From the NCBI GenBank assembly GCA_030390025.1, contig CM059432.1:8246001-8310000 (forward strand): 64,000 nt of DNA, read 5' to 3'. Each line of letters opens with the position of its first letter. The first letter of the stretch is position 1. Positions 1 to 64,000 of the stretch are shown piece by piece. Both the position numbers and the translations under genes were made by a program. Under the pieces are notes generated by a model. It was not told the origin of the DNA. It did not search any database and saw only the letters and a list, made by a program, of their open reading frames with translations. This DNA comes from Squalus acanthias (taxonomy: Eukaryota).

Positions 1-407
1 AGTTAAGTACACTTTTACTAACACTTTGCACTTACCTCAGATACTCACCTCTCCACTCTTGCACCCATCACTTACCTTCACGCCACACTTTTGCACCCCC
101 CCCCCCCCCGACCCCTGCAGACCCAGTACTCGCCTCGCTGACGGGTTTCAGAGCCTTCGGGAAGCCCGCACTTGTGAGGGCAAAAAGGGGATAATCCTAT
201 TTTCTGCCTGTTAACTACCTGTTAACAGGCAGTTAATAGGCTTTAATCCCTTCCTGCCTCCAAGGAGATGGGACCCGGCGCAGGACGGCTACCCACCTCC
301 TGGGAAGATGGTATGGAGGCGGGTTGGGCACCCGCTCCCAAATTCTGCCATTTTCTCAGCAGTCCCGCCTCCATACCCGTCTCCCCAGGGCTGGCAAAAT
401 CGCCCTC
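1..407. mobile_element. Right end of a PIF/Harbinger-like non-autonomous element (runs off window start)
   Basis: 181-400 resembles 46981-47210 (shared TGCCTGTTAACTACCTGTTAACAGGCAGTTAA); ends ...GGCAAAATCGCCCTC followed by TAA and CR1 sequence. Confidence 0.55.
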
Positions 408-1020
408 TAAGAGCAGGGAAGATATGCTAGAATTGTATACAACACTGGTTAGGCCTCAGCTAGAGTACTGCGTGCAGTTCTGGTCAACACATTACAGGAA
501 GGATGTGATTGCACTGGAGAGGGTGCAGATGAGATTTACGAGGATGTTGCCAAGACTGGAAAACTTTAGCTATGAGGGAAGATTGGATAGGCTGGGGTTG
601 TTTTCCTTGGAACAGAGGAGGCTGAGGGGCGGATTTAATTGAGATGTATAAAATTATATGGGGCCTAGATAGAGTGGATAGGAAGGACTTATTTCCCTTA
701 GCAGAGGGGTCAAGAACCAGGGGCATAGATTTAAAGTAATTGGTAGAATGATTAGGGGAAGATGAGGAATAAATTTTCACCCAGAGGGTGGTGGGAGTCT
801 GGAACTCACTGCCTGAAAGGGTGGTAGAGGCAGAAACCCTCATCACATTTAAAAAGTACTTGGATGTGCACTTGAAGTGCCGTGACCTACAGGGCTACCA
901 ACAAAGAGCTGGAAAGTGGGATTAGGCTGGAGAGCTCTTTGTCGGCCGGCGCGGACACGATGGGCGAATGGCCTCCTTCTGTGTCGTAATTTTTCTATGA
1001 TTCTACGATTCCATGATTCT
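408..1020 (+). mobile_element. CR1 LINE 3' fragment
   Basis: [28 protein letters not shown]-terminus; 3' stem-loop and ATTCTATG-like tail repeats. Confidence 0.9.
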
Positions 1021-1119
1021 TCGAAATAGTGCCATGGGATACTTTACGTCCACCTGAGAGAGCAGACGGGGCCTCGGTTTAATGTCTCATCTGAAAGACG
1101 GCACCTCCAACAGTATAGA

Positions 1120-1910
1120 ACCTTGGGGACACTGGAGATAATGGTGGGAAGGTCGGGAATTGGCAGGAGTGACCACTGCATAGTCCTGGTGAAGACCAAG
1201 TCACACCTTCACAATGAGGACCTTCCATCGTGTCATGTGGCACAACCATCGTACTTTTTTTTTCTTTTTTCATTCATGGGATGTGGGCGTCGCTGGCAAG
1301 GCCAGCATTTATTGCCCATCTCTAGTTGCCCTTGAGAAGGTGGTGGTGAGCCGCCTTCGTGACAACTGAATGACTCGCTAGGCCATTTCAGAGGGGCAGT
1401 TAAGAGTCAACCACATTGCTGTGGGTCTGGAGTCACATATAGGCCAGACCGGGTAAGGACGGCAGATTTCCTTCCCTAAAGGACAGATAAGTGGGATAGA
1501 TTAAGAACAAATCTAGCAGCTCAAAACCGGATATCCATGAACTGCTGTGGGCCATCAGCAGCAGCAGAATTGTATTTCACCACAATCTGTAACGCCATGG
1601 CCCGGCATATCCCTCACCCTCCCATTACCATCAGCCTTGGTTCAACGGGATGTGTAGAAGAGCATGTTGGGAGTAGCATCAGGCATAACTAAAAACGAGG
1701 TGCCAACCTGGTGAAGCTACAACACAGGACTACATACATGCTAAACAACGGAAGCAGCATGCTATAGGCAGAGCTAAGTGATCCCACAGCCAACGGATAA
1801 GGTCAAAGCTCTGCAGTCCAGCCACATCCAGTCAGAAAAGGTGGTGGATAATTAAGCGGCTAACGGGAGGAGGAAGCTCCATGAACATCCCCATCCTCAA
1901 TGATGGCATT
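1120..1910 (+). mobile_element. Degraded ORF2 fragment of a second CR1-group LINE family, interrupted by a minus-strand SINE 3' part (~1262-1485)
   Basis: GRSDHCIVLV endonuclease motif; the SINE part matches 40170-40370. Confidence 0.6.
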
Positions 1911-2055
1911 AATCCAAAAGACAAGACTCACACTTCTGCCATGCAAGCTCAGCCTTGGCTCTGGGTATGATGCGGAGATGCCGGTGTTGGACTGGGGTGG
2001 ACAAAAGTGAGAAGTCGCACAACACCAGGTTATAGTCCAACAGTTTTATTTGAAA

Positions 2056-2093
2056 TCACAAGCTTTCGGAGCTGCTGCTCCTTCGTCAGGTGA
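2056..2093 (-). ncRNA. Minimal type-I hammerhead ribozyme motif (PLE family 1)
   Basis: UCAC-CUGACGA-A-GGAGC(AGCA)GCUCC-GAAA-GC-U-U-GUGA: core boxes, stem II, stem I, palindromic AGCU in place of stem III. Confidence 0.75.
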
Positions 2094-2095
2094 CG

Positions 2096-2132
2096 TCACC
2101 TGACGAAGGAGCAGCGCTCCGAAAGCTTGTGA
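2096..2132 (+). ncRNA. Minimal type-I hammerhead ribozyme motif (PLE family 1)
   Basis: UCAC-CUGACGA-A-GGAGC(AGC)GCUCC-GAAA-GC-U-U-GUGA, followed by AATAAA at 2138-2143. Confidence 0.75.
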
Positions 2133-2579
2133 TTTCAAATAAAACTATTGGACTATAACCTGGTGTTGTGCAACTTCTCACTTTTGGCTCTGGGTGACAG
2201 GGGCTTCCAGAGCATCACGTCACTCCTGCACTTTCTTCTTGCGCAGTGCAGTCGGAGCACTGAGGCGCAGTCCCAGGAGAGTGGCCTTGACTCCATAGGA
2301 GAGACTCCCACCACAGGCCGCAGCTGGCTCGCCCTAACCCCCACCCATTCTCTTCCCCACCCCCCACCCACCCCCTCCAGAATCTACCTGGGGGGCCACT
2401 GTTGGCAAGGCAGCCAGCCTAAATTAATCCTCTTCAAACCAGCGAACTGCGTCTGGGCACCCAGGTTGGTGTCCGCAGCTCACCGGAAGTACGCTGATGA
2501 GGTGCGAGGCCCAATCTCGGTCAAGCCTTGGTTGCCAGCTCCCAGCACTCAAAAACGGGCAAAACTTCAGTTCATTCAG

Positions 2580-3360
2580 AATTCTGCCGCTCATACTCGA
2601 TCCCCAGCAAGCCCCAATCACTCACTACCCGTCTTCTCACTAACCTACATGGGCTCCTTGTTTGTTTAATGCCTCAAAATTAAAACTCTTATCCTTGTAT
2701 TTGGATCATAGAATCATTAAAAATAAGCAGCTTAGCTCATTTAATACACTCTCACTCAGCACAGATATAAAGCCGACAGGAAATGCTGTGGATTGCCAGG
2801 ATTTAGCTGTTAATAAGCAATGATACAAAAGCCATTGTAGAAACGCAAGATTATCATAGAATCATACAGCACAGACGGAAGCCATTTGGCCCATTGAGCC
2901 TGTGCCGGCTCTTTGAAAGAGCTCTCCAATTAGGCCCGCTCACCTGCTCTTTCCCCACAGCCCTGCAATTAGTTTCTTTTCAAGTATCTGTCAATTCCCT
3001 TTTGAAAGGTCTATCCATGGCCTCAACCTTCGCTATCTCTGCAACCTCTTCCAGCCCTAATCCCCCTCAAATTCCTTGAAATCTGGCTTGTTGTGTATCT
3101 TTCCCTCCCTTTGCCCCAACCAGTGCAGCCATGCCTGCAGCTATCCAGATCTGACTCCCTGGAATTCCCTATGTCCTGGCTCCCGATGTCTCTCCCCCTC
3201 TCTTTGCTCTTTTAAGCCCCATCCTTAAAACCCACCTCTTTGACCAAGGTTTTGGTGTCCCTTCCTAATCTCGCCTCTGGCGCTGTCCTCATTTCTCTGG
3301 GAAGCACCTTGGGATATTTTCCTACGTTAAAGGTGCTATATAAATGCAAGTTGTTGTTTG
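2580..3360 (+). mobile_element. Degraded L2-like LINE 3' fragment, interrupted by a CR1 tail (~2851-3007, minus)
   Basis: Similar to 20650-21197; ends GGTGCTATATAAATGCAAG(TTG)n. Confidence 0.65.
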
Positions 3361-3584
3361 GTGCATGCGATTCTGGTTAGCAATGCTGTTGGTGCTGATG
3401 GAACATGGGAACAGGGGCAGACCATTCAGCCCCTCGAGCCTGTTCCGCCATTCAATTAGATCATGGCTGATCTGTATCTTCACTGCATCTACCAGCCTTG
3501 GTTCGTATCCCTTAATACGCTTGCCTAACAATCGATCAATACTGTCAATGAAATTTGCTTTGGCATTTTACTTTATTTATTTTT

Positions 3585-4130
3585 TTATTCATTCGTGGGA
3601 TGTGGGCGTCGCTGGCAAGGCCAGCATTTATTGCCCATCCCTAATTGCCCTCGAGAAGGTGGTGGTGAGCCGTCTTCTTGAACCGCCGCAGTCCGTGTGG
3701 TGATGGTACTCCCACAGTGCTGTTAGGGAGGGAGTTCCAGGATTTTGACCCAGCGACGATGAAGGATCGGCGATATACTTCTAAGTCAGGATGGTGTATG
3801 ACTCGGAGGGGAACTTGGAGGTGGTGATGTTCCCATGCGCCTGCTGCCCTTGTCCTTCCAGGTGGAAGAGGTCGCGGGTTTGGGAGGTGCTGCCGAAGAA
3901 GCCTTGGTGAGTTGCTGCAGTGCATCTTGTAGATGGTACACACTGCAGCCACGGTGCGCCGGTGGTGGAGGGAATGAATGTTTAAGGTGGTGGATGGGGT
4001 GGCAATCAAGCGGGCTGCTTTGTCCTGGATGGTGTTGAGTTTCTTGAGTGTTGTTGGAGCTGCACTCATCCAGGCAAGTGGAGAGTATTCCATCACACTC
4101 CTGACTTGTGCCTTGGAGATGGTGGAAGAG
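3585..4130 (-). mobile_element. Second CR1-group LINE family, 3' fragment
   Basis: MEYSPLAWMSAAPTTLKKL..IQDKAARLI..LHHRR RT C-terminus; tail GGGCAATTAGGGATGGGCAATAAATGCTGGCC. Confidence 0.85.
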
Positions 4131-4312
4131 GTCGCGGGTTTATAAACATTACCATTTTTCAGACGTCACTGCAAATACTTGCATCGTATGAAAGAATCAT
4201 CCTTTTTCAGCAAACATTCCTTCGGCCTGATGCATGTACAATTGAACACCCTGGGGTTATACAGTCCTCTCGGGCGGTAGTTAATAACGTGCAGCTGGCT
4301 ATCACCTCTACA

Positions 4313-4625
4313 TTGGGACAGGAGGAGGCCATTCAGCCCCACGAGCCTGTTCCGCCATTCAATTAGGTCACGGCTGATCTGTATCTTAACTCCATCCACC
4401 TGCCTTGGTTCCATAACCCTTAATGCCTTTGCCGAACAAAAATCTCTCAATCTCAGTTTTGAAATTTTCAATTGAACCCCCCAGACTCAACATTGCAAGA
4501 GAGAGTTCCAGGTTCCCACTACCCTTTGTGTGAAGAAGTGCTTCCTGACATCACCCCCTGAACGGCCGGGCTCTAATTTGAAAGCTCTGCCCCCACCTTA
4601 TCCTGAACTCCTTCCACCCAGATGG
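4313..4625 (-). mobile_element. CR1 LINE 3' fragment
   Basis: Similar to 58680-59000. Confidence 0.7.
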
Positions 4626-5274
4626 GAACCAAATTAACTCCTGCTGCCTTAAAACTGCAGCAAATACTATTTTTTTGCAAATTGTTAAACGAGCCCATTT
4701 TTCAATTATTAATCAGGAAATTGAATTGTGAAAATTTGACGTAAGGACATGTCTTATTTGTTTCATCTTGCTCATCAGAAGATTGTGCTGTGCGCATCGA
4801 TAAGCTGAAAGTTGGCTCTCTCATCTAAAAGGCTTTAATGAGTCAAAAAGGAGAACTGGTTATGTGACTGTGAAAAGATAAAAGATCAAGCTCTGTGCAG
4901 GCACATTAAAACCGTGAGCCACTAACAGTCCCGAATCCTAATTCTTGAAAGGCTTTCCATATTTTTGTACTTCAAAATATTGCTTAGAACTCCGTGTGGA
5001 GCAGCGTAAATAATTTAGAAGTTTATCCCTGTCGGATGCTATGAATATTTTCTCAGGCAGTCGGAGCCTTTTAGCACGAGTGTCCATTGTGTTGCGGTGA
5101 ACATGAAAGCAAAGAGCTCGACAGAGCTCACCGATAAGATGAATTGCCCCGCAAGCCGATTGATGGGAAAAAAAAGGCCTGAATTTTTAAATGGTTAGGT
5201 AAATGCGTTAACATCTTGCAATATTCCGATTAGTAGCGCTAATTGCGTACTTCTTGCACACTTTAAAGCAGCAC

Positions 5275-5513
5275 TGTTGAGGCTGCCGCGAAACACGAAT
5301 GGAGGCTGAATCCATATGTGGAAAACAAGAAACTTTAATTCAACTGCATGGCACAAAAATGGCTGCACCAAAAAGCCCCCAGAATTCTCTGGGCAAACTC
5401 TGAGGCCCCGCCCACTCCTGCCTTAAAGGTAAGGTGCCTTAAAGGGAAGGTGCTGGACTTTTGTCCACGGATGGAAGAGTGGATTATGCTCGTTTAGGTG
5501 GCGATCCGCCACA
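5275..5513 (-). repeat. 3' LTR
   Basis: Direct repeat of 9363-9601 (2 substitutions seen); preceded on minus strand by purine-rich GGGGGAG PPT. Confidence 0.97.
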
Positions 5514-5532
5514 CAGCTCCCCCAGAATCCGC

Positions 5533-8500
5533 TTAGGAGGTGTGGATGAGACGGTGCGGCGGTTTGATGAGCCGGCTGGAGCGGCTCTTGTAGGACGCCG
5601 GTGGACGTGGAACGGCCGGGCGTGAAGCAGCCGGGTGAACCGGCTTGAGGGCAGGTCGGCTGCGTGGAGGTGGACGAGCTACAGGGACCTGCTCACCGGG
5701 CTCCGAGTGTGCTGGCTTGAGTCGGTCAACCGACACTTTTTCAGTCCTGTCGCCCACTTGCAGGGTGAAAAATTTGTCCCCAGCCTGTAGCACCTTGTAG
5801 GGCCCATCATACGGGGGTTGAAGGGGTCCGCGGTGGGCATCGTGCCGGACGAAAACAAACCGCGCCTGGTGCAGGCTTAGTGGGACGTGTGAGGTGGATT
5901 CGCTGTGTCGGGCAATGGGCTCCGGGGCGAACTGCAGCGCCGGTGAGGCGAAGTTGTGGCGTTGCTGGTCGGCTGACCAGGGTGTCATGGCGGTGGGCAG
6001 GAACTCGCCGGGTACGCGCAGCGGCTGACCATACACGAGCTCTGCTGCCAATGCGTGGAGGTCTTCTTTAACCGCGGTGTGCAGGCCGAGGAGAACCCAC
6101 GGAAGTCGGTCGGTCCAGGCGCCGTCCTGGAGGCTGGCTCGAAGAGATGCCTTCAAGGATCTGTGGAACCGCTCACACAGTCCGTTGGCTTGGGGGTGGT
6201 ACGCTGTGGTGCGGTGAATGGTCACCCCGAGATTGCTTGCGACGGCGGTCCAGAGTTCAGAGGTAAATTGCGGACCTCTGTCCGACGTCATGTCGGAGGG
6301 GATGCCTGAACCGTGCGACCCAGGTGCTGACGAAGGCTCTGGCGATGTCGGTGGTGGTGGTGGTAGAGGTCAGTGGAATTGCCTCGGGCCAGTGTGTGGT
6401 GCGGTCAACGATGGTCAGCAAGTGCGTGTGGCCTTGCGACGGCGGCAGGGGCCCGACGATGTCCACGTGGATGTGGTCGAATCTCCGCGAGGGGACGGTA
6501 AACTCCTCGAGGGGTGCTTTCGTGTGTTGCTGTACCTTGGCCCATTGGCAGGCTAGGCAGGAGTTGGCCCAAGTGCGCACATCCTTGCGAAGGCCGCGCC
6601 AGACGAAGCGGTTGGCTACCAATTTGATGGATGCGCGGGCGCCGGGGTGGGAGAGGTTGTGGAGAATGTCGAATACGCTGGGACGACGGGCCGAGGTTGA
6701 CATAGGGATATGTCGCACTTGACCGTGACTGCGGTCGGGCCACAGGCGACGTCGGCCAGGCGTAGCCCTGGTAGGTTGGTGGGTGCGGAGAGCAGATCTG
6801 GGTCGGTGATCTGGTCTGCTGCGAGTTGAGCGTAGTCGACTGCTAGGTGTGCGGCGTGGATGGCGGGGCAGGAAAGGCAGTCGGCTACCGCATTGTCTCG
6901 GCCAGAGACGTGTTGGATGTCCGTGGTGAACTCGGACACTGCCGCGAGCTGGCGCTGCTGCCTGGCGGACCAGGGGTCGGTTGTCTTTGCCATTGCGAAT
7001 GTCAGGGGCTTGTGGTCGACAAACGCAGTGAAGGGGTGGCCCTCAAGCAAAAACTGGAAATGGCGGACCGCCAGGAACAGCGCGAGGAGTTCGCGGTTGA
7101 AGGTGCTGTACTTGACCTCCGGGGGGCGTAGTTGGAGGCTGAAGAAGGCAAGTGGTTGCCAGGCGCCGTCGACCCACTGCTCATACACGGCGCCAACCGC
7201 GTGGTCGGAGGCATCCGTGGTGAGCGCTACCCTGGCATTGGGCCATGGGTGCGCGAGCAGGGTGGCGTTGGCGAGCGCAGTCTTGGTGGAGTCGAAGGCG
7301 GCTGACGCGTCTGCCGTCCATTCGACCGCCATCTTGCCGCTCCTGCCCCGGAGGGCTTCATACAGGGGCCTCATGAGGGACGCCGCTTTGGGGATGAAGC
7401 GGTTATAGAAATTCACCATCCCGAGGAACTCCTGGAGGCCTTTGATGGTGGTGGGGCGGGGAAATTGTTGGACGACCTGCACCTTGGTGGGCAGGGGAAT
7501 GGCCCCATCATGGGTGATGTGGTGGCCGAGGAAGTCGATCTTGTCCAGGCCGAACTGACATTTGGCTGGGCTGAGGATGAGCCCGTGGTCGCTGAGGCGC
7601 CTGAACAGGATGCGAAGGTGTTCGAGGTGTTCCTGCTTGGAGGAACTGGCTACCAGGATGTCGTCCAGGTAGACGAACAGGAACTTCAGGTCCCGAAAGA
7701 CCGAGTCCATGAGCCGTTGGAATGCCTTGGCCACGTTTTTGAGGCCGAAGGGCATCTGCAGGAACTCGAACAGGCCGAAGGGGGTGATTACGGCCGTCTT
7801 GGGGATGTCCGCGGGGTGGACGGGGACTTGGTGGTAGCCGCGCACCAGGTCGACCTTGGAAAAGACTGAGCGGCCGGCCAGTCTAGCTGAGAAGTCCTGA
7901 ATGTGCGGCACGGGGTACCGATCAGGGGTGGTGGCGTCGTTGAGGTCGCAGGGGCGCCAACCTCCGCCTGGTTTGGGGGCGAGGTGGAGTGGGGGAGGCC
8001 CAGGGACTGTTGGAGCGGCGGATGATGCCGAGCTGTTCCATGGTGGCAAACTCGGTCCGCGCGATCTCTAGTTTGGCCGGGTCCAGCCTGCTGGCGTGGG
8101 CGTACACAGGGGGGCCTGTGGTGGGGATGAAGTGTTCCACCCCGTGTTTGGCGGCCTCCGCGGAGAAGGTCGGATTGGTAAGGGCCGGGAATTCAGCCAG
8201 AAGTGCCGAGTAGTCATCCGTGGCCCGGGCGTGGCACTGTGACGCCATGTCGGCGGGTTGACGGGGGGCCATGGCGCCCAGGATGGGGGACATGGTGTTC
8301 ATGTCCACGAGGCGGTGATGGGGGATGTCTACCAGTAGGTCGTGGGTGCACAGGAAATCTGCGCCGATGAGAGGGGAGAGCACCTTGGCAGTGATGAACT
8401 CCCATCGGTAGCGGCGACCAGCGAGGTCGAGGGTGACTGTCCGGGTGCCATACGTCCGGATTTCCGAGCCGTTAGCAGCAGCCAGCGCCGGTCCTCGTTC

Positions 8501-9322
8501 GCCCTTTTGGATGTCGAGGGAGGAGGCCGGGATGACGCTGTGCTGAGCTCCAGTGTCGCACAGGAACCGGCGGCCGGTTTTGTCATCCGTAACGAACAGC
8601 AGGGAGCCCGCGTGGCCCACGGCCCTCGCGGGGGCTGGTACGGGGGTGGACTTGAAAGAGCAGGGAGGTGTGCACCGTTGTGCCCTGGCGCCGAACTGTG
8701 CGTGGTAGTAACAGTGGCCCGGGTTAGTGGGGCGTGAAGGCCCCGTGGGCCTGGTGGCAGGCCCTTGTGGCCGCGTGGTGGCCGGTGAGGGGCGCGCCCA
8801 GGCATTGGCTGCCAGGTCCGGAGTGACGTCACGGCTGGAGTGAGCGGACAGCAGCTTGTTGGCCTCATCGGCCAGGGCTTCCAGGTTCGTGAGGCCGGAC
8901 GCCACGATCGCTGGGTGGATGCTGAGAGGGAGCTGGCGGATGAACAGCGTGCGGAAGAGGGATCCGGGTGGGCTCTCGTCGGTGAGGGAGAGCATGTGGG
9001 AGAGGAGGTCTGACGGTGAGGCATCACCGAGGCCTGGAAGGTCGAGGAGGTGGCAGTTCCGCTGATATGCCGAGGCCGTAAATTTTTTAAGGAGCGCTGT
9101 CCTGAGATGTGCGTACTTGCCTTCCTCTGGTGGGTTCTGCAGCGTTGTCCAAACATTCGAAACTACGGCGCTACCGAGTGATGTGACAAGATAGTCGTAC
9201 TTCGTCCCATCTGTGGTGATATTTCGCAGCCGGAAGCGAGATTCAGCTTCGAGAAACCAGGCTTCGGGCTGGTTTTCCCAAAACTCCGGCAGTTTCACGG
9301 AAACTGCGTTCGTGTCCGCCAT
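5533..9322 (-). pseudogene. gag-pol polyprotein, broken by about 3 frameshifts
   Basis: Gag VKLPEFW and CYYHx9Cx3C; protease DTGA; RT YLDD; RNase H TDAS; integrase HHCC, D,D,E and GPYKV; spread over ORFs 7922-9322, 6616-8049, 6257-6718, 5533-6291. Confidence 0.95.
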
Positions 9323-9347
9323 TGCAGTGCTCGGAATACGTTCTGAG

Positions 9348-9361
9348 CGTCAGGGTCACCA
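9348..9361 (-). promoter_or_regulatory. Primer binding site, tRNA-Trp type
   Basis: TGGTGACCCTGACG 1 nt after the 5' LTR; the tRNA-Trp PBS is TGGTGACCCCGACG. Confidence 0.85.
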
Positions 9362-9362
9362 A

Positions 9363-9601
9363 TGTTGAGGCTGCCGCGAAACACGAATGGAGGCTGAATC
9401 CATATGTGGAAAACAAGAAACTTTAATTCAACTGCATGGCACAAAAATGGCTGCACCAAAAAGCCCCCAGAATTCTCTGGGCAAACTCTGAGGCCCCGCC
9501 CACTCCTGCCTTAAAGGTAAGGTGCCTTAAAGGGAAGGTGCTGGATTTTTGTCCACGGACGGAAGAGTGGATTATGCTCGTTTAGGTGGCGATCCGCCAC
9601 A
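9363..9601 (-). repeat. 5' LTR
   Basis: Direct repeat of 5275-5513. Confidence 0.97.
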
Positions 9602-9642
9602 GCACCCTGATTATCGACCCTTCAGCCATTGGAAGCAATTTT

Positions 9643-11373
9643 AGCCGCGAATTTCCCAGCGGAGGAGGGATGGTAGCGGGAGAGCTGGTTCCCGGGTTCC
9701 AGTCACGATCCTGGCTGCAGCCACTCTGTCAAAGGGATTTTCCCTTGATTGGCCTTGTTAAGCCCCGCCCTGCAGGCTTTCCGGCCAGTTAACAGGAGGC
9801 GGGTCTGATGACGTCATTTGATGACGCGTCATCAGCCGGTTTCCTTAAAGGGACCACGGCCACATTGAGTTTGACAGTTGTTCTGTCAGTGTTTGACAGC
9901 ATTGAGGTGCTGCAAGCACTGACAAGCACTGCACAAAGGTGGACGCTTGCACCCAAGCTCTCCAATGACTCCCTCCATAAGCTTATGGAGGGAGTCACAG
10001 CACACAGGGAGGTTCTCTTCCCTTCCAAGGACGGAAGAGACCTCCCCAGGACACCAACGCAGCCTGGTTGCATATTGCACAGGAGGACAAAAGCAGGGGT
10101 GTCATCAGGAGTCCCTGGCTGCAGTGGTGCCAACCTTTCAATGATCTCAGTGGATCACTCAAACTCATCCTGCTGTGCCACTCAACACATCCCCATCACT
10201 CTGCCTTCCATACCCTACTCCTGCACATCCTTACTCACACCAACTTACCTTGCACCTCCACCCAAACCTTTCTATCTACTTTATCACTTCCCCATCTCAC
10301 TAGCCACCCCTCACATTGACCCTCATCCTACTGCAAACATATCAACTAACAACACACAAGGGTAGGCACTTGAGAGGTTTAGCCAATGTCCATGTGAAGT
10401 TTCTGGTAATGTGTTGTCCTACAGTGAAATCTATTTTTCCAACACTATCCCTTATTGGACAGATCTGAGCACACCTTGAGAAGTGTCTTCCTGAGTTCCA
10501 GTGATTGTTCAGTCATAACTTCCCCCTCCCTCCCCCGCGATAGTGATGTGTGTGCATGGAATGGCTTGGACATTAAAGGGATGCTTCACGGTGCTGGTGT
10601 GGGATGGTGTCAACCTGGCGCATCATGTGGCAGCCAGGGTTTACAGCGTCAAGTGAAGTAAATCTGGCCATGGTGATGCCATCGCTGGCTTCCCGGCCAG
10701 CAGTGTTGTCAGGGGCTGATGCCCTGTGTCCAGTGCAGCATCAGGTGATGGCGGAGAAGGTTGGTGATGTTGTTGGTGATGTTGGTGCTGGGGCTGATCG
10801 TGGAAGAATTCAGAGGACCAAGGTCTGATTTTTTCAAGGGCACCGATGTTGCTGCAATAGATGGCAGCTGCAGGTGAGATGACAGGAGCGATCTGTCAAT
10901 GGTGAGAGAGGTTGTTCCAATGAGGTGGCACTGGACATACAGTTGGCTCTAAACACTTGCAAGCTAAAGAAATATCTATATATGTATTACAAATGCAGTA
11001 ACCAACAGTTTCTGTGCTCTGAAACTGACCATCTGCAACATGGCATCCTTTCCACCACTTCTGCAGCTGTCAGCTTATCAGAAACATCAGAGCAGACTCA
11101 ACTCACACCAGGGTGAACAGCGGAGAACGTAAAATTGGAAGGAAGCCTCAAAAATAGTATTAAATTAGCTCTTAACAAGCCATTTAACAAACTCAATTGT
11201 ATCCCCCGCTGCTTGGTGTCGGGTCAGTTCTCCGCTGACAGACCCGACGCCTGGGAGACTCGCGTGGCTACGGGTTGACAGCGGGTGCCTACCCTACCCG
11301 CTGTCAATCATTGCTATTTTGACAGCGGACCCGCCTCCAAACCCGCCCTCTGAGCGCCGGCAAATTCGCGGCC
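9643..11373. mobile_element. PIF/Harbinger-like non-autonomous element with Myb/SANT remnant, inserted in a CR1 fragment
   Basis: TIR GCCGCGAATTT / AAATTCGCGGC; TTT on both sides; flanks 9606-9642 and 11374-11464 join into continuous CR1; frameshifted APKLSNDSL..LMEGV..REVLFP / AWLHIAQE..W.Q..FNDL at ~9940-10150. Confidence 0.75.
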
Positions 11374-11700
11374 TTTCTCTTTATTTACTCTATCTAAACC
11401 CTTCATGATTTTAAATACCTCTATCAAATCTCCTCTTAGCCTTTTCTGCTCTAAGGTGAACAACAAAAGCACAGAAAATCTGCTTAAAACATGCTGTGAT
11501 TAAGAACATAAGAACATAAGAAATAAGAGCAGGAGTAGGCCAATCGGCCCTTCGAGCCTGCTCCGCCATTCAATAAGATCATGGCTGATCTGATCCTAAC
11601 CTCAAATCTAAAGAACACAAGAAGTAGGAGCAGGACCAGGCCACTCGGCCCCTGGGCCCGCTCCGCCACCCACAGGGCCTTGACCGATCCGAACTCAGCC

Positions 11701-14652
11701 TCATGTCCAATTTCCTGCCCGCTCCCCGTAACCCCTAATTCCCTTTACTTCTAGGAAACTGTCTATTTCTGTTTTAAATTTATTTAATGATGTAGCTTCC
11801 ACAGCTTCCTGGGGCAGCAAATTCCACAGACCTACTACCCTCTGAGTGAAGAAGTTTCTCCTCATCTCAGTTTTGAAAGAGCAGCCCCTTATTCTAAGAT
11901 TATGCCCCCTAGTTCTAGTTTCACCCATCCTTGGGAACATCCTTACCGCATCCACCCGATCAAGCCCCTTCACAATCTTATATGTTTCAATAAGATCGCC
12001 TCTCATTCATCTGAACTCCAATGAGTAGAGTCCCAATCTACTCAACCTCTCCTCATATGTCCACCCCCTCATCCCCGGGATTAACTGAGTGAACCTTCTT
12101 TGTACTGCCTCGAGAGCAAGTATGTCTTTTCTTAAGTATGGACACCAAAACTGTATGCAGTATTCCAGATGCGGTCTCACCAATACCTTATATAACTGCA
12201 GCAATACCTCCCTGTTTTTATAATCTATCCCCCTAGCAATAAAAGCCAACATTCCGTTGGCCTTCTTGATCACCTGCTGCACCTGCATACTAACTTTTTG
12301 ATTTTCTTGCACTATGACCCCCAGATCCCTTTGTACTGCAGTACTTTCCAGTTTCTCGCCATTAAGATAATAACTTGCTCTCTGATTTTTCCTGCCAAAG
12401 TGCATAACCTCACATTTTCCAATATTGTATTGCATCTGCCAAATCTCTGCCCACTCACCCAGCTTGTCTATATCCCCTTGTAGGTTTTTTATGTCCTCCT
12501 CACTTTCTACTTTCCCTCCCATCTTTGTATCATCTGCAAACTTTGATATGTTACACTCGGTCCCCTCCTCCAAATCGTTAATATAGATTGTAAAGAGTTG
12601 GGGACCCAGCACCGACCCCTGCGGAACACCACTGGCTGCTGGTTGCCAGTCCGAGAATGAACCATTTATCCCAACTCTCTGCTTCCTGTTAGATAACCAA
12701 TCCTCCACCCATGCCAGAATATTCCCCCCAATCCAGTGATTTTTTATCTTGAGCAATAATCTTTTATGTGGCACCTTGTCGAATGCCTTCTGGAAGTCTA
12801 AATACACTACGTCCATTGGTTCCCCTTTATCCACCCTGTACGTTATGTCCTCAAAGAACTCAAGCAAATTTGTCAGACATGATTTCCCCTTCATAAAGCC
12901 ATGCTGACTTTGTCCCATCAAATTATGTTTATCTAAATGTTCCGTTACTGTCTTCTTAATAATAGACTCCAAAATTTTACCCACCACAGATGTTAGACTA
13001 ACTGGTCTATAATTTTCAGCTTTCTGCCTACTACCCTTTTTAAATAAGGGTGTTACATTAGCAGTTTTCCAATCTGCCGGGACCTTTGCTGATTCCAGGG
13101 AATTTTGGAAAATTATTACCAAAGCATCCACAATCTCTATTGCCACTTCCCTCAAGACCCTAGGATGTAAGCCATCAGGTCCAGGGGATTTATCCGCCTT
13201 GAGTCCCATTATTTTACTGAGTACCAATTCCTTAGTGATTTTAATCGTATTTAGCTCCTCCCCCACTAGAGCCCCCTGTTTGTCCAGTGTTGGGATATTC
13301 TTAGTGTCCTCTACCGTAAAGACTGAAACAAAATATTTGTTCAGCATTTTTGCCATCTCCATGTTTCCCACCATTAATTTCCCAGTCTCATCCTCTAAGG
13401 GACCTACGTTTGCCTTAGCCACCCTTTTTCTTTTTATATAACTATAGAAACTCTTGCTATCTGTTTTTATATTTTTTGCTAATTTATTTTCATAATCTAT
13501 CTTCCCTTTGTTAATCAATCCTTTAGTTACTTTTTGCTGTCTTTTGAAGACTTCCCAATCTTCTATCCTCCCACTAAGTTTGGCTACCTTATATGTCCTT
13601 GTTTTTAGTTGGATACTATCCTTAATTTCTTTACTTAGCCACGGATGGCTGTCATTTCTTTTACACCCTTTTTTCCTCAGTGGAATATATATTTTTTGAA
13701 AGTTGTAAAATAACTCCTTAAATGAACACCACTGCTCATGTACTGTCTTACCCTTTAATCTATTTTCCCAGTCCACTTTAATCAATTCCGCTCTCATACC
13801 ATCATAGTCTCCTTTATTCAAGCTCAGTACGCTTGTCTGAGAACCAACCTTCTCACCCTCTAATTGGATATGGAATTCAACCATGTTATGGTCACTCATT
13901 CCAAGGGGATCCTTAACTAGGACATTATTAATTAATCCTGACTCATTACACAGGACCAGGTCCAAGGTTGCTTGCCCCCTTGTAGGATCAGTTACATACT
14001 GCTCAAGAAATCCATCCCTAATACACTCAATAAACTCTTCCTCAAGGCTGCCCTGCCCAATTTGATTTGTCCAGTTAATATGATAGTTAAAATCCCCCAT
14101 AATTATAGCTGTTCCCTTATTACATGCCCCAACTATTTCCTGATTAATACTTCTTCCAGCAGAGTTGCAACTATTAGGAGGCCTATATACGACTCCCACT
14201 AGTGTTTTTTTCCTTTTATTATTCCTTATCTCCACCCAAACTGTTTCATTATCCTGATCCTTTGACCCAATATAATTTCTCTGTAATTCAGTGATTCCTT
14301 CCTTTATTAACATAACTACCCCACCTCCTCTTCCTTCCTGTCTGTCCTTCCTGATTGTTAAATACCCTGGCATATTTAATTCCCAGTCATTGTCACCCTG
14401 CAGCCATGTTTCTGTAATGGCCACAAGATCATACCCATACGTAGTTGTTTGTACCGTCAATTCGTCTATTTTGTTATGAATGCTGCGTGCATTCAGATAA
14501 AGAACTTTTAAATATGTTTTGTGACAATTTATTCCTGCTTTTACCCCCTTTACTACTTTACCTTTATCTTTATATATTCTGTCCCTTCCTGACACGCTCT
14601 GGTTTTTAATTACCCCACTGCTACTTTGGTCTATTGCCTTCTCCGCTGACAT
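11701..14652 (-). pseudogene. CR1 ORF2 (APE endonuclease + reverse transcriptase), single premature stop at 12007-12009
   Basis: YLNARS, TETW, YRPP, GDFN, SDH; GVPQGSVLGP, FADD; reads FR*MRGDL where other copies read FRRMRGDL. Confidence 0.95.
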
Positions 14653-14690
14653 TTTTATTCTTTGCTCTCTTGAAACCTCCCCCCCACTAA

Positions 14691-15647
14691 TTAGTTTAAA
14701 GCCCTCTCTACAGCCCTAGTTATTCGATTCGCCAGGACTCTAGTCCCAGCACTGGCCAAGTGAAGTCCGTCCCAACGGAACAGCTCTCTCCTGTCCCAGT
14801 ACTGGTGCCAGTGTCCCAGGTAGCAAAACCCATTTCTCCTACACCAGTCTTTGAGCCACGCATTTAACCCTCTGATTTTATTTACCCTAGCCAAATTTGC
14901 TCGTGGCTCAGGTAGTAATCCAGAGATTACTACCCTAGAGGTTCTGTTTTTTAATTTGGCCCCTAGCTGCTCATACTCCCTCAGCAGAACCTCATTCCTT
15001 GTCCTATCTATGTCATTGGTACCAACATGGACCACGACAACTGGATCTTCCCCCTCCCACTCCAAGTTTCTCTCCAGCCCAGAGGAGATGTCCTTAACCC
15101 TGGCACCGGGCAGGCAACATAGCCTTCGGGACTCTCGCTCTCGGCTGCAAAGAACCCTATCTATCCCCTTAATGATACTATCCCCTACCACTACAACATT
15201 TCTTTTTACTCCCCCCACTTGAATGGCTCCCCGTACCGCAGTGCTGTGGCCAGGTTGCTCATCCTCCCTGCAGTCCCTGCTCCCGTCCTCACAGGGAGTA
15301 AGAGCCTCGAACCTGTTGGACAAGAGCAAGGGCTGCGGCTCCTCCAACACTACCTCCTGGATCCCCGTACCTGCCTCACTCGTAGTCACACCCTCCTGTC
15401 CCTGATCATGGGCTACATCTGAATTAGTTAATCTAATTGGTGTGACTACCTCCTGGAACACAGAGTCCAGGTAACTCTCCCCCTCCCTGATGTGTCGCAG
15501 TGTTTGAAGCTCGGACTCCAGCTCATCAACACGGAGCCGGAGTTCCTCGAGCAGCCAACACTTACTGCAAATGTGATCACCGTGAACATCAATGGTGTCC
15601 TCCAGCTCCCACATATTGCAGCAGTAACACATCACCTGCTCTCCCAT
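14691..15647 (-). CDS. CR1 ORF1: Cys motif, coiled coil and SGNH/GDSL esterase domain (318 aa, open)
   Basis: CYCC..CSKC, LEELRLRVDELESEL heptads, VGDS, GTND, DGLH. Confidence 0.92.
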   Translation of the reverse strand: MGEQVMCYCCNMWELEDTIDVHGDHICSKCWLLEELRLRVDELESELQTLRHIREGESYLDSVFQEVVTPIRLTNSDVAHDQGQEGVTTSEAGTGIQEVVLEEPQPLLLSNRFEALTPCEDGSRDCREDEQPGHSTAVRGAIQVGGVKRNVVVVGDSIIKGIDRVLCSRERESRRLCCLPGARVKDISSGLERNLEWEGEDPVVVVHVGTNDIDRTRNEVLLREYEQLGAKLKNRTSRVVISGLLPEPRANLARVNKIRGLNAWLKDWCRRNGFCYLGHWHQYWDRRELFRWDGLHLASAGTRVLANRITRAVERALN

Positions 15648-15716
15648 TCTATGTAATTAATTAAATTTATTATTATTTACCCTTTAATTAATTTAAATTA
15701 AAACAATACACTTCTG

Positions 15717-15793
15717 TGACAGTTTGATCTGAGTCTCCTCACTCCGTCCTGACAGTTTGATCTGAGTCTCCTCACTCTGTCCTGTGGCAGTTT
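15717..15793. repeat. 33-bp tandem repeat (2 copies plus partial) in the CR1 5' UTR
   Basis: TGACAGTTTGATCTGAGTCTCCTCACTCYGTCC at 15717 and 15750. Confidence 0.9.
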
Positions 15794-16113
15794 ATGATTG
15801 TTATGAAAATGTGTTGAAGCATGTGAAAGGATCGTGCAATGGTATCCCCTTTAGTATTTACAGTCTGTTGAAATACTAGGATCAAAATATAGTTGAAGTA
15901 CCAATTGGATTATGTCTCACTCACCCCAATATTGTTTTCTTCAATATTTTCGCACATTGATTTCTTCAACACGCATCACTAATGCGATATGACATGGGAA
16001 ACACTGAGGTATAATGCTAACATATATGTCTGATGAATCGAATAGCCTTCTACTATGCCTGACAAACTAGTCAACGAGCTTTATTCCTTATGCAATGAAT
16101 GAATATCTGTATA

Positions 16114-16820
16114 TCCTGGGGGTATGTGTGCACAAATTGTTGAAAGTGACAAGGCAGGTTGAGAAAGCAGTTAAAAAGGCTTACGGGATCCTGGGCTTCA
16201 TAACTAGAGGTATAGAGTACAAAAGTGTGGAAGTTATGATGAACCTTTATAAAAACACTGATTCGGCTCCAACTGGAGTATTGTGTCCAATTCTGGGCAC
16301 CGCACTTTAGGAAGGATGTGTAGGCCTTAGAGAGGGTGCAGAAAAGAGTTACAAGAATGATTCCAGGAATGAGGGACTTCAGTTACGTTGATAGACTGGA
16401 GAAGCTGGGGTTGTTCTCCTTGGAGCAGAGAAGGTTGAGAGGAGATTTGATAGAGGTGTTCAAAATCATGAGGGGTCTAGACAGAGTAGAGAGAGAGAAA
16501 CTGTTCCCATTGGCAGAAGGGTCGAGAACCAGAGGACACAGATTTAAGGTGATTGGCAAAAGGACCAAAGGCGACGTAAGAAAAAACTTTTTTATGCAGC
16601 GAGTGGTTAGGATCTAGAATGCACTGCCTGAAAGGGTGGTGGAGGCAGATTCAATCACAGCTTTCAAAAGGGAGTTGGATAAGTACCTGAAAGAAAAACA
16701 TTTGCAGGGCTACAGGGAAAGGGCGGGGGAATGGGACTAGCTGAAGTGCTCATGCAGAGAGCCGGCACGGGCTCGACGGGCCGAATGGCCTTCTTCCGTG
16801 CTGTAACCATTCTATGATCC
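16114..16820 (+). mobile_element. CR1 LINE 3' fragment
   Basis: RT C-terminal peptides; close to 47210-47825. Confidence 0.9.
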
Positions 16821-17767
16821 ATTGGACCAATGAAAGACATACTCTAAATATCGCATGCCGAACGTTTTGAACTAACAGTAATGCTACATAATCCAGGTGT
16901 TTACAAAAGGACACCGTCATGGCACAGAAATGCAAAATGTATTATCGTTAGTTTATTCCTGTCTTTGTTAGGATCCAAATTCCTGTAAAACTCTAAAATC
17001 AAGCTTTTGGTCACCTGTCCTAATATCTCCTTACATGGCTCAGGTGTGAAGTTTTGTCTGATAATCGCTCCTGTGCCGTGCCCTTGGAAACTTTTACTAC
17101 GTTAAAGGCGCTATATAAATGCAAGGTGTTGCTGTTGTAGAACTCAGAATGCACAATCTCCTGGAATGGGCTGTTTGGCCCTTACTGTAGCTTTTATCAA
17201 TCATCATTTTGTATCTTCTATCTCTTCCCTTGGAGAACAGCGTGAAGTAGTGGAATGATTCACAGTCGCAACGTGAATGATCCTTCCATGACCGTAACCA
17301 CCTTTATCCCAGCCGATAGGGTGGTTAGTCCTATACAGCGGGATGGTTTGATGGGCTCCCACAACCTGTATGATGAGGGGCGGGGGGCCACCCACACCCA
17401 CCAACCAACCAACCGGATGCGAGCATCCCGCTGGATGTCAACCCAGAATTCAGAGTCGGAGCTCTGACTCCACTCGCTGGGACTGTCTGAGAGTGGGTGT
17501 TTGAACCCCGCGCCTTCTCACTCAGAGGTGGGAATGCTGCCACTGCGCCAAAGGCTCACTCCTGCAGCTTTACCTCACGCATTTGTTTATGTTAACGTTA
17601 CTTGCTGTCAGTGCCTCGTTTACTTGTGCACAGTTATATGCTGATTATTAACTCCTTGGTGCCATAACTCCAGCTGTAGGTTGGTTTGATCATCAAGGGG
17701 GGGGGGGAGCAAAAAAAAAAAGATGAGACTGAAAGCTACTGGATTGTCTGGAAAAACTAGTCATCCC

Positions 17768-18168
17768 CTCCAGAGACTTGAGCACAAAATCTAGGCTGAC
17801 ACTCCCAGTGCAGTGCTGAGGGAGTGCTGCACCGTCGGAGGTGCCGTCTTTCGGATGAGACGTTAAACCGAGGCCCCGTCTGCCCCCTCAGGTGGACGTA
17901 AAAGATCCCATGGCACTATTTCAAAGAAGAGCAGGGGAGTTATCCCCGGTCTCCTGGCCAAAATTTATCCCTCAATCAACATAACAAAAACAGATTATCT
18001 GGTCATTATCACATGGCTGTTTGTGGGAGCTTGCTGTGCGCAAATTGGCTGCTGCGTTTCCTACATTACAACAGTGACTACACTTCAAAAAGTACTTAAT
18101 TGGCTGTAAAGCGCTTTGGGACGTCCTGAGGTCGTGAATGACGCTGTAGAAATGCAAGTCTTTCTTTT
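17768..18168 (+). mobile_element. Deu-domain SINE (SacSINE1/AmnSINE1-related), 5'-truncated
   Basis: GGTGCCGTCTTTCGGATGAGACGTTAAACCGAGGCCCC..GTAAAAGATCCCATGGCACTATT core; L2-like tail. Confidence 0.85.
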
Positions 18169-18805
18169 TAGGCTGGTTTACATGTGAATCTAGTTCCAAA
18201 CTAGATACGTAGATGATTCTTAATAGCCACTGAAGGGTCTAGTAGGCCATACAGTTGCCATTCCCAAGGACAAATGTCAAAAAAAATGTATATAAAGTAG
18301 AACAATGTGAGCTGACACACTTCAGAAGTTAGAAGAGGGAAAGGAAACACGTCTCAAATGGTAAGAGTCCAAATGGAGCAAAAAGACCTTGGTGTACAGA
18401 TAGACAAAAGGCAGCAATACAATCAGTTAAGGCCATAAACAGAATCACTGCCTTTGTATCTATAGACATAGAATACAAAAGCAAGGTGATAATGGACAAG
18501 AGCTTACTTAGGCCGCAGTTAGAATATAGGTCCGTAATTTGCGGTCAGCGGCGAAGCAGCAATGTTGTTCACCCCTGGCCCCGAAGTAAGCTTCCCACAG
18601 AGATCTCGCCATCTCTGTGGCGAGAAGTTCGGCTTTTCTGGCGCTCAGTTCACTTCACACTGTCCTGTGTCCGCCCATTTCACCAGTCTGTCTATGTCCT
18701 CCTGAAGTCTGCTGCTCTCCACCTCACCATTTACCAAATTTCATAGTTTTGTATCATCCGCAAACTTGGAAATCATGCCCTGTATACCGAAATCCAGGTC
18801 ATTAA

Positions 18806-19300
18806 TCCCACTCTGACCTCTCTGTCCTCGGCCTCCTCCACTGTTCCAACGAAGCTCAACGTAAGCTCGAGGAACAGCACCTCATCTTTCGATTAGGCAC
18901 TTTACAGCCTTCCGGACTCAACATCGAGTTCAACAATTTCAGACCAGAACCTCTGCCCCTATTTTTTCACATGGCAGCTGTTGATTCTGCCATTCCCATT
19001 TACACCTCTTCTAGACTTATCTTTTGTTTCTTTACTAGTCCCATTACCATCTCCTTTTGCTTTGTACTATCATACCTTTTGTCATTCAATCTCTCCCGCC
19101 TTCCATCCTATCACAGACCTTCCCCTTTTGTTCTTTCCTCCCCTCCCCCCTTTCCTTGCCTCTGCATTTGCTTAAAATCTGTTACATCTCTAACTTTTTC
19201 CAGTTCTGACAAAAGATCATCGACCTGAAACTCTGTTTCTCTCTCCACAGATGCTGCCTGACCTGCTGAGTATTTCCAGCATTTCCTGTTTTTATTTCAT
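18806..19300 (+). mobile_element. PLE family 2, 3' fragment (GIY-YIG C-terminus, 3' UTR, decayed hammerhead at ~19203-19231)
   Basis: Translates HSDLSVLGLLHCSNEAQRKLEEQHLIFRLGTLQPSGLNIEFNNF. Confidence 0.85.
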
Positions 19301-19301
19301 T

Positions 19302-19790
19302 AATCCCCAAAGCCTTTCCACCATCTACAAGGCACAAGTCAGGAGTGTGATGGAATACTCTCCACTTGCCTGGATGAATGCAGCTCCAACAATACTCAAG
19401 AAGCTCGACACCGCCCAAGTGATTGGCACCCCATCCACCATCTTAAACATTCACTCCCTCCACCACCGGCGCACCATGGCTGTAGGGTGCACCATCTACA
19501 AGATGCACTGCAGCAACTCGCCAAGGCTTCTAAACAGCACCTCCCAAACCCGCGACCTCTACCAGCTAGAAGGACAAGGGCAGCAGGCGCATGGGAACAC
19601 CACCACCTCCAAGTTTCCCTCAAGTCACACACCATCCTGACTTGGAAATATATCGCCGATCCTTCATCGTCGGACTGCAGCTGTTCAAGAAGGCGGCTCA
19701 CCACCACCTTCTCAAGGGCAATTAGGGATGGGCAGTAAATGCTGGCCTTGCCAGTGATGCCCACATCCCATTAACGAATAAAAAAATATA
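19302..19790 (+). mobile_element. Second CR1-group LINE family, 3' fragment
   Basis: YKAQVRSVMEYSPLAW; same tail as 3585-4130. Confidence 0.88.
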
Positions 19791-19802
19791 TATATCAAAA
19801 AG

Positions 19803-19905
19803 AAATAAAAACAGAAAATGCTGGAAATACTCAGCAGGTCAGGCAGCATCTGTAGTGAGTGAAACAGAGTTAACGTTTCAGGTCGATGACCTTACGTCAG
19901 AACAG
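19803..19905 (-). mobile_element. PLE family 2 terminal repeat with hammerhead-like motif
   Basis: Minus strand GUU-CUGACGU-A-AGGUC(AUC)GACCU-GAAA-CG-U-U-AAC (one core change); further copies ~20515-20625, 43383-43425. Confidence 0.75.
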
Positions 19906-20649
19906 AGCTATGTCAAAAAGAGCTATGGTCCTAATACCAACCCTTGTGGGACACCACTGTATACTTCCCTCCAATTAGACAAAAGCAACTATTCAACGCT
20001 ATTCTCTTGTTATCTGTCCCTTAGCCAATTGTGTATCCATGCTGGCACTGCCCATTCAATCCCACAGACATGAATAGCATCAGCTCACTAATGTAAGCCA
20101 TGCCTGTAGCCTCCATTAAGACCACCTAGACAACCACCACTGCAGTCACAATGTAGACTGAAGCAATTTACAGTTCATTAAGGGTATCTGCAGATGACAT
20201 GGGTGTCCTTTGCATTTGCTGAACCTTTCACCTTCCACTGTTAGCTATAACTCGCTAGTATTTTGTTTACACCACCCATCATTAGTACAATTAGAAAAAA
20301 AGTAATAGGCCATTATACTAAGTAGGGCTTACACATCTGATTTTTTTAAGGATCGTTTTTCTCAGTGACCACTTTGCAAACCTAGTGTTTTGAATGACCA
20401 GTTTTTTTTTAACAGTTCCAAAATCCACCTTTTATTTAAGGCCTTACTGAGCAGCTGAAGGCAATGGATTGTGTGTGCGAGTGCTGGGAGACAATAAAGG
20501 CTGCTTACTACGATAGCAAAATACTGCGGATGCTGGAAATCCGAAATAACAACAGAAAACGCTGGAAAAACTCAGCAGGCCAGGCAGCATCCGTGGAGAG
20601 AGAAACAGAGTTAACGTTTCAGGTCTTACTATCTGTTTTTCTCTCTCAA

Positions 20650-21197
20650 CACTCCATTTTATTCCAATGCTCTCCTCACCGGCCTTCCAACTCGCACCCT
20701 CCGTAAACTTCAGCTCATCTAAAGCTCTGCTGCCCGTGTCCTAAGTGGCACCAAGTCCTGTTCATCCATCACCCCTGCGCTCGCTGACCTACATGAGCTC
20801 CCGGTCCAGCAATGCCTCGATTTTAAAATTAGCATCCTCGTATTCAACTCCCTCAGTCAACTCGCCCCTCCCTATCTCTGTAACCTCCTCCGGCCCTCTG
20901 AGATCTCTGCGCTCCTCCAATTCTGGCCTCTTGCGCATCCCCGATTTTCATCGCTCCACCATTGGCGGCCGTGCCTTCAACTGCCAAGCCCCTAAGCTCT
21001 GGAATTCCCTCCCTAAACCTCTCCGCCTCTCTACCTCTCTTTCATCCCTTAAGACGCTTTTTAAAACTTACTTCACCTGTCCTAATATCTCCTTATGTGG
21101 CTCGGTGTCAAATTCTGTTTGATAACGCGCCTGTGAAGCGCCTTGGGACGTTTTACTGCGTTAAAGGTGCTATATAAAGGCAAGTTGTTGTTGTTGT
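20650..21197 (+). mobile_element. L2-like LINE 3' fragment
   Basis: ITP.LADLH.LPV..FK-type C-terminus, (TTG)n tail; other copies 17000-17140, 43703-44170 (minus), 55880-56250. Confidence 0.8.
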
Positions 21198-21467
21198 AAG
21201 GCTTAATCTATGAATTTCTCTTGGGGCTTAGGCTGAGACAGGGTAATTTGTTTGCGTGTGGGAACTTTAAATCTACGGTGCGCTTGCTGAAGCTTATGGG
21301 TACAGGACTAGCAACCCAGAGATAGCGAGCTGAAATACCGCCATAGCAAGTCGTGAAATTGAATTCCATAAATTTGAAACATTTGTGGGTCAGCTCCAGA
21401 AAATGACCATCAAAGCTGCCGGATTGTCATAAAAACCCACCTGGTTCACTAAAGTCCTTCATGGCTA

Positions 21468-22215
21468 GTGTCAGCTGTGGCTCAGTGGGTAGCACTTCTC
21501 CCCTCGGAGTCAAGAAGGTTGTGGGTTCAAGTCCCACTCCAGTGAGACTTGAGCACACAAAACTTAGGCTGACACTCCAGTGCAGTGCTGAGGGAGCTGC
21601 TGCACTGTCAGAGGTGCCGTCTTTTGTATGAGACGTTAAACCAAGGCCCCGTCTGCTCCCTCAGGTGGATGTAAAAGATCCCACGGCCACGATATCAAAG
21701 AAGAGCAGGGGATTTATCCCCAGTGTCCTGACCAATATTTATCCCTTAATCAAAATCATTAAAACAGATTATCTGGTCATTATCACATTGCTGTTTGTGG
21801 GAGCTTGCTGTGTGCAATTTGGCTGCTGTGTTTCCTACATTACAATAGTGATGAAATGAGGAGAATTTCTTCACTCAGAGGGTGGTGAATCTTTGGAATT
21901 CTCTACCCCAGAGGGCTGTGGATGCTCAGTCGTTGAGTACATTCAAGAATGAGATCGATAGATTTTTGGGCACTAAGGGTATAGGACAGGGTGGGAAAGT
22001 GGGAGTTGAGGTAGAAGATCAGCCATGATCTTATTGAATGGCGGAGCAGGCTCGAGGGGCCGAATGGCCTCCTCCTGCTCCTATTTCTTACGTTTTTATG
22101 TTCTGTGCTCAATGCCACATCTCCTCCAATACGACAGCGGCCTTACTTCAAAAGTATTTCATTGGCTGAAAAGCGCTTTGAAACATCCTGAGGTCATGAA
22201 AAACGTTATAGAAAC
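21468..22215 (+). mobile_element. Deu-domain SINE interrupted by a CR1 3' fragment (~21853-22105)
   Basis: tRNA-like head (TGGCTCAGTGG, GGTTCAAGTCC), Deu core, tail resumes after the CR1. Confidence 0.85.
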
Positions 22216-22219
22216 GTTC

Positions 22220-22770
22220 GTTCCTTTTTTCTTGCTCTCTTTTTCTTTCCTTCTTTTTTCTCTTTTTTCTTGCTCTCTTTTTCTCTCCTTCTTTTCTTTT
22301 CCTTTCTTTGTCTTTCCCTCTCTCTTTCTCTTTCTTTCTTTTCTCTTTCTTTCTTCCTTCCTTTCTTTCTTCCTTCCTTCCTTTCTCTCTTTCTTTCTCT
22401 CTTTCTGACTTTCTTTCTTTCTTCCTTCCTTCCTTCCTTCCTTCCTTTCTTTCTCTCTTTCTTTCTCTCTTTCTGTTTTTCTTTCTTTCTTTCTTTCTTT
22501 TTTCCTTCCTTTCTTTCTTCCTTCCTTCCTTTCTTTCTCTCTTTCTTTCTGTCTTTCTTTCTGTCTTTCTTTCTTTCTTTCTTTCTTCCTTCCTTCCTTT
22601 CTTTCTCTCTTTCTTTCTCTCTTTCTTTCTCTCTTTCTGTCTTTCTTTCTGTCTTTCTTTCTTTCTTTCTTCCTTCCTTTCTTTCTTCCTTCCTTCCTTT
22701 CTTTCTCTCTTTCTTTCTCTCTTTCTGTCTTTCTGTCTTTCTCTCTTTCTTTCTCTTTCTTTCTCTATTT
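22220..22770. repeat. Compound polypyrimidine microsatellite (TTTC/TTCC/TCTC)
   Basis: About 550 bp of almost pure C/T. Confidence 0.97.
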
Positions 22771-24439
22771 CAGCCAGCTCTTTCCACACAGTGTGGACTA
22801 TTGTGCGGTGAGGAACGTGCTCCTCTGTGCGGAACATGACAGCCCTCCTTTGTTGTACTTGAGACGGGAGCAGCTCGAGTGCCGCGTCTTCAGAAGGATT
22901 AGTTCAAGCGCAGAATATCCTTTCTTCCGCCATCAGGCTCCCAGCAGTTCCGAAGCGATAACGTGCCATGTCACAGGCTAGCTTCCCAACCTGGGTCGCA
23001 GGTCACGTGAGCAAGTGAGCTGACATTATAAAATCTTGAAATGAATCTGCCAAGCTAATGCAGCCTACAAGCCAGGTCTGTCGTATCTGTAATGGAACCT
23101 GAAAATCAGCCCTTAAGTCTATGTGCTTACCATTGCTAAACTCCCCAGTACTGTACTAAGTTCGACAGTCCGAAATTATGTCCCCATACCTTCAGCCGTG
23201 TTCTTTCATAGCAAAGTAAAGGTTTTATTACTGGACCGCTCAGCAAAGGGAATGTAATGAGTCGCCTTAATCTTCCATTTAATTCCCTCAGCCTCTAACC
23301 ATTCAGTCCCGCTGATCATTCAGTGGTTCTCCATCTTTCAGTCCAGAATTGAAGTGCTGTTTCTTCAACATTGAAATTGAGAAAGAATTTGAAGCTTAAA
23401 ATGTAAATGCCAAACCCTCATTTAAATTGCTCTCTCAGTTGTGTTTCATTTTTGGTAGCTGTGTGCTTACTGTAACAATTGCTGATTTTTGTCTTTTTCT
23501 TTCACCCGCATTAGCATGCAGATTGGCTCGGAAGAGTGCAAGTCGTTTATTTAGACCATTCTTCAGGGATGAGAGAGAGGAGAAAAAAAAGTAATTTATT
23601 TTTTCTGGAGTTTGGACATTACGGACACCCAAAATAATCTTTAAGGAAGATAGCGTGACGTGACTGGCCTACTCTGGCTTTGAAGGTCACTGAAGCAAAC
23701 CCCCCCCTTGAAACAGAGGGAATTAAGTCGAAGCGACATTTTCAACCCGTAGATTCCAATGAAACAGATAAAAGAAACTCAGTTATAAAGGGAACCAATC
23801 GAGTGTCTTTGAAATGCACTCGGGGCTAACCTTGTCTGAGCTTGAGGTGACAGAGCACAGAAAAGTGCCAAAGTAGCTTTTTTGAAGATAAATTGAAAAT
23901 TCATACCAGGGAGGAGTTACTTCAATTGCCTGCAGGAATGACAGTCGGATTCCTGCTGCAAAAAGCTACGACCCACGTTCTTGCTCTGGATCTCAATCGT
24001 TCTCACTAGTGATGAACCCTTTTCGTTATTTTGCTAGTGGGATCTCCCGTGATGTTGCTGAAGGTGCGTTCAATACTAAGCTGTTGTATGAGGACAGGGG
24101 CGTTATGCCATGTAGCGCCAGATGCATTATTCCGTTGCTAAGGTGGAGCGGCCTGTTTTTCGAGTCTCGTGTTGTCGGGCGTAGAAGACTTGAGGCCTAT
24201 TCCATGCCCCGTGCGCATTGTGCGCATGACTGTGCGGGTTCTGAACACTGACTGCACTTAGAACCTGTGCACAAACTATTACATAAAATTTACAGCACAG
24301 AAACAGGCTATTCGGGCCACGCCAGTGTTTCTGCTCCACACCAGCCTCCTCCCAGCCCTCTTCTTCTAACCCCATCAACATATCCTTCTATTCCTTTCTG
24401 TTTTACTTGTGATCACTATTGAACAAATTTGATAAATGA

Positions 24440-24871
24440 AAGACTTGCATTTATATAGCACCTTTCACAGCATCAGGATGCCCCAAAGCGCTTTACAGCC
24501 AATGAAGGAAACGCAGCAGCCAATTTGCACACAGCAAGCTCCCACAAACAGCAATGTGATAATGGCCAGATAATCTGTTTTTCTAGTAATGGTGATTGAG
24601 GGATAAATATTGGCCCAGGACACCGGGGATAACTCCCTTGCTCTTCTTCAAATAGTGCCATGGAATCTTTTACATCCACCCGAGAGGGCAGACAGGGCCT
24701 CGGTTTAACGTCTCATCCGAAAGACGGCACCTCCGACAGTGCAGCACTCCCTCGGTACTGCATTGGAGTGTCAGCCTAGATTTCTGTGCTCAAGTCTCTG
24801 GAGTGGGACTTGGAACCCACAACCTATGGACTCAGAGGCGAGAGTGCTGCCCTCTGAGCCACGGCTGACAC
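24440..24871 (-). mobile_element. Deu-domain SINE
   Basis: Reverse complement of head, Deu core and tail. Confidence 0.88.
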
Positions 24872-25374
24872 AGATTGGTCAAGGATGATTTTGCTTTGGA
24901 CTATCCTAGGATGACCGAGAGGTTATCCTGAACTTGAGCCTAGATGTTCTGATGAGCGTAACTTAAACGCTGGCATTAACCCATTCATCTTAAAAAGATC
25001 AACCGCTGCTTTGAAATAATACCAGTTGGAAAATCTTGGTGATGTCTTTGCAATGTGTATCGGTACCTAGAGTGAGATCAGCATCTTCTGCCACTTCTTC
25101 ATTCTGATACTGTGTAGGGATAACCCAAATGTTATTTTATTTCAACTGTTTAATCATTCTATTTAAGGAAAAACTACTTAATCATTCATAATTTTACATT
25201 GTTTCTGTTCGACGGGTGGGAGGAGACTCGTGTGGAGCATAAACACCGGCATAGACCAGTTCAGCTGAATGGCCTGTTTCTGCGCAGTAAACGCTATGGA
25301 CTTGAAAAGCTGATCAAGTTATTGGCTCCCTTGGTCACAAGATGCTGTTCATTGTAAACGGTGAGATTTAAAAA

Positions 25375-25785
25375 AAATTCATTCTCGGGATGTGGGCGTC
25401 TCTGGCCAGCATTTATTGCCCATCCCTAATTGCCCCTGAGAAGGTGGTGGTGAGCCGCCTTCTTGAACCGCTGCAGTCCGTGTGGTGAAGGTACTCCCAC
25501 AGTGCTGTTAGGGAGGGAGTTCCAGGATTTTGACCCAGCGACGATGAAGGAATGGCCAATATATGCCCAAGTCAGGATGGTGTGTGACTGGGATGGGAAC
25601 TTGCAGGTGATGGTGTTCCCACGCGCCTGCTGGCCTTGTCCTTCTAGAGTCATAGAGTCATAGATAGAGTGATAGAGGTTGCAGAGTTGGGAGCTGGTGT
25701 TGAAGAAGCCTTGGCGTGTTGCTGCAGTGCATCTTGTAGATGGTATATGCCGCAGCCACGGTGCGCCGGTGATGGAGGGAGTTTA
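25375..25785 (-). mobile_element. Second CR1-group LINE family, 3' fragment
   Basis: Matches 3585-3975. Confidence 0.85.
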
Positions 25786-26314
25786 TAAATAAGCATTGCT
25801 CACGAGCCTTCAGTGTTGTTATTTTAACTTTTTCTCCAACTAGTCAGAGTCCAGTCCTATCGGAAATAATCCAATTCCAATGTTTAGTCATATCTTCCCT
25901 CATTAGATATCTTCAATCCAAAGTAAATACATTTTGTTAGCACCCTAATTACTAGCCAATTGACCTGTATGAAACTGAGTGTATAAAAAGAGTAACTGAA
26001 CCTGAATTATAACTGTGTAGGCTGTAGGGTCACTTACTGTGATGCACAATTATTGCAGTTGTTATTTTTGCCTGGCTCAGGTAATGCAGGTAACAATCAG
26101 ATCTCAGAACACCACGGTTTTTCTTTTCCTCCGCTGGCTAATGGTTAATCTGCTTTCTTGTTAAGCATTAGAATTATAGAATTCCGCAGCACAGAAGGAG
26201 GCCATTCGGCCCATCGTGCCTGTGCCAGCTCTTTGAAAGTGCTCTCCAATTAGTCCCGCTCCCCTGCTCTTTCCCCATAACCCTGTAAAGTTTTCCTTTT
26301 TAAGTTTATATCTG

Positions 26315-27000
26315 GTATACCTGGTACAAAGGAAAATGGTTGTGGTTGTTGGATGCCAATTAACCCAGCCCAGGACATGGTTGCAGGAGTTCATCAGGGC
26401 AGCATCTTAGGCCCAACCATCTTTAGCTGCTTCATCAATGACCATCCCTTCGTCATAAGGTTAGGAGTGGAGCTGTTTGCTGATGATTGCACAGTGTTCA
26501 GCTCCATTCGCATTTCCTCAGATAATGAAGCAGTCCGTGCCTGCATGCAGCAAGACCTGGACAACGTTCAGGCTTGGGCTGATAAGTGACAGGTAACATT
26601 CATGCCACACAACTGCCAGGCAATGACTATCTCCAACAAGCGAGAGTCTAACCACCGCCTCTTGACATTCAACGGCATTACCATCGCCGAAACCCCCACC
26701 ATCAACATCCTGGGGGTCACCATTGACCAGAAACTCAACTGGACCAGCCACATAAATACTGTGGCTACAAGCGCAGGTCAAAGGCTGGCTTTTCTGTGGG
26801 TGAGTGTCTCGCCTCCTGACTCCCCAAAGATTCTCCGCGACTTACAAGGCACAAGTCAGGAGTGTGATGGAATACTCTCCACTTGCCTGGATGAGTGCAG
26901 CTCCAGCAACACTCAAGAGCTCGACACCATCCAGGACAAAGAAATTTGCTTGATCAACATCTTATCCATCTGCCTAAACAGCCACCCCCTCCAACACCGG
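26315..27000 (+). mobile_element. Second CR1-group LINE family, RT fragment
   Basis: GVHQGSILGP, LFADD, ILGVTIDQKLNW. Confidence 0.88.
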
Positions 27001-27408
27001 CTATATTTCATTTCAATACAGAAACTGGAATGTCAGATTTTGTATTGGGCACGTGAAACGTAGGCACTTGGATCATTTACTGGCCTTGAATGGAGACTCA
27101 GTGAAGTACCTCTGAATAAATGATTGAAATGAGGCAATTCATTAACAAAATACTTGCCAGTATATTCAATTCAATATATTGTACAGGAAACTCTCGTTTA
27201 AACGGCACCTAAATATCCGGAATTCTCTATTAACCGGCAAAATTCATACTCCGAAAACTCCTCTCAAATAACCGGCAATGTTTCCGAGTCAGAGTCCGAG
27301 TCTCCCGCGAACGCCGAGTTAGTCAGTGGGGGTAGTTCTCCAAAGTGCCACTACTCGGCTTCCTGGCGCTGTCGGAAGTCCGAACACTGCAATAACAGGA
27401 GTCTGATT

Positions 27409-27652
27409 CTCCCGCGCTGCCGGGAGTCTCTTCTGAGCCGCCATTTTACTGTGTGTCTCCCGCGCTGCTGGTAGTCTCTTCTGATACACCATTTTACTGT
27501 GTGTCTCCCACGCTGCTGGTAGTCTCTTCTGATACACCATTTTACTGTGTGTCTCCTACGCTGCTGGTAGTCTCTTCTGATACACCATTTTACTGTGTGT
27601 CTCCCGCGCTGCTGGTAGTCTCTTCCTAGCCACCATTGTTCTGTGTGTCTCT
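27409..27652. repeat. 48-bp minisatellite, 5 copies, inside the transposon 5' region
   Basis: CTCCCGCGCTGCTGGTAGTCTCTTCTGATACACCATTTTACTGTGTGT units at 27409, 27457, 27505, 27553, 27601. Confidence 0.95.
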
Positions 27653-27689
27653 CCATCTTTATCGGGAATTATCTCCCCCATCTTGCATT

Positions 27690-29441
27690 ATGGAATTCCC
27701 AAAAGCTGGTCCAAGCAAAAGGAAGAGAGTGGTCTTAACTTTAAAACAGAAAATCGAGATATGCCAACGACTAGAAAGGGGAGAGAAGCGTATCAATATT
27801 ATGAATGAATTCAAAATCGGTTCGTCAACAATCTACGACATCAAATCGCAGAAGGATAAGCTGCTCAAGTTTTATTCAAGCTCGGAGACATCTAAGAGTG
27901 TAGAGAAACGGCGTACGCTTCGTAAGCCTAAGCTTGAAGAGCTGGATACCGTGCTTTATGAATGGTTTTCTCTTAAGCGTTCAGAGGGTGTTCCAATTTC
28001 CGGACCCATGCTAATCGAGAAAGCAAAGGATTTCTACGAAAGGATGGAGCTCACTGACAAGTGTGCTTTCTCCGAGGGATGGCTAACGTGCTTCAAGTTA
28101 CGGCACGGGATACGATGACTCGATGTTTCCGGGGAGAAGAAATCAGCTGATCATGACGCCGCAGAAGAATACTGCGATTATTTCAATCGGATTGTGCAGC
28201 AACATGATTTGTCACCAGCACAGATATATAATGCCGATGAAACTGGCTTGTTTTGGAGGTTTTTGCCAGAATCAACGCTTGCTGGGGCTAGTGAGGCTAA
28301 TGCTTCAGGTTACAAGAAAAATAAAGATCGTGTAACCGTGATAACATGTGCGAACGCTGCTGGATCACACCGGGTTAAACTTATTGTTATTGGGAAGTAT
28401 AAAAATCCCCGTGCATTTAAAAATGTGAGGCACTTACCTGTTGAGTACAAAGCTCAAAAAAATGCTTGGATGGATAAGGAAATCTTCTCCGATTGGTTCC
28501 ATCATATTTTTGTTCCATCTGTGAGGGAACATTTCCATAAAATAGGGAAACCTGAAGATAGCAAATGCATTTTATTGCTTGATAATTGTAGAGCCCATCC
28601 GCATGAATCCGAGTTGGTTTCGGGACATATTTTCACCATTTATTTGCCACCAAATGTAACTTCTCTCATACAACCCATGGACCAGGGCGTTATCCAAAAT
28701 CTGAAGTGTCATTACAAGAAAGACTTCCTACGTAAACTGATAAGCCAAGATGACAATATTCATGCATTTCAGAAGGAATACAATATTAAAGATGCCATCT
28801 ATAATGTTGCATGTTCCTGGAACTTTGTGAAAGGTCACACTCTGAGGCAAGCCTGGCGCATATTGTGGCCTTCTGTAATGTTTGCTGAAGGTTCTTCTTC
28901 AGAGGAGGAATTTCATGGGTTCAATGTTCGTCCCAAGAAGAGTACAATAATGGAAATGGCTGGCATGGTGAAAAACCCTCTACGTCACCTCAGTGAAAGT
29001 GATATCGAGCAGTGGGTTGATGCAGATAGAGAAGTTGGTGTTGTGCATATGCTAAGTGATGATGAAATAATTGAGAATGTTTTGAATCCAAAGAAAGAAA
29101 AGGAAAGTGAGATGGAAAGTGAAGAGGATGATATTTCTGAAGAGAACAAGATTTCTTGGGCTAAAGCTGCAGAAGGATTTTCTTCAATCCTCCAATTTGC
29201 TGAAAGGCAGACTTGCTACTCTGCCCAAGAAGTTATGCAACTCCATATTCTGCATTCCACCTTTCTACAGAAAAGGCAAGAGTCCACTAAGCAAACTGAC
29301 ATCCGCAACATGTTTAAGAAAGCTTCCAAAAGAGTCGAAGCAGCGGAAGTGCCTGAAGAATCTGTGGAATCTGTGGAAATGCATGATCCTGATGACCCAG
29401 CTGGCACGGATATTCCTGATGAACCAGCTGACTTGGAATAA
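27690..29441 (+). pseudogene. Tigger-like transposase (psq/CENP-B HTH + DDE_1, DD32D), 583 codons with one in-frame TGA
   Basis: [50 protein letters not shown]; the two listed ORFs share a frame, split by TGA 28116-28118. Confidence 0.95.
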
Positions 29442-29734
29442 GTGTACAGTAAACTACAGTACTGTATACAGTCGTTTATAAGTTTTGTTTTACTGTTAAG
29501 TAATTAAAGAGTTATGGATTACCCTCAACTGGCAGTACTTTACTTAATCAAGCATCTTCCACCATCCATTTAACACAACATTCTATAAGTGAGTACCCAA
29601 ATACTGTATACTGCACATTTCTTGATTTTTTTATTTTTGTTTGTTAAAAATAGCCTCGGAATTTTTATTCAATCGGCACCACCCCGGTCCCGTTGGTGCC
29701 AGATACCAAAGAGTTTCCTGTATTTTGTTTTAAA

Positions 29735-30297
29735 TTCGTTTATGGGATGTGGGCGTCGCTGGCAAAGCCAGCATTTATTGCCCATCCCTAATCGCCCTTG
29801 AGAAGGTGGTGGTGAGCCGCCTTCTTGAACCGCTGCAGCCCGTGTGGGGAAGGTACTCCCACAGTGCTGTTATGGAGGGAGTTCCAGGATTTTGACCCAG
29901 CGACGATGAAGGAACAACGATATATTTCCAAGTCAGGATGGTGTGTGACTCGGAGGGGATCTTGGAGGTGGTGGTGTACCCATGCAGCTGCTGCCCTTGT
30001 CCTTCTAGGCGGAAGAGTTCGCGGGTTTGGGAGGTGCTGCCGAAGAAGCCTTGGTGAGTTGCTGCAGTGCATCTTGTAGATGGTACACACTGCAGACAGG
30101 TTGCGCCGGTGGTGGAGGGAGTGAATGTTTAAGGTGGTGGATGGGGTGCCAATCAAGCGGGCTGCTTTGTCCTGGATGGTGTCGAGCTTCTTGATTGTTG
30201 TTGGAGCTGCACTCACCCAGAAAGTTGGAGAGTATTCCAACACACTCTTGACTTGTGCCTTGTAGATGGTGGAAAGGCTTTGGGGAGTCAGGAGGTG
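29735..30297 (-). mobile_element. Second CR1-group LINE family, 3' fragment
   Basis: YKAQVKSVLEYSP..IQDKAARLIG. Confidence 0.88.
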
Positions 30298-30959
30298 TGC
30301 ACAATACAACATACTCAGTTCACCATTGGAAAGAATGGACTGTGGAGTGGACCAAAGGGTAAGGTTGGTCCTAAACTGAGCAAAGAAAAGCCAAGAGACA
30401 CTGGAGGCATAATAGCACCAGTTTAATCAGACCTGTGATTTCCCATTACATGGCAGGGCAGCCAAAAGTTAGCATCGTTGAGAAGCCGTGCTATTAATTC
30501 TTCCAACTGCATAGGCCATGGCTGCTAAATTAACTGTCCTTAGTGATATATTAAGCTCTCAAGATCTGTGACAGCTTTCGTCCCTCATGCTTTCGAAATG
30601 TGATAGCAGTCATTTCCGTTCCCCTGCGAGTCACGCTGCAGGTGCTTGGCATTGACTTTAATTCAGTGTAATGACTGACATGTAACATTTAATGTTTCAA
30701 ACCAACAGTAACCTCAGGTGTTTTATGCGAAACATGGTAGAGGTCAGGGTTGTTAAATCTATGCCAACTAGTGACTTGAATGTACAAGAAAATACACGAG
30801 GAATATTTCAGCTGGGGTTCTCGAAGCCGCCTGGCATCTTCTGCTAAAGCATTGAAAGTGAACATGAAGCACTGTGACCTCGACGCAAGTGGATCCGTTA
30901 TCTGTCAGGTGATTCAACTGACTGCCAGTTCCCCCACCCCCACCCCCGTAATATTTCAT

Positions 30960-32715
30960 CTAGAAAAGAGGAGGCTGAGAGGTGACCTGAAACAGGTCTT
31001 TAAAATTATGAAGGAGTTGGATAGGGTAGACGTAGAGAAGATGTTTCCACTTGTAGGGGGTGTCCAAAACTAGGGGTCATAAATTAAGATGGTCACTAAT
31101 AAATCCAATAGGGAAATTCAGGAGAGATTTCTTTACTCAGAGAGTGGTTAGAAAGTGGAACTCGCTGCCACAAGGAGTAGTTGAGGCGAATAGCATCGAT
31201 GCATTTAAGGGGAAGCTGGATAAGCACACTGTTGGAGAAAGGAATCGAAGGACAGGATGATAAGATTAGATGAAGAGGGGTGGGAGGAGGCTCGTGTGGA
31301 GCTTAAACACTGGCATGGATGATTTGGGCCGAATGACCTGTTTCTGTGCCGTAAATTCGATGTTATTCTATGCAATATAGGCTTCATTATTTAATGGAAC
31401 AGCTATAAGCAGACAAAACACGCCAAGCACCTGTAGGTAGATTGAGTCCAAAGCCACTCTTTTAAGAGGCTCTGCCCAGCAGGATCTCATGTACCAATTC
31501 GCAGTGTGCCATATTTTGTGAGTTACATCGAATTGCAGAGAATGTCCAGGACAGAAACAGGCCATTTGGCCCAACTAGTCTGTGCTGATGTTTATACTCC
31601 ACACGAGTCTCCTCCCATTCCATCCACCTCATCTCAGCCTTTCAGCATATCTCCCTATTCCCTTTTCTCTCATGTACTCGTCCAGTTTCCTTTTGAAAGT
31701 ATCTAAGCTATTTGCCTCAACCACTTCCTGTGGTAGCAAGTTCCACATTCTAACCACTCTCTGAGTAAAGAAATCTCTCCTCATTTCCCTATTGGATTTA
31801 TTAGTAACTATCTTGTATTTTTGGCCCCTAGTTTCGGATTCTCCCACAAATGGAAACATTCTCTCCACGCCTACCCTGTCCAACCCATTCATAATTTTAA
31901 AGATCTCTATCAGGTCTCTTTTCGAAAGAAAAACACCCCAACCTGTTCAATCTTTCCCGACAGCTATAATCAACATCCTTGTAAATATTTCTTGCACTTT
32001 CTCCAGTGCTTCTATGTCCTTTTTATAGTATGGAGACCAGAACTATGCACAGTGCTCTAAGCGCAGCCTGACCAGGGTTCTATATAGGTTTAACATAACT
32101 TCATTACTTTTGAATTCTATACCCCTATAAATAAATCCCAGTGCTTTGTTAGCATTTTTAATTGTAGAATCATAGAATCATAGAATAGCACAGCACAGAA
32201 GGAGGCCACTCGGCCCATCAGGTCTGCGCCAGCTCTTTCGAAGAGCGATCCAGTTACTCCCACTCCCCCGCTCTTTCCCCATATCCCTGCGATTTTTTTC
32301 TACTTCAAGTATTTATCCAATTCCCTTTTGAAGGCTACTATTGAATCTGTCGCCACCGCCCGATCAGGCAGCGCATTCCAAATCCTAACCATGTGCTGCG
32401 TAAAAAAGTTTTTCCTCATGTCGCCTCTGGTTCTTTTGCCAATCATCTTAAATCTGTGTCCTCTCGTTATTGACCCGTCCGCCAATGGAAACAGTTTCTC
32501 TTTATTTACTCTGTCTAAACCCTTCATGATTTTGAACACCTCTATCAAATCTCCTCTTAGCCTTCTCCGCTCCAAGGAGAACAACCCCAGCTTCTCTAGC
32601 CTATCCATGTAACTGTATTCCCTCATCCCTGGAACCATTCTAGTAAATCTCTTCTGTACCACTCTCCAAAGCCTTCAAGCCCTTCCTAAAGTGTGGTGCC
32701 CACAATTGGACACTT
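30960..32715. mobile_element. Cluster of three CR1 3' fragments (30960-31370 plus; 31535-32165 minus; 32166-32715 minus)
   Basis: RRLRGDL..FKIM, FFTQRVV..WN peptides and tails. Confidence 0.85.
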
Positions 32716-32749
32716 GAGGGCTAACTTTCTGCTGCCAGTCTGTCTGATT

Positions 32750-32962
32750 TATGGGATCTTTCACGTCCACCTGAGAGGGCAGACAGGGTTTCGGTTTAAC
32801 ATCTCATCTGAAAGATGGCACCTCCGACAGTGCAGCGCTCCCTCCGCCCTGCACTAGTATTGTCAGCCAAGATTTTGTGCTGATGTCTCTGGTGTGTGGG
32901 ACTTGAACCCACAACCTTCTGACTCAGAGGGAAGAGCGCTATCCACTGAGCCACAGCTGACA
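32750..32962 (-). mobile_element. Deu-domain SINE 5' half
   Basis: tRNA-like head and start of Deu core. Confidence 0.8.
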
Positions 32963-33006
32963 ACTTTATGAATAACGGCGACTTGGATGAGGTACCAAAG
33001 AGACTT

Positions 33007-34600
33007 GGGCTGGAATCTTGCCGGCGCTCAGGGGGCGGGTTCGGAGGTGGGTCCGCTGTCAAAATCTAAAAGATTGACAGCGGGTCGGGATCCCACTCTG
33101 AATCCGCCTCCGTGTCAGTTTCCCAAGTGCGGGGTCTGCCTGCGCTTTGCAGACCCGAGACTAAACTGGTCACCTCACTATAGGAAGGACGTGGAAGCAT
33201 TGGAAAGAGTGCAAAGGAGATTTACCAGGATGCTGCCTGGGTTGAGGGGGAGGTCTTATGAGGAAAGATTGAGGGAGCTAGGGCTTTTCTCTTTAGAGCG
33301 GAGGAGGATGAGAGGCGACTTAATAGAGGTTTATAAGATGATGAGGGGGATAGATAGAGTGGATGTTCAGAGACTATTTCCTCGGGTGGATGTAGCTGTT
33401 ACAAGGGGGCATAACTATAAGGTGCATGGGGGGAGATATAGAAGGGATGTCCGAGGTAGATTCTTTACTCAGAGAGTGGTTGGGGTGTGGAATGGACTGC
33501 CTGCTGTGATAGTGGAGTCGGACACTTTAGGAACTTTCAAGCGGTTATTGGATAAGCACATGGAGCACACCAGAATGATAGGGAGTGGGATAGCTTGATC
33601 TTGGTTTCGGACAATGCTCGGCACAACATCGAGGGCCGAAGGGCCTGTACTGTGCTGTACTGTTCTATGTTCTATGTTCTATATGTTCTAACGGCGGGTC
33701 AGCCAATTGAGCTAGTTAAGAGGGTCTTTAAAAGTAGTTGAACAGCATTTTACCACCTTCTCGCCATTTTCCCAACTTTTCCACGAGGTTCCATCGCTCG
33801 GGGATCAGGTCAGGTCAGTGTGTCGGGTTCTCAATGACTCTCCATTGCTGTGAATAGGTGACAGCTGCAAAAGTGGTATAAAAGCTACCATTTCACAGCT
33901 GTTCACTTTCCAATGTCAGAAACTTGAGCCTTCAGGATTTGGAAGACACTTTTGAGCTGTACGCAGTTTGGAAGTGTTTGGAGTGAACTCTCTATCCACT
34001 GGCAGCTCCTTGGAGCAAGCTCTCTCAACACTGACAGGTCGCTTCCGTCATCTTAACTTCAGCTGTCATCTGTTCCAGCAACATCGGTGCTCTTGAAAAA
34101 ATCTCACCTTGGTCCTCAGAATCCCACCACGATCAGCTGCAACATCAACATCACCAGGCACACCAGCATCACCAGGCACACCAGCAGCACCGACACCTTC
34201 CTTCTCCGCAATCACCTGGTGCTGCACTGGACACAGGGCATCATCACCCAACCACATTGCTGCCCGGGACACCAGCGATGGCCTCACCATGGCCAGATTT
34301 ACTTCACTTGATGCGCCAGGTTGGCACCAGCACCATAAAGCATCCCTACGATGTCCAAGCCATTCCTTTCACACTCATCACCAATGGGGGTGGTGGAGGC
34401 GGGGCCGGGGGGGAGGGTGGAGGGAGTTATGTCTCACCATTCACTGGAACTCACTAAGACATTTTCAAAGGTGCACAGAAATCTGTCCAAGAAAGCAGGC
34501 AAAGTGGTGAAAATAAGGATTTCAATGCTTGACAGCACATTAACAGAAACTTTACACGAACTTTGGCTAAAGAACACAAGTGCCTACCCTTGATTGTTGT
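33007..34600. mobile_element. PIF/Harbinger-like element, same family as 9643-11373 in opposite orientation, interrupted by CR1 (33166-33690, plus)
   Basis: 33007-33066 matches reverse complement of 11315-11373; 34010-34600 matches reverse complement of 10345-10920. Confidence 0.7.
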
Positions 34601-34786
34601 TACATAAGAACGTAAGAAAATAAGAAATAGGAGCAGGAGTAGGCCATTCGGCCCTTCGAGCCTGCTCCGCCATTCAATTAGATCATGGCTGATCTTCTAC
34701 CTCAGCTCCACTTTCCTGAACTATCCCCATATCCCTTGATTCCCTTAATATTCAAAAATCTATCGATCTCTGTCTTGAATATACTC

Positions 34787-36842
34787 ATGATGTGGAGATG
34801 CCGGCGTTGGACTGGGGTGGACAAAAATGAGAAGTCGCACAACACCAGGTTATAGTCCAGCAGATTTATTTAAAATTACAAGCTTTCGGAGCTGTCGCCC
34901 CTTCCTCAGGTAGAGTTACTGTGAGACAATCTACCAGAATTCACAGAATATAAACACAGAGAAAATGCATTCAATCTTTCCCTACATCAAAGACACACTA
35001 AGAGCACAGCCAAGACAATGAGATGTGTCCCAGGGGGTCCAACGCGTCAAAACACCTGCTGGCTGCATATCCTCTCCATTTGGGTTTGTTTCTTGTGTTT
35101 GTTTCTTGTGTTTGTTTTTTTTAAAAGCTGGAAAGACCGGCAACGATGTCAAGTTACGTTCTGTATCATGACATGAACCTGATATCCCGATTGAGGCCAT
35201 CCTCATGAGTGCGGAACTTGGCTATCAGTTTCTGCTCGATGAATTTTGCGTTGTCGTGTATCCCGAAGGCCGCCTTGGAGAATGCTAACCCACAGATCCG
35301 AGGCTGAATGCCCTTGACTGCTGAAGTGTTCCCCGACTGGGAGGCAACCCTCCTGCCTGGCGATTGTTGCGCGGTGTCCGTTCATACGTTGTCTCAGTGT
35401 CTGCATGGTCTCGCCGATGTACCATGCTCTGGGGCATCCTTTACTGCAATGTATCAGGTAGACAATGTTGGCCGAGTCACATGACTATGTACCATGTACC
35501 TGGTGGGTAGTGTCCTCACGTGTGATGACGGTATCTGTGTCCATGATCTGGCATGTCTTGCAGAGGTTGCCGTGGCAGGGTTGTGTGGTGTCGTGGTCGC
35601 TGTTCTCCTGAAAGCTGGGTAATTTGCTGCGAACGATGGTACTTTTGAGGTTTGGCGGCTGCTTGAAGGCGAGTAGTGGAGGCGTGGGGATGGCCTTAGC
35701 AAGGTGTTCGTCGTCATCGATGACATGTTGAAGGCTGCGAAGAACATGGCGTAGTTTCTCCGCTCTGGGGAAGTACTGGACGACGTAGGGTACTCTGTTG
35801 GTTGTGTCCCGTGTTCGTCTTCTGAGGAGGTCTATGCGGTTTTTCGCTGTGGCCCGTCGGAACTGTCGATCGACGAGTCGAGCGTCATATCCCGTTCTTA
35901 CGAGGGCGTCTTTCAGTGTCCGTAGGTGTCCATCGCGTTCCTCCTCGTCTGAGCAGATCCTGTGTATTCGCAGGGCTTGTCCATAGGGGATGGCTTCTTT
36001 AACGTGGTTAGGGTGGAAGCTGGAGAAGTGGAGCATCGTGAGGTTGTCCGTGGGCTTGCGGTAGAGTGAAGTGCTGAGGCGTCCGTCTTTGATGGAGATT
36101 CGTGTGTCCAAGAATGAAACCGATTCTGAGGAGTAGTCCATGGTGAGTTTGATGGTGGGATGGAACCTGTTGATGCTATCGTGTAGTCCTTTCAGTGATC
36201 CTTCGCCGTGGGTCCAAAGGAAGAAGATGTCGTCGATGTATCTGGTGTACAGCGTTGGTTGGAGGTCCTGTGCAGCGAAGAAGTCTTGCTCGAACTTGTG
36301 CATGAAGATGTTGGCGTATTGGGGTGCGAATTTGGTCCCCATGGCTGTTCCATGTGTTTGCGTAAAAAACTGGTTGTCGAAGGTGAAGACATTGTGGTCA
36401 AGGATGAAGCGGATGAGTTGTAGGATGGCGTCTGGAGATTGGCTGTTGTTGGTGTTGAGTACTGAGGCTGTCGCAGCGATGCCGTCATTGTGGGGGATAT
36501 TGTTGTAGAGTGCCGATACGTCCATCGTGGCGAGGAGTGTTCCTGGTTCAACTGGTCCATGGGTGCTGAGTTTCTGCAAGAAGTCTGTAGTGTCGCGACA
36601 GAAGCTGGGGGTTCCCTGTACGATGGGTTTCAGGATGCCCTCGACGTACCCAGAGAGGTTCTCACACAGGGTTCCGTTGCCTGATACGATAGGACATCCG
36701 GGTGTGTTGGCTTTGTGTATCTTTGGGAGGCAGTAAAAGTCTCCTACGCGGGGAGTACGTGGGATGAGAGCGCGTAGGATGTTTTGAAGGTCTGGATCGA
36801 AGGTCTTGATCAGTCTATTGAGTTGGCGGGTGTGTTCTTTGG
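34787..36842 (-). mobile_element. 5'-truncated Penelope-like retroelement (RT + GIY-YIG), family 1
   Basis: LPKIHK, DVSALY, GTAMG, YIDD, FLD, YRKPT; Cys motif CHGNLCKTC; NIVYLIHC..WYIGET..RQRMNGH after a TAG; TSD ATATACTC (34779-34786, 36843-36850). Confidence 0.95.
34877..34912 (-). ncRNA. Minimal hammerhead ribozyme motif in the PLE 3' repeat
   Basis: UAC-CUGAGGA-A-GGGGC(GACA)GCUCC-GAAA-GC-U-U-GUA, followed by AATAAA. Confidence 0.72.
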
Positions 36843-38503
36843 ATATACTCAACGACTGAGCCTCCACAGCCCTCTGGGGTAGAGAATTCCAAAGATTCAC
36901 CACCCTCTGAGTGAAGAAATTTCTCCTCATCTCAGTCCTAAATGGCTGACCCCTTATTCTGAGACTGTGACCCCTGGTTCTAGACTCCCCAGACAGGGGA
37001 AACATCCTCCCTGCATCTAGCCTGTCAAGCCCTGTAAGAATGTTTTATATTTCAATGAGATCACCTCTCATTCTTCTGAACTCTAGAGAATATAGGCCTA
37101 GTCTACTCAATCTCTCCTCATAGGACAATCCCCCCATGTGAGGAATCAGTCTGGTGAACCTTCGTTGCACTCCCTCTGTGGCAAGTATATCCTTCCTTAG
37201 CTAAGGAGACCAAAACTGTACACAATACTCCAGGTGTGGTCTCACCAGGGCCCTACATAATTGCAGTAAGACGTCTTTACTCTTATACTCAAATCCTCTT
37301 GTAATAAAGGCCAACATACCATTTGCTTTCCTAATTGCTTGCTGTACCTGCATGTTAACTTTCAGTGATTCATGTACAAGGACACCCAGGTCGCTCTGAA
37401 CACCAACATTTCCCAATCTCTCACCGTTTAAAAAATACTCTGCTTTTCTATTATTCCTACCAAAGTGGATAACTTCACATTTCTCCACATTATATTCCAT
37501 TTGCCATGTTCTTGCCCACTCACTTAGCCTGTCTATATCCCCCTGAAGCCTCCTTGCATCCTCCTCACAACTTACATTCCCACCCAGCTTTGGATCATCA
37601 GCAAATTGCTTTGCTGACCTGCGATGCTGCTTTTAATGATTTCTTCACCTGTATCCCTAAATCCCTTTGCTCTTCTACCCCATTCAGTTTCTTATTTTCT
37701 AAAGTGTGGGGGATGTTTCTCTTTTTCCTACCAAAGTGGATCACCTCACATTTATCTATGTTGAAGTTCATTTGCCACTTAACTGCCCGGTCTGCAAGTT
37801 TTCTAATGTCTTCTTGTATTTTGTTACATTCTTCCTCAGTGTTAGCTATACCCCCTAGTTTGGTATCATCTTCAAATTTTGATATTGAGTTCCTTGTTCT
37901 CAAGTCCAAATCACTAATGTAAATTATGGATAACAGTGGTCCCAGCACTGATCCTTTTGGAACTCCACTTTCCACCATCCTCCAATCTGAATAACTACCC
38001 TTTACCCCTACTCTCTGCTTTCTATTTTTTAAGACAAATTGCTGTCTATTCGGCTATTTGTCCCCTGACTCCACATGCCCTAACCTTTGTCACGAGCCGA
38101 CCGTATGGTGCCTTATCGAATATCCAAGTACATGACATCTACTACATTACCCTTGTCCACTCTTTCTGTTACCTTCTTCAAAGAATCCTATCAGGTTAGT
38201 TAAGCATGACTTAGCCTTACGGAATCCATGCTGACTATTTTTTAGCATATTTTCTGTCTCTAGATGCTCTTCTATCACTTCTTTTAGTATAGGTTCCAGC
38301 ATCTTTCCTATCACTGATGTTAAGCTGACTGATTAATATGTTTGGGGGGGTGGGGGGGGGGGGGGGTAGAAAGGAGGCAAGACTACAGGCATGTGCAACT
38401 CACCTTTAATTAGTGAAATTATTCAGATGAAGTCTCACATGGAATTTTATGACTCTGGGGGTGGATCCACCTCCCAGCAAGCACTTCACCATAAAAAGAC
38501 ATG

Positions 38504-39272
38504 TGGCCAACATTTGCGATCGGAGGTTACCCGCGGGCGGACGCCTCTGACCAGCAAAATATCAACGAATGTACCTGGTAGCCCGGAAGGAATGGTGGCT
38601 CGCGATCCTGGGCCTCTCCGGGTCCGCGCGGGCAGAGGTCCCCGTATCCCTGGGGCGCAAGCGGTTCGTAAGCACCCCTGGGATCAGGTGGGCCGACCCA
38701 ACCAATAAAAGAAGGGAATCCCCATTCATACTTTGGACAGTTCTGAACGTACGGAACTCCCATAAGTATGAATGGGGATCACTTAAAAAATACACCAACA
38801 CATGAAAAAAAAAATTTAATTACCTATTTAAAATTAATTAAAATGTCATTTAATTAAATATTTGAAACAAAAATTTAATTTTTGGAAAAAAAAATTAAAT
38901 GTTTTTACGGGGCCAAAAATAAAGTTACCTTTTTGAAGAGTATTTTTAATTTATAAATGAGTCATAAATAAAATTTTATTTTTCTATTTTTTTAAACTCT
39001 TATGCTTGTAAAAGCTGGCCTTACGCCTGCTTTTACCGGGCCTAAGAATTTCACAGGCATTCAGCAGTCGGAAGTTGGGCAAATAGCGCAAATCTCCACC
39101 CGCAGAGGCCCTTCTCCCGGGGATGCGGAGGATCTGTCAAGAGGTTTCTTGACAGATTGCAAGTGCTGAGTTTCAGTGCATGCGCTTCACGTGCCTAAAC
39201 CCGGAACTTGCGCGGCCCCTACGGGCGCGTACGCACCTTGTACGCACCCACGAGGGTCGCAAAATACGGCCC
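38504..39272. mobile_element. Putative Harbinger-like MITE
   Basis: Imperfect TIR GGCCAACATTTGCGA / TCGCAAAATACGGCC; GC-rich ends, AT-rich centre. Confidence 0.5.
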
Positions 39273-39510
39273 ATACTTTTTTGCTCAAGAGGCCTGGTTA
39301 GTTTCGGGTTACTTTTCAGAGCAAGGCTGCTGAGGTCCTCCTACCTCCCCGCTGTCGAGGGCCCCGAACACTCCTTCCAGGTGAAACAGCGATTTACTTG
39401 CACTTCTTTCAATTTAGTATACTATATTCGCTGCTCACGATGCGGTCTCCTCTACACTGGGGAGACCAAATGCAGATTGGGTGACTGCTTTGCTGAACAC
39501 CTCCATTCAG

Positions 39511-40388
39511 TTGGAGTGGGAACGGTGGCATAGTGGTTATGTTACCGGAACAGTACTCCACAGGCCTGGACTAATGAGCAGGAGACGCAAGTTCACAATC
39601 CCACGACGGCAGCTGGGGAATTTAACATAGAAACATAGAAACATAGAAACTAGGAGCAGGAGTAGGCCATTCGGCCCATCGAGCCTGCTCCACCATTCAA
39701 TACGATCATGGCTGATCATCCAAATCCAGTACCCTGTCCCTACTTTCCCCCACAGAATCCCCATCGAGCCTGCACCGACACATATCCCACCCTATCCCCG
39801 TAACCCCACGTATTTAATTCCCCCTAACATATCCCATCCTATCCCCGTAACCCCACATATTTAATCCCCCCCTAACACTAAGGGTCAATTTATCATAGCC
39901 AAATCAACCTAACCCGCACATTTTTGGACTGTGGGAGGAAACCGGAGCACCCGGAGAAAACCCACGCAGACACGGGGAGAATGTGCAAACTCCACACAGA
40001 CAGTCACCCAAGGCCGGATTCGAACCCGGGTTCCTGGCGCTGTGAGGCACCAGTGCTAACCACTATGCTACCGTGCCGCTGTTCAGTTAGTTAAATAAAT
40101 CTGGAATTAAAAAGTTAGTATCAGTAATGGTGACGATGAAAATACCAGATTGTCGTACAAACCCATCTGGTTCACTAATGTCCTTTAGGGAAGGAAATCT
40201 GCCGCCCTTACCCGGTCTGGCCGATATGTGACTCCAGACCCACAGTAATGTGGTTGACACTTAACTGTCCTCTGAAATGGCCTAGCAAGCCACTCAGTTG
40301 TCAAGGAGGTGGCTGACCACCACCTTCTCCAGGGCAATAAATGCTGGCCTTGCCAGCAACGCCCACATCCTGCGAATTAATTTAAAAA
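39511..40388 (+). mobile_element. tRNA-headed SINE sharing its tail with the second LINE family
   Basis: Head GTGGCATAGTGG; body matches 42046-42535; tail GGGCAATAAATGCTGGCCTTGCCAGC..GCCCACATCC. Confidence 0.8.
39624..40080 (-). mobile_element. HE1-like V-SINE
   Basis: A box TAGCATAGTGG, B box GGTTCGAATCC, V domain GTGGAGTTTGCACATTCTCCCCGTGTCTGCGTGGGTT, CR1-type tail (TTCTATGT)n. Confidence 0.9.
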
Positions 40389-40796
40389 AATGTTAGCAAG
40401 CGTGACCTAGAGCTTCCGGTCACTTGCCATTTTAATTCTCCATCCCACTTCCACTCTGACCTCTCTGCCCTCGGCCTCCTACACTGTTTCAATGAAGCTC
40501 AACATAAGCTCGAGGAACAGCACCTCATAGAGTCATAGGGGTAAAAATTGGGTTGCTTTGCGCCTCCTGTTAGTGCCCTAACTCTCTCAATACGTCCTGC
40601 CACCTTTTGATTCGGCACTTCACAACCTTCCGGACTCAACATTGAGTTCAAAAATTTCAGATCATAACCACCGCTCCCATTTTCTCAGACAGCAGGTGCT
40701 GGTAATGGTTGTGCTGTTGCCATTTACACCTCCCCTAGACCCATCTTTTGTTTCTTTACTTGTCCCATTACCATCCCCATTTGCCTTGCACCTTTT

Positions 40797-41576
40797 GGGC
40801 TGGATTTTGAATGACCCATGGAGTCGGGTTTGGAGGCGTGTGGGGGGTTAAATTTGTGGGGTCGGGGTTTCCGACCCCATCCCGACCCCATCCCGCCTCC
40901 ACGCAATTTTGACAGAATCAGTCACGGGGTTCCGGACTCCGTCCCGCCTTCAAGAGGTGGGAGAGGCCATTAAAACCCTTAACAAGCTTTAAATTGGCTC
41001 TGTAATGCCATTTTGAAACGCTGTAGCTAGTTTAACCCTCTTCTGACGTGAAGCACGCCTGGTGTGAAACACTCCAGTGAAACCTGGCGGGAGCACAAGT
41101 GGATAGCTGACTATCAGCTGCAGGTCCAGTATTACAACGGAGATGTGATGAAGGTAGTAGTAGTATTAGGTCTGAACGTCGCCTCTGATGCTGCTGCATT
41201 GAATGTCTTCAGAGACTGCCGGGGAGGACTTGCTTTGCAAAAAAATTCATTCTCTCTGTCTCTCTCTCTCTCTCTGTCTCTCTCTCTCTCTCTCACCACC
41301 ACCACCCCATTTTTGCATCCAGGTCCACTCACATCAAAAGCCAGGCAGGTCCTCTCTCACCAACACTCTGAGACTAGGCAGTCAGCAATGATGACATCAT
41401 CAGAGGCGATTTTCAGACTGAAAACACTAATTAGTTCATGGGTTCCCACATGCTCCAACTCAATTGCCCAATTAAGTGAAAATTGCATCAGCCATCCACA
41501 TTAATCTGGAGTCGGGGGGGAAACACGAAATGCGGATTACACGACCCCAACCCGACCCCAAGACAAAATCCAGCCC
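40797..41576. mobile_element. PIF/Harbinger-like MITE
   Basis: Perfect 13-bp TIR GGGCTGGATTTTG / CAAAATCCAGCCC, 3-bp TSD TTT, interrupts the PLE 3' UTR. Confidence 0.85.
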
Positions 41577-42045
41577 TTTGTCTCTTTATCTCTCCTGCCT
41601 TCCATCCTATCACAGACCTTCTCTTTTGTTCTTTCCGCCCCTCCCTCTTTTTTCCTAGCTCTGTACTTGCTTATGAGCTGTTAAATCTCTAGCTTCTTTC
41701 ATGTTCTGATGAAAGGTCGTCGAACTGAAACATTGACTCTGTTTCTCTCTCCACAGATGCTGCCTGACCAGCTGAGTATTTCCAGCATTTTCTGTTTTTA
41801 TTTCAGATTTCCAGCATCTGCAAGATTTTGCTTTTCTTTTTAAGCAGCGTCTATTTAAACAGAGTCTCCATGAACTACAGCAAACAGGACTCATGACCCA
41901 AACTACAGCAACTCCTCCCGATTAAAAGCAGGATTATTTCTCCAGCAAAATTCAGTGAGTGGAGGATAGTTACATAATACAAATTATGCGTGTAAAATCA
42001 ATCCCAGTTACTTACAGCAGTGTGGTCTCAAGGCATGATTGACAG

Positions 42046-43378
42046 GGTAAGGTGCTGTAGTGGTTATGTTAATGGACAAGTAATCCAAAGGCTTGGACTA
42101 ATGATCCAGAGAAGTGAGTTCAAATCCCACCACGGCAGCTGGGGCATTTCAATTCAATTAATTAAATAAATCTGGAATTAAAAAGCTAGTATCCATAATG
42201 GTGACTATGAAACTACTAGATTGTCTTAAAAACCCATCTGGTTCAGTAGAGGCCCTTTAGGGAAGGAAATCTGTTGTCCTTATATGTGACTCCAGACCCA
42301 CAGCAATGTGGTTGACTCTTAACTGCTCTCTGATAATTCCCTGGTCAGTCACTCAGTTGTACCAAACCACTACAAAGAAGTATACTGAGAATAAAACCAG
42401 ACGGACCACCCAGCATTACCTTCACTGCAGCGGTTCAAGGTGGCTCACCACCATCTTCTCGAGGGCAATTAGGGATGGGCAATAAATGCTGGCCTTGCCA
42501 GTGACCCCCACGTCCCGTGAACAAATTAAAAAAAACTTCTGGCTGAGATTTGTGGTGTCACTAAATGCAGCCTTATGTATTACAGGGAATGAAGGAAAAT
42601 CAATGGATATATTGAAAGTACAGGTAATTAGATAACTAGCTGGACATGTAAGGAAGCAAATTTGAGAGATATACCATGGTCCATGTCAATTGTAGAAAGG
42701 GGGACAGGGAGAGAACAGGACCCCCCCTGGGTTTAGGGGTGAGATTCAGAGAAAAGGTTGAACAGAAAATGTCAAAGGGACTCATTAGTATCAGCTGTGG
42801 CTCAGTGGGCAGCACTCTCGTCTCTAAGTTAGAAGGTTGTGGGTTCAAGTCCCACTCAATGAGACTTTGAGCATAAAATTCTAGGCTGACACTCCAGTGC
42901 AGTACTGAGGGAGTGCTGCACTGTCGGAGGTGCCGTCTTTCAGATGAGATGTTAGACCCAGGCTTTGGACGAATGAGCCAGAGAGGTGAGTTCAAATCCC
43001 ACCATGGCAGCTGGGGAATTTAAATTCAATTAATTAAATAAATCTGGAATTAAAAAGCTGGTATCCATAATGGTGACTATGAAACTACTGGATTGTCTTA
43101 AAAACCCATCTGGTTCAGTAATGGCCTTTAAGACCCCGTGGCACTATATCAAAGAAGAGCAGGGGAGTTCTCCCCGGTGTCCTGGGCCAATATTTATCCC
43201 TCAATCAACATCACAAAAAAAATTATCTGGTCATTATCACATTGCTGTTTGTGGGACCTTGCTGTGTGAAAATTCCTACATTACAACAGTGACTACACTT
43301 CAAAAAGTACTTCATTGGTTGTAAAGGCGCTTTGGGACTTCCTGAGGTTGTGAAAGGTGCTACAGAAATGCAAGTCTC
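42046..43378 (+). mobile_element. SINE cluster: tail-sharing SINE (42046-42535, 42960-43130) and Deu SINE (42790-42960, 43135-43378)
   Basis: Matches to other copies in the window. Confidence 0.8.
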
Positions 43379-44868
43379 CAAAGATGCTGCCTGACCTGCT
43401 GAGTGTTTCCAGCAGTTTTTGTTTTTACATTATATAATATTTATCATTCTTGGTCTGGAGAAGATCACGGGAACAACCTTGTATAAAAGTTACCCATTGC
43501 AATCAGTCAATTTCTTGGAGTTTTTATGCATCTCAGATCTTTATTAAAATGTGAAGATGACTGGAAAAAATGCTAAACCTCCATCTGCTTGCCCGAAGCA
43601 AAAGACCTCCTTTAGCTACACTTCAACTCTGCATCAATCCATCGAGCTCACACTCAATAACAGTGTTGAACATTCACACTCTGCCTGTGCAGTTCGCTCA
43701 GCAACAACAACTTGCATTTATATAGTGCCTTTAACATAGTAAAACGTCCCAAGACTCTTCGAAGGGGCGTTTATCAGACAACATTTGACATCACATTTAA
43801 CATAAGGAGATATCAGGACAGGTGACCAAAGGCTGGGTCAAAGAGGTAGGTTGTAAGGAGCACTTTATGGTGGAGAGAGAGGTAGAGAGGCCGAGAGGTT
43901 TAGGGAGGGAATTGCAGAGCATATGTCCAAGGTGGCTGAAGACACGGCCGCCAATGGTGGGGCGATGGAAATCGGGAATGCGCAAGAAGCCAGAATTGGA
44001 GGAACGCAGTGTTCTCGGATGTTGGTAGGGGCTGGAGGAGGTGACAGAGATAGGGAGGGGTGAGGCCACGGAGCGATTTGAACACAAGAATGGGAATTTT
44101 AGAATCGAGGCATTGCCAGATCGGGAGCCAATGTAGGTCAGCGAGCACAGGGGTGATGGGTGAACGGGAGGAGGGGGAGCGGGGAGGGAGGGAGGGAGGG
44201 AAGGGGATAAACCTAAGAGGCAATTCTGGGATTTGAAGTGGGGGAAGATGGGGATAGACGAATGCTTAAAGAAAAGGAATATTGCCCTCAACCTTCAATG
44301 GTTGAATCCCTTGCTCCATTGTAAACAAGCTAGCAAGTATGTGAGATATCACATGATATATCTTTAACAAATAAGTATGCAGAGCTTTCCCAATACCAAT
44401 AGACCGTGACAGAGCGCATATTAATATCCCTAAACACGTTCCATCACTCTAACACACTTTATCTAATTCCTTACTAGCATTCAATCGATCAACAGGCTGG
44501 GCACAAGGATACAGCACAATCTAAACATATCTCTGGATAATAATGAATCAATTGTAATATATTGCACAGCTCAAAATCATAATTTGCTGCTTGCATACCG
44601 AAGGTATCATGGTCAAGGTGTTAGTTTGAAAATTGTGCAGGCACAGGGCTTAATCCTCATGGGTGCTTGATATTTCGTGGGTAGCCTTCTGAATACACAA
44701 TGGCAGCCTCACCGACTGCCAGCGCCTAGCAGAAAATGACGAGCAGTGTGCATGGGATTTTCGACGTTCACTGGCAGAAGATGTCTTTCCCTGCTGCCAA
44801 TGTGTACAGGAACATTAGGAACAGGAAGAGGCCTTTCAGCCCCTCGAGCCTGCTCCACCATTCAATTA

Positions 44869-45333
44869 GTGTCAGCTGTGGCTCAGTTGGTAGCACACTC
44901 GCCTCTGAATCAGAAGGTTGTGGGTTCAAGTCCCACTCCAGGGACTTTGAGCACATAAATCTAGGCTGCCAGTGCAGTGCTGAGGGAGTGCTGCACTGTC
45001 GGAGGTGCCGTCTTTCCGATGAGCCGTTAAACCGAGGCCCCGTCTGCTCTCTCAAGGTGAACGTAAAAGGTCCCATGGCACAATTTCGAAAAAGAGCAGG
45101 GGAGTTATCCCTGGTGTCCTGGCCAATATGTATCTCTCAACCAACATAACAAAAACAGATTATCTGGTCTTTATCACATTACTGTTTGTGGGAGCTTGCT
45201 GTGAGCATATTGGCTGCCGTGTTTCCTACGTTACAACAGTGACTACACTTCAAAAAGTACTTCATTGGCTGTAAAGCGCTTTGAGACGTCCGGTGGTCGT
45301 GAAAGGCGCTGTATAAATGCAAGTCTTTCTTTT
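44869..45333 (+). mobile_element. Full-length Deu-domain SINE inserted in a CR1 tail
   Basis: Head, Deu core, tail; CR1 CATTCAATTAG|ATCATGGCTG is split around it. Confidence 0.9.
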
Positions 45334-45381
45334 TAGATCATGGCTGATCTGTATCTCAACTCCATCTACCCGCCTTAATAC

Positions 45382-45541
45382 TGATGTCCCCTGTCTGCTG
45401 TGCTTTGTTCTGCGTGGCCTGTTTCTTTTAATGCCGGTCCCTTTCAATTTCTGCGCAGGTGTGGTATTTACATTGTAAAAGCTGGTGAGCGGCCTGCCGG
45501 GACCTTGGAGATTGCTGCGCACCTTAGGGGGGGGGTCATTG
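45382..45541. mobile_element. 160-bp hAT-type MITE
   Basis: 8-bp TSD CTTAATAC (45374-45381, 45542-45549); degenerate TIRs; related left end CAATGTTCCCT at 53337. Confidence 0.7.
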
Positions 45542-46207
45542 CTTAATACCGTTGCCGAACAAAAATCTATCAATCTCAGTTTTTAAATCTTCAATTGTCC
45601 CCCAGTGTCAGCAGCTTTTATGGGGCAGAGAGTTCCAGATCTCCACTACTCTTTAACTGAAGAAGTGCTTCCTAACATCACCCCTGAATGACACAGCTTT
45701 CATTTTAAAGTTATGCCCCATTGTTCTAGAGTCTCCCAACCAGAGGAAATAGTTTCTCTCTATCGACCTCCCTCAGAACTGTGCTGATGTCAGCCTAGGT
45801 ATAGCGTGGTGTTCCCCAGGGGTCGGTACTAGGACCACTGCGTTTCTTGATAAATATTAATGACTTGGACTTGGGTGTACAGGGCACAATTTCAAAATTT
45901 GCAGATGACACAAAACTTAGAAGTATAGTTAACAGTGAGGAGGATAGTGATAGACTTCAAGAGGACATAGACAGGCTGGTGGAATGGGCAGGCACGTGGC
46001 AGATGAAATTTAACGCAGAAAAGTGCAAAGTGATACATTTTTGGTAGGAAGAACGAGGAGAGGCAATGTAAACTAAAGGGTACAGTTCTAAAGTGGGTGC
46101 ATGAACAGAGAGACCTGGGGGTATATGTGCACAAATCGTTGAAGGTGGCAGGGCAGTTTGAGAAAGTGGTTATAAAAGCATACGGGATCCTGGGCTTCAT
46201 AAATAGA

Positions 46208-46334
46208 ATTGAGAGGTCGCACAACACCAGGTTATAGTCCAACAGTTTTATTTGAAATCACAAGCTTTCGGAGCTATCGATTTGCTCCTTCCTCAGGTGA
46301 AGTCACAGTCCAACACCGGCATCTCCGCATCATG
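46208..46334. mobile_element. 127-bp PLE family-1 mini-element with hammerhead (46258-46300, minus)
   Basis: 12-bp TSD TTCATAAATAGA (46196-46207, 46335-46346); UCAC-CUGAGGA-A-GGAGC(9 nt)GCUCC-GAAA-GC-U-U-GUGA; tail in opposite orientation. Confidence 0.88.
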
Positions 46335-46352
46335 TTCATAAATAGAGTCATA

Positions 46353-47209
46353 GGGTTGGATTTTACTCACCGAGACGCGTTGGGGGCGGGACTGCTGCCT
46401 TCTGGGCTCTAGTCCCGCCCCCAGCGACGTCTGACGAACAGACGCTATTTTCCCCTGATTGGCCTTGTTAAGCCCGCCCTGCGGGCTTGCCGGCCAATTA
46501 AGGGAAAGCCGGTGTCAGATGACGTCAGTTGATGATGCTTCATCTGCCGGTTTTCTTAAAGGCATATGCACCACACTTGTTTGACAGATGATTTGTCAGT
46601 GTTTGACAGCATTGAGGTGCTGTCAAACACTGACAATCACTGTCCGAAGGTGAGCCCTTGTACCTAGGCTCTCCAATTACTCTCTCCTTAAGATAACACA
46701 GATGGCAGCTGCAGCTGAGATTGCAGAAGCCATCTGTCACTTCTCCCGAGGAGATGAGGCTACACAAACACTTCACAGCTTGTCACCTGCAGAAACATCT
46801 AACCACATTAAAAATTACTTTCACAACATGTCCTTACCTCTGAAACTAACCATTGTCCCATTGCATACTTCACACCACTTCTGCAGCTGTCATCCAAACA
46901 CCAACATAACAACAGACCCACAGCACCCCTCACTTACCCTGGCGGGGTTCCCCGATGTCGGGAGGCCTGCAGCAGCAGTCGAAAAATTGGAAAAGCCTCT
47001 TAACTGCCTGTTAACTACCTGTTAACAGGCAGTTAAGTGGCTATAATCCTCTTCCCGCCGCTAGGAGTCTGGTCCCTGCGCAAATCGGAGACCCGACTCC
47101 CGGGAAGATTGGTTGGAGGCGGGTTGGGGGTGGGTTTGGGACTCGCTCCCATTTTGGGGGATTTTCCCAGCAGTCCCGCCTCCAAACCCGCTTCCTCAGG
47201 GCTGGTAAA
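46353..47209. mobile_element. PIF/Harbinger-like non-autonomous element
   Basis: Left end GGGTTGGATTTTAC, clipped right end GTAAA; internal similarity to 9740-9960 and 181-400. Confidence 0.7.
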
Positions 47210-48714
47210 ATAGAGTACAAAAGCAAGGAAGTTATGATGAACCTTTATAAAACACTGGTCCGACCTCAACTGGAGTATTGTGTTCAATTTTGGGCACTGC
47301 ACTTTAGGAAGGATGTGAAGGCCTTAGAGAGGGTGCAGAAAAGATTTACGAGAATGGTTCCAGGGATGAGAGACTTCAGTTACGTGGATAGACTGGAGAA
47401 GCTAGGGTTGTTCTCCTTGGAGCAGAGAAGGTTGAGAGGAGATTTGCTAGAGGTTTTCAAAATCATGAGGGGTCTAGACAGAGTAGATAGAGAGAAACTG
47501 TTCCCATTGGCAGAAGAGTCGAGAAACAGAGGACACAGAATTAAGGTGATTGGCAAAAGAACCAAAGGCGACATGAGGAAAAACTTTTTTACACAGCGAG
47601 TGGTTAGGATCTGGAATGCACTGCCTGAAAGGGTGGTGGAGACAGACTCAATCTCAGCTTTCAAAAGGGAATTGGATAAGTACCTGAAGGAAAAAAATTT
47701 GCAGGGCTACGGGGAAAGGGCGGGGGAGTGGGACGAGCTGAGGTGCTCTTGCAGAGAGTCGGCACGGGCTCGACGGGCCGAATGGACTCCTTCTGTGCTG
47801 TAACCATTCTCTGATTCTGTGATTCCAGATTTTGTGTTCAAGTTGCATGGAGTGGGATTTGAACCCACTACCTTCTGTCTCAGAGGCAAGAGTAGTAACC
47901 AGAGAGCAAGGGTAAGGCTGAGGCGTGGTAAAAGTTTCAAACGTGTTAGCACAGCTGGTAGAGAAAAAAAATTGCTGGTAACTTCTGGGGTTTGAATCTT
48001 TTGAAGTTTAAACAATTGTTTGATTCATCCAAGAGGCAGTGGAACTTTGGCAGTGTGATGCAGCTACTCTAGAATGCGTACAATCCAAAGTGATTCTCGA
48101 CAGGAAATATCCTCAACCTGTAACAAGATAAAGAGATAAAAGCTGGAGCCAGTGGATAAATAACCCAAATGTACAGCAAATTGCTCCTTCAGACTGGAAA
48201 GCCAGAATGAGGTTGAGGTCAGAGAGTAATCGTTCCCTGTGAGAATATATATTGATTCTAAAGAGTCGGCATTGCAAAATTGATGTCCTTCTATTGCACT
48301 TCCTCCTGGGGCAGAGCTTTGTACCAAACCCACTTTGCTATTTGTGATTTGATGAGAGATCTCATTTTGCAAGATTTATATTTGAATTGCAGCTACCATC
48401 TCTGAGTACAAAAAAAAGACAACTGTTCTGGGAGCAGGGTCTTGGGCATATTGGATTCTACTCACTCAGTCGCTGAATTTCTAACGTTGATGTAACCTTT
48501 CAAACAGAAGACAAAATGCAATTCCGAGTGTAACAAAATCAGTCTCTTGCAGAACACAGCATCAAAGATAAGGTATAAAAATGACTTCAAAGTATTTATC
48601 TCCTCTCTTAAAACTCAATAATTGGCTTTTGGTTCCTTCACTGGAATATCAGTGCAATGCAATAAAAGGTCATTTTTCTTAACAAAACTAAAGCCTCCAA
48701 ACCTACTACTAAAA

Positions 48715-49556
48715 AAGGTCAAGTCCCACTCCAGAGGCTTGAGCACAAAAATCTAGGCTGACATTCCAGTGCAGTACTGAGGGAGCGTCAGAGGTGCCGT
48801 CTTTCGGATGAGACGTTAAACCGAGGCCCCGTCTGCTCTCTCAGGTGGACGTAAAAGATCCCATGGCCACTATTTCGAAGAAGAGCAGGTCCGATATGAC
48901 CGGTGTCCTGGCCAATATTTATCCCTCAGTCAACATCACTAAAACAAGATTATCTGGTCATTCTCACATTGCTGTTTGTGGGAGCTTGCTGTGCCCAAAT
49001 TGGGAGCCGTGTTTTCTACATTACAACAGTGACCACACTTCAAAAGTTGGCTGTAAAGTGCTTTGGGACACACAAGATCACGAAAGGCGCTATATAAATG
49101 CAAGTCAGTCTGTCTGTCTGTCTGTCTTTCTGTCTGTCTGTCTGTCTGTCTGTCTTTCTTTCTTTCTTTCTATCTAAATCTAGGCTGACACTCCAGTGCT
49201 GTACTGAGGGAGTGCTGCACTGTCGGAGGTGCTGTCTTTCCGGATGGGATGCTAAACCGAGACCCCGTCTGCTCTCTCAGATGGGCGTAAAAGATCCCAC
49301 GGCATTATTCCGAAGAAGAGCAGACGAGTTATCTCCGGTGTCCTGGCCAATAGTTATCCCTCAATCAACATCACTAAAACAAGATTATCTGGTCATTATC
49401 ACATTGCTGTTTGTGGGAGCTTGCTGTGCGCAAATTGGCTGCCGCGTTTCCCACATTACAACAGTGACCACACTTCAAAAAGTACTTCATTGGCTGTAAA
49501 GCGCTTTGGGATGTCCGGTGTTCATGAAAGGCGCTATAGAAATGCATCTTTCTTTC
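48715..49556 (+). mobile_element. Two tandem Deu-domain SINEs separated by (GTCT)n/(TTTC)n
   Basis: Deu core twice; microsatellite ~49105-49172. Confidence 0.88.
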
Positions 49557-49624
49557 TAAAGTAATACATATTGGGATGTGAAGGTTAAAGGCACTGAATG
49601 TTGTAGATCGTAAGGAGAAAAGGT

Positions 49625-49995
49625 TATTTAATAGAGGTGTTCAACATTATGAGGGGTTTCGATAGAGTAAAGAGGGAGAAACTGTTTCCACTGGCAGGAG
49701 GGTCGGTAACCAGACACAGATCGAAGATAATTGTCAATAAAAGCCGGGGGGGGAAACGAGGAGAATTTTTTGTACTCAGTGCGTTGTAACGATCTGGAAT
49801 GCACTGCTTGAAAAAGCGGTGGAAGCAGGTTCAATAGTAACTTCCAAAAGGGAATTGGATAAATACATAAAAAGGAAAAATTTGCAAGCCTATGGGGAAA
49901 GAGCAGGGGGAGTGGGACTAATTGGAGAGCTCTTTCAAAGAGCCGGCACAGGCACGATGGGCCGAATGGCCTCCTTCAGTGCTGTATGATCCTAT
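49625..49995 (+). mobile_element. CR1 3' fragment
   Basis: Matches other CR1 3' ends. Confidence 0.8.
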
Positions 49996-51513
49996 AAAAT
50001 ACTGAGTCATACAGAGCAGGAAGGTATCAGGTTTGTCCCTTCTTTGCACTGGGTTAGCTCTTTTCAGCTAGGGGGTGGGGGGTGGGGGGAGGGGGTGGGT
50101 CGGGGCAGGCTGTAAGAGAGATACATTTGGCTTCAGTGTTCCCCTAGCTAAGGAGGGGGCAAAATAATCAGTCGCCACTCTGACAACTGATCGTATCCAG
50201 TAACGCCGTCCCACCCCGCGCCCCGGAGGAACGTGTGCGCGAGCGCGATGGATTGGGATTGACGAGACGAGACAGTCAGCGAACAGCCGACTGGTACTTA
50301 TTGTTCCGGTCGCTACACAAAGAGCAGCCATTTTGGCTCAGGAACTGGAGGATTACTGGTTCCCATGGAAACACACACCTTTATGGGCTGGCGGAGGGGG
50401 TGGGGGGGGGAGGTGGGAGGGGGGATGTGTTGGTGGTGAGAGGGGAAAAATCAAATAAAAAACAATCAAAAAGAAGACATTTCAGTAAAATTCTGCGCTT
50501 TTGCCCACAAACAATATTCGTGACCCAGTCACCAGGGTGAAAAAGAAAGACATTTATATAGCGCCTTTCACGTCCTCATGATGTCCCAAATACAGCCAAT
50601 GAAGTCCTTTTTGAAGTGTCGTCACTGTTGTAAAGGAGGAAACACGGCAGCCAATTTGTGCACAGCAAGCTCCCACAAACAGCAATGTGATAATGCCCAG
50701 ATAATCTGTTTTTTTTTAGTGATGTTGGTTGAGGAATAACTATTGGCCATGAGATGGACTAGGGCGGGAGGAGGCTCGGGTGGAGCAGAAACGCCAGCAT
50801 AAACCAGTTGGGCTGAATGGCTTGTTTCTGTGCTGTAGACTCGATGTAATGACGCAAACACATAGCTGAACTGCGGAGAGATTGTGCCTGTGGCATTTCA
50901 TTTGTCCGCCGTGACAGATGATATTCCGCCTTCTTGCTCTATATCTGAAGAGCTCAGGGCTGATTGTCTCCCTTACGTTTTGTTTTTTTGATTTAAAAGG
51001 GTCCCAGGAGGGACACGTTATTCAAAGCACCCGATGACAAAATGACAGCCTTTTTCAATCTACTCGTCACCGTTCCTCACTGCAAATTCATCCACATTAA
51101 AGTCAGCGAGCACGCAGAGAGGGAAGGCAAATTTCACCAGCACATTGAGGAGTAAACTTTTCATCTTCTCCGTGAGATACCCGCGCACGGTTCAGGAGAC
51201 CAGGCAGCGGATAGTGTCTGCAAACATGCCGCTGAATGTATGATATCTGGAACAGCTTTGAGTGTGCCTTTGATGGGTGACTGATCTATAGTGTAAAAAT
51301 TGCTTGCTCCGTTATTTGTGATAACGGCAAGGTACAGACGTAGTTCGGCTTGGCTGTGTCATTATCTTTCATTTCGGAGTGCACGATTAAACTTAAATCA
51401 AAGCCTTTATAATAAAAAAAATGACAAAGAGACTGGAATTCAATTGTTCCTCATTCTGTATCGCAGAAACATCGCAGGAGCGTTGACTTACAATTAATTG
51501 CAACTAAGAACAG

Positions 51514-52684
51514 TGGCCTAGAAATCCGATATAGCCCGAAAATGGATGGTGCCATCGCGGGGCGAGGTTTGCTCGCACCAGTAAAAAGGTCGCAGGTGGC
51601 GCCGTTATTTTGGTGCTGCCCGCTGGATTGAATGATTGGCGCGCACAGCCCAGCGTGGAACGCGCTGCTTCGGGCTGTGCGCTCAGCAGGAGGCCCAATG
51701 TAGCGTGGCCCAATGTAGTTTTTCTTAAAGCTAGGCTGTCATTTTAGAAAGCAGTCTCCAGCCCTTAAAAGGGGAACTGCCTTCTAAAATAAAAAAAATT
51801 AAAAATCATTTAAAAATAGGCAGTCATTAGCCTTTAGAGCTCAACTGCTTTCTTAAAAAACAAATTAAAAATAATTCCAAAATGGTAGCCTTCAGTTCTT
51901 AAAGCAGAACTGCCTTCTGCACGTAAAAAAGAATGGTAAAATGCTTCAGCACTAACACAAATGGCACACCGGGCATGCGAAAGGGCACCCAGGGACTCGT
52001 GCGCAGCACTCCAGCTTTGTGCAGGGGGTCAACACTGCAAGAGAGGTCCTCTACGCACAGGAGGCCCTCCAGAAAGAACGATGTGGGACCAGATCGCCGA
52101 GGCCGTCACTGCCAGCAGTGTTGCCCCCAGGACCTGGCTCCAGTGCCCAAAGAAGCTTCATGACCTCTGACGAGTGGTCAAGGTCAGTGAATGCATCTTC
52201 AAAAGCCGTCTCCTATCAACTGCACCACGAGCCACACACACTGCATGACCCCCTACCCCCATCACTCATCTACCAACAATCTCTACCAAACATGAGGCAC
52301 ACCTCACATTCTTGGCTTCACCTCACCCCCTTGGAGGAGATGGTGCTTGCCATTCTTGGCAGGGGCATGGCTGAGCCCTTGGCCAGCGGCAGGGCTGAAA
52401 GAATACAAGATGCTGGGATCCTCATACTTTATCCTCCTTCTCACATCCCACTTCCCCCTAATCCTACAATCTCTTCTGATGTACAAGCTGCACATGGTGT
52501 AAGCATGCAGATCTTGCTTTCCCGCCCTCCCCTCACCACAACCCTACCCTTGTGCTTTCCTCATTTCAGATACCCAAGAAATCCAGCCGGCCCAGCCAGT
52601 GGTTGATCAAGAAGAGGGAGAGGAGAGTCAAGAAGGAGAAGAGACACTGTTGCTTGATTTCACACTCCCAGTCACCAGCTCCTC
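51514..52684 (+). mobile_element. Harbinger-like fragment with Myb/SANT-like coding remnant (51961-52182)
   Basis: ERAPR.S...WDQIAEAVTASSVAPRTWLQCPKKLHDL, then donor-like AAG/GTCAGT. Confidence 0.65.
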
Positions 52685-54170
52685 GATGGCAAATGGAATA
52701 TAATGTGGAGAAATGTGAAGTTATCCACTTTGGTAGGAAAAATAGAAAAGCAGAGTATTTTTTAAATGGTGAGAAATTGGGGAATGTGGGTGTTCAGAGG
52801 GACCTGGGTATCCTTGTACACGAATCACTGAAAGTTAACATGCAGGTACAGCAAGCAATTAGGAAAGCAAATGGTATGTTGGCCTTTATTACAAGAGGAT
52901 TTGAGTATAAGAGTAAAGTCGTCTTACTGCAATCACATTGGGCCTTGGTGAGACCACACCTGGAGTATTGTGTACAGTTTTGGTCTCTTTACCTAAGGAA
53001 GGATATACTTGCCATAGAAGGAGTGCAACGAAGGTTCACCAAACTGATTCCTGGGATGGGGGTTGTCCTATGAGGAGAGATTGAGTAGACTAGGCCTATA
53101 TTCTCTAGAGTTTAGAAGAATGAGAGGTGATCTCATTGAAACATATAACATTTTTACAGGGCTTGACAGGGTAGATGCAGGGAGGATGTTTCCCCTGGCT
53201 GGGGAGTCTAGAACCAGGGGTCATAGTCTCAGAATAAGGGTTGGCCATTTAGGACAGAGATGAGGAGAAATTTCTTCACTCAGAGGGTGGTGAATCTTTG
53301 GAATTCTTGACCCCAGAGGGCCACAAGGGTGACTAGCAATGTTCCCTGTAATTTATTTTTGGGCCGCACGGCCACTTTAACAGGCTATGCGGCCCATTCA
53401 AAATTCCTTCCTTTCACTTCCTCCTCTTCTGCACCTTCCTCTTCTGCTTCTTCCTTTTCTGCGTTTCCTCTTCCCTCTGCGAGCAGATGCTGGAAATCTG
53501 AAATAAAAGCATAAATTAATGGAAATACTCAGCAGGTCAGGCAGCATCTCGACCTTGATGTGAACTCTGTTTCTCTCTTCACAGATGCTGCCTGACCTGC
53601 TGAGTATTTCCAGCATTTTCTGCCTTCTCAGAAGCCTTCTTTTACCATCCAAAGCCTTGCAAGCATCCAGCAGCACTCCCTGCACACTTTAAAAACTTTT
53701 AATATCGATTGCACCAATCACTACTTCAATAAAATATTTTTAAAAATCCAAAAGCTGAAATGCAAACTTACCTGAAAGATGTGTGTGTTCCTTTACGAAG
53801 CGCTGACAGCATCTCTGTAGGTCTGCTGAACGCTCGCTTTTCTAAGCATGCTTAGGACCCAGCGTTAAAGTCAGTGAAAAGGTCGAAGTTTGCAGATGTG
53901 GCAATGGCCCTCACCAAAATGGCGGTCGCCGAGTTCCACACCGGAGGCGGGCGCAGGTTAGGCGGCCACCAATATTTTTCCAGAAACGGGCCTTAACGGA
54001 GAGCGGTAAGTCCGCAAATTTTTTCAGAACTAAGTGAATTAAGGGATATGGGGATAGTGCGGGAAGGTGGAGTTGAGGTCGAAGATTAGCCATGATCTTA
54101 TTGAATGGCGGAGCAGGCTCGAAGGGCCAAATGGCTGACTCCTGCTCCTATTTCTTCTGTTCTCATGTTA
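52685..54170 (+). mobile_element. CR1 3' fragment (52685-53322, 54030-54170) split by inserted material
   Basis: [29 protein letters not shown]. Confidence 0.85.
53483..53622. mobile_element. Head-to-head inverted pair of PLE family-2 termini
   Basis: GGAAATACTCAGCAGGTCAGGCAGCATCT followed by its reverse complement. Confidence 0.8.
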
Positions 54171-54599
54171 TAGTCCACAGTCTCTTTCTGCCTCTACTCA
54201 TCAATTCAAGATTGATGAATTTTGTTAAGAGAAACTAATTGCATCTTTGCAGCCATACATGACTGTTTAACAGACTGTAGTCTGCCATGGGGCGCGTGGT
54301 AACTCCAGGGCAATCTATATAGAATAACACAGAATCTACAGCTCAGAAACAGGCCATTCGGCCCAACTGGTATGTTCTGGTGTTAATACTCCACACGCAG
54401 GGGAGGTGCTGGGGCCGTGCGATTGCACGGGCCACCGCCAGCCAATCAGTTTGCCTGAATGGAACCAGTCCCCTTAAAGGACCGCCGCGGGCAATGTTAG
54501 TCAATCCAGGCAGGCTGAGCTCTCGGCCTAACATTATCGGCTGTAAAGCACTTTGGGATGTCCTGAGGTTGTGAAAGGCGTTATATATATGCAAGTCTG

Positions 54600-55098
54600 T
54601 CTTTTACTTTCTTTCTTTCTCTCTTTCTTTCTCTCTTTCTTTCTTTCTTTCTCTCTTTCTTTCTTTCTTTCTCTCTTTCTTTCTCTTTTTCTTTCTCTCT
54701 TTCTTTCTCTCTTTCTCTCTTTCTTTCTCTCTTTCTTTTTTCTTTCTCTCTTTCTCTCTTTCTTTCTCTTTTTCTTTCTCTCTTTCTTTCTCTTTTTCTT
54801 TCTCTCTTTCTTTCTTTCTCTCTTTCTCTCTTTCTTTCTTTTTTTCTTTCTCTCTTTCTTTCTCTCTTTCTTTCTCTCTTTCTTTCTTTTTCTCTTTCTT
54901 TCTCTCTTTCTCTCTTTCTCTCTTTCTTGCTCTCTTTCTTTCATTTTTCTTTCTCTCTTTCTCTCTTTCTTTCTTTCTCTCTTTCTCTCTTTCTTTCTCT
55001 CTTTCTTTCTCTCTTTCTTTCTTTTTCTCTTTCTTTCTCTCTTTCTCTCTTTCTTTCTTTCTCTCTTTCTTTCTCTCTTTCTCTCTTTCTTTCTTTCT
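54600..55098. repeat. Compound (TTTC/TCTC) microsatellite following a Deu-SINE tail (54535-54600)
   Basis: About 500 bp of almost pure C/T. Confidence 0.97.
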
Positions 55099-55529
55099 TT
55101 ATTCCATCATCTGACTGGACTGGACTGCATGGACCTCCCCCTCACCATCGGTGAAGTTCTGCAGCCAGAAACGTGCAGTGGTGGCCGCGGTGGGTTGGAC
55201 AGCCGCTGCTCCTGCTCGGAGTTCTGCCCAGCGGTGAGGCGAGTTTGGAACCAGCGCACGAGGCAAAAGCTCCTTCAAGTAGTAGTGGTTCTGTAAAATG
55301 TATGGGGTGTGGATCAGGATGGCTATAATACTGAACAATGCTTAGATGGCAGATCTCCCACAATCGCATGCACCTACTAAAGCTAATCTAGAGCTTATAC
55401 ATGATGGTGGAGGGTGGCACCAGTGGGGACTACGACCGTATGCTGCTGTCGATTATTGGAAATTACATTCATAACAAATAGCTTCTGTGTGACTTAATTA
55501 GTTTCTCTTAACAGCTTCATCAATCAAGT

Positions 55530-56712
55530 ATGTTCTGTCTACAAAAAGCAGGACAAATCCAACCTGGCCAATTACCGTCCTATCAGCCTACTCTCAATCA
55601 TCAGTGAAGTGATGGAAGGAGTCGTCAACAGTGCTATCAAGCGGCACTTACTCACCAATAACCTGCTCACCGATGCTCAGTTCGGGTTCCACCAAGACCA
55701 CTTGGCTCCAGACTTCATTACAGCCTTCGTCCAAACATGGCCAAAAGAGCTGAATTCCAGAGGTGAGGTGACAGTGACTGCCCTTGACATCAATGTGGAG
55801 AGTAAAAAAAGCGCAAAAAGTAAAACTCTCAGCGAACCCGTTAGTCCCTCGCCAGGTTAGAACGACGCCGACATTCAACCCCTCGGGTTGAAAGTTCTCA
55901 TCCTTGTTTTCAAATCCCTCCATGGTCGTGCACCTCCCTGCCTCTTCCAGCCTTACAACCTTCTAAGATCTCTGCGCTCCTCTAATTCTGGCCTCTTGCG
56001 CATCTCTGACTCCCTTCGCTCTACCATTGGCGGCTGTGCCTTCAGCTGCCTCGGCCCGAAGTTCTAGAATTCCCTCCCTAAACTTCTCCTCTTCTCCAGC
56101 TCTTTCTCCTCCTTTAAGCTCCTTAAAACCGACCTCCTTTGATCATCTGTCCTAATATCTCCAGATGTGGCTGGGTGTCAAATTTCGTTTGATAACACTC
56201 CTGTGAAGTACCTGGGACGTTTTACTGCATTAAAGGTGCTATATAAACCTTTATTCCAGCACTGGAGAATTTTAGCTATGAGGGAAGATTGGATAGGGTG
56301 GGGTTGTTTTCTTTGGAACAGAGGAGGCTTTAGGGAGATTTAATTGAGGTGTATAAAATTATGAGGGGCCTAGATAGAGTGGATAGGAAGGATCCATTTC
56401 CCTTAGCAGAGAGGTCAATAACCAGGGGGCATAGATTTAAGATTATTGGTAGAAAGATTAGAGGGAAGTAGAGAAGAACTTTTTCCACCCAGAGGGTGGT
56501 GGGGGTCTGGAATTCACTGCCTGAAAGGGTGGTAGAGGCAGAAACCCTCATCGCATTTAAAAAGTACTTGGATAGGCACTTGAAGAGCTGTAACCTCCAG
56601 GGCTACAGACCAAGAGCTGGAAAGTGAGATTAGGCTGGATAGCTCTTTTTCGGCCGGCGCGGACACGATGGGCCGAATGGCCTCCATCTGTGCCGTAAAC
56701 GTCTATGATTCT
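55530..56712 (+). mobile_element. LINE fragments: second CR1-group RT (55530-55795), L2-like (55880-56250), CR1 3' (56260-56712)
   Basis: NYRPISLL..AQFGF..ALDI peptide; matches to other copies. Confidence 0.8.
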
Positions 56713-57540
56713 TTGAGTCTGTGAAATGCAAGATGTTGTTTTTGTAGATCTGCAGCGAAATCATTTTGAAAATAAAGGGAGAACGTTTGAACCAGCCAGG
56801 GAATGGAAGAGCAGGCAAATGTCCAAAGCAGAATCATTTATACATTCTGCACAAGCTGGCTGGAGTAATTTGCTTTTTCACATTCCTAGTCTTACAGTGC
56901 TTCCTCTAAACCTGTCTGGCATCAAATCGGCTGGATCTCATGGGATAATTACACATTATTCAGAACCCAAATGAAATTTAGAAAGAACATTCAATAAAGT
57001 TAGAGTGCGGTCGCGTCTCCAAAAATTAATAGAAATAGTACAAAAAAAGTGAATTATAATTCTTTATGCATGAAGGTCAAAGTAAATCAATTTCTGTTTG
57101 TCTGTAAAACTCTATTCTAAATGTAACTTGTGCTAATATTTTTAGGGTGGGTTTCTTTTAGAGAAGCTTCTTCTGAGGTATTGTAGCCAGTGCTGTCAAT
57201 CTAATCCTCCGCTAAAATGCAAAGGGATTGGTTAATGAACTGATCTGATTAAATCTGGAGCACAGACTGGCTCCTTCTTTTGTTGGAGGCAACATGGTAG
57301 AAACCCAGGCCAGACAGCGGCAAATTATATTGAAGGATGAATTCATCCTCCCCCACTCTGCGTATGCGTTCATTAAAATAAACCATTCACTTCACTGGCC
57401 TAAACATCAATGCAAAACCTGTGCCAAAATTGGAAGTTAATCTGCACACCCGTCAGTCAGTGGCTATAAGGCACACCATTTATCTCTTCCTGTGACAGGA
57501 ATTCTGGGCCTCAGTTACCGTGGATACAGGCAGGTTTAAC

Positions 57541-60030
57541 CACCTTAAACACTCACTATCAATCCCAGTTTTGAAATTTTCAATTGATCCCACCCAGCTT
57601 TTTGGGGGAGAGAGTTCCAGATTTCCACTCCCCTTTGTGTGAAGAAATGCTTCCTGACATCACCCCTGAACAGGCCAAGCTCTAACTTTGCTGTTATGCC
57701 CCCTTGTTCTGGATCTCCCAACCAGAGGAAATAGTTTCTCTCTATCTACCTATCAAATCCTTTAATCATCTTAAACACCTCAATTAGATTACCGGCTAAG
57801 CACCTTAAACATTCACTCCCTCCACCACCGGCGCACCGTGGCTGCAGTGTGTACCATCGACAAGATGCACTGCAGCAACTCGCCAAGGCTTCTTCGACAG
57901 AACCTCCCAAACCTGCGACCTCTGCCACCTGGAAGGACAAGGGCAGCAGCCGTATGAGAGCACCGCTGCCTCTCAGTTCCCCTCCAAGTCACACACCATC
58001 CTGACTTGGAAATATATCGGCCGTTCCTTCATCGTCGCTGGGTCAAAATCCTGGAACTCCCTCCCTAACAGCACTGTGGGAGCACCTTCACCACACGGAC
58101 TGCAGCGGTTCAAGAAGGCGGCTCACCACCAAGGGCGATTAGGGATGGGCAATGAATACTGGGCTTGTCAGTGACACCCACATCCCGAGAATGAATAATT
58201 CAAAAAAACACAACACAATGGCTCTAACTGTAAGATGGCTCACAAGTTATAGGTCATCGTTCAGTCTGGAGTCCCATCTGGCCATGCTGGGTGCTCAATC
58301 CAACCAAGTATACTACAGCCATTTCTTTAATAAGGCCACTTGCAGCTTTGCGTAATTTAAAAATGGGATGATTAAATTTTTAATCAAATGTAAAACACAA
58401 TACTGGTAGGGAGAAATTATACTCAGATTTATTCATTTCCAACAATACTATTACTTTCAAGCAAGAAGTTCAGTCTGAATGATTCTGCCGCTGTATTTCT
58501 ACAGTAATTCCACTTTTAATAAGGTTCGGCTTTAATCCTTGTATATCATTCTGAATCAAAGAGTAATCCAATTAGGAAACATGACTATATTGAAACTGCT
58601 CTTATGCAAAAATTAAAACTCTTTTGGGGTCTATTTCAAAGATTCCAATGAATAAATCACCAAGTAACTGGAAATTATAAACATAGGAACAGGAGGAGGT
58701 CATTCAGCCCCTCGAGCCTGTTCCGCCATTCAATTAGATCACGGCTGATCTGCATCTTAACTCCATCTACCCGCCTTGGTTCCGTATCCCTTAATACCCT
58801 TGTCTAGCAAAAATCTACCAATCCCAGTTTTGAAATTTTCAATTGACCCCACCCAGCCTCAGCAGCTTTTTGGGGGAGAGAGTTCCAGGTTCCCACTACC
58901 CTTTGTGTGAAGAAGTGCTTCCTGACATCAGCCCCTGAACGGCCTGGCTCTAATTTTAAGGTTATGCCCCCTTGTTCTGGACTCCCCCCAACAGATGAAA
59001 TAGTTTCTCCGATCTACCCTATCAACTCCTTTAATCATCTTAAACACCTCAATTAGTTCACTCCTTAATCTTCTATACTAAAGGGAATATAAGCCTAGTC
59101 TATGTAACCTGTCCTCATAATTTAACCCTTTTAGCCTCAGTATCATTCTGGTGAATCTGCGCTGCTCCCCCTCCAAGGCCAATATATCCTTCCTGGGGTG
59201 CCCGGAACTGGCCTTTATTACAAGAGGATTTGAGTATAAGAGTAAAGACGTGTTACTGCAATTATATAGGGCCCTGTTGAGACCACACCTGGACTTTTGT
59301 GTACAGTTTTGGTCTCCTTACCTAAGGAAGGATATATTTGCCATAGAGGGAGTGCAATGAAGGTTCACCAGACTGGTTCCTGGGATGGGGGGATTGTCCT
59401 ATGAGAAGAGATTGAGTAGACGAGGCCTATATTCTCTAGAGTTTAGAAGAATGAGAGGTGATCTCATTGAAACATACAAAATTCTTACAGGGCTTGACAG
59501 GGTAGATGCAGGGAGGCTGTTTCCCCTGGCTGGGGAGTCTAGAACCAGGGTTCACAGTCACAGAATACGAGGTCGGCCATTTAGGACTGAGATGAGGAGA
59601 AATTTCTTCACTCAGAGGGTGGTGAATCTTTGGAATTCTCTACCCCAGAGGGCTGTGGAGGCTCATTCATTGAGTATATTCAAGACAGAGATCGGTAGAT
59701 TTTTGGAATCAAGGGATATGGGGATAGTTCAGGAAAGTGGAGATGAGGTAGAAGATCAGCCATGATCTTATTGAATGTCGGAGCAGGCTCGAGGGGCCAA
59801 ATGGCCAACTCCTATTTCTTATGTTCTTTTGTCTCTAAATGTGGTCTAACCAGAGCTTTATATAACTGTGACATAACTTTCACCCCTCAGTATTCCAGCC
59901 CCTTTGAGATAAAGGCCAACACATTCCATTTGCCTTTTTAATTATCCTTTTGTACCTGTCCACTCACCTCTAGCAGTTGGAGCCCTAAATCTCTCTGCTC
60001 CTCCACAGCACCTAGCTTCTCGCCATTTAG
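57541..60030. mobile_element. LINE fragments: CR1 57558-57790 (minus), second family 57801-58200 (plus), CR1 58680-59205 and 59835-60030 (minus) with nested CR1 59208-59828 (plus)
   Basis: RT C-terminal peptides and tails. Confidence 0.8.
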
Positions 60031-60109
60031 AAAAGACTCAAGACTGCTGTGCAATGCGGCATCAATGATTTACGCACTGTGGGGCATGGACAAGGCAAAG
60101 CAACATAGA

Positions 60110-61702
60110 AAGACTTGTATTTCTATAGCACCTTTCATGACCACCAGACAACCCAAAGCACTTTACAGCCAATGAAGTACTTTTTGAAGTGGAGTCACTG
60201 TTGTAATGTACAAGACACAGCAGCCAATTTGCGCACAGCAAGCTCCCACAAACAACAATGTGATAATGACCAGATGATCTGCTTTAGTGATGTTGGTTGA
60301 GGGATAAGTATTGGCCAGGACTCCCCTGCTCTTCTTCGAAATTGTGCCATGGGATCTTTTACATCCACTTGAGGGCAGGCGGGGCGTCGGTTTAACGTCT
60401 CATCCAACAGTGCAGCGCTCCCTCAGTACTGCACTGGAGTGTCAGCCTAGATTTCTGTGCTCAAGTCTCTGGAGTGGGATTTGAAGCCACAACCTTCTAT
60501 AGACTCAGAGGCAAGGGTGCTACCCACTGAGCCACGGCTGACACAACATAAAGGAACTGTGTCAGCTATAACCCAGTTGTTTAAAAGCACGGGTTCGGTT
60601 TCAAAGCTTGGATTATGAGATGGATTTGCTGCAATCAGCTGACTCTATGCTGACTCTAAGGAGATTGGTTTCACTCGCAGCCTAGTTTCCATCAACGTGC
60701 GTTTGAAATCCCTTCCCATCAGCTCTTCTCTGATTGCCAAGGTCACCCATTCCTGGACAATCAATTAAGCTGTCCTTTATTGGGTAACGTGTTCAAAGAG
60801 TTACCTCTCATCCATCTTTCATATGATACAGGAAGAAAGGACTGGGCTCTTTCACTGTGTTCTAGGAGCTGCTCCCAGCAGATTTACTCTCAGTCGCACA
60901 TAAAAAGAAATCTTTGCAAGGCTCAATTGTCAATTTATCACCTTAGAATGGACATTGTAAGATTTTTATTTTCACATATTTCTCTCACAAAGTTGTATAT
61001 AAGCGGTGCTGCCGTATTAAATACACATTGCAATTATGCGATGTCTCAGAAGTTAACATAAATTAACATTCATCGGTGGTGGAGGGAGTGAATGTTTAAG
61101 GTGATGGATGGGGTGCCAATCAAGCGGGCTGCTTTGTCCTGGATGGTGTCGAGCTTCTTGAGTGTTGTTGGAGCTGCACTAATCCAGGCAAGTGGAGAGT
61201 ATTCCATCACACTCCTTACTTGTGCCTGACTGCTGGTCAAATCTGATATGGGGTCCAACAGCCAAGGGCTACAGGATGGAGAAGGAACACGGTAAACGAG
61301 AAGGGTTTGCTAAAAAGAAAAGAAAGGCTTGAATTTATGTCGTGCCTTTCACGATCTCAGGTTGTGCCAAAGCACCTTACAGCCAATGAAGTACTTTCTG
61401 AAGTGCAGTCACTGTTGGAATGTAGGAAAACGCGGCGGCCAATTTGCGCACAGCAAGGTCCCACGAACAGCAACATGACAATGACCAGATCATCTGTTTT
61501 AGTGACTTTGGTTGAGGGATAAATGTTTGCCAGGACACTGTGATGAACACCTCATCACACCTCTGACAGTGCAGCACTTCCTCAGTACTAGTACTGGCGT
61601 GTCAGCCTGGTTTTTATGCTCAGGTCTTTGGGGTGGGACTTAAACCCTTAAACCTACTCATTGAGAGGCGAGCGTGCTACCCACTGAGCCCCAGTTGACA
61701 CT
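60110..61702 (-). mobile_element. Deu-domain SINEs (60110-60544, 61320-61702) and a second-family LINE fragment (61070-61228)
   Basis: Reverse-complement matches to other copies. Confidence 0.82.
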
Positions 61703-62407
61703 GTGAGCGATTAAGAATAATTAGTTCCATGTAATATGCCCTACTTTGATCCGTCTATAGCGCTGCACTGGAAAAATTATTATTATATAATTATAGCAGT
61801 GAGCAAGAGATTAGTTTTTAATAACGCAGTGTTTAAAAGGTTATAACGAAAGGGCAGGGAATGGGACTGGGTGGATGGTTGTTTCCGACAGCTGGCACAG
61901 GCATGATGAGCCATGGGACCTTCTGTTGTGTCAAAGTCTGTGATTCGGTGTTAATGAATATCTCAATCTTTATATTTCCAGCATGCAACAATGCTTGAGG
62001 AAAATCTACCACCTTCTCAAGTTGAAAGTCCATGAGACCCCAAGCATGGTGACCCATACGATCACAGTGATTCTAAACCTATCTCCACAGCGGCAGTCAT
62101 TTCCCATCCAACACCAGTCACACAGGAGCTGTATTCATTGACATCTCCTGTGGCGATGCACATGGGGTGGGGGGGGGGGGTCAGGACCAAGTGTCGTCTT
62201 CGAGTGAAGCGGGATTAGACGGTGGAGCGATAGTTGGACCAAGGCATGTAAACATAATTCAGTTCCCGTTTTAAAGTCATACCACCCTGTTGTTATTTTT
62301 ACAAAATACTTTGCGTCGATATTATTTATAGTGAAATGTCCAGCGTTTGGGAAGCAGGAGAAGTAGAGTTGGACAGAGGACTGGAGCTTCTCAGCAGTCT
62401 ATGTTAA

Positions 62408-62960
62408 GGTTAGGCCCCCAGCTGGAGTATTGTGTCCAATTCTGGGCACCGCACTTTAGGAAGGACGCCAAGGCCTTGGAGAGGGTGCAGAGGAGATTGA
62501 CCAGAATGGTACCAGGGATGAGGAGCTTCAGTTACGTGGAGAGACTGGAGAAGCTGGGATTGTTCCCTTTAGAGCAGAGAAGGTTAAGGGGAGATTTGAT
62601 AGAGGCGTTCACAATTACAAAGGGCTTTGATAGAGTAAATAAAGGAGAAACTGTTTTCACTGGCAGGAGGATCGATAACCAGAGGACACAGATTTAAAAT
62701 AATTGGCAAAAGGAACGGAGGAGATGAGGAGAATATTTTTTGCGCAGCGAGTTGGAATGCATTGCCTGAAAAGGGTGGTGGAAGCAGATTCAATGGTAAC
62801 TTTTAAAAAGGAATTGGAAATATATTTAAAAAGGAAAATGCTGCAGGGCTATGGTGAAAGAGCGGGGAGTGGGACTAATTGGACGGCTCTTTCAAAGAGC
62901 TGACACAGGCACGATGGGCCAAATGGCCTCCTTCTGTGCTGCATCTTTCTAGGATTGTAT
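62408..62960 (+). mobile_element. CR1 3' fragment
   Basis: [24 protein letters not shown]. Confidence 0.88.
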
Positions 62961-64000
62961 GAATTGGGAGGTGCAATACTGTGGTGCTACAGCGCCACCG
63001 CTGATGGGAGGATGTAATTACACAATGATAAGATTATCAAGACACTTCCTATTCTAAACATGGACAATGGAATTAAAAATAGAGTAAGTTAACAGGAAAT
63101 GTGTGTAGATGTAGGATTTTGAATATATTGCAGATTGGTATAATAGTTTCATATCTTCTACCCTGCAAATAGTGTTACCAGTACTGGTATACGTGGTGCA
63201 CAGAATGTATTTTAATTATACTCTCTGTGTACAGGAGATTTTTTTTTAACAGAATGCTATTGTAACGGATCCAGGCTCTTACTCATCATCTGACCAGCAC
63301 ACAGAATCATTGCCTTGGTTTCAAACCAAATGTTGGACATGAAATTTCTCCCATCAATAACTTCATTGCAAAAGCCAGCATGAGTGCAAAATGGAATCAA
63401 TGATCAATGGGAAGAATTTCACATCCATTATTATTTGTGCAGAGGAGAATAATCTGTATTTTTTTTTTAACGATTGAGAGATAAATATTGGCCAGGACAC
63501 CGGGGAGAACTCCCCTGCTCTTCTTCGAAATAGTGGCCGTTTAATCTTTTACCTTCACCTGAGAGAGCAGATGGGGGTGGGGAGGGGGTGGGGGGGGGGG
63601 GCCTCGGGTTAACCTCTCATCTGAAAGAACACTGTAAAGCGTAAGGGAGAGTTTCACTGATCTTAGAGATGCATTTGGTTCTGTCCTTTGATCAGTGGCT
63701 GCCATGAGAAGATGCCTCCTACCACTGGCAGAACGGGAGCGCTCCGGAGACAGAAGTTTCGAAAGCACAACAGCAAACTAACCTAATGTGAGAGAGGTCA
63801 CATTTCAGCCGGTGCCCATTGGAGTGCAGGCAGCCCTCTGTGGCCACTATTCAAGCCATTCTTTATCCTAACACTTCACCATTTATCTCTTCACCATGCC
63901 CTCTAAAAAAAAGTGAATTTCCACAGTTGAGTGAGACACCTTCCATCAGTGTTAGAGTGGATGGGAAAGGAACACCAGAAACACCCATCCTCAGAGTGAG

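Follow-up and report, generated by a model that had tools for sequence, protein, structure and literature searches.

The fold-back unit at positions 1967–2186 of the window (by which we mean the whole 64-kb stretch of DNA that was analysed) carries one hammerhead motif on each strand, and it raises two questions. First, is it a distinct mini-retroelement that is mobilised as a unit, as an earlier note on this DNA had claimed, or a by-product of the insertion of a larger retroelement? Second, what is the role of two hammerheads placed head-to-head? We propose that the unit is probably an abortive, extremely 5′-truncated insertion of a Neptune-type Penelope-like retrotransposon (PLE) that arose via twin priming, and not a separately propagating element. 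The two hammerheads would then be passengers, silenced in read-through RNA by the antisense arm that precedes them.

Structure of the fold-back unit

The palindrome, arms, tail and target-site duplication (TSD) described in the earlier note are all present (Table 1). The unit consists of 220 bases, with arms of 93 and 92 nt, a tail of 35 nt and a TSD of 12 bp; the duplication had been given as 9–12 bp because the first three bases of its right copy (2184–2186) also match the arm. The two arms are two substitutions and one indel apart. The central 42 nt form a perfect palindrome, which is the longest perfect fold-back within the 64-kb window. Other short perfect palindromes, with arms of 12–19 bp, lie at 9966–9997, 46593–46636, 46999–47037 and 204–232, the last two of which share sequence and may be the ends of one repeat family. 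The AATAAA hexamer that had been noted after each ribozyme is likewise found on both strands.

The TSD and the three differences between the arms argue against a hairpin artefact of the assembly. None of the listed contigs of four public runs spans the unit locus 1967–2186 or its empty site, and there is no empty-site joint among the best 15 of 102 joints. One end of the unit is an unpaired tail of 35 nt and the arms are the 3′ end of a retroelement, which sets it apart from a MITE or a fold-back DNA transposon. Comparison of the pLTR with 176 homologues by tblastn gave only one antisense-frame match in one predicted protein and one weak match of low identity. An ORF at 2133–2669, which runs outward from the right arm, matches nothing in Pfam and was rejected as a gene.

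Table 1. Features of the fold-back unit and of its relatives in the window.
Feature	Position	Strand	Basis
Left copy of the 12-bp TSD	1955–1966	.	Direct-repeat comparison
35-nt PLE tail (3′ end of the element), unpaired, on one arm only	1967–2001	-	End coincides with that of the copies at 34787 and 46333; contig flanks diverge at 1967
pLTR arm that adjoins the tail, sense on the minus strand, 5′-truncated 5 nt upstream of the hammerhead core	2002–2094	-	Sequence comparison
AATAAA hexamer	2138–2143; mirror 2045–2050	+; -	Read from sequence
Minimal type-I hammerhead motif, 4-nt loop II variant, predicted cut 2060/2059	2054–2094	-	Pattern and folding
Head-to-head junction, centre 2094/2095, central CG non-native for the family	2090–2099	.	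Contig letter counts
Minimal type-I hammerhead motif, 3-nt loop II variant, predicted cut 2128/2129	2095–2133	+	Pattern and folding
Inverted, tail-less pLTR arm, last 3 nt common to the TSD	2095–2186	+	Sequence comparison
Right copy of the 12-bp TSD	2184–2195	.	Direct-repeat comparison
Hammerhead pattern matches	2061–2089; 2100–2127; 34881–34909; 46263–46296	-; +; -; -	Pattern scan
5′-truncated Neptune-type PLE: RT, CX4CxxC linker, GIY-YIG (in-frame stop, late frameshift), 3′ UTR, pLTR with hammerhead, tail; no inverted arm	34788–36842	-	Sequence, Pfam, homologues
Third copy: full inverted arm (46208–46303) joined to a tail of about 28–30 nt only	46208–46334	+	Sequence comparison

Hammerhead motifs in the two arms

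The pattern CTGANGA-N10-30-GAAAGCT was searched over the 64-kb window with 100 shuffles as the control, and it gives four matches in the window versus a mean of 0.10 in the shuffles. The earlier reading of a minimal type-I hammerhead on each strand holds: each arm contains a match, stem I (5 bp including one G–U) and stem II (5 bp) can form in both, and the predicted cuts sit after a CUU triplet. The would-be stem III is a loop-less palindrome that is able to pair only between two molecules, with a predicted duplex energy of -6.5 kcal/mol. The motifs show the features given for the minimal hammerheads of metazoan PLEs (PMC4209133), namely a CUGANGA/GAAA/UH core, a helix I of 4–5 bp, an extra unpaired nucleotide before helix II, G10.1–C11.1, palindromic positions 15.2–16.2 and no loop 3. 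Helix II has 7–8 bp in the Schistosoma families described there and 5 bp in the present unit. The minimal hammerheads of PLEs are reported in the same source to show no cleavage as monomers and low cleavage as dimers.

Among the four hammerheads of the window, the core does not vary and every stem II has 5 bp, capped by loops of 3, 4, 4 and 9 nt. Paired states are found in 92.5% of 40 cells, with one compensatory change (in stem I) and one wobble change, and with n = 4 sequences the covariation is not significant relative to shuffles (107/500). Rfam returns nothing at the gathering score over the whole window. At E ≤ 10, the region 1900–2300 gives 10 sub-threshold matches, none of them to a hammerhead family, the best being generic hairpin (miRNA) models at 41.6 versus 93 bits for the gathering score. 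The nucleotide at the predicted cleavage site 2128 is variable (U/C) in about a third of the depth of one of the organisms sampled below (organism A) and stays within the NUH rule.

A Neptune-type element in the window as the likely source of the arms

An element of the RT/GIY-YIG type had been named as the likely source of the arms, and the comparison agrees with this: over 125 nt, the arm with the tail matches the 3′ end (34787–34911) of the PLE at 34788–36842 with 91% identity, and both end at the same base. This PLE is 2.05 kb long, has its own 9-bp TSD (34779–34787 and 36843–36851) and sits inside a CR1-like repeat. Its translation matches RVT_1 (E 6.9e-9) and, past an in-frame stop and below the Pfam cutoff, GIY-YIG (E 7e-4); the CX4CxxC linker between RT and EN and the two Cys inside GIY-YIG are both present. 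Since a CX2-5CxxC linker is described as defining the Neptune and Nematis PLEs (PMC8557442), the linker motif would mark the element as Neptune/Nematis type, an assignment that takes the two groups together. The closest proteins are from sharks, up to 92% (Heptranchias perlo records), which points to a cartilaginous fish as the host.

The same pLTR and the same tail end occur in three copies in the window, each with its own TSD (12, 9 and 12 bp) and with a different architecture. The three outcomes are a copy with no inverted arm (34788–36842), one with an inverted arm and a tail only (46208–46334, with a 12-bp TSD at 46196–46207 and 46335–46346) and one with two full arms (1967–2186). In the second of these, the inverted arm holds about 95 nt that are missing from the tail-bearing arm.

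A pyrimidine tract ending in AG, which resembles a splice acceptor, lies in the long copy at 34919–34929 (minus strand), 9 nt upstream of the hammerhead core. In Penelope of D. virilis, the 5′ end of helix I is where the intron ends (PMC4209133).

Other copies in the contigs of four public runs

Contigs of four public runs were aligned to 1750–2450. X1 and X5 come from organism A and X6 from organism B, while X17 is guessed to be RNA of organism A; X17 gives no cover at 1918–1941 or in most bins of 2326–2450, and it is neutral on expression. The family is very abundant, with a summed contig depth over the unit (which does not equal copy number) of 1e5–1e6 versus about 14 in the unique flank bin of X1. 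Its tail ends sharply at 1967, where 155, 127 and 21 contigs of X1, X5 and X17 leave into unlike flanks. In each of the four runs, the tail (bins 1966–1989) is less deeply covered than the arm (bins 2014–2037), which is the pattern to be expected when the tail is present on some of the ends and absent from others. Past 1967, the nearest letters are common to the consensus of X1, X5 and X17, so that some copies run a few bases further through an ATG, and the tail may end at the start codon of an ORF.

Loose ends are found at 2093/2096 in at least 50 + 35 contigs of X1, 43 + 31 of X5, 70 of X6 and 6 + 12 of X17 (best 24 of 1047 rows). Each run yields a loose-end consensus in which the native upstream sequence of the ribozyme is pyrimidine-rich and non-palindromic, and on this ground an intrinsic pLTR palindrome was rejected as the origin of the unit's centre. 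The exact CG centre is seldom seen: in X1, the non-T depth of 64k at 2095 is covered by 71k of native-type A at 2094. Two contigs bridge the centre by at least 31 letters on each side, and they carry 7 and 9 gap letters.

Of 102 joints, the 15 with the best support are without exception head-to-head, and no two are alike. Their short-arm ends are scattered over 2116–2189 (in mirror coordinates), and the longer-arm ends fall within 2087–2102 in 12 of the 15. A rough binomial estimate for this clustering gives p from 4e-4 to 5e-7, which is overstated: depth decided which rows were taken, short insertions are favoured by short contigs, and the letters in between are unknown in 6 of the 12. Among the best 12 of 74 rows, all seven head-to-head joints with printed letters end just inside 2096 or at most 9 nt upstream of it. 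A zone as narrow as 2087–2102 is not what random truncation would produce. The joint 2059-to-2096 reaches a depth of 648/938 versus 13–14 in the unique flank bin 1918–1941, so some identical junctions are multi-copy, through repeated formation or amplification. This joint does end at the predicted cut site of the ribozyme; however, a 4-nt microhomology, which is stem I itself, fits it equally well, and the other 14 short-arm ends lie elsewhere, so arms ending at the cut site were rejected as a general explanation. In the joint 1999-to-2092, the inverted arm is longer than the tail-bearing arm.

Scattered fold-back points had been named beforehand as the observation that would tell against a mini-element. 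The scatter was largely found, the best 15 of 102 joints being all different, but the long-arm ends cluster. As for the distinct mobilised mini-retroelement itself, the claim was not supported by the contig data: the fold-back point is not common to the copies, the native upstream sequence is non-palindromic and the CG centre is rare.

Exact-pattern scans found no relatives among metagenome contigs, genome contigs or, with a 20-nt pattern, viral contigs. A 15-nt pattern gave 120 viral loci, which were dismissed as chance matches, their best blastn alignments to the unit being at most 38 nt long with E ≥ 0.002.

Folding of read-through RNA

In a read-through RNA from either strand, the antisense arm is transcribed ahead of the ribozyme, and a near-perfect 90-bp hairpin of about -163 kcal/mol is predicted. 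Within the palindrome, the closing pair of stem II forms with a predicted probability of about 4e-15, and this holds for truncated nascent prefixes too; in the single arm as it naturally occurs in the copy at 34788–36842, the value is 0.99. Because the antisense arm comes first and stem II is so improbable, the ribozymes are predicted to be inert in read-through RNA. It had been suggested that a long hairpin would compete with ribozyme folding; the hairpin is indeed predicted, but "competes" is too mild a word given these values for stem II. The suggestion that the hairpin could be a substrate of ADAR or Dicer is plausible in principle on the predicted fold.

A proposed twin-primed insertion and its alternatives

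How might the unit have formed? In L1 twin priming, both target strands prime on the element RNA, which gives an inverted 5′ segment, a junction with microhomology or a small deletion, and a TSD; the two segments of such L1 inversions barely overlap. The copy at 46208–46334 looks exactly like an inversion of this kind. Unit 1967–2186 differs from L1 inversions in its two copies of one 93-nt stretch and in having its second start at a fixed distance of 35 nt from the end. We propose that two staggered nicks, 9–12 bp apart, would each have primed a cDNA on pLTR RNA, with one cDNA beginning at the end of the tail (1967) and the second at the equivalent of 2186, 35 nt inward of it. In this unit both cDNAs would have reached just upstream of the hammerhead, a point that is probably either a strong stop or the 5′ end of an RNA initiated in the pLTR. 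They would then have been joined head-to-head, with the TSD created by fill-in. A tail-primed cDNA that stopped early would give the copy at 46208–46334, and one strand alone that primed and ran far would give the copy at 34788–36842. Two priming events are supported because the inverted arm, both in the copy at 46208–46334 and in the joint 1999-to-2092, has sequence that is absent from the tail-bearing arm.

This scheme has a biochemical counterpart. The purified protein of PAc, a Poseidon PLE of the anole, nicks and extends both target strands in vitro; its RT begins at two internal sites whose spacing equals the tail, the protein is predicted to be dimeric, and hammerhead cleavage is dispensable in vitro (PMC11167929). 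These properties may carry over from the Poseidon clade to a Neptune-type element. A tail set by two RT start sites and a hammerhead near the end of the pLTR are common to PAc and the present family. Targets of PAc are AT-rich, and two of the three TSDs in the window are AT-rich as well. The two differ in that the hammerhead of PAc overlaps the start of an ORF (PMC11167929), whereas the pLTR of the Neptune-type element here has no convincing match to a PLE ORF among 176 homologues.

For the stop of the long arms at the 5′ edge of the ribozyme, the candidates are run-off at a transcription start in the pLTR, stalling of the RT at the ribozyme fold, and ascertainment. The native upstream sequence in the zone of the long-arm ends presumably fits an initiator-like motif. 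In D. virilis, Penelope has an internal promoter in its pLTR (PMC2377424).

The single indel between the arms bears on the number of templates. It lies in loop II and equals two family-wide loop-II variants, whose depths at 2073 versus 2128, as far as contigs were assigned to the better-fitting arm (inferred from the low depth at 2147, the private site of the right arm and mirror of 2016), are 2.7M versus 2.0M in X1 and 1.3M versus 1.0M in X5; X6 of organism B has almost solely the 3-nt form (849 versus 1.6M). Arms that carry the two variants suggest, on the strength of one indel, two RNA templates, and recurrent RT slip or gene conversion would also explain the difference. A tentative and rather doubtful elaboration is that two pLTR RNAs would be held together by the intermolecular stem III on a dimeric PLE protein, that each nicked target strand would prime on its own RNA, and that both cDNAs would run off at the transcription start just upstream of the ribozyme. 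If this were true, the hammerhead would serve mainly to dimerise RNA and not to cleave it, and the "inverted pLTR + tail" signature would be a consequence.

Snap-back self-priming is an unlikely route. Here the cDNA from the tail to the 5′ end of the RNA would fold back, or an antisense RNA would prime itself, and would copy itself up to the second start site. A perfect central palindrome of 42 nt with a non-native CG centre is what such a process would leave, self-priming on an antisense template has been proposed for head-to-head palindromes of PLEs (PMC3846280), and for the near-symmetric unit taken alone the process is possible. Snap-back cannot, however, yield the copy at 46208–46334 or the joint 1999-to-2092, in which the inverted arm is the longer one. 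It also predicts arms that are identical at birth, whereas the indel matches the loop polymorphism of the whole family.

Still less probable is a self-propagating, non-autonomous fold-back family, in which transcripts of the palindrome, started for instance at its centre and running outward or produced by read-through, would be re-inserted in trans by the PLE protein. Copies of such a family would share both their ends and their junction; in the contigs the tail end is common, but the best 15 of 102 joints all differ, the exact CG centre is rare, the two contigs that bridge the centre carry gap letters, and many contigs run on into the non-palindromic native sequence upstream. In addition, the predicted hairpin of -163 kcal/mol would bury the tail-less start site. 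The points in its favour are the very high abundance of the family, the clustering of long-arm ends at the 5′ edge of the ribozyme, the depth of some joints, which makes them multi-copy, and two precedents: the pLTRs of PLEs are enough in cis to allow mobilisation in trans (PMC3846280), and tandem retrozymes derive from PLEs and are non-autonomous (bioRxiv 10.64898/2026.07.22.740005).

Use of the locus by the host, with dsRNA from the palindrome passing to ADAR or Dicer and silencing the PLE family in trans, is highly improbable: a near-perfect hairpin is predicted on either strand and small RNAs against Penelope are described in rotifer and Drosophila (PMC3846280), but any inverted repeat would fold likewise, the arms have diverged at three sites with no sign of selection, and the miRNA matches in Rfam lie far under the gathering score.

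Relation to known insertions and ribozyme elements

Returning to the proposed abortive twin-primed insertion, the pattern itself has already been described, since inverted pLTRs with a tail and a TSD, palindromic junctions and opposite-strand hammerhead pairs are all published in three sources (PMC3846280, PMC8557442, PMC4209133). For complex insertions such as Pen2a of Adineta vaga, Arkhipova et al. (PMC3846280) report an inverted pLTR, a 31-bp tail at one end, TSDs of 8–10 bp (with a 9-bp example) and abundant palindromes at head-to-head junctions. According to Craig et al. (PMC8557442), an inverted 5′-truncated copy and a tail of 30–40 bp are typical of PLEs, and inverted pLTRs and 3′ extensions are listed among their peculiarities in PMC8969392. 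Unit 1967–2186 shares with the complex insertions of EN+ PLEs (PMC3846280, PMC8557442) the pLTR homology, the inverted, 5′-truncated copy placed head-to-head, the palindromic junction, the tail of 30–40 nt at one end (35 nt here) and a TSD of variable length (about 9–12 bp). It differs in that the ORF and the body are wholly gone and just two pLTR ends of ~93 nt are left. Most likely, the unit is the smallest form of the known "inverted pLTR + tail" insertion, derived from a shark Neptune-type family.

Minimal hammerheads were described by Cervera and de la Pena in the pLTRs of fish Neptune, Poseidon and Xena elements, with thousands of solo motifs per genome, and dual motifs 100–700 bp apart on opposite strands were ascribed to truncated PLEs (PMC4209133). 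The passages on which this account draws make no mention of sharks. Close pairs on opposite strands are thus a feature of metazoan PLEs as well as of the present unit, in which the two cores are only 10 nt apart versus the 100–700 bp quoted. Non-LTR retrozymes (PMC7229834; bioRxiv 10.64898/2026.07.22.740005) resemble the unit in being small and non-coding, with type-I hammerheads derived from the pLTRs of PLEs. They differ in that they are head-to-tail tandem arrays with hammerheads on the same strand and can release circles (bioRxiv 10.64898/2026.07.22.740005), whereas the unit is head-to-head. A retrozyme needs at least two same-strand hammerheads in head-to-tail tandem, and the unit, with one hammerhead per strand, was rejected as such.

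In reviews, the way in which PLEs make inverted pLTRs and tails is still called undefined (PMC8557442). A literature search for the twin-priming account or for palindromic non-autonomous PLE units returned nothing on point by title or abstract start, with incomplete coverage that does not imply absence from print. The structure itself is ordinary PLE debris, and its value lies in the natural data set to which it belongs. Shark genomes seem to hold very many such minimal products, whose arms and junctions can test the making of inverted pLTRs and tails. If the arms within a unit often came from different subfamilies, there would be two RNA templates per integration, and the dimeric hammerhead would gain a role. 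Short, near-perfect palindromes in such numbers could also have a bearing on genome instability and on the dsRNA load.

Other repeats in the window

The window overall is repeat-rich vertebrate DNA. A Gypsy-like LTR retrotransposon body lies at 5533–9349 (minus strand), with DUF7041, RT, RNase H and integrase in several frames. A near-intact LINE of the CR1/L2 type at 12007–15656 (minus strand) has an ORF1 with a GDSL esterase-like domain and an ORF2 of 900 aa with endonuclease and RT. The transposase at 27360–29441 (plus strand) is Tigger/pogo-like (CENP-B_N, HTH_Tnp_Tc5, DDE_1), is split by one stop at 28116–28118 and is preceded by six 48-bp tandem units (27360–27650). Long microsatellite tracts of the (CTTT)n/(GAAA)n type at 22150–22900 and 54540–55150 give rise to spurious low-complexity ORFs.

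A second repeat family with a hammerhead-like core is found at 41660–41830, 19161–19299, 19802–19904, 20517–20625, 43375–43427 and 53483–53622. Its core is best formed at 19900 (minus strand), where stem II differs and the stem-III palindrome is CG. An ORF that resembles the C-terminus of a PLE endonuclease, with no Pfam match, precedes the copy at 19161. Two pieces of this family, 53483–53549 (minus strand) and 53564–53622 (plus strand), lie head-to-head 14 nt apart and form a similar inverted junction.
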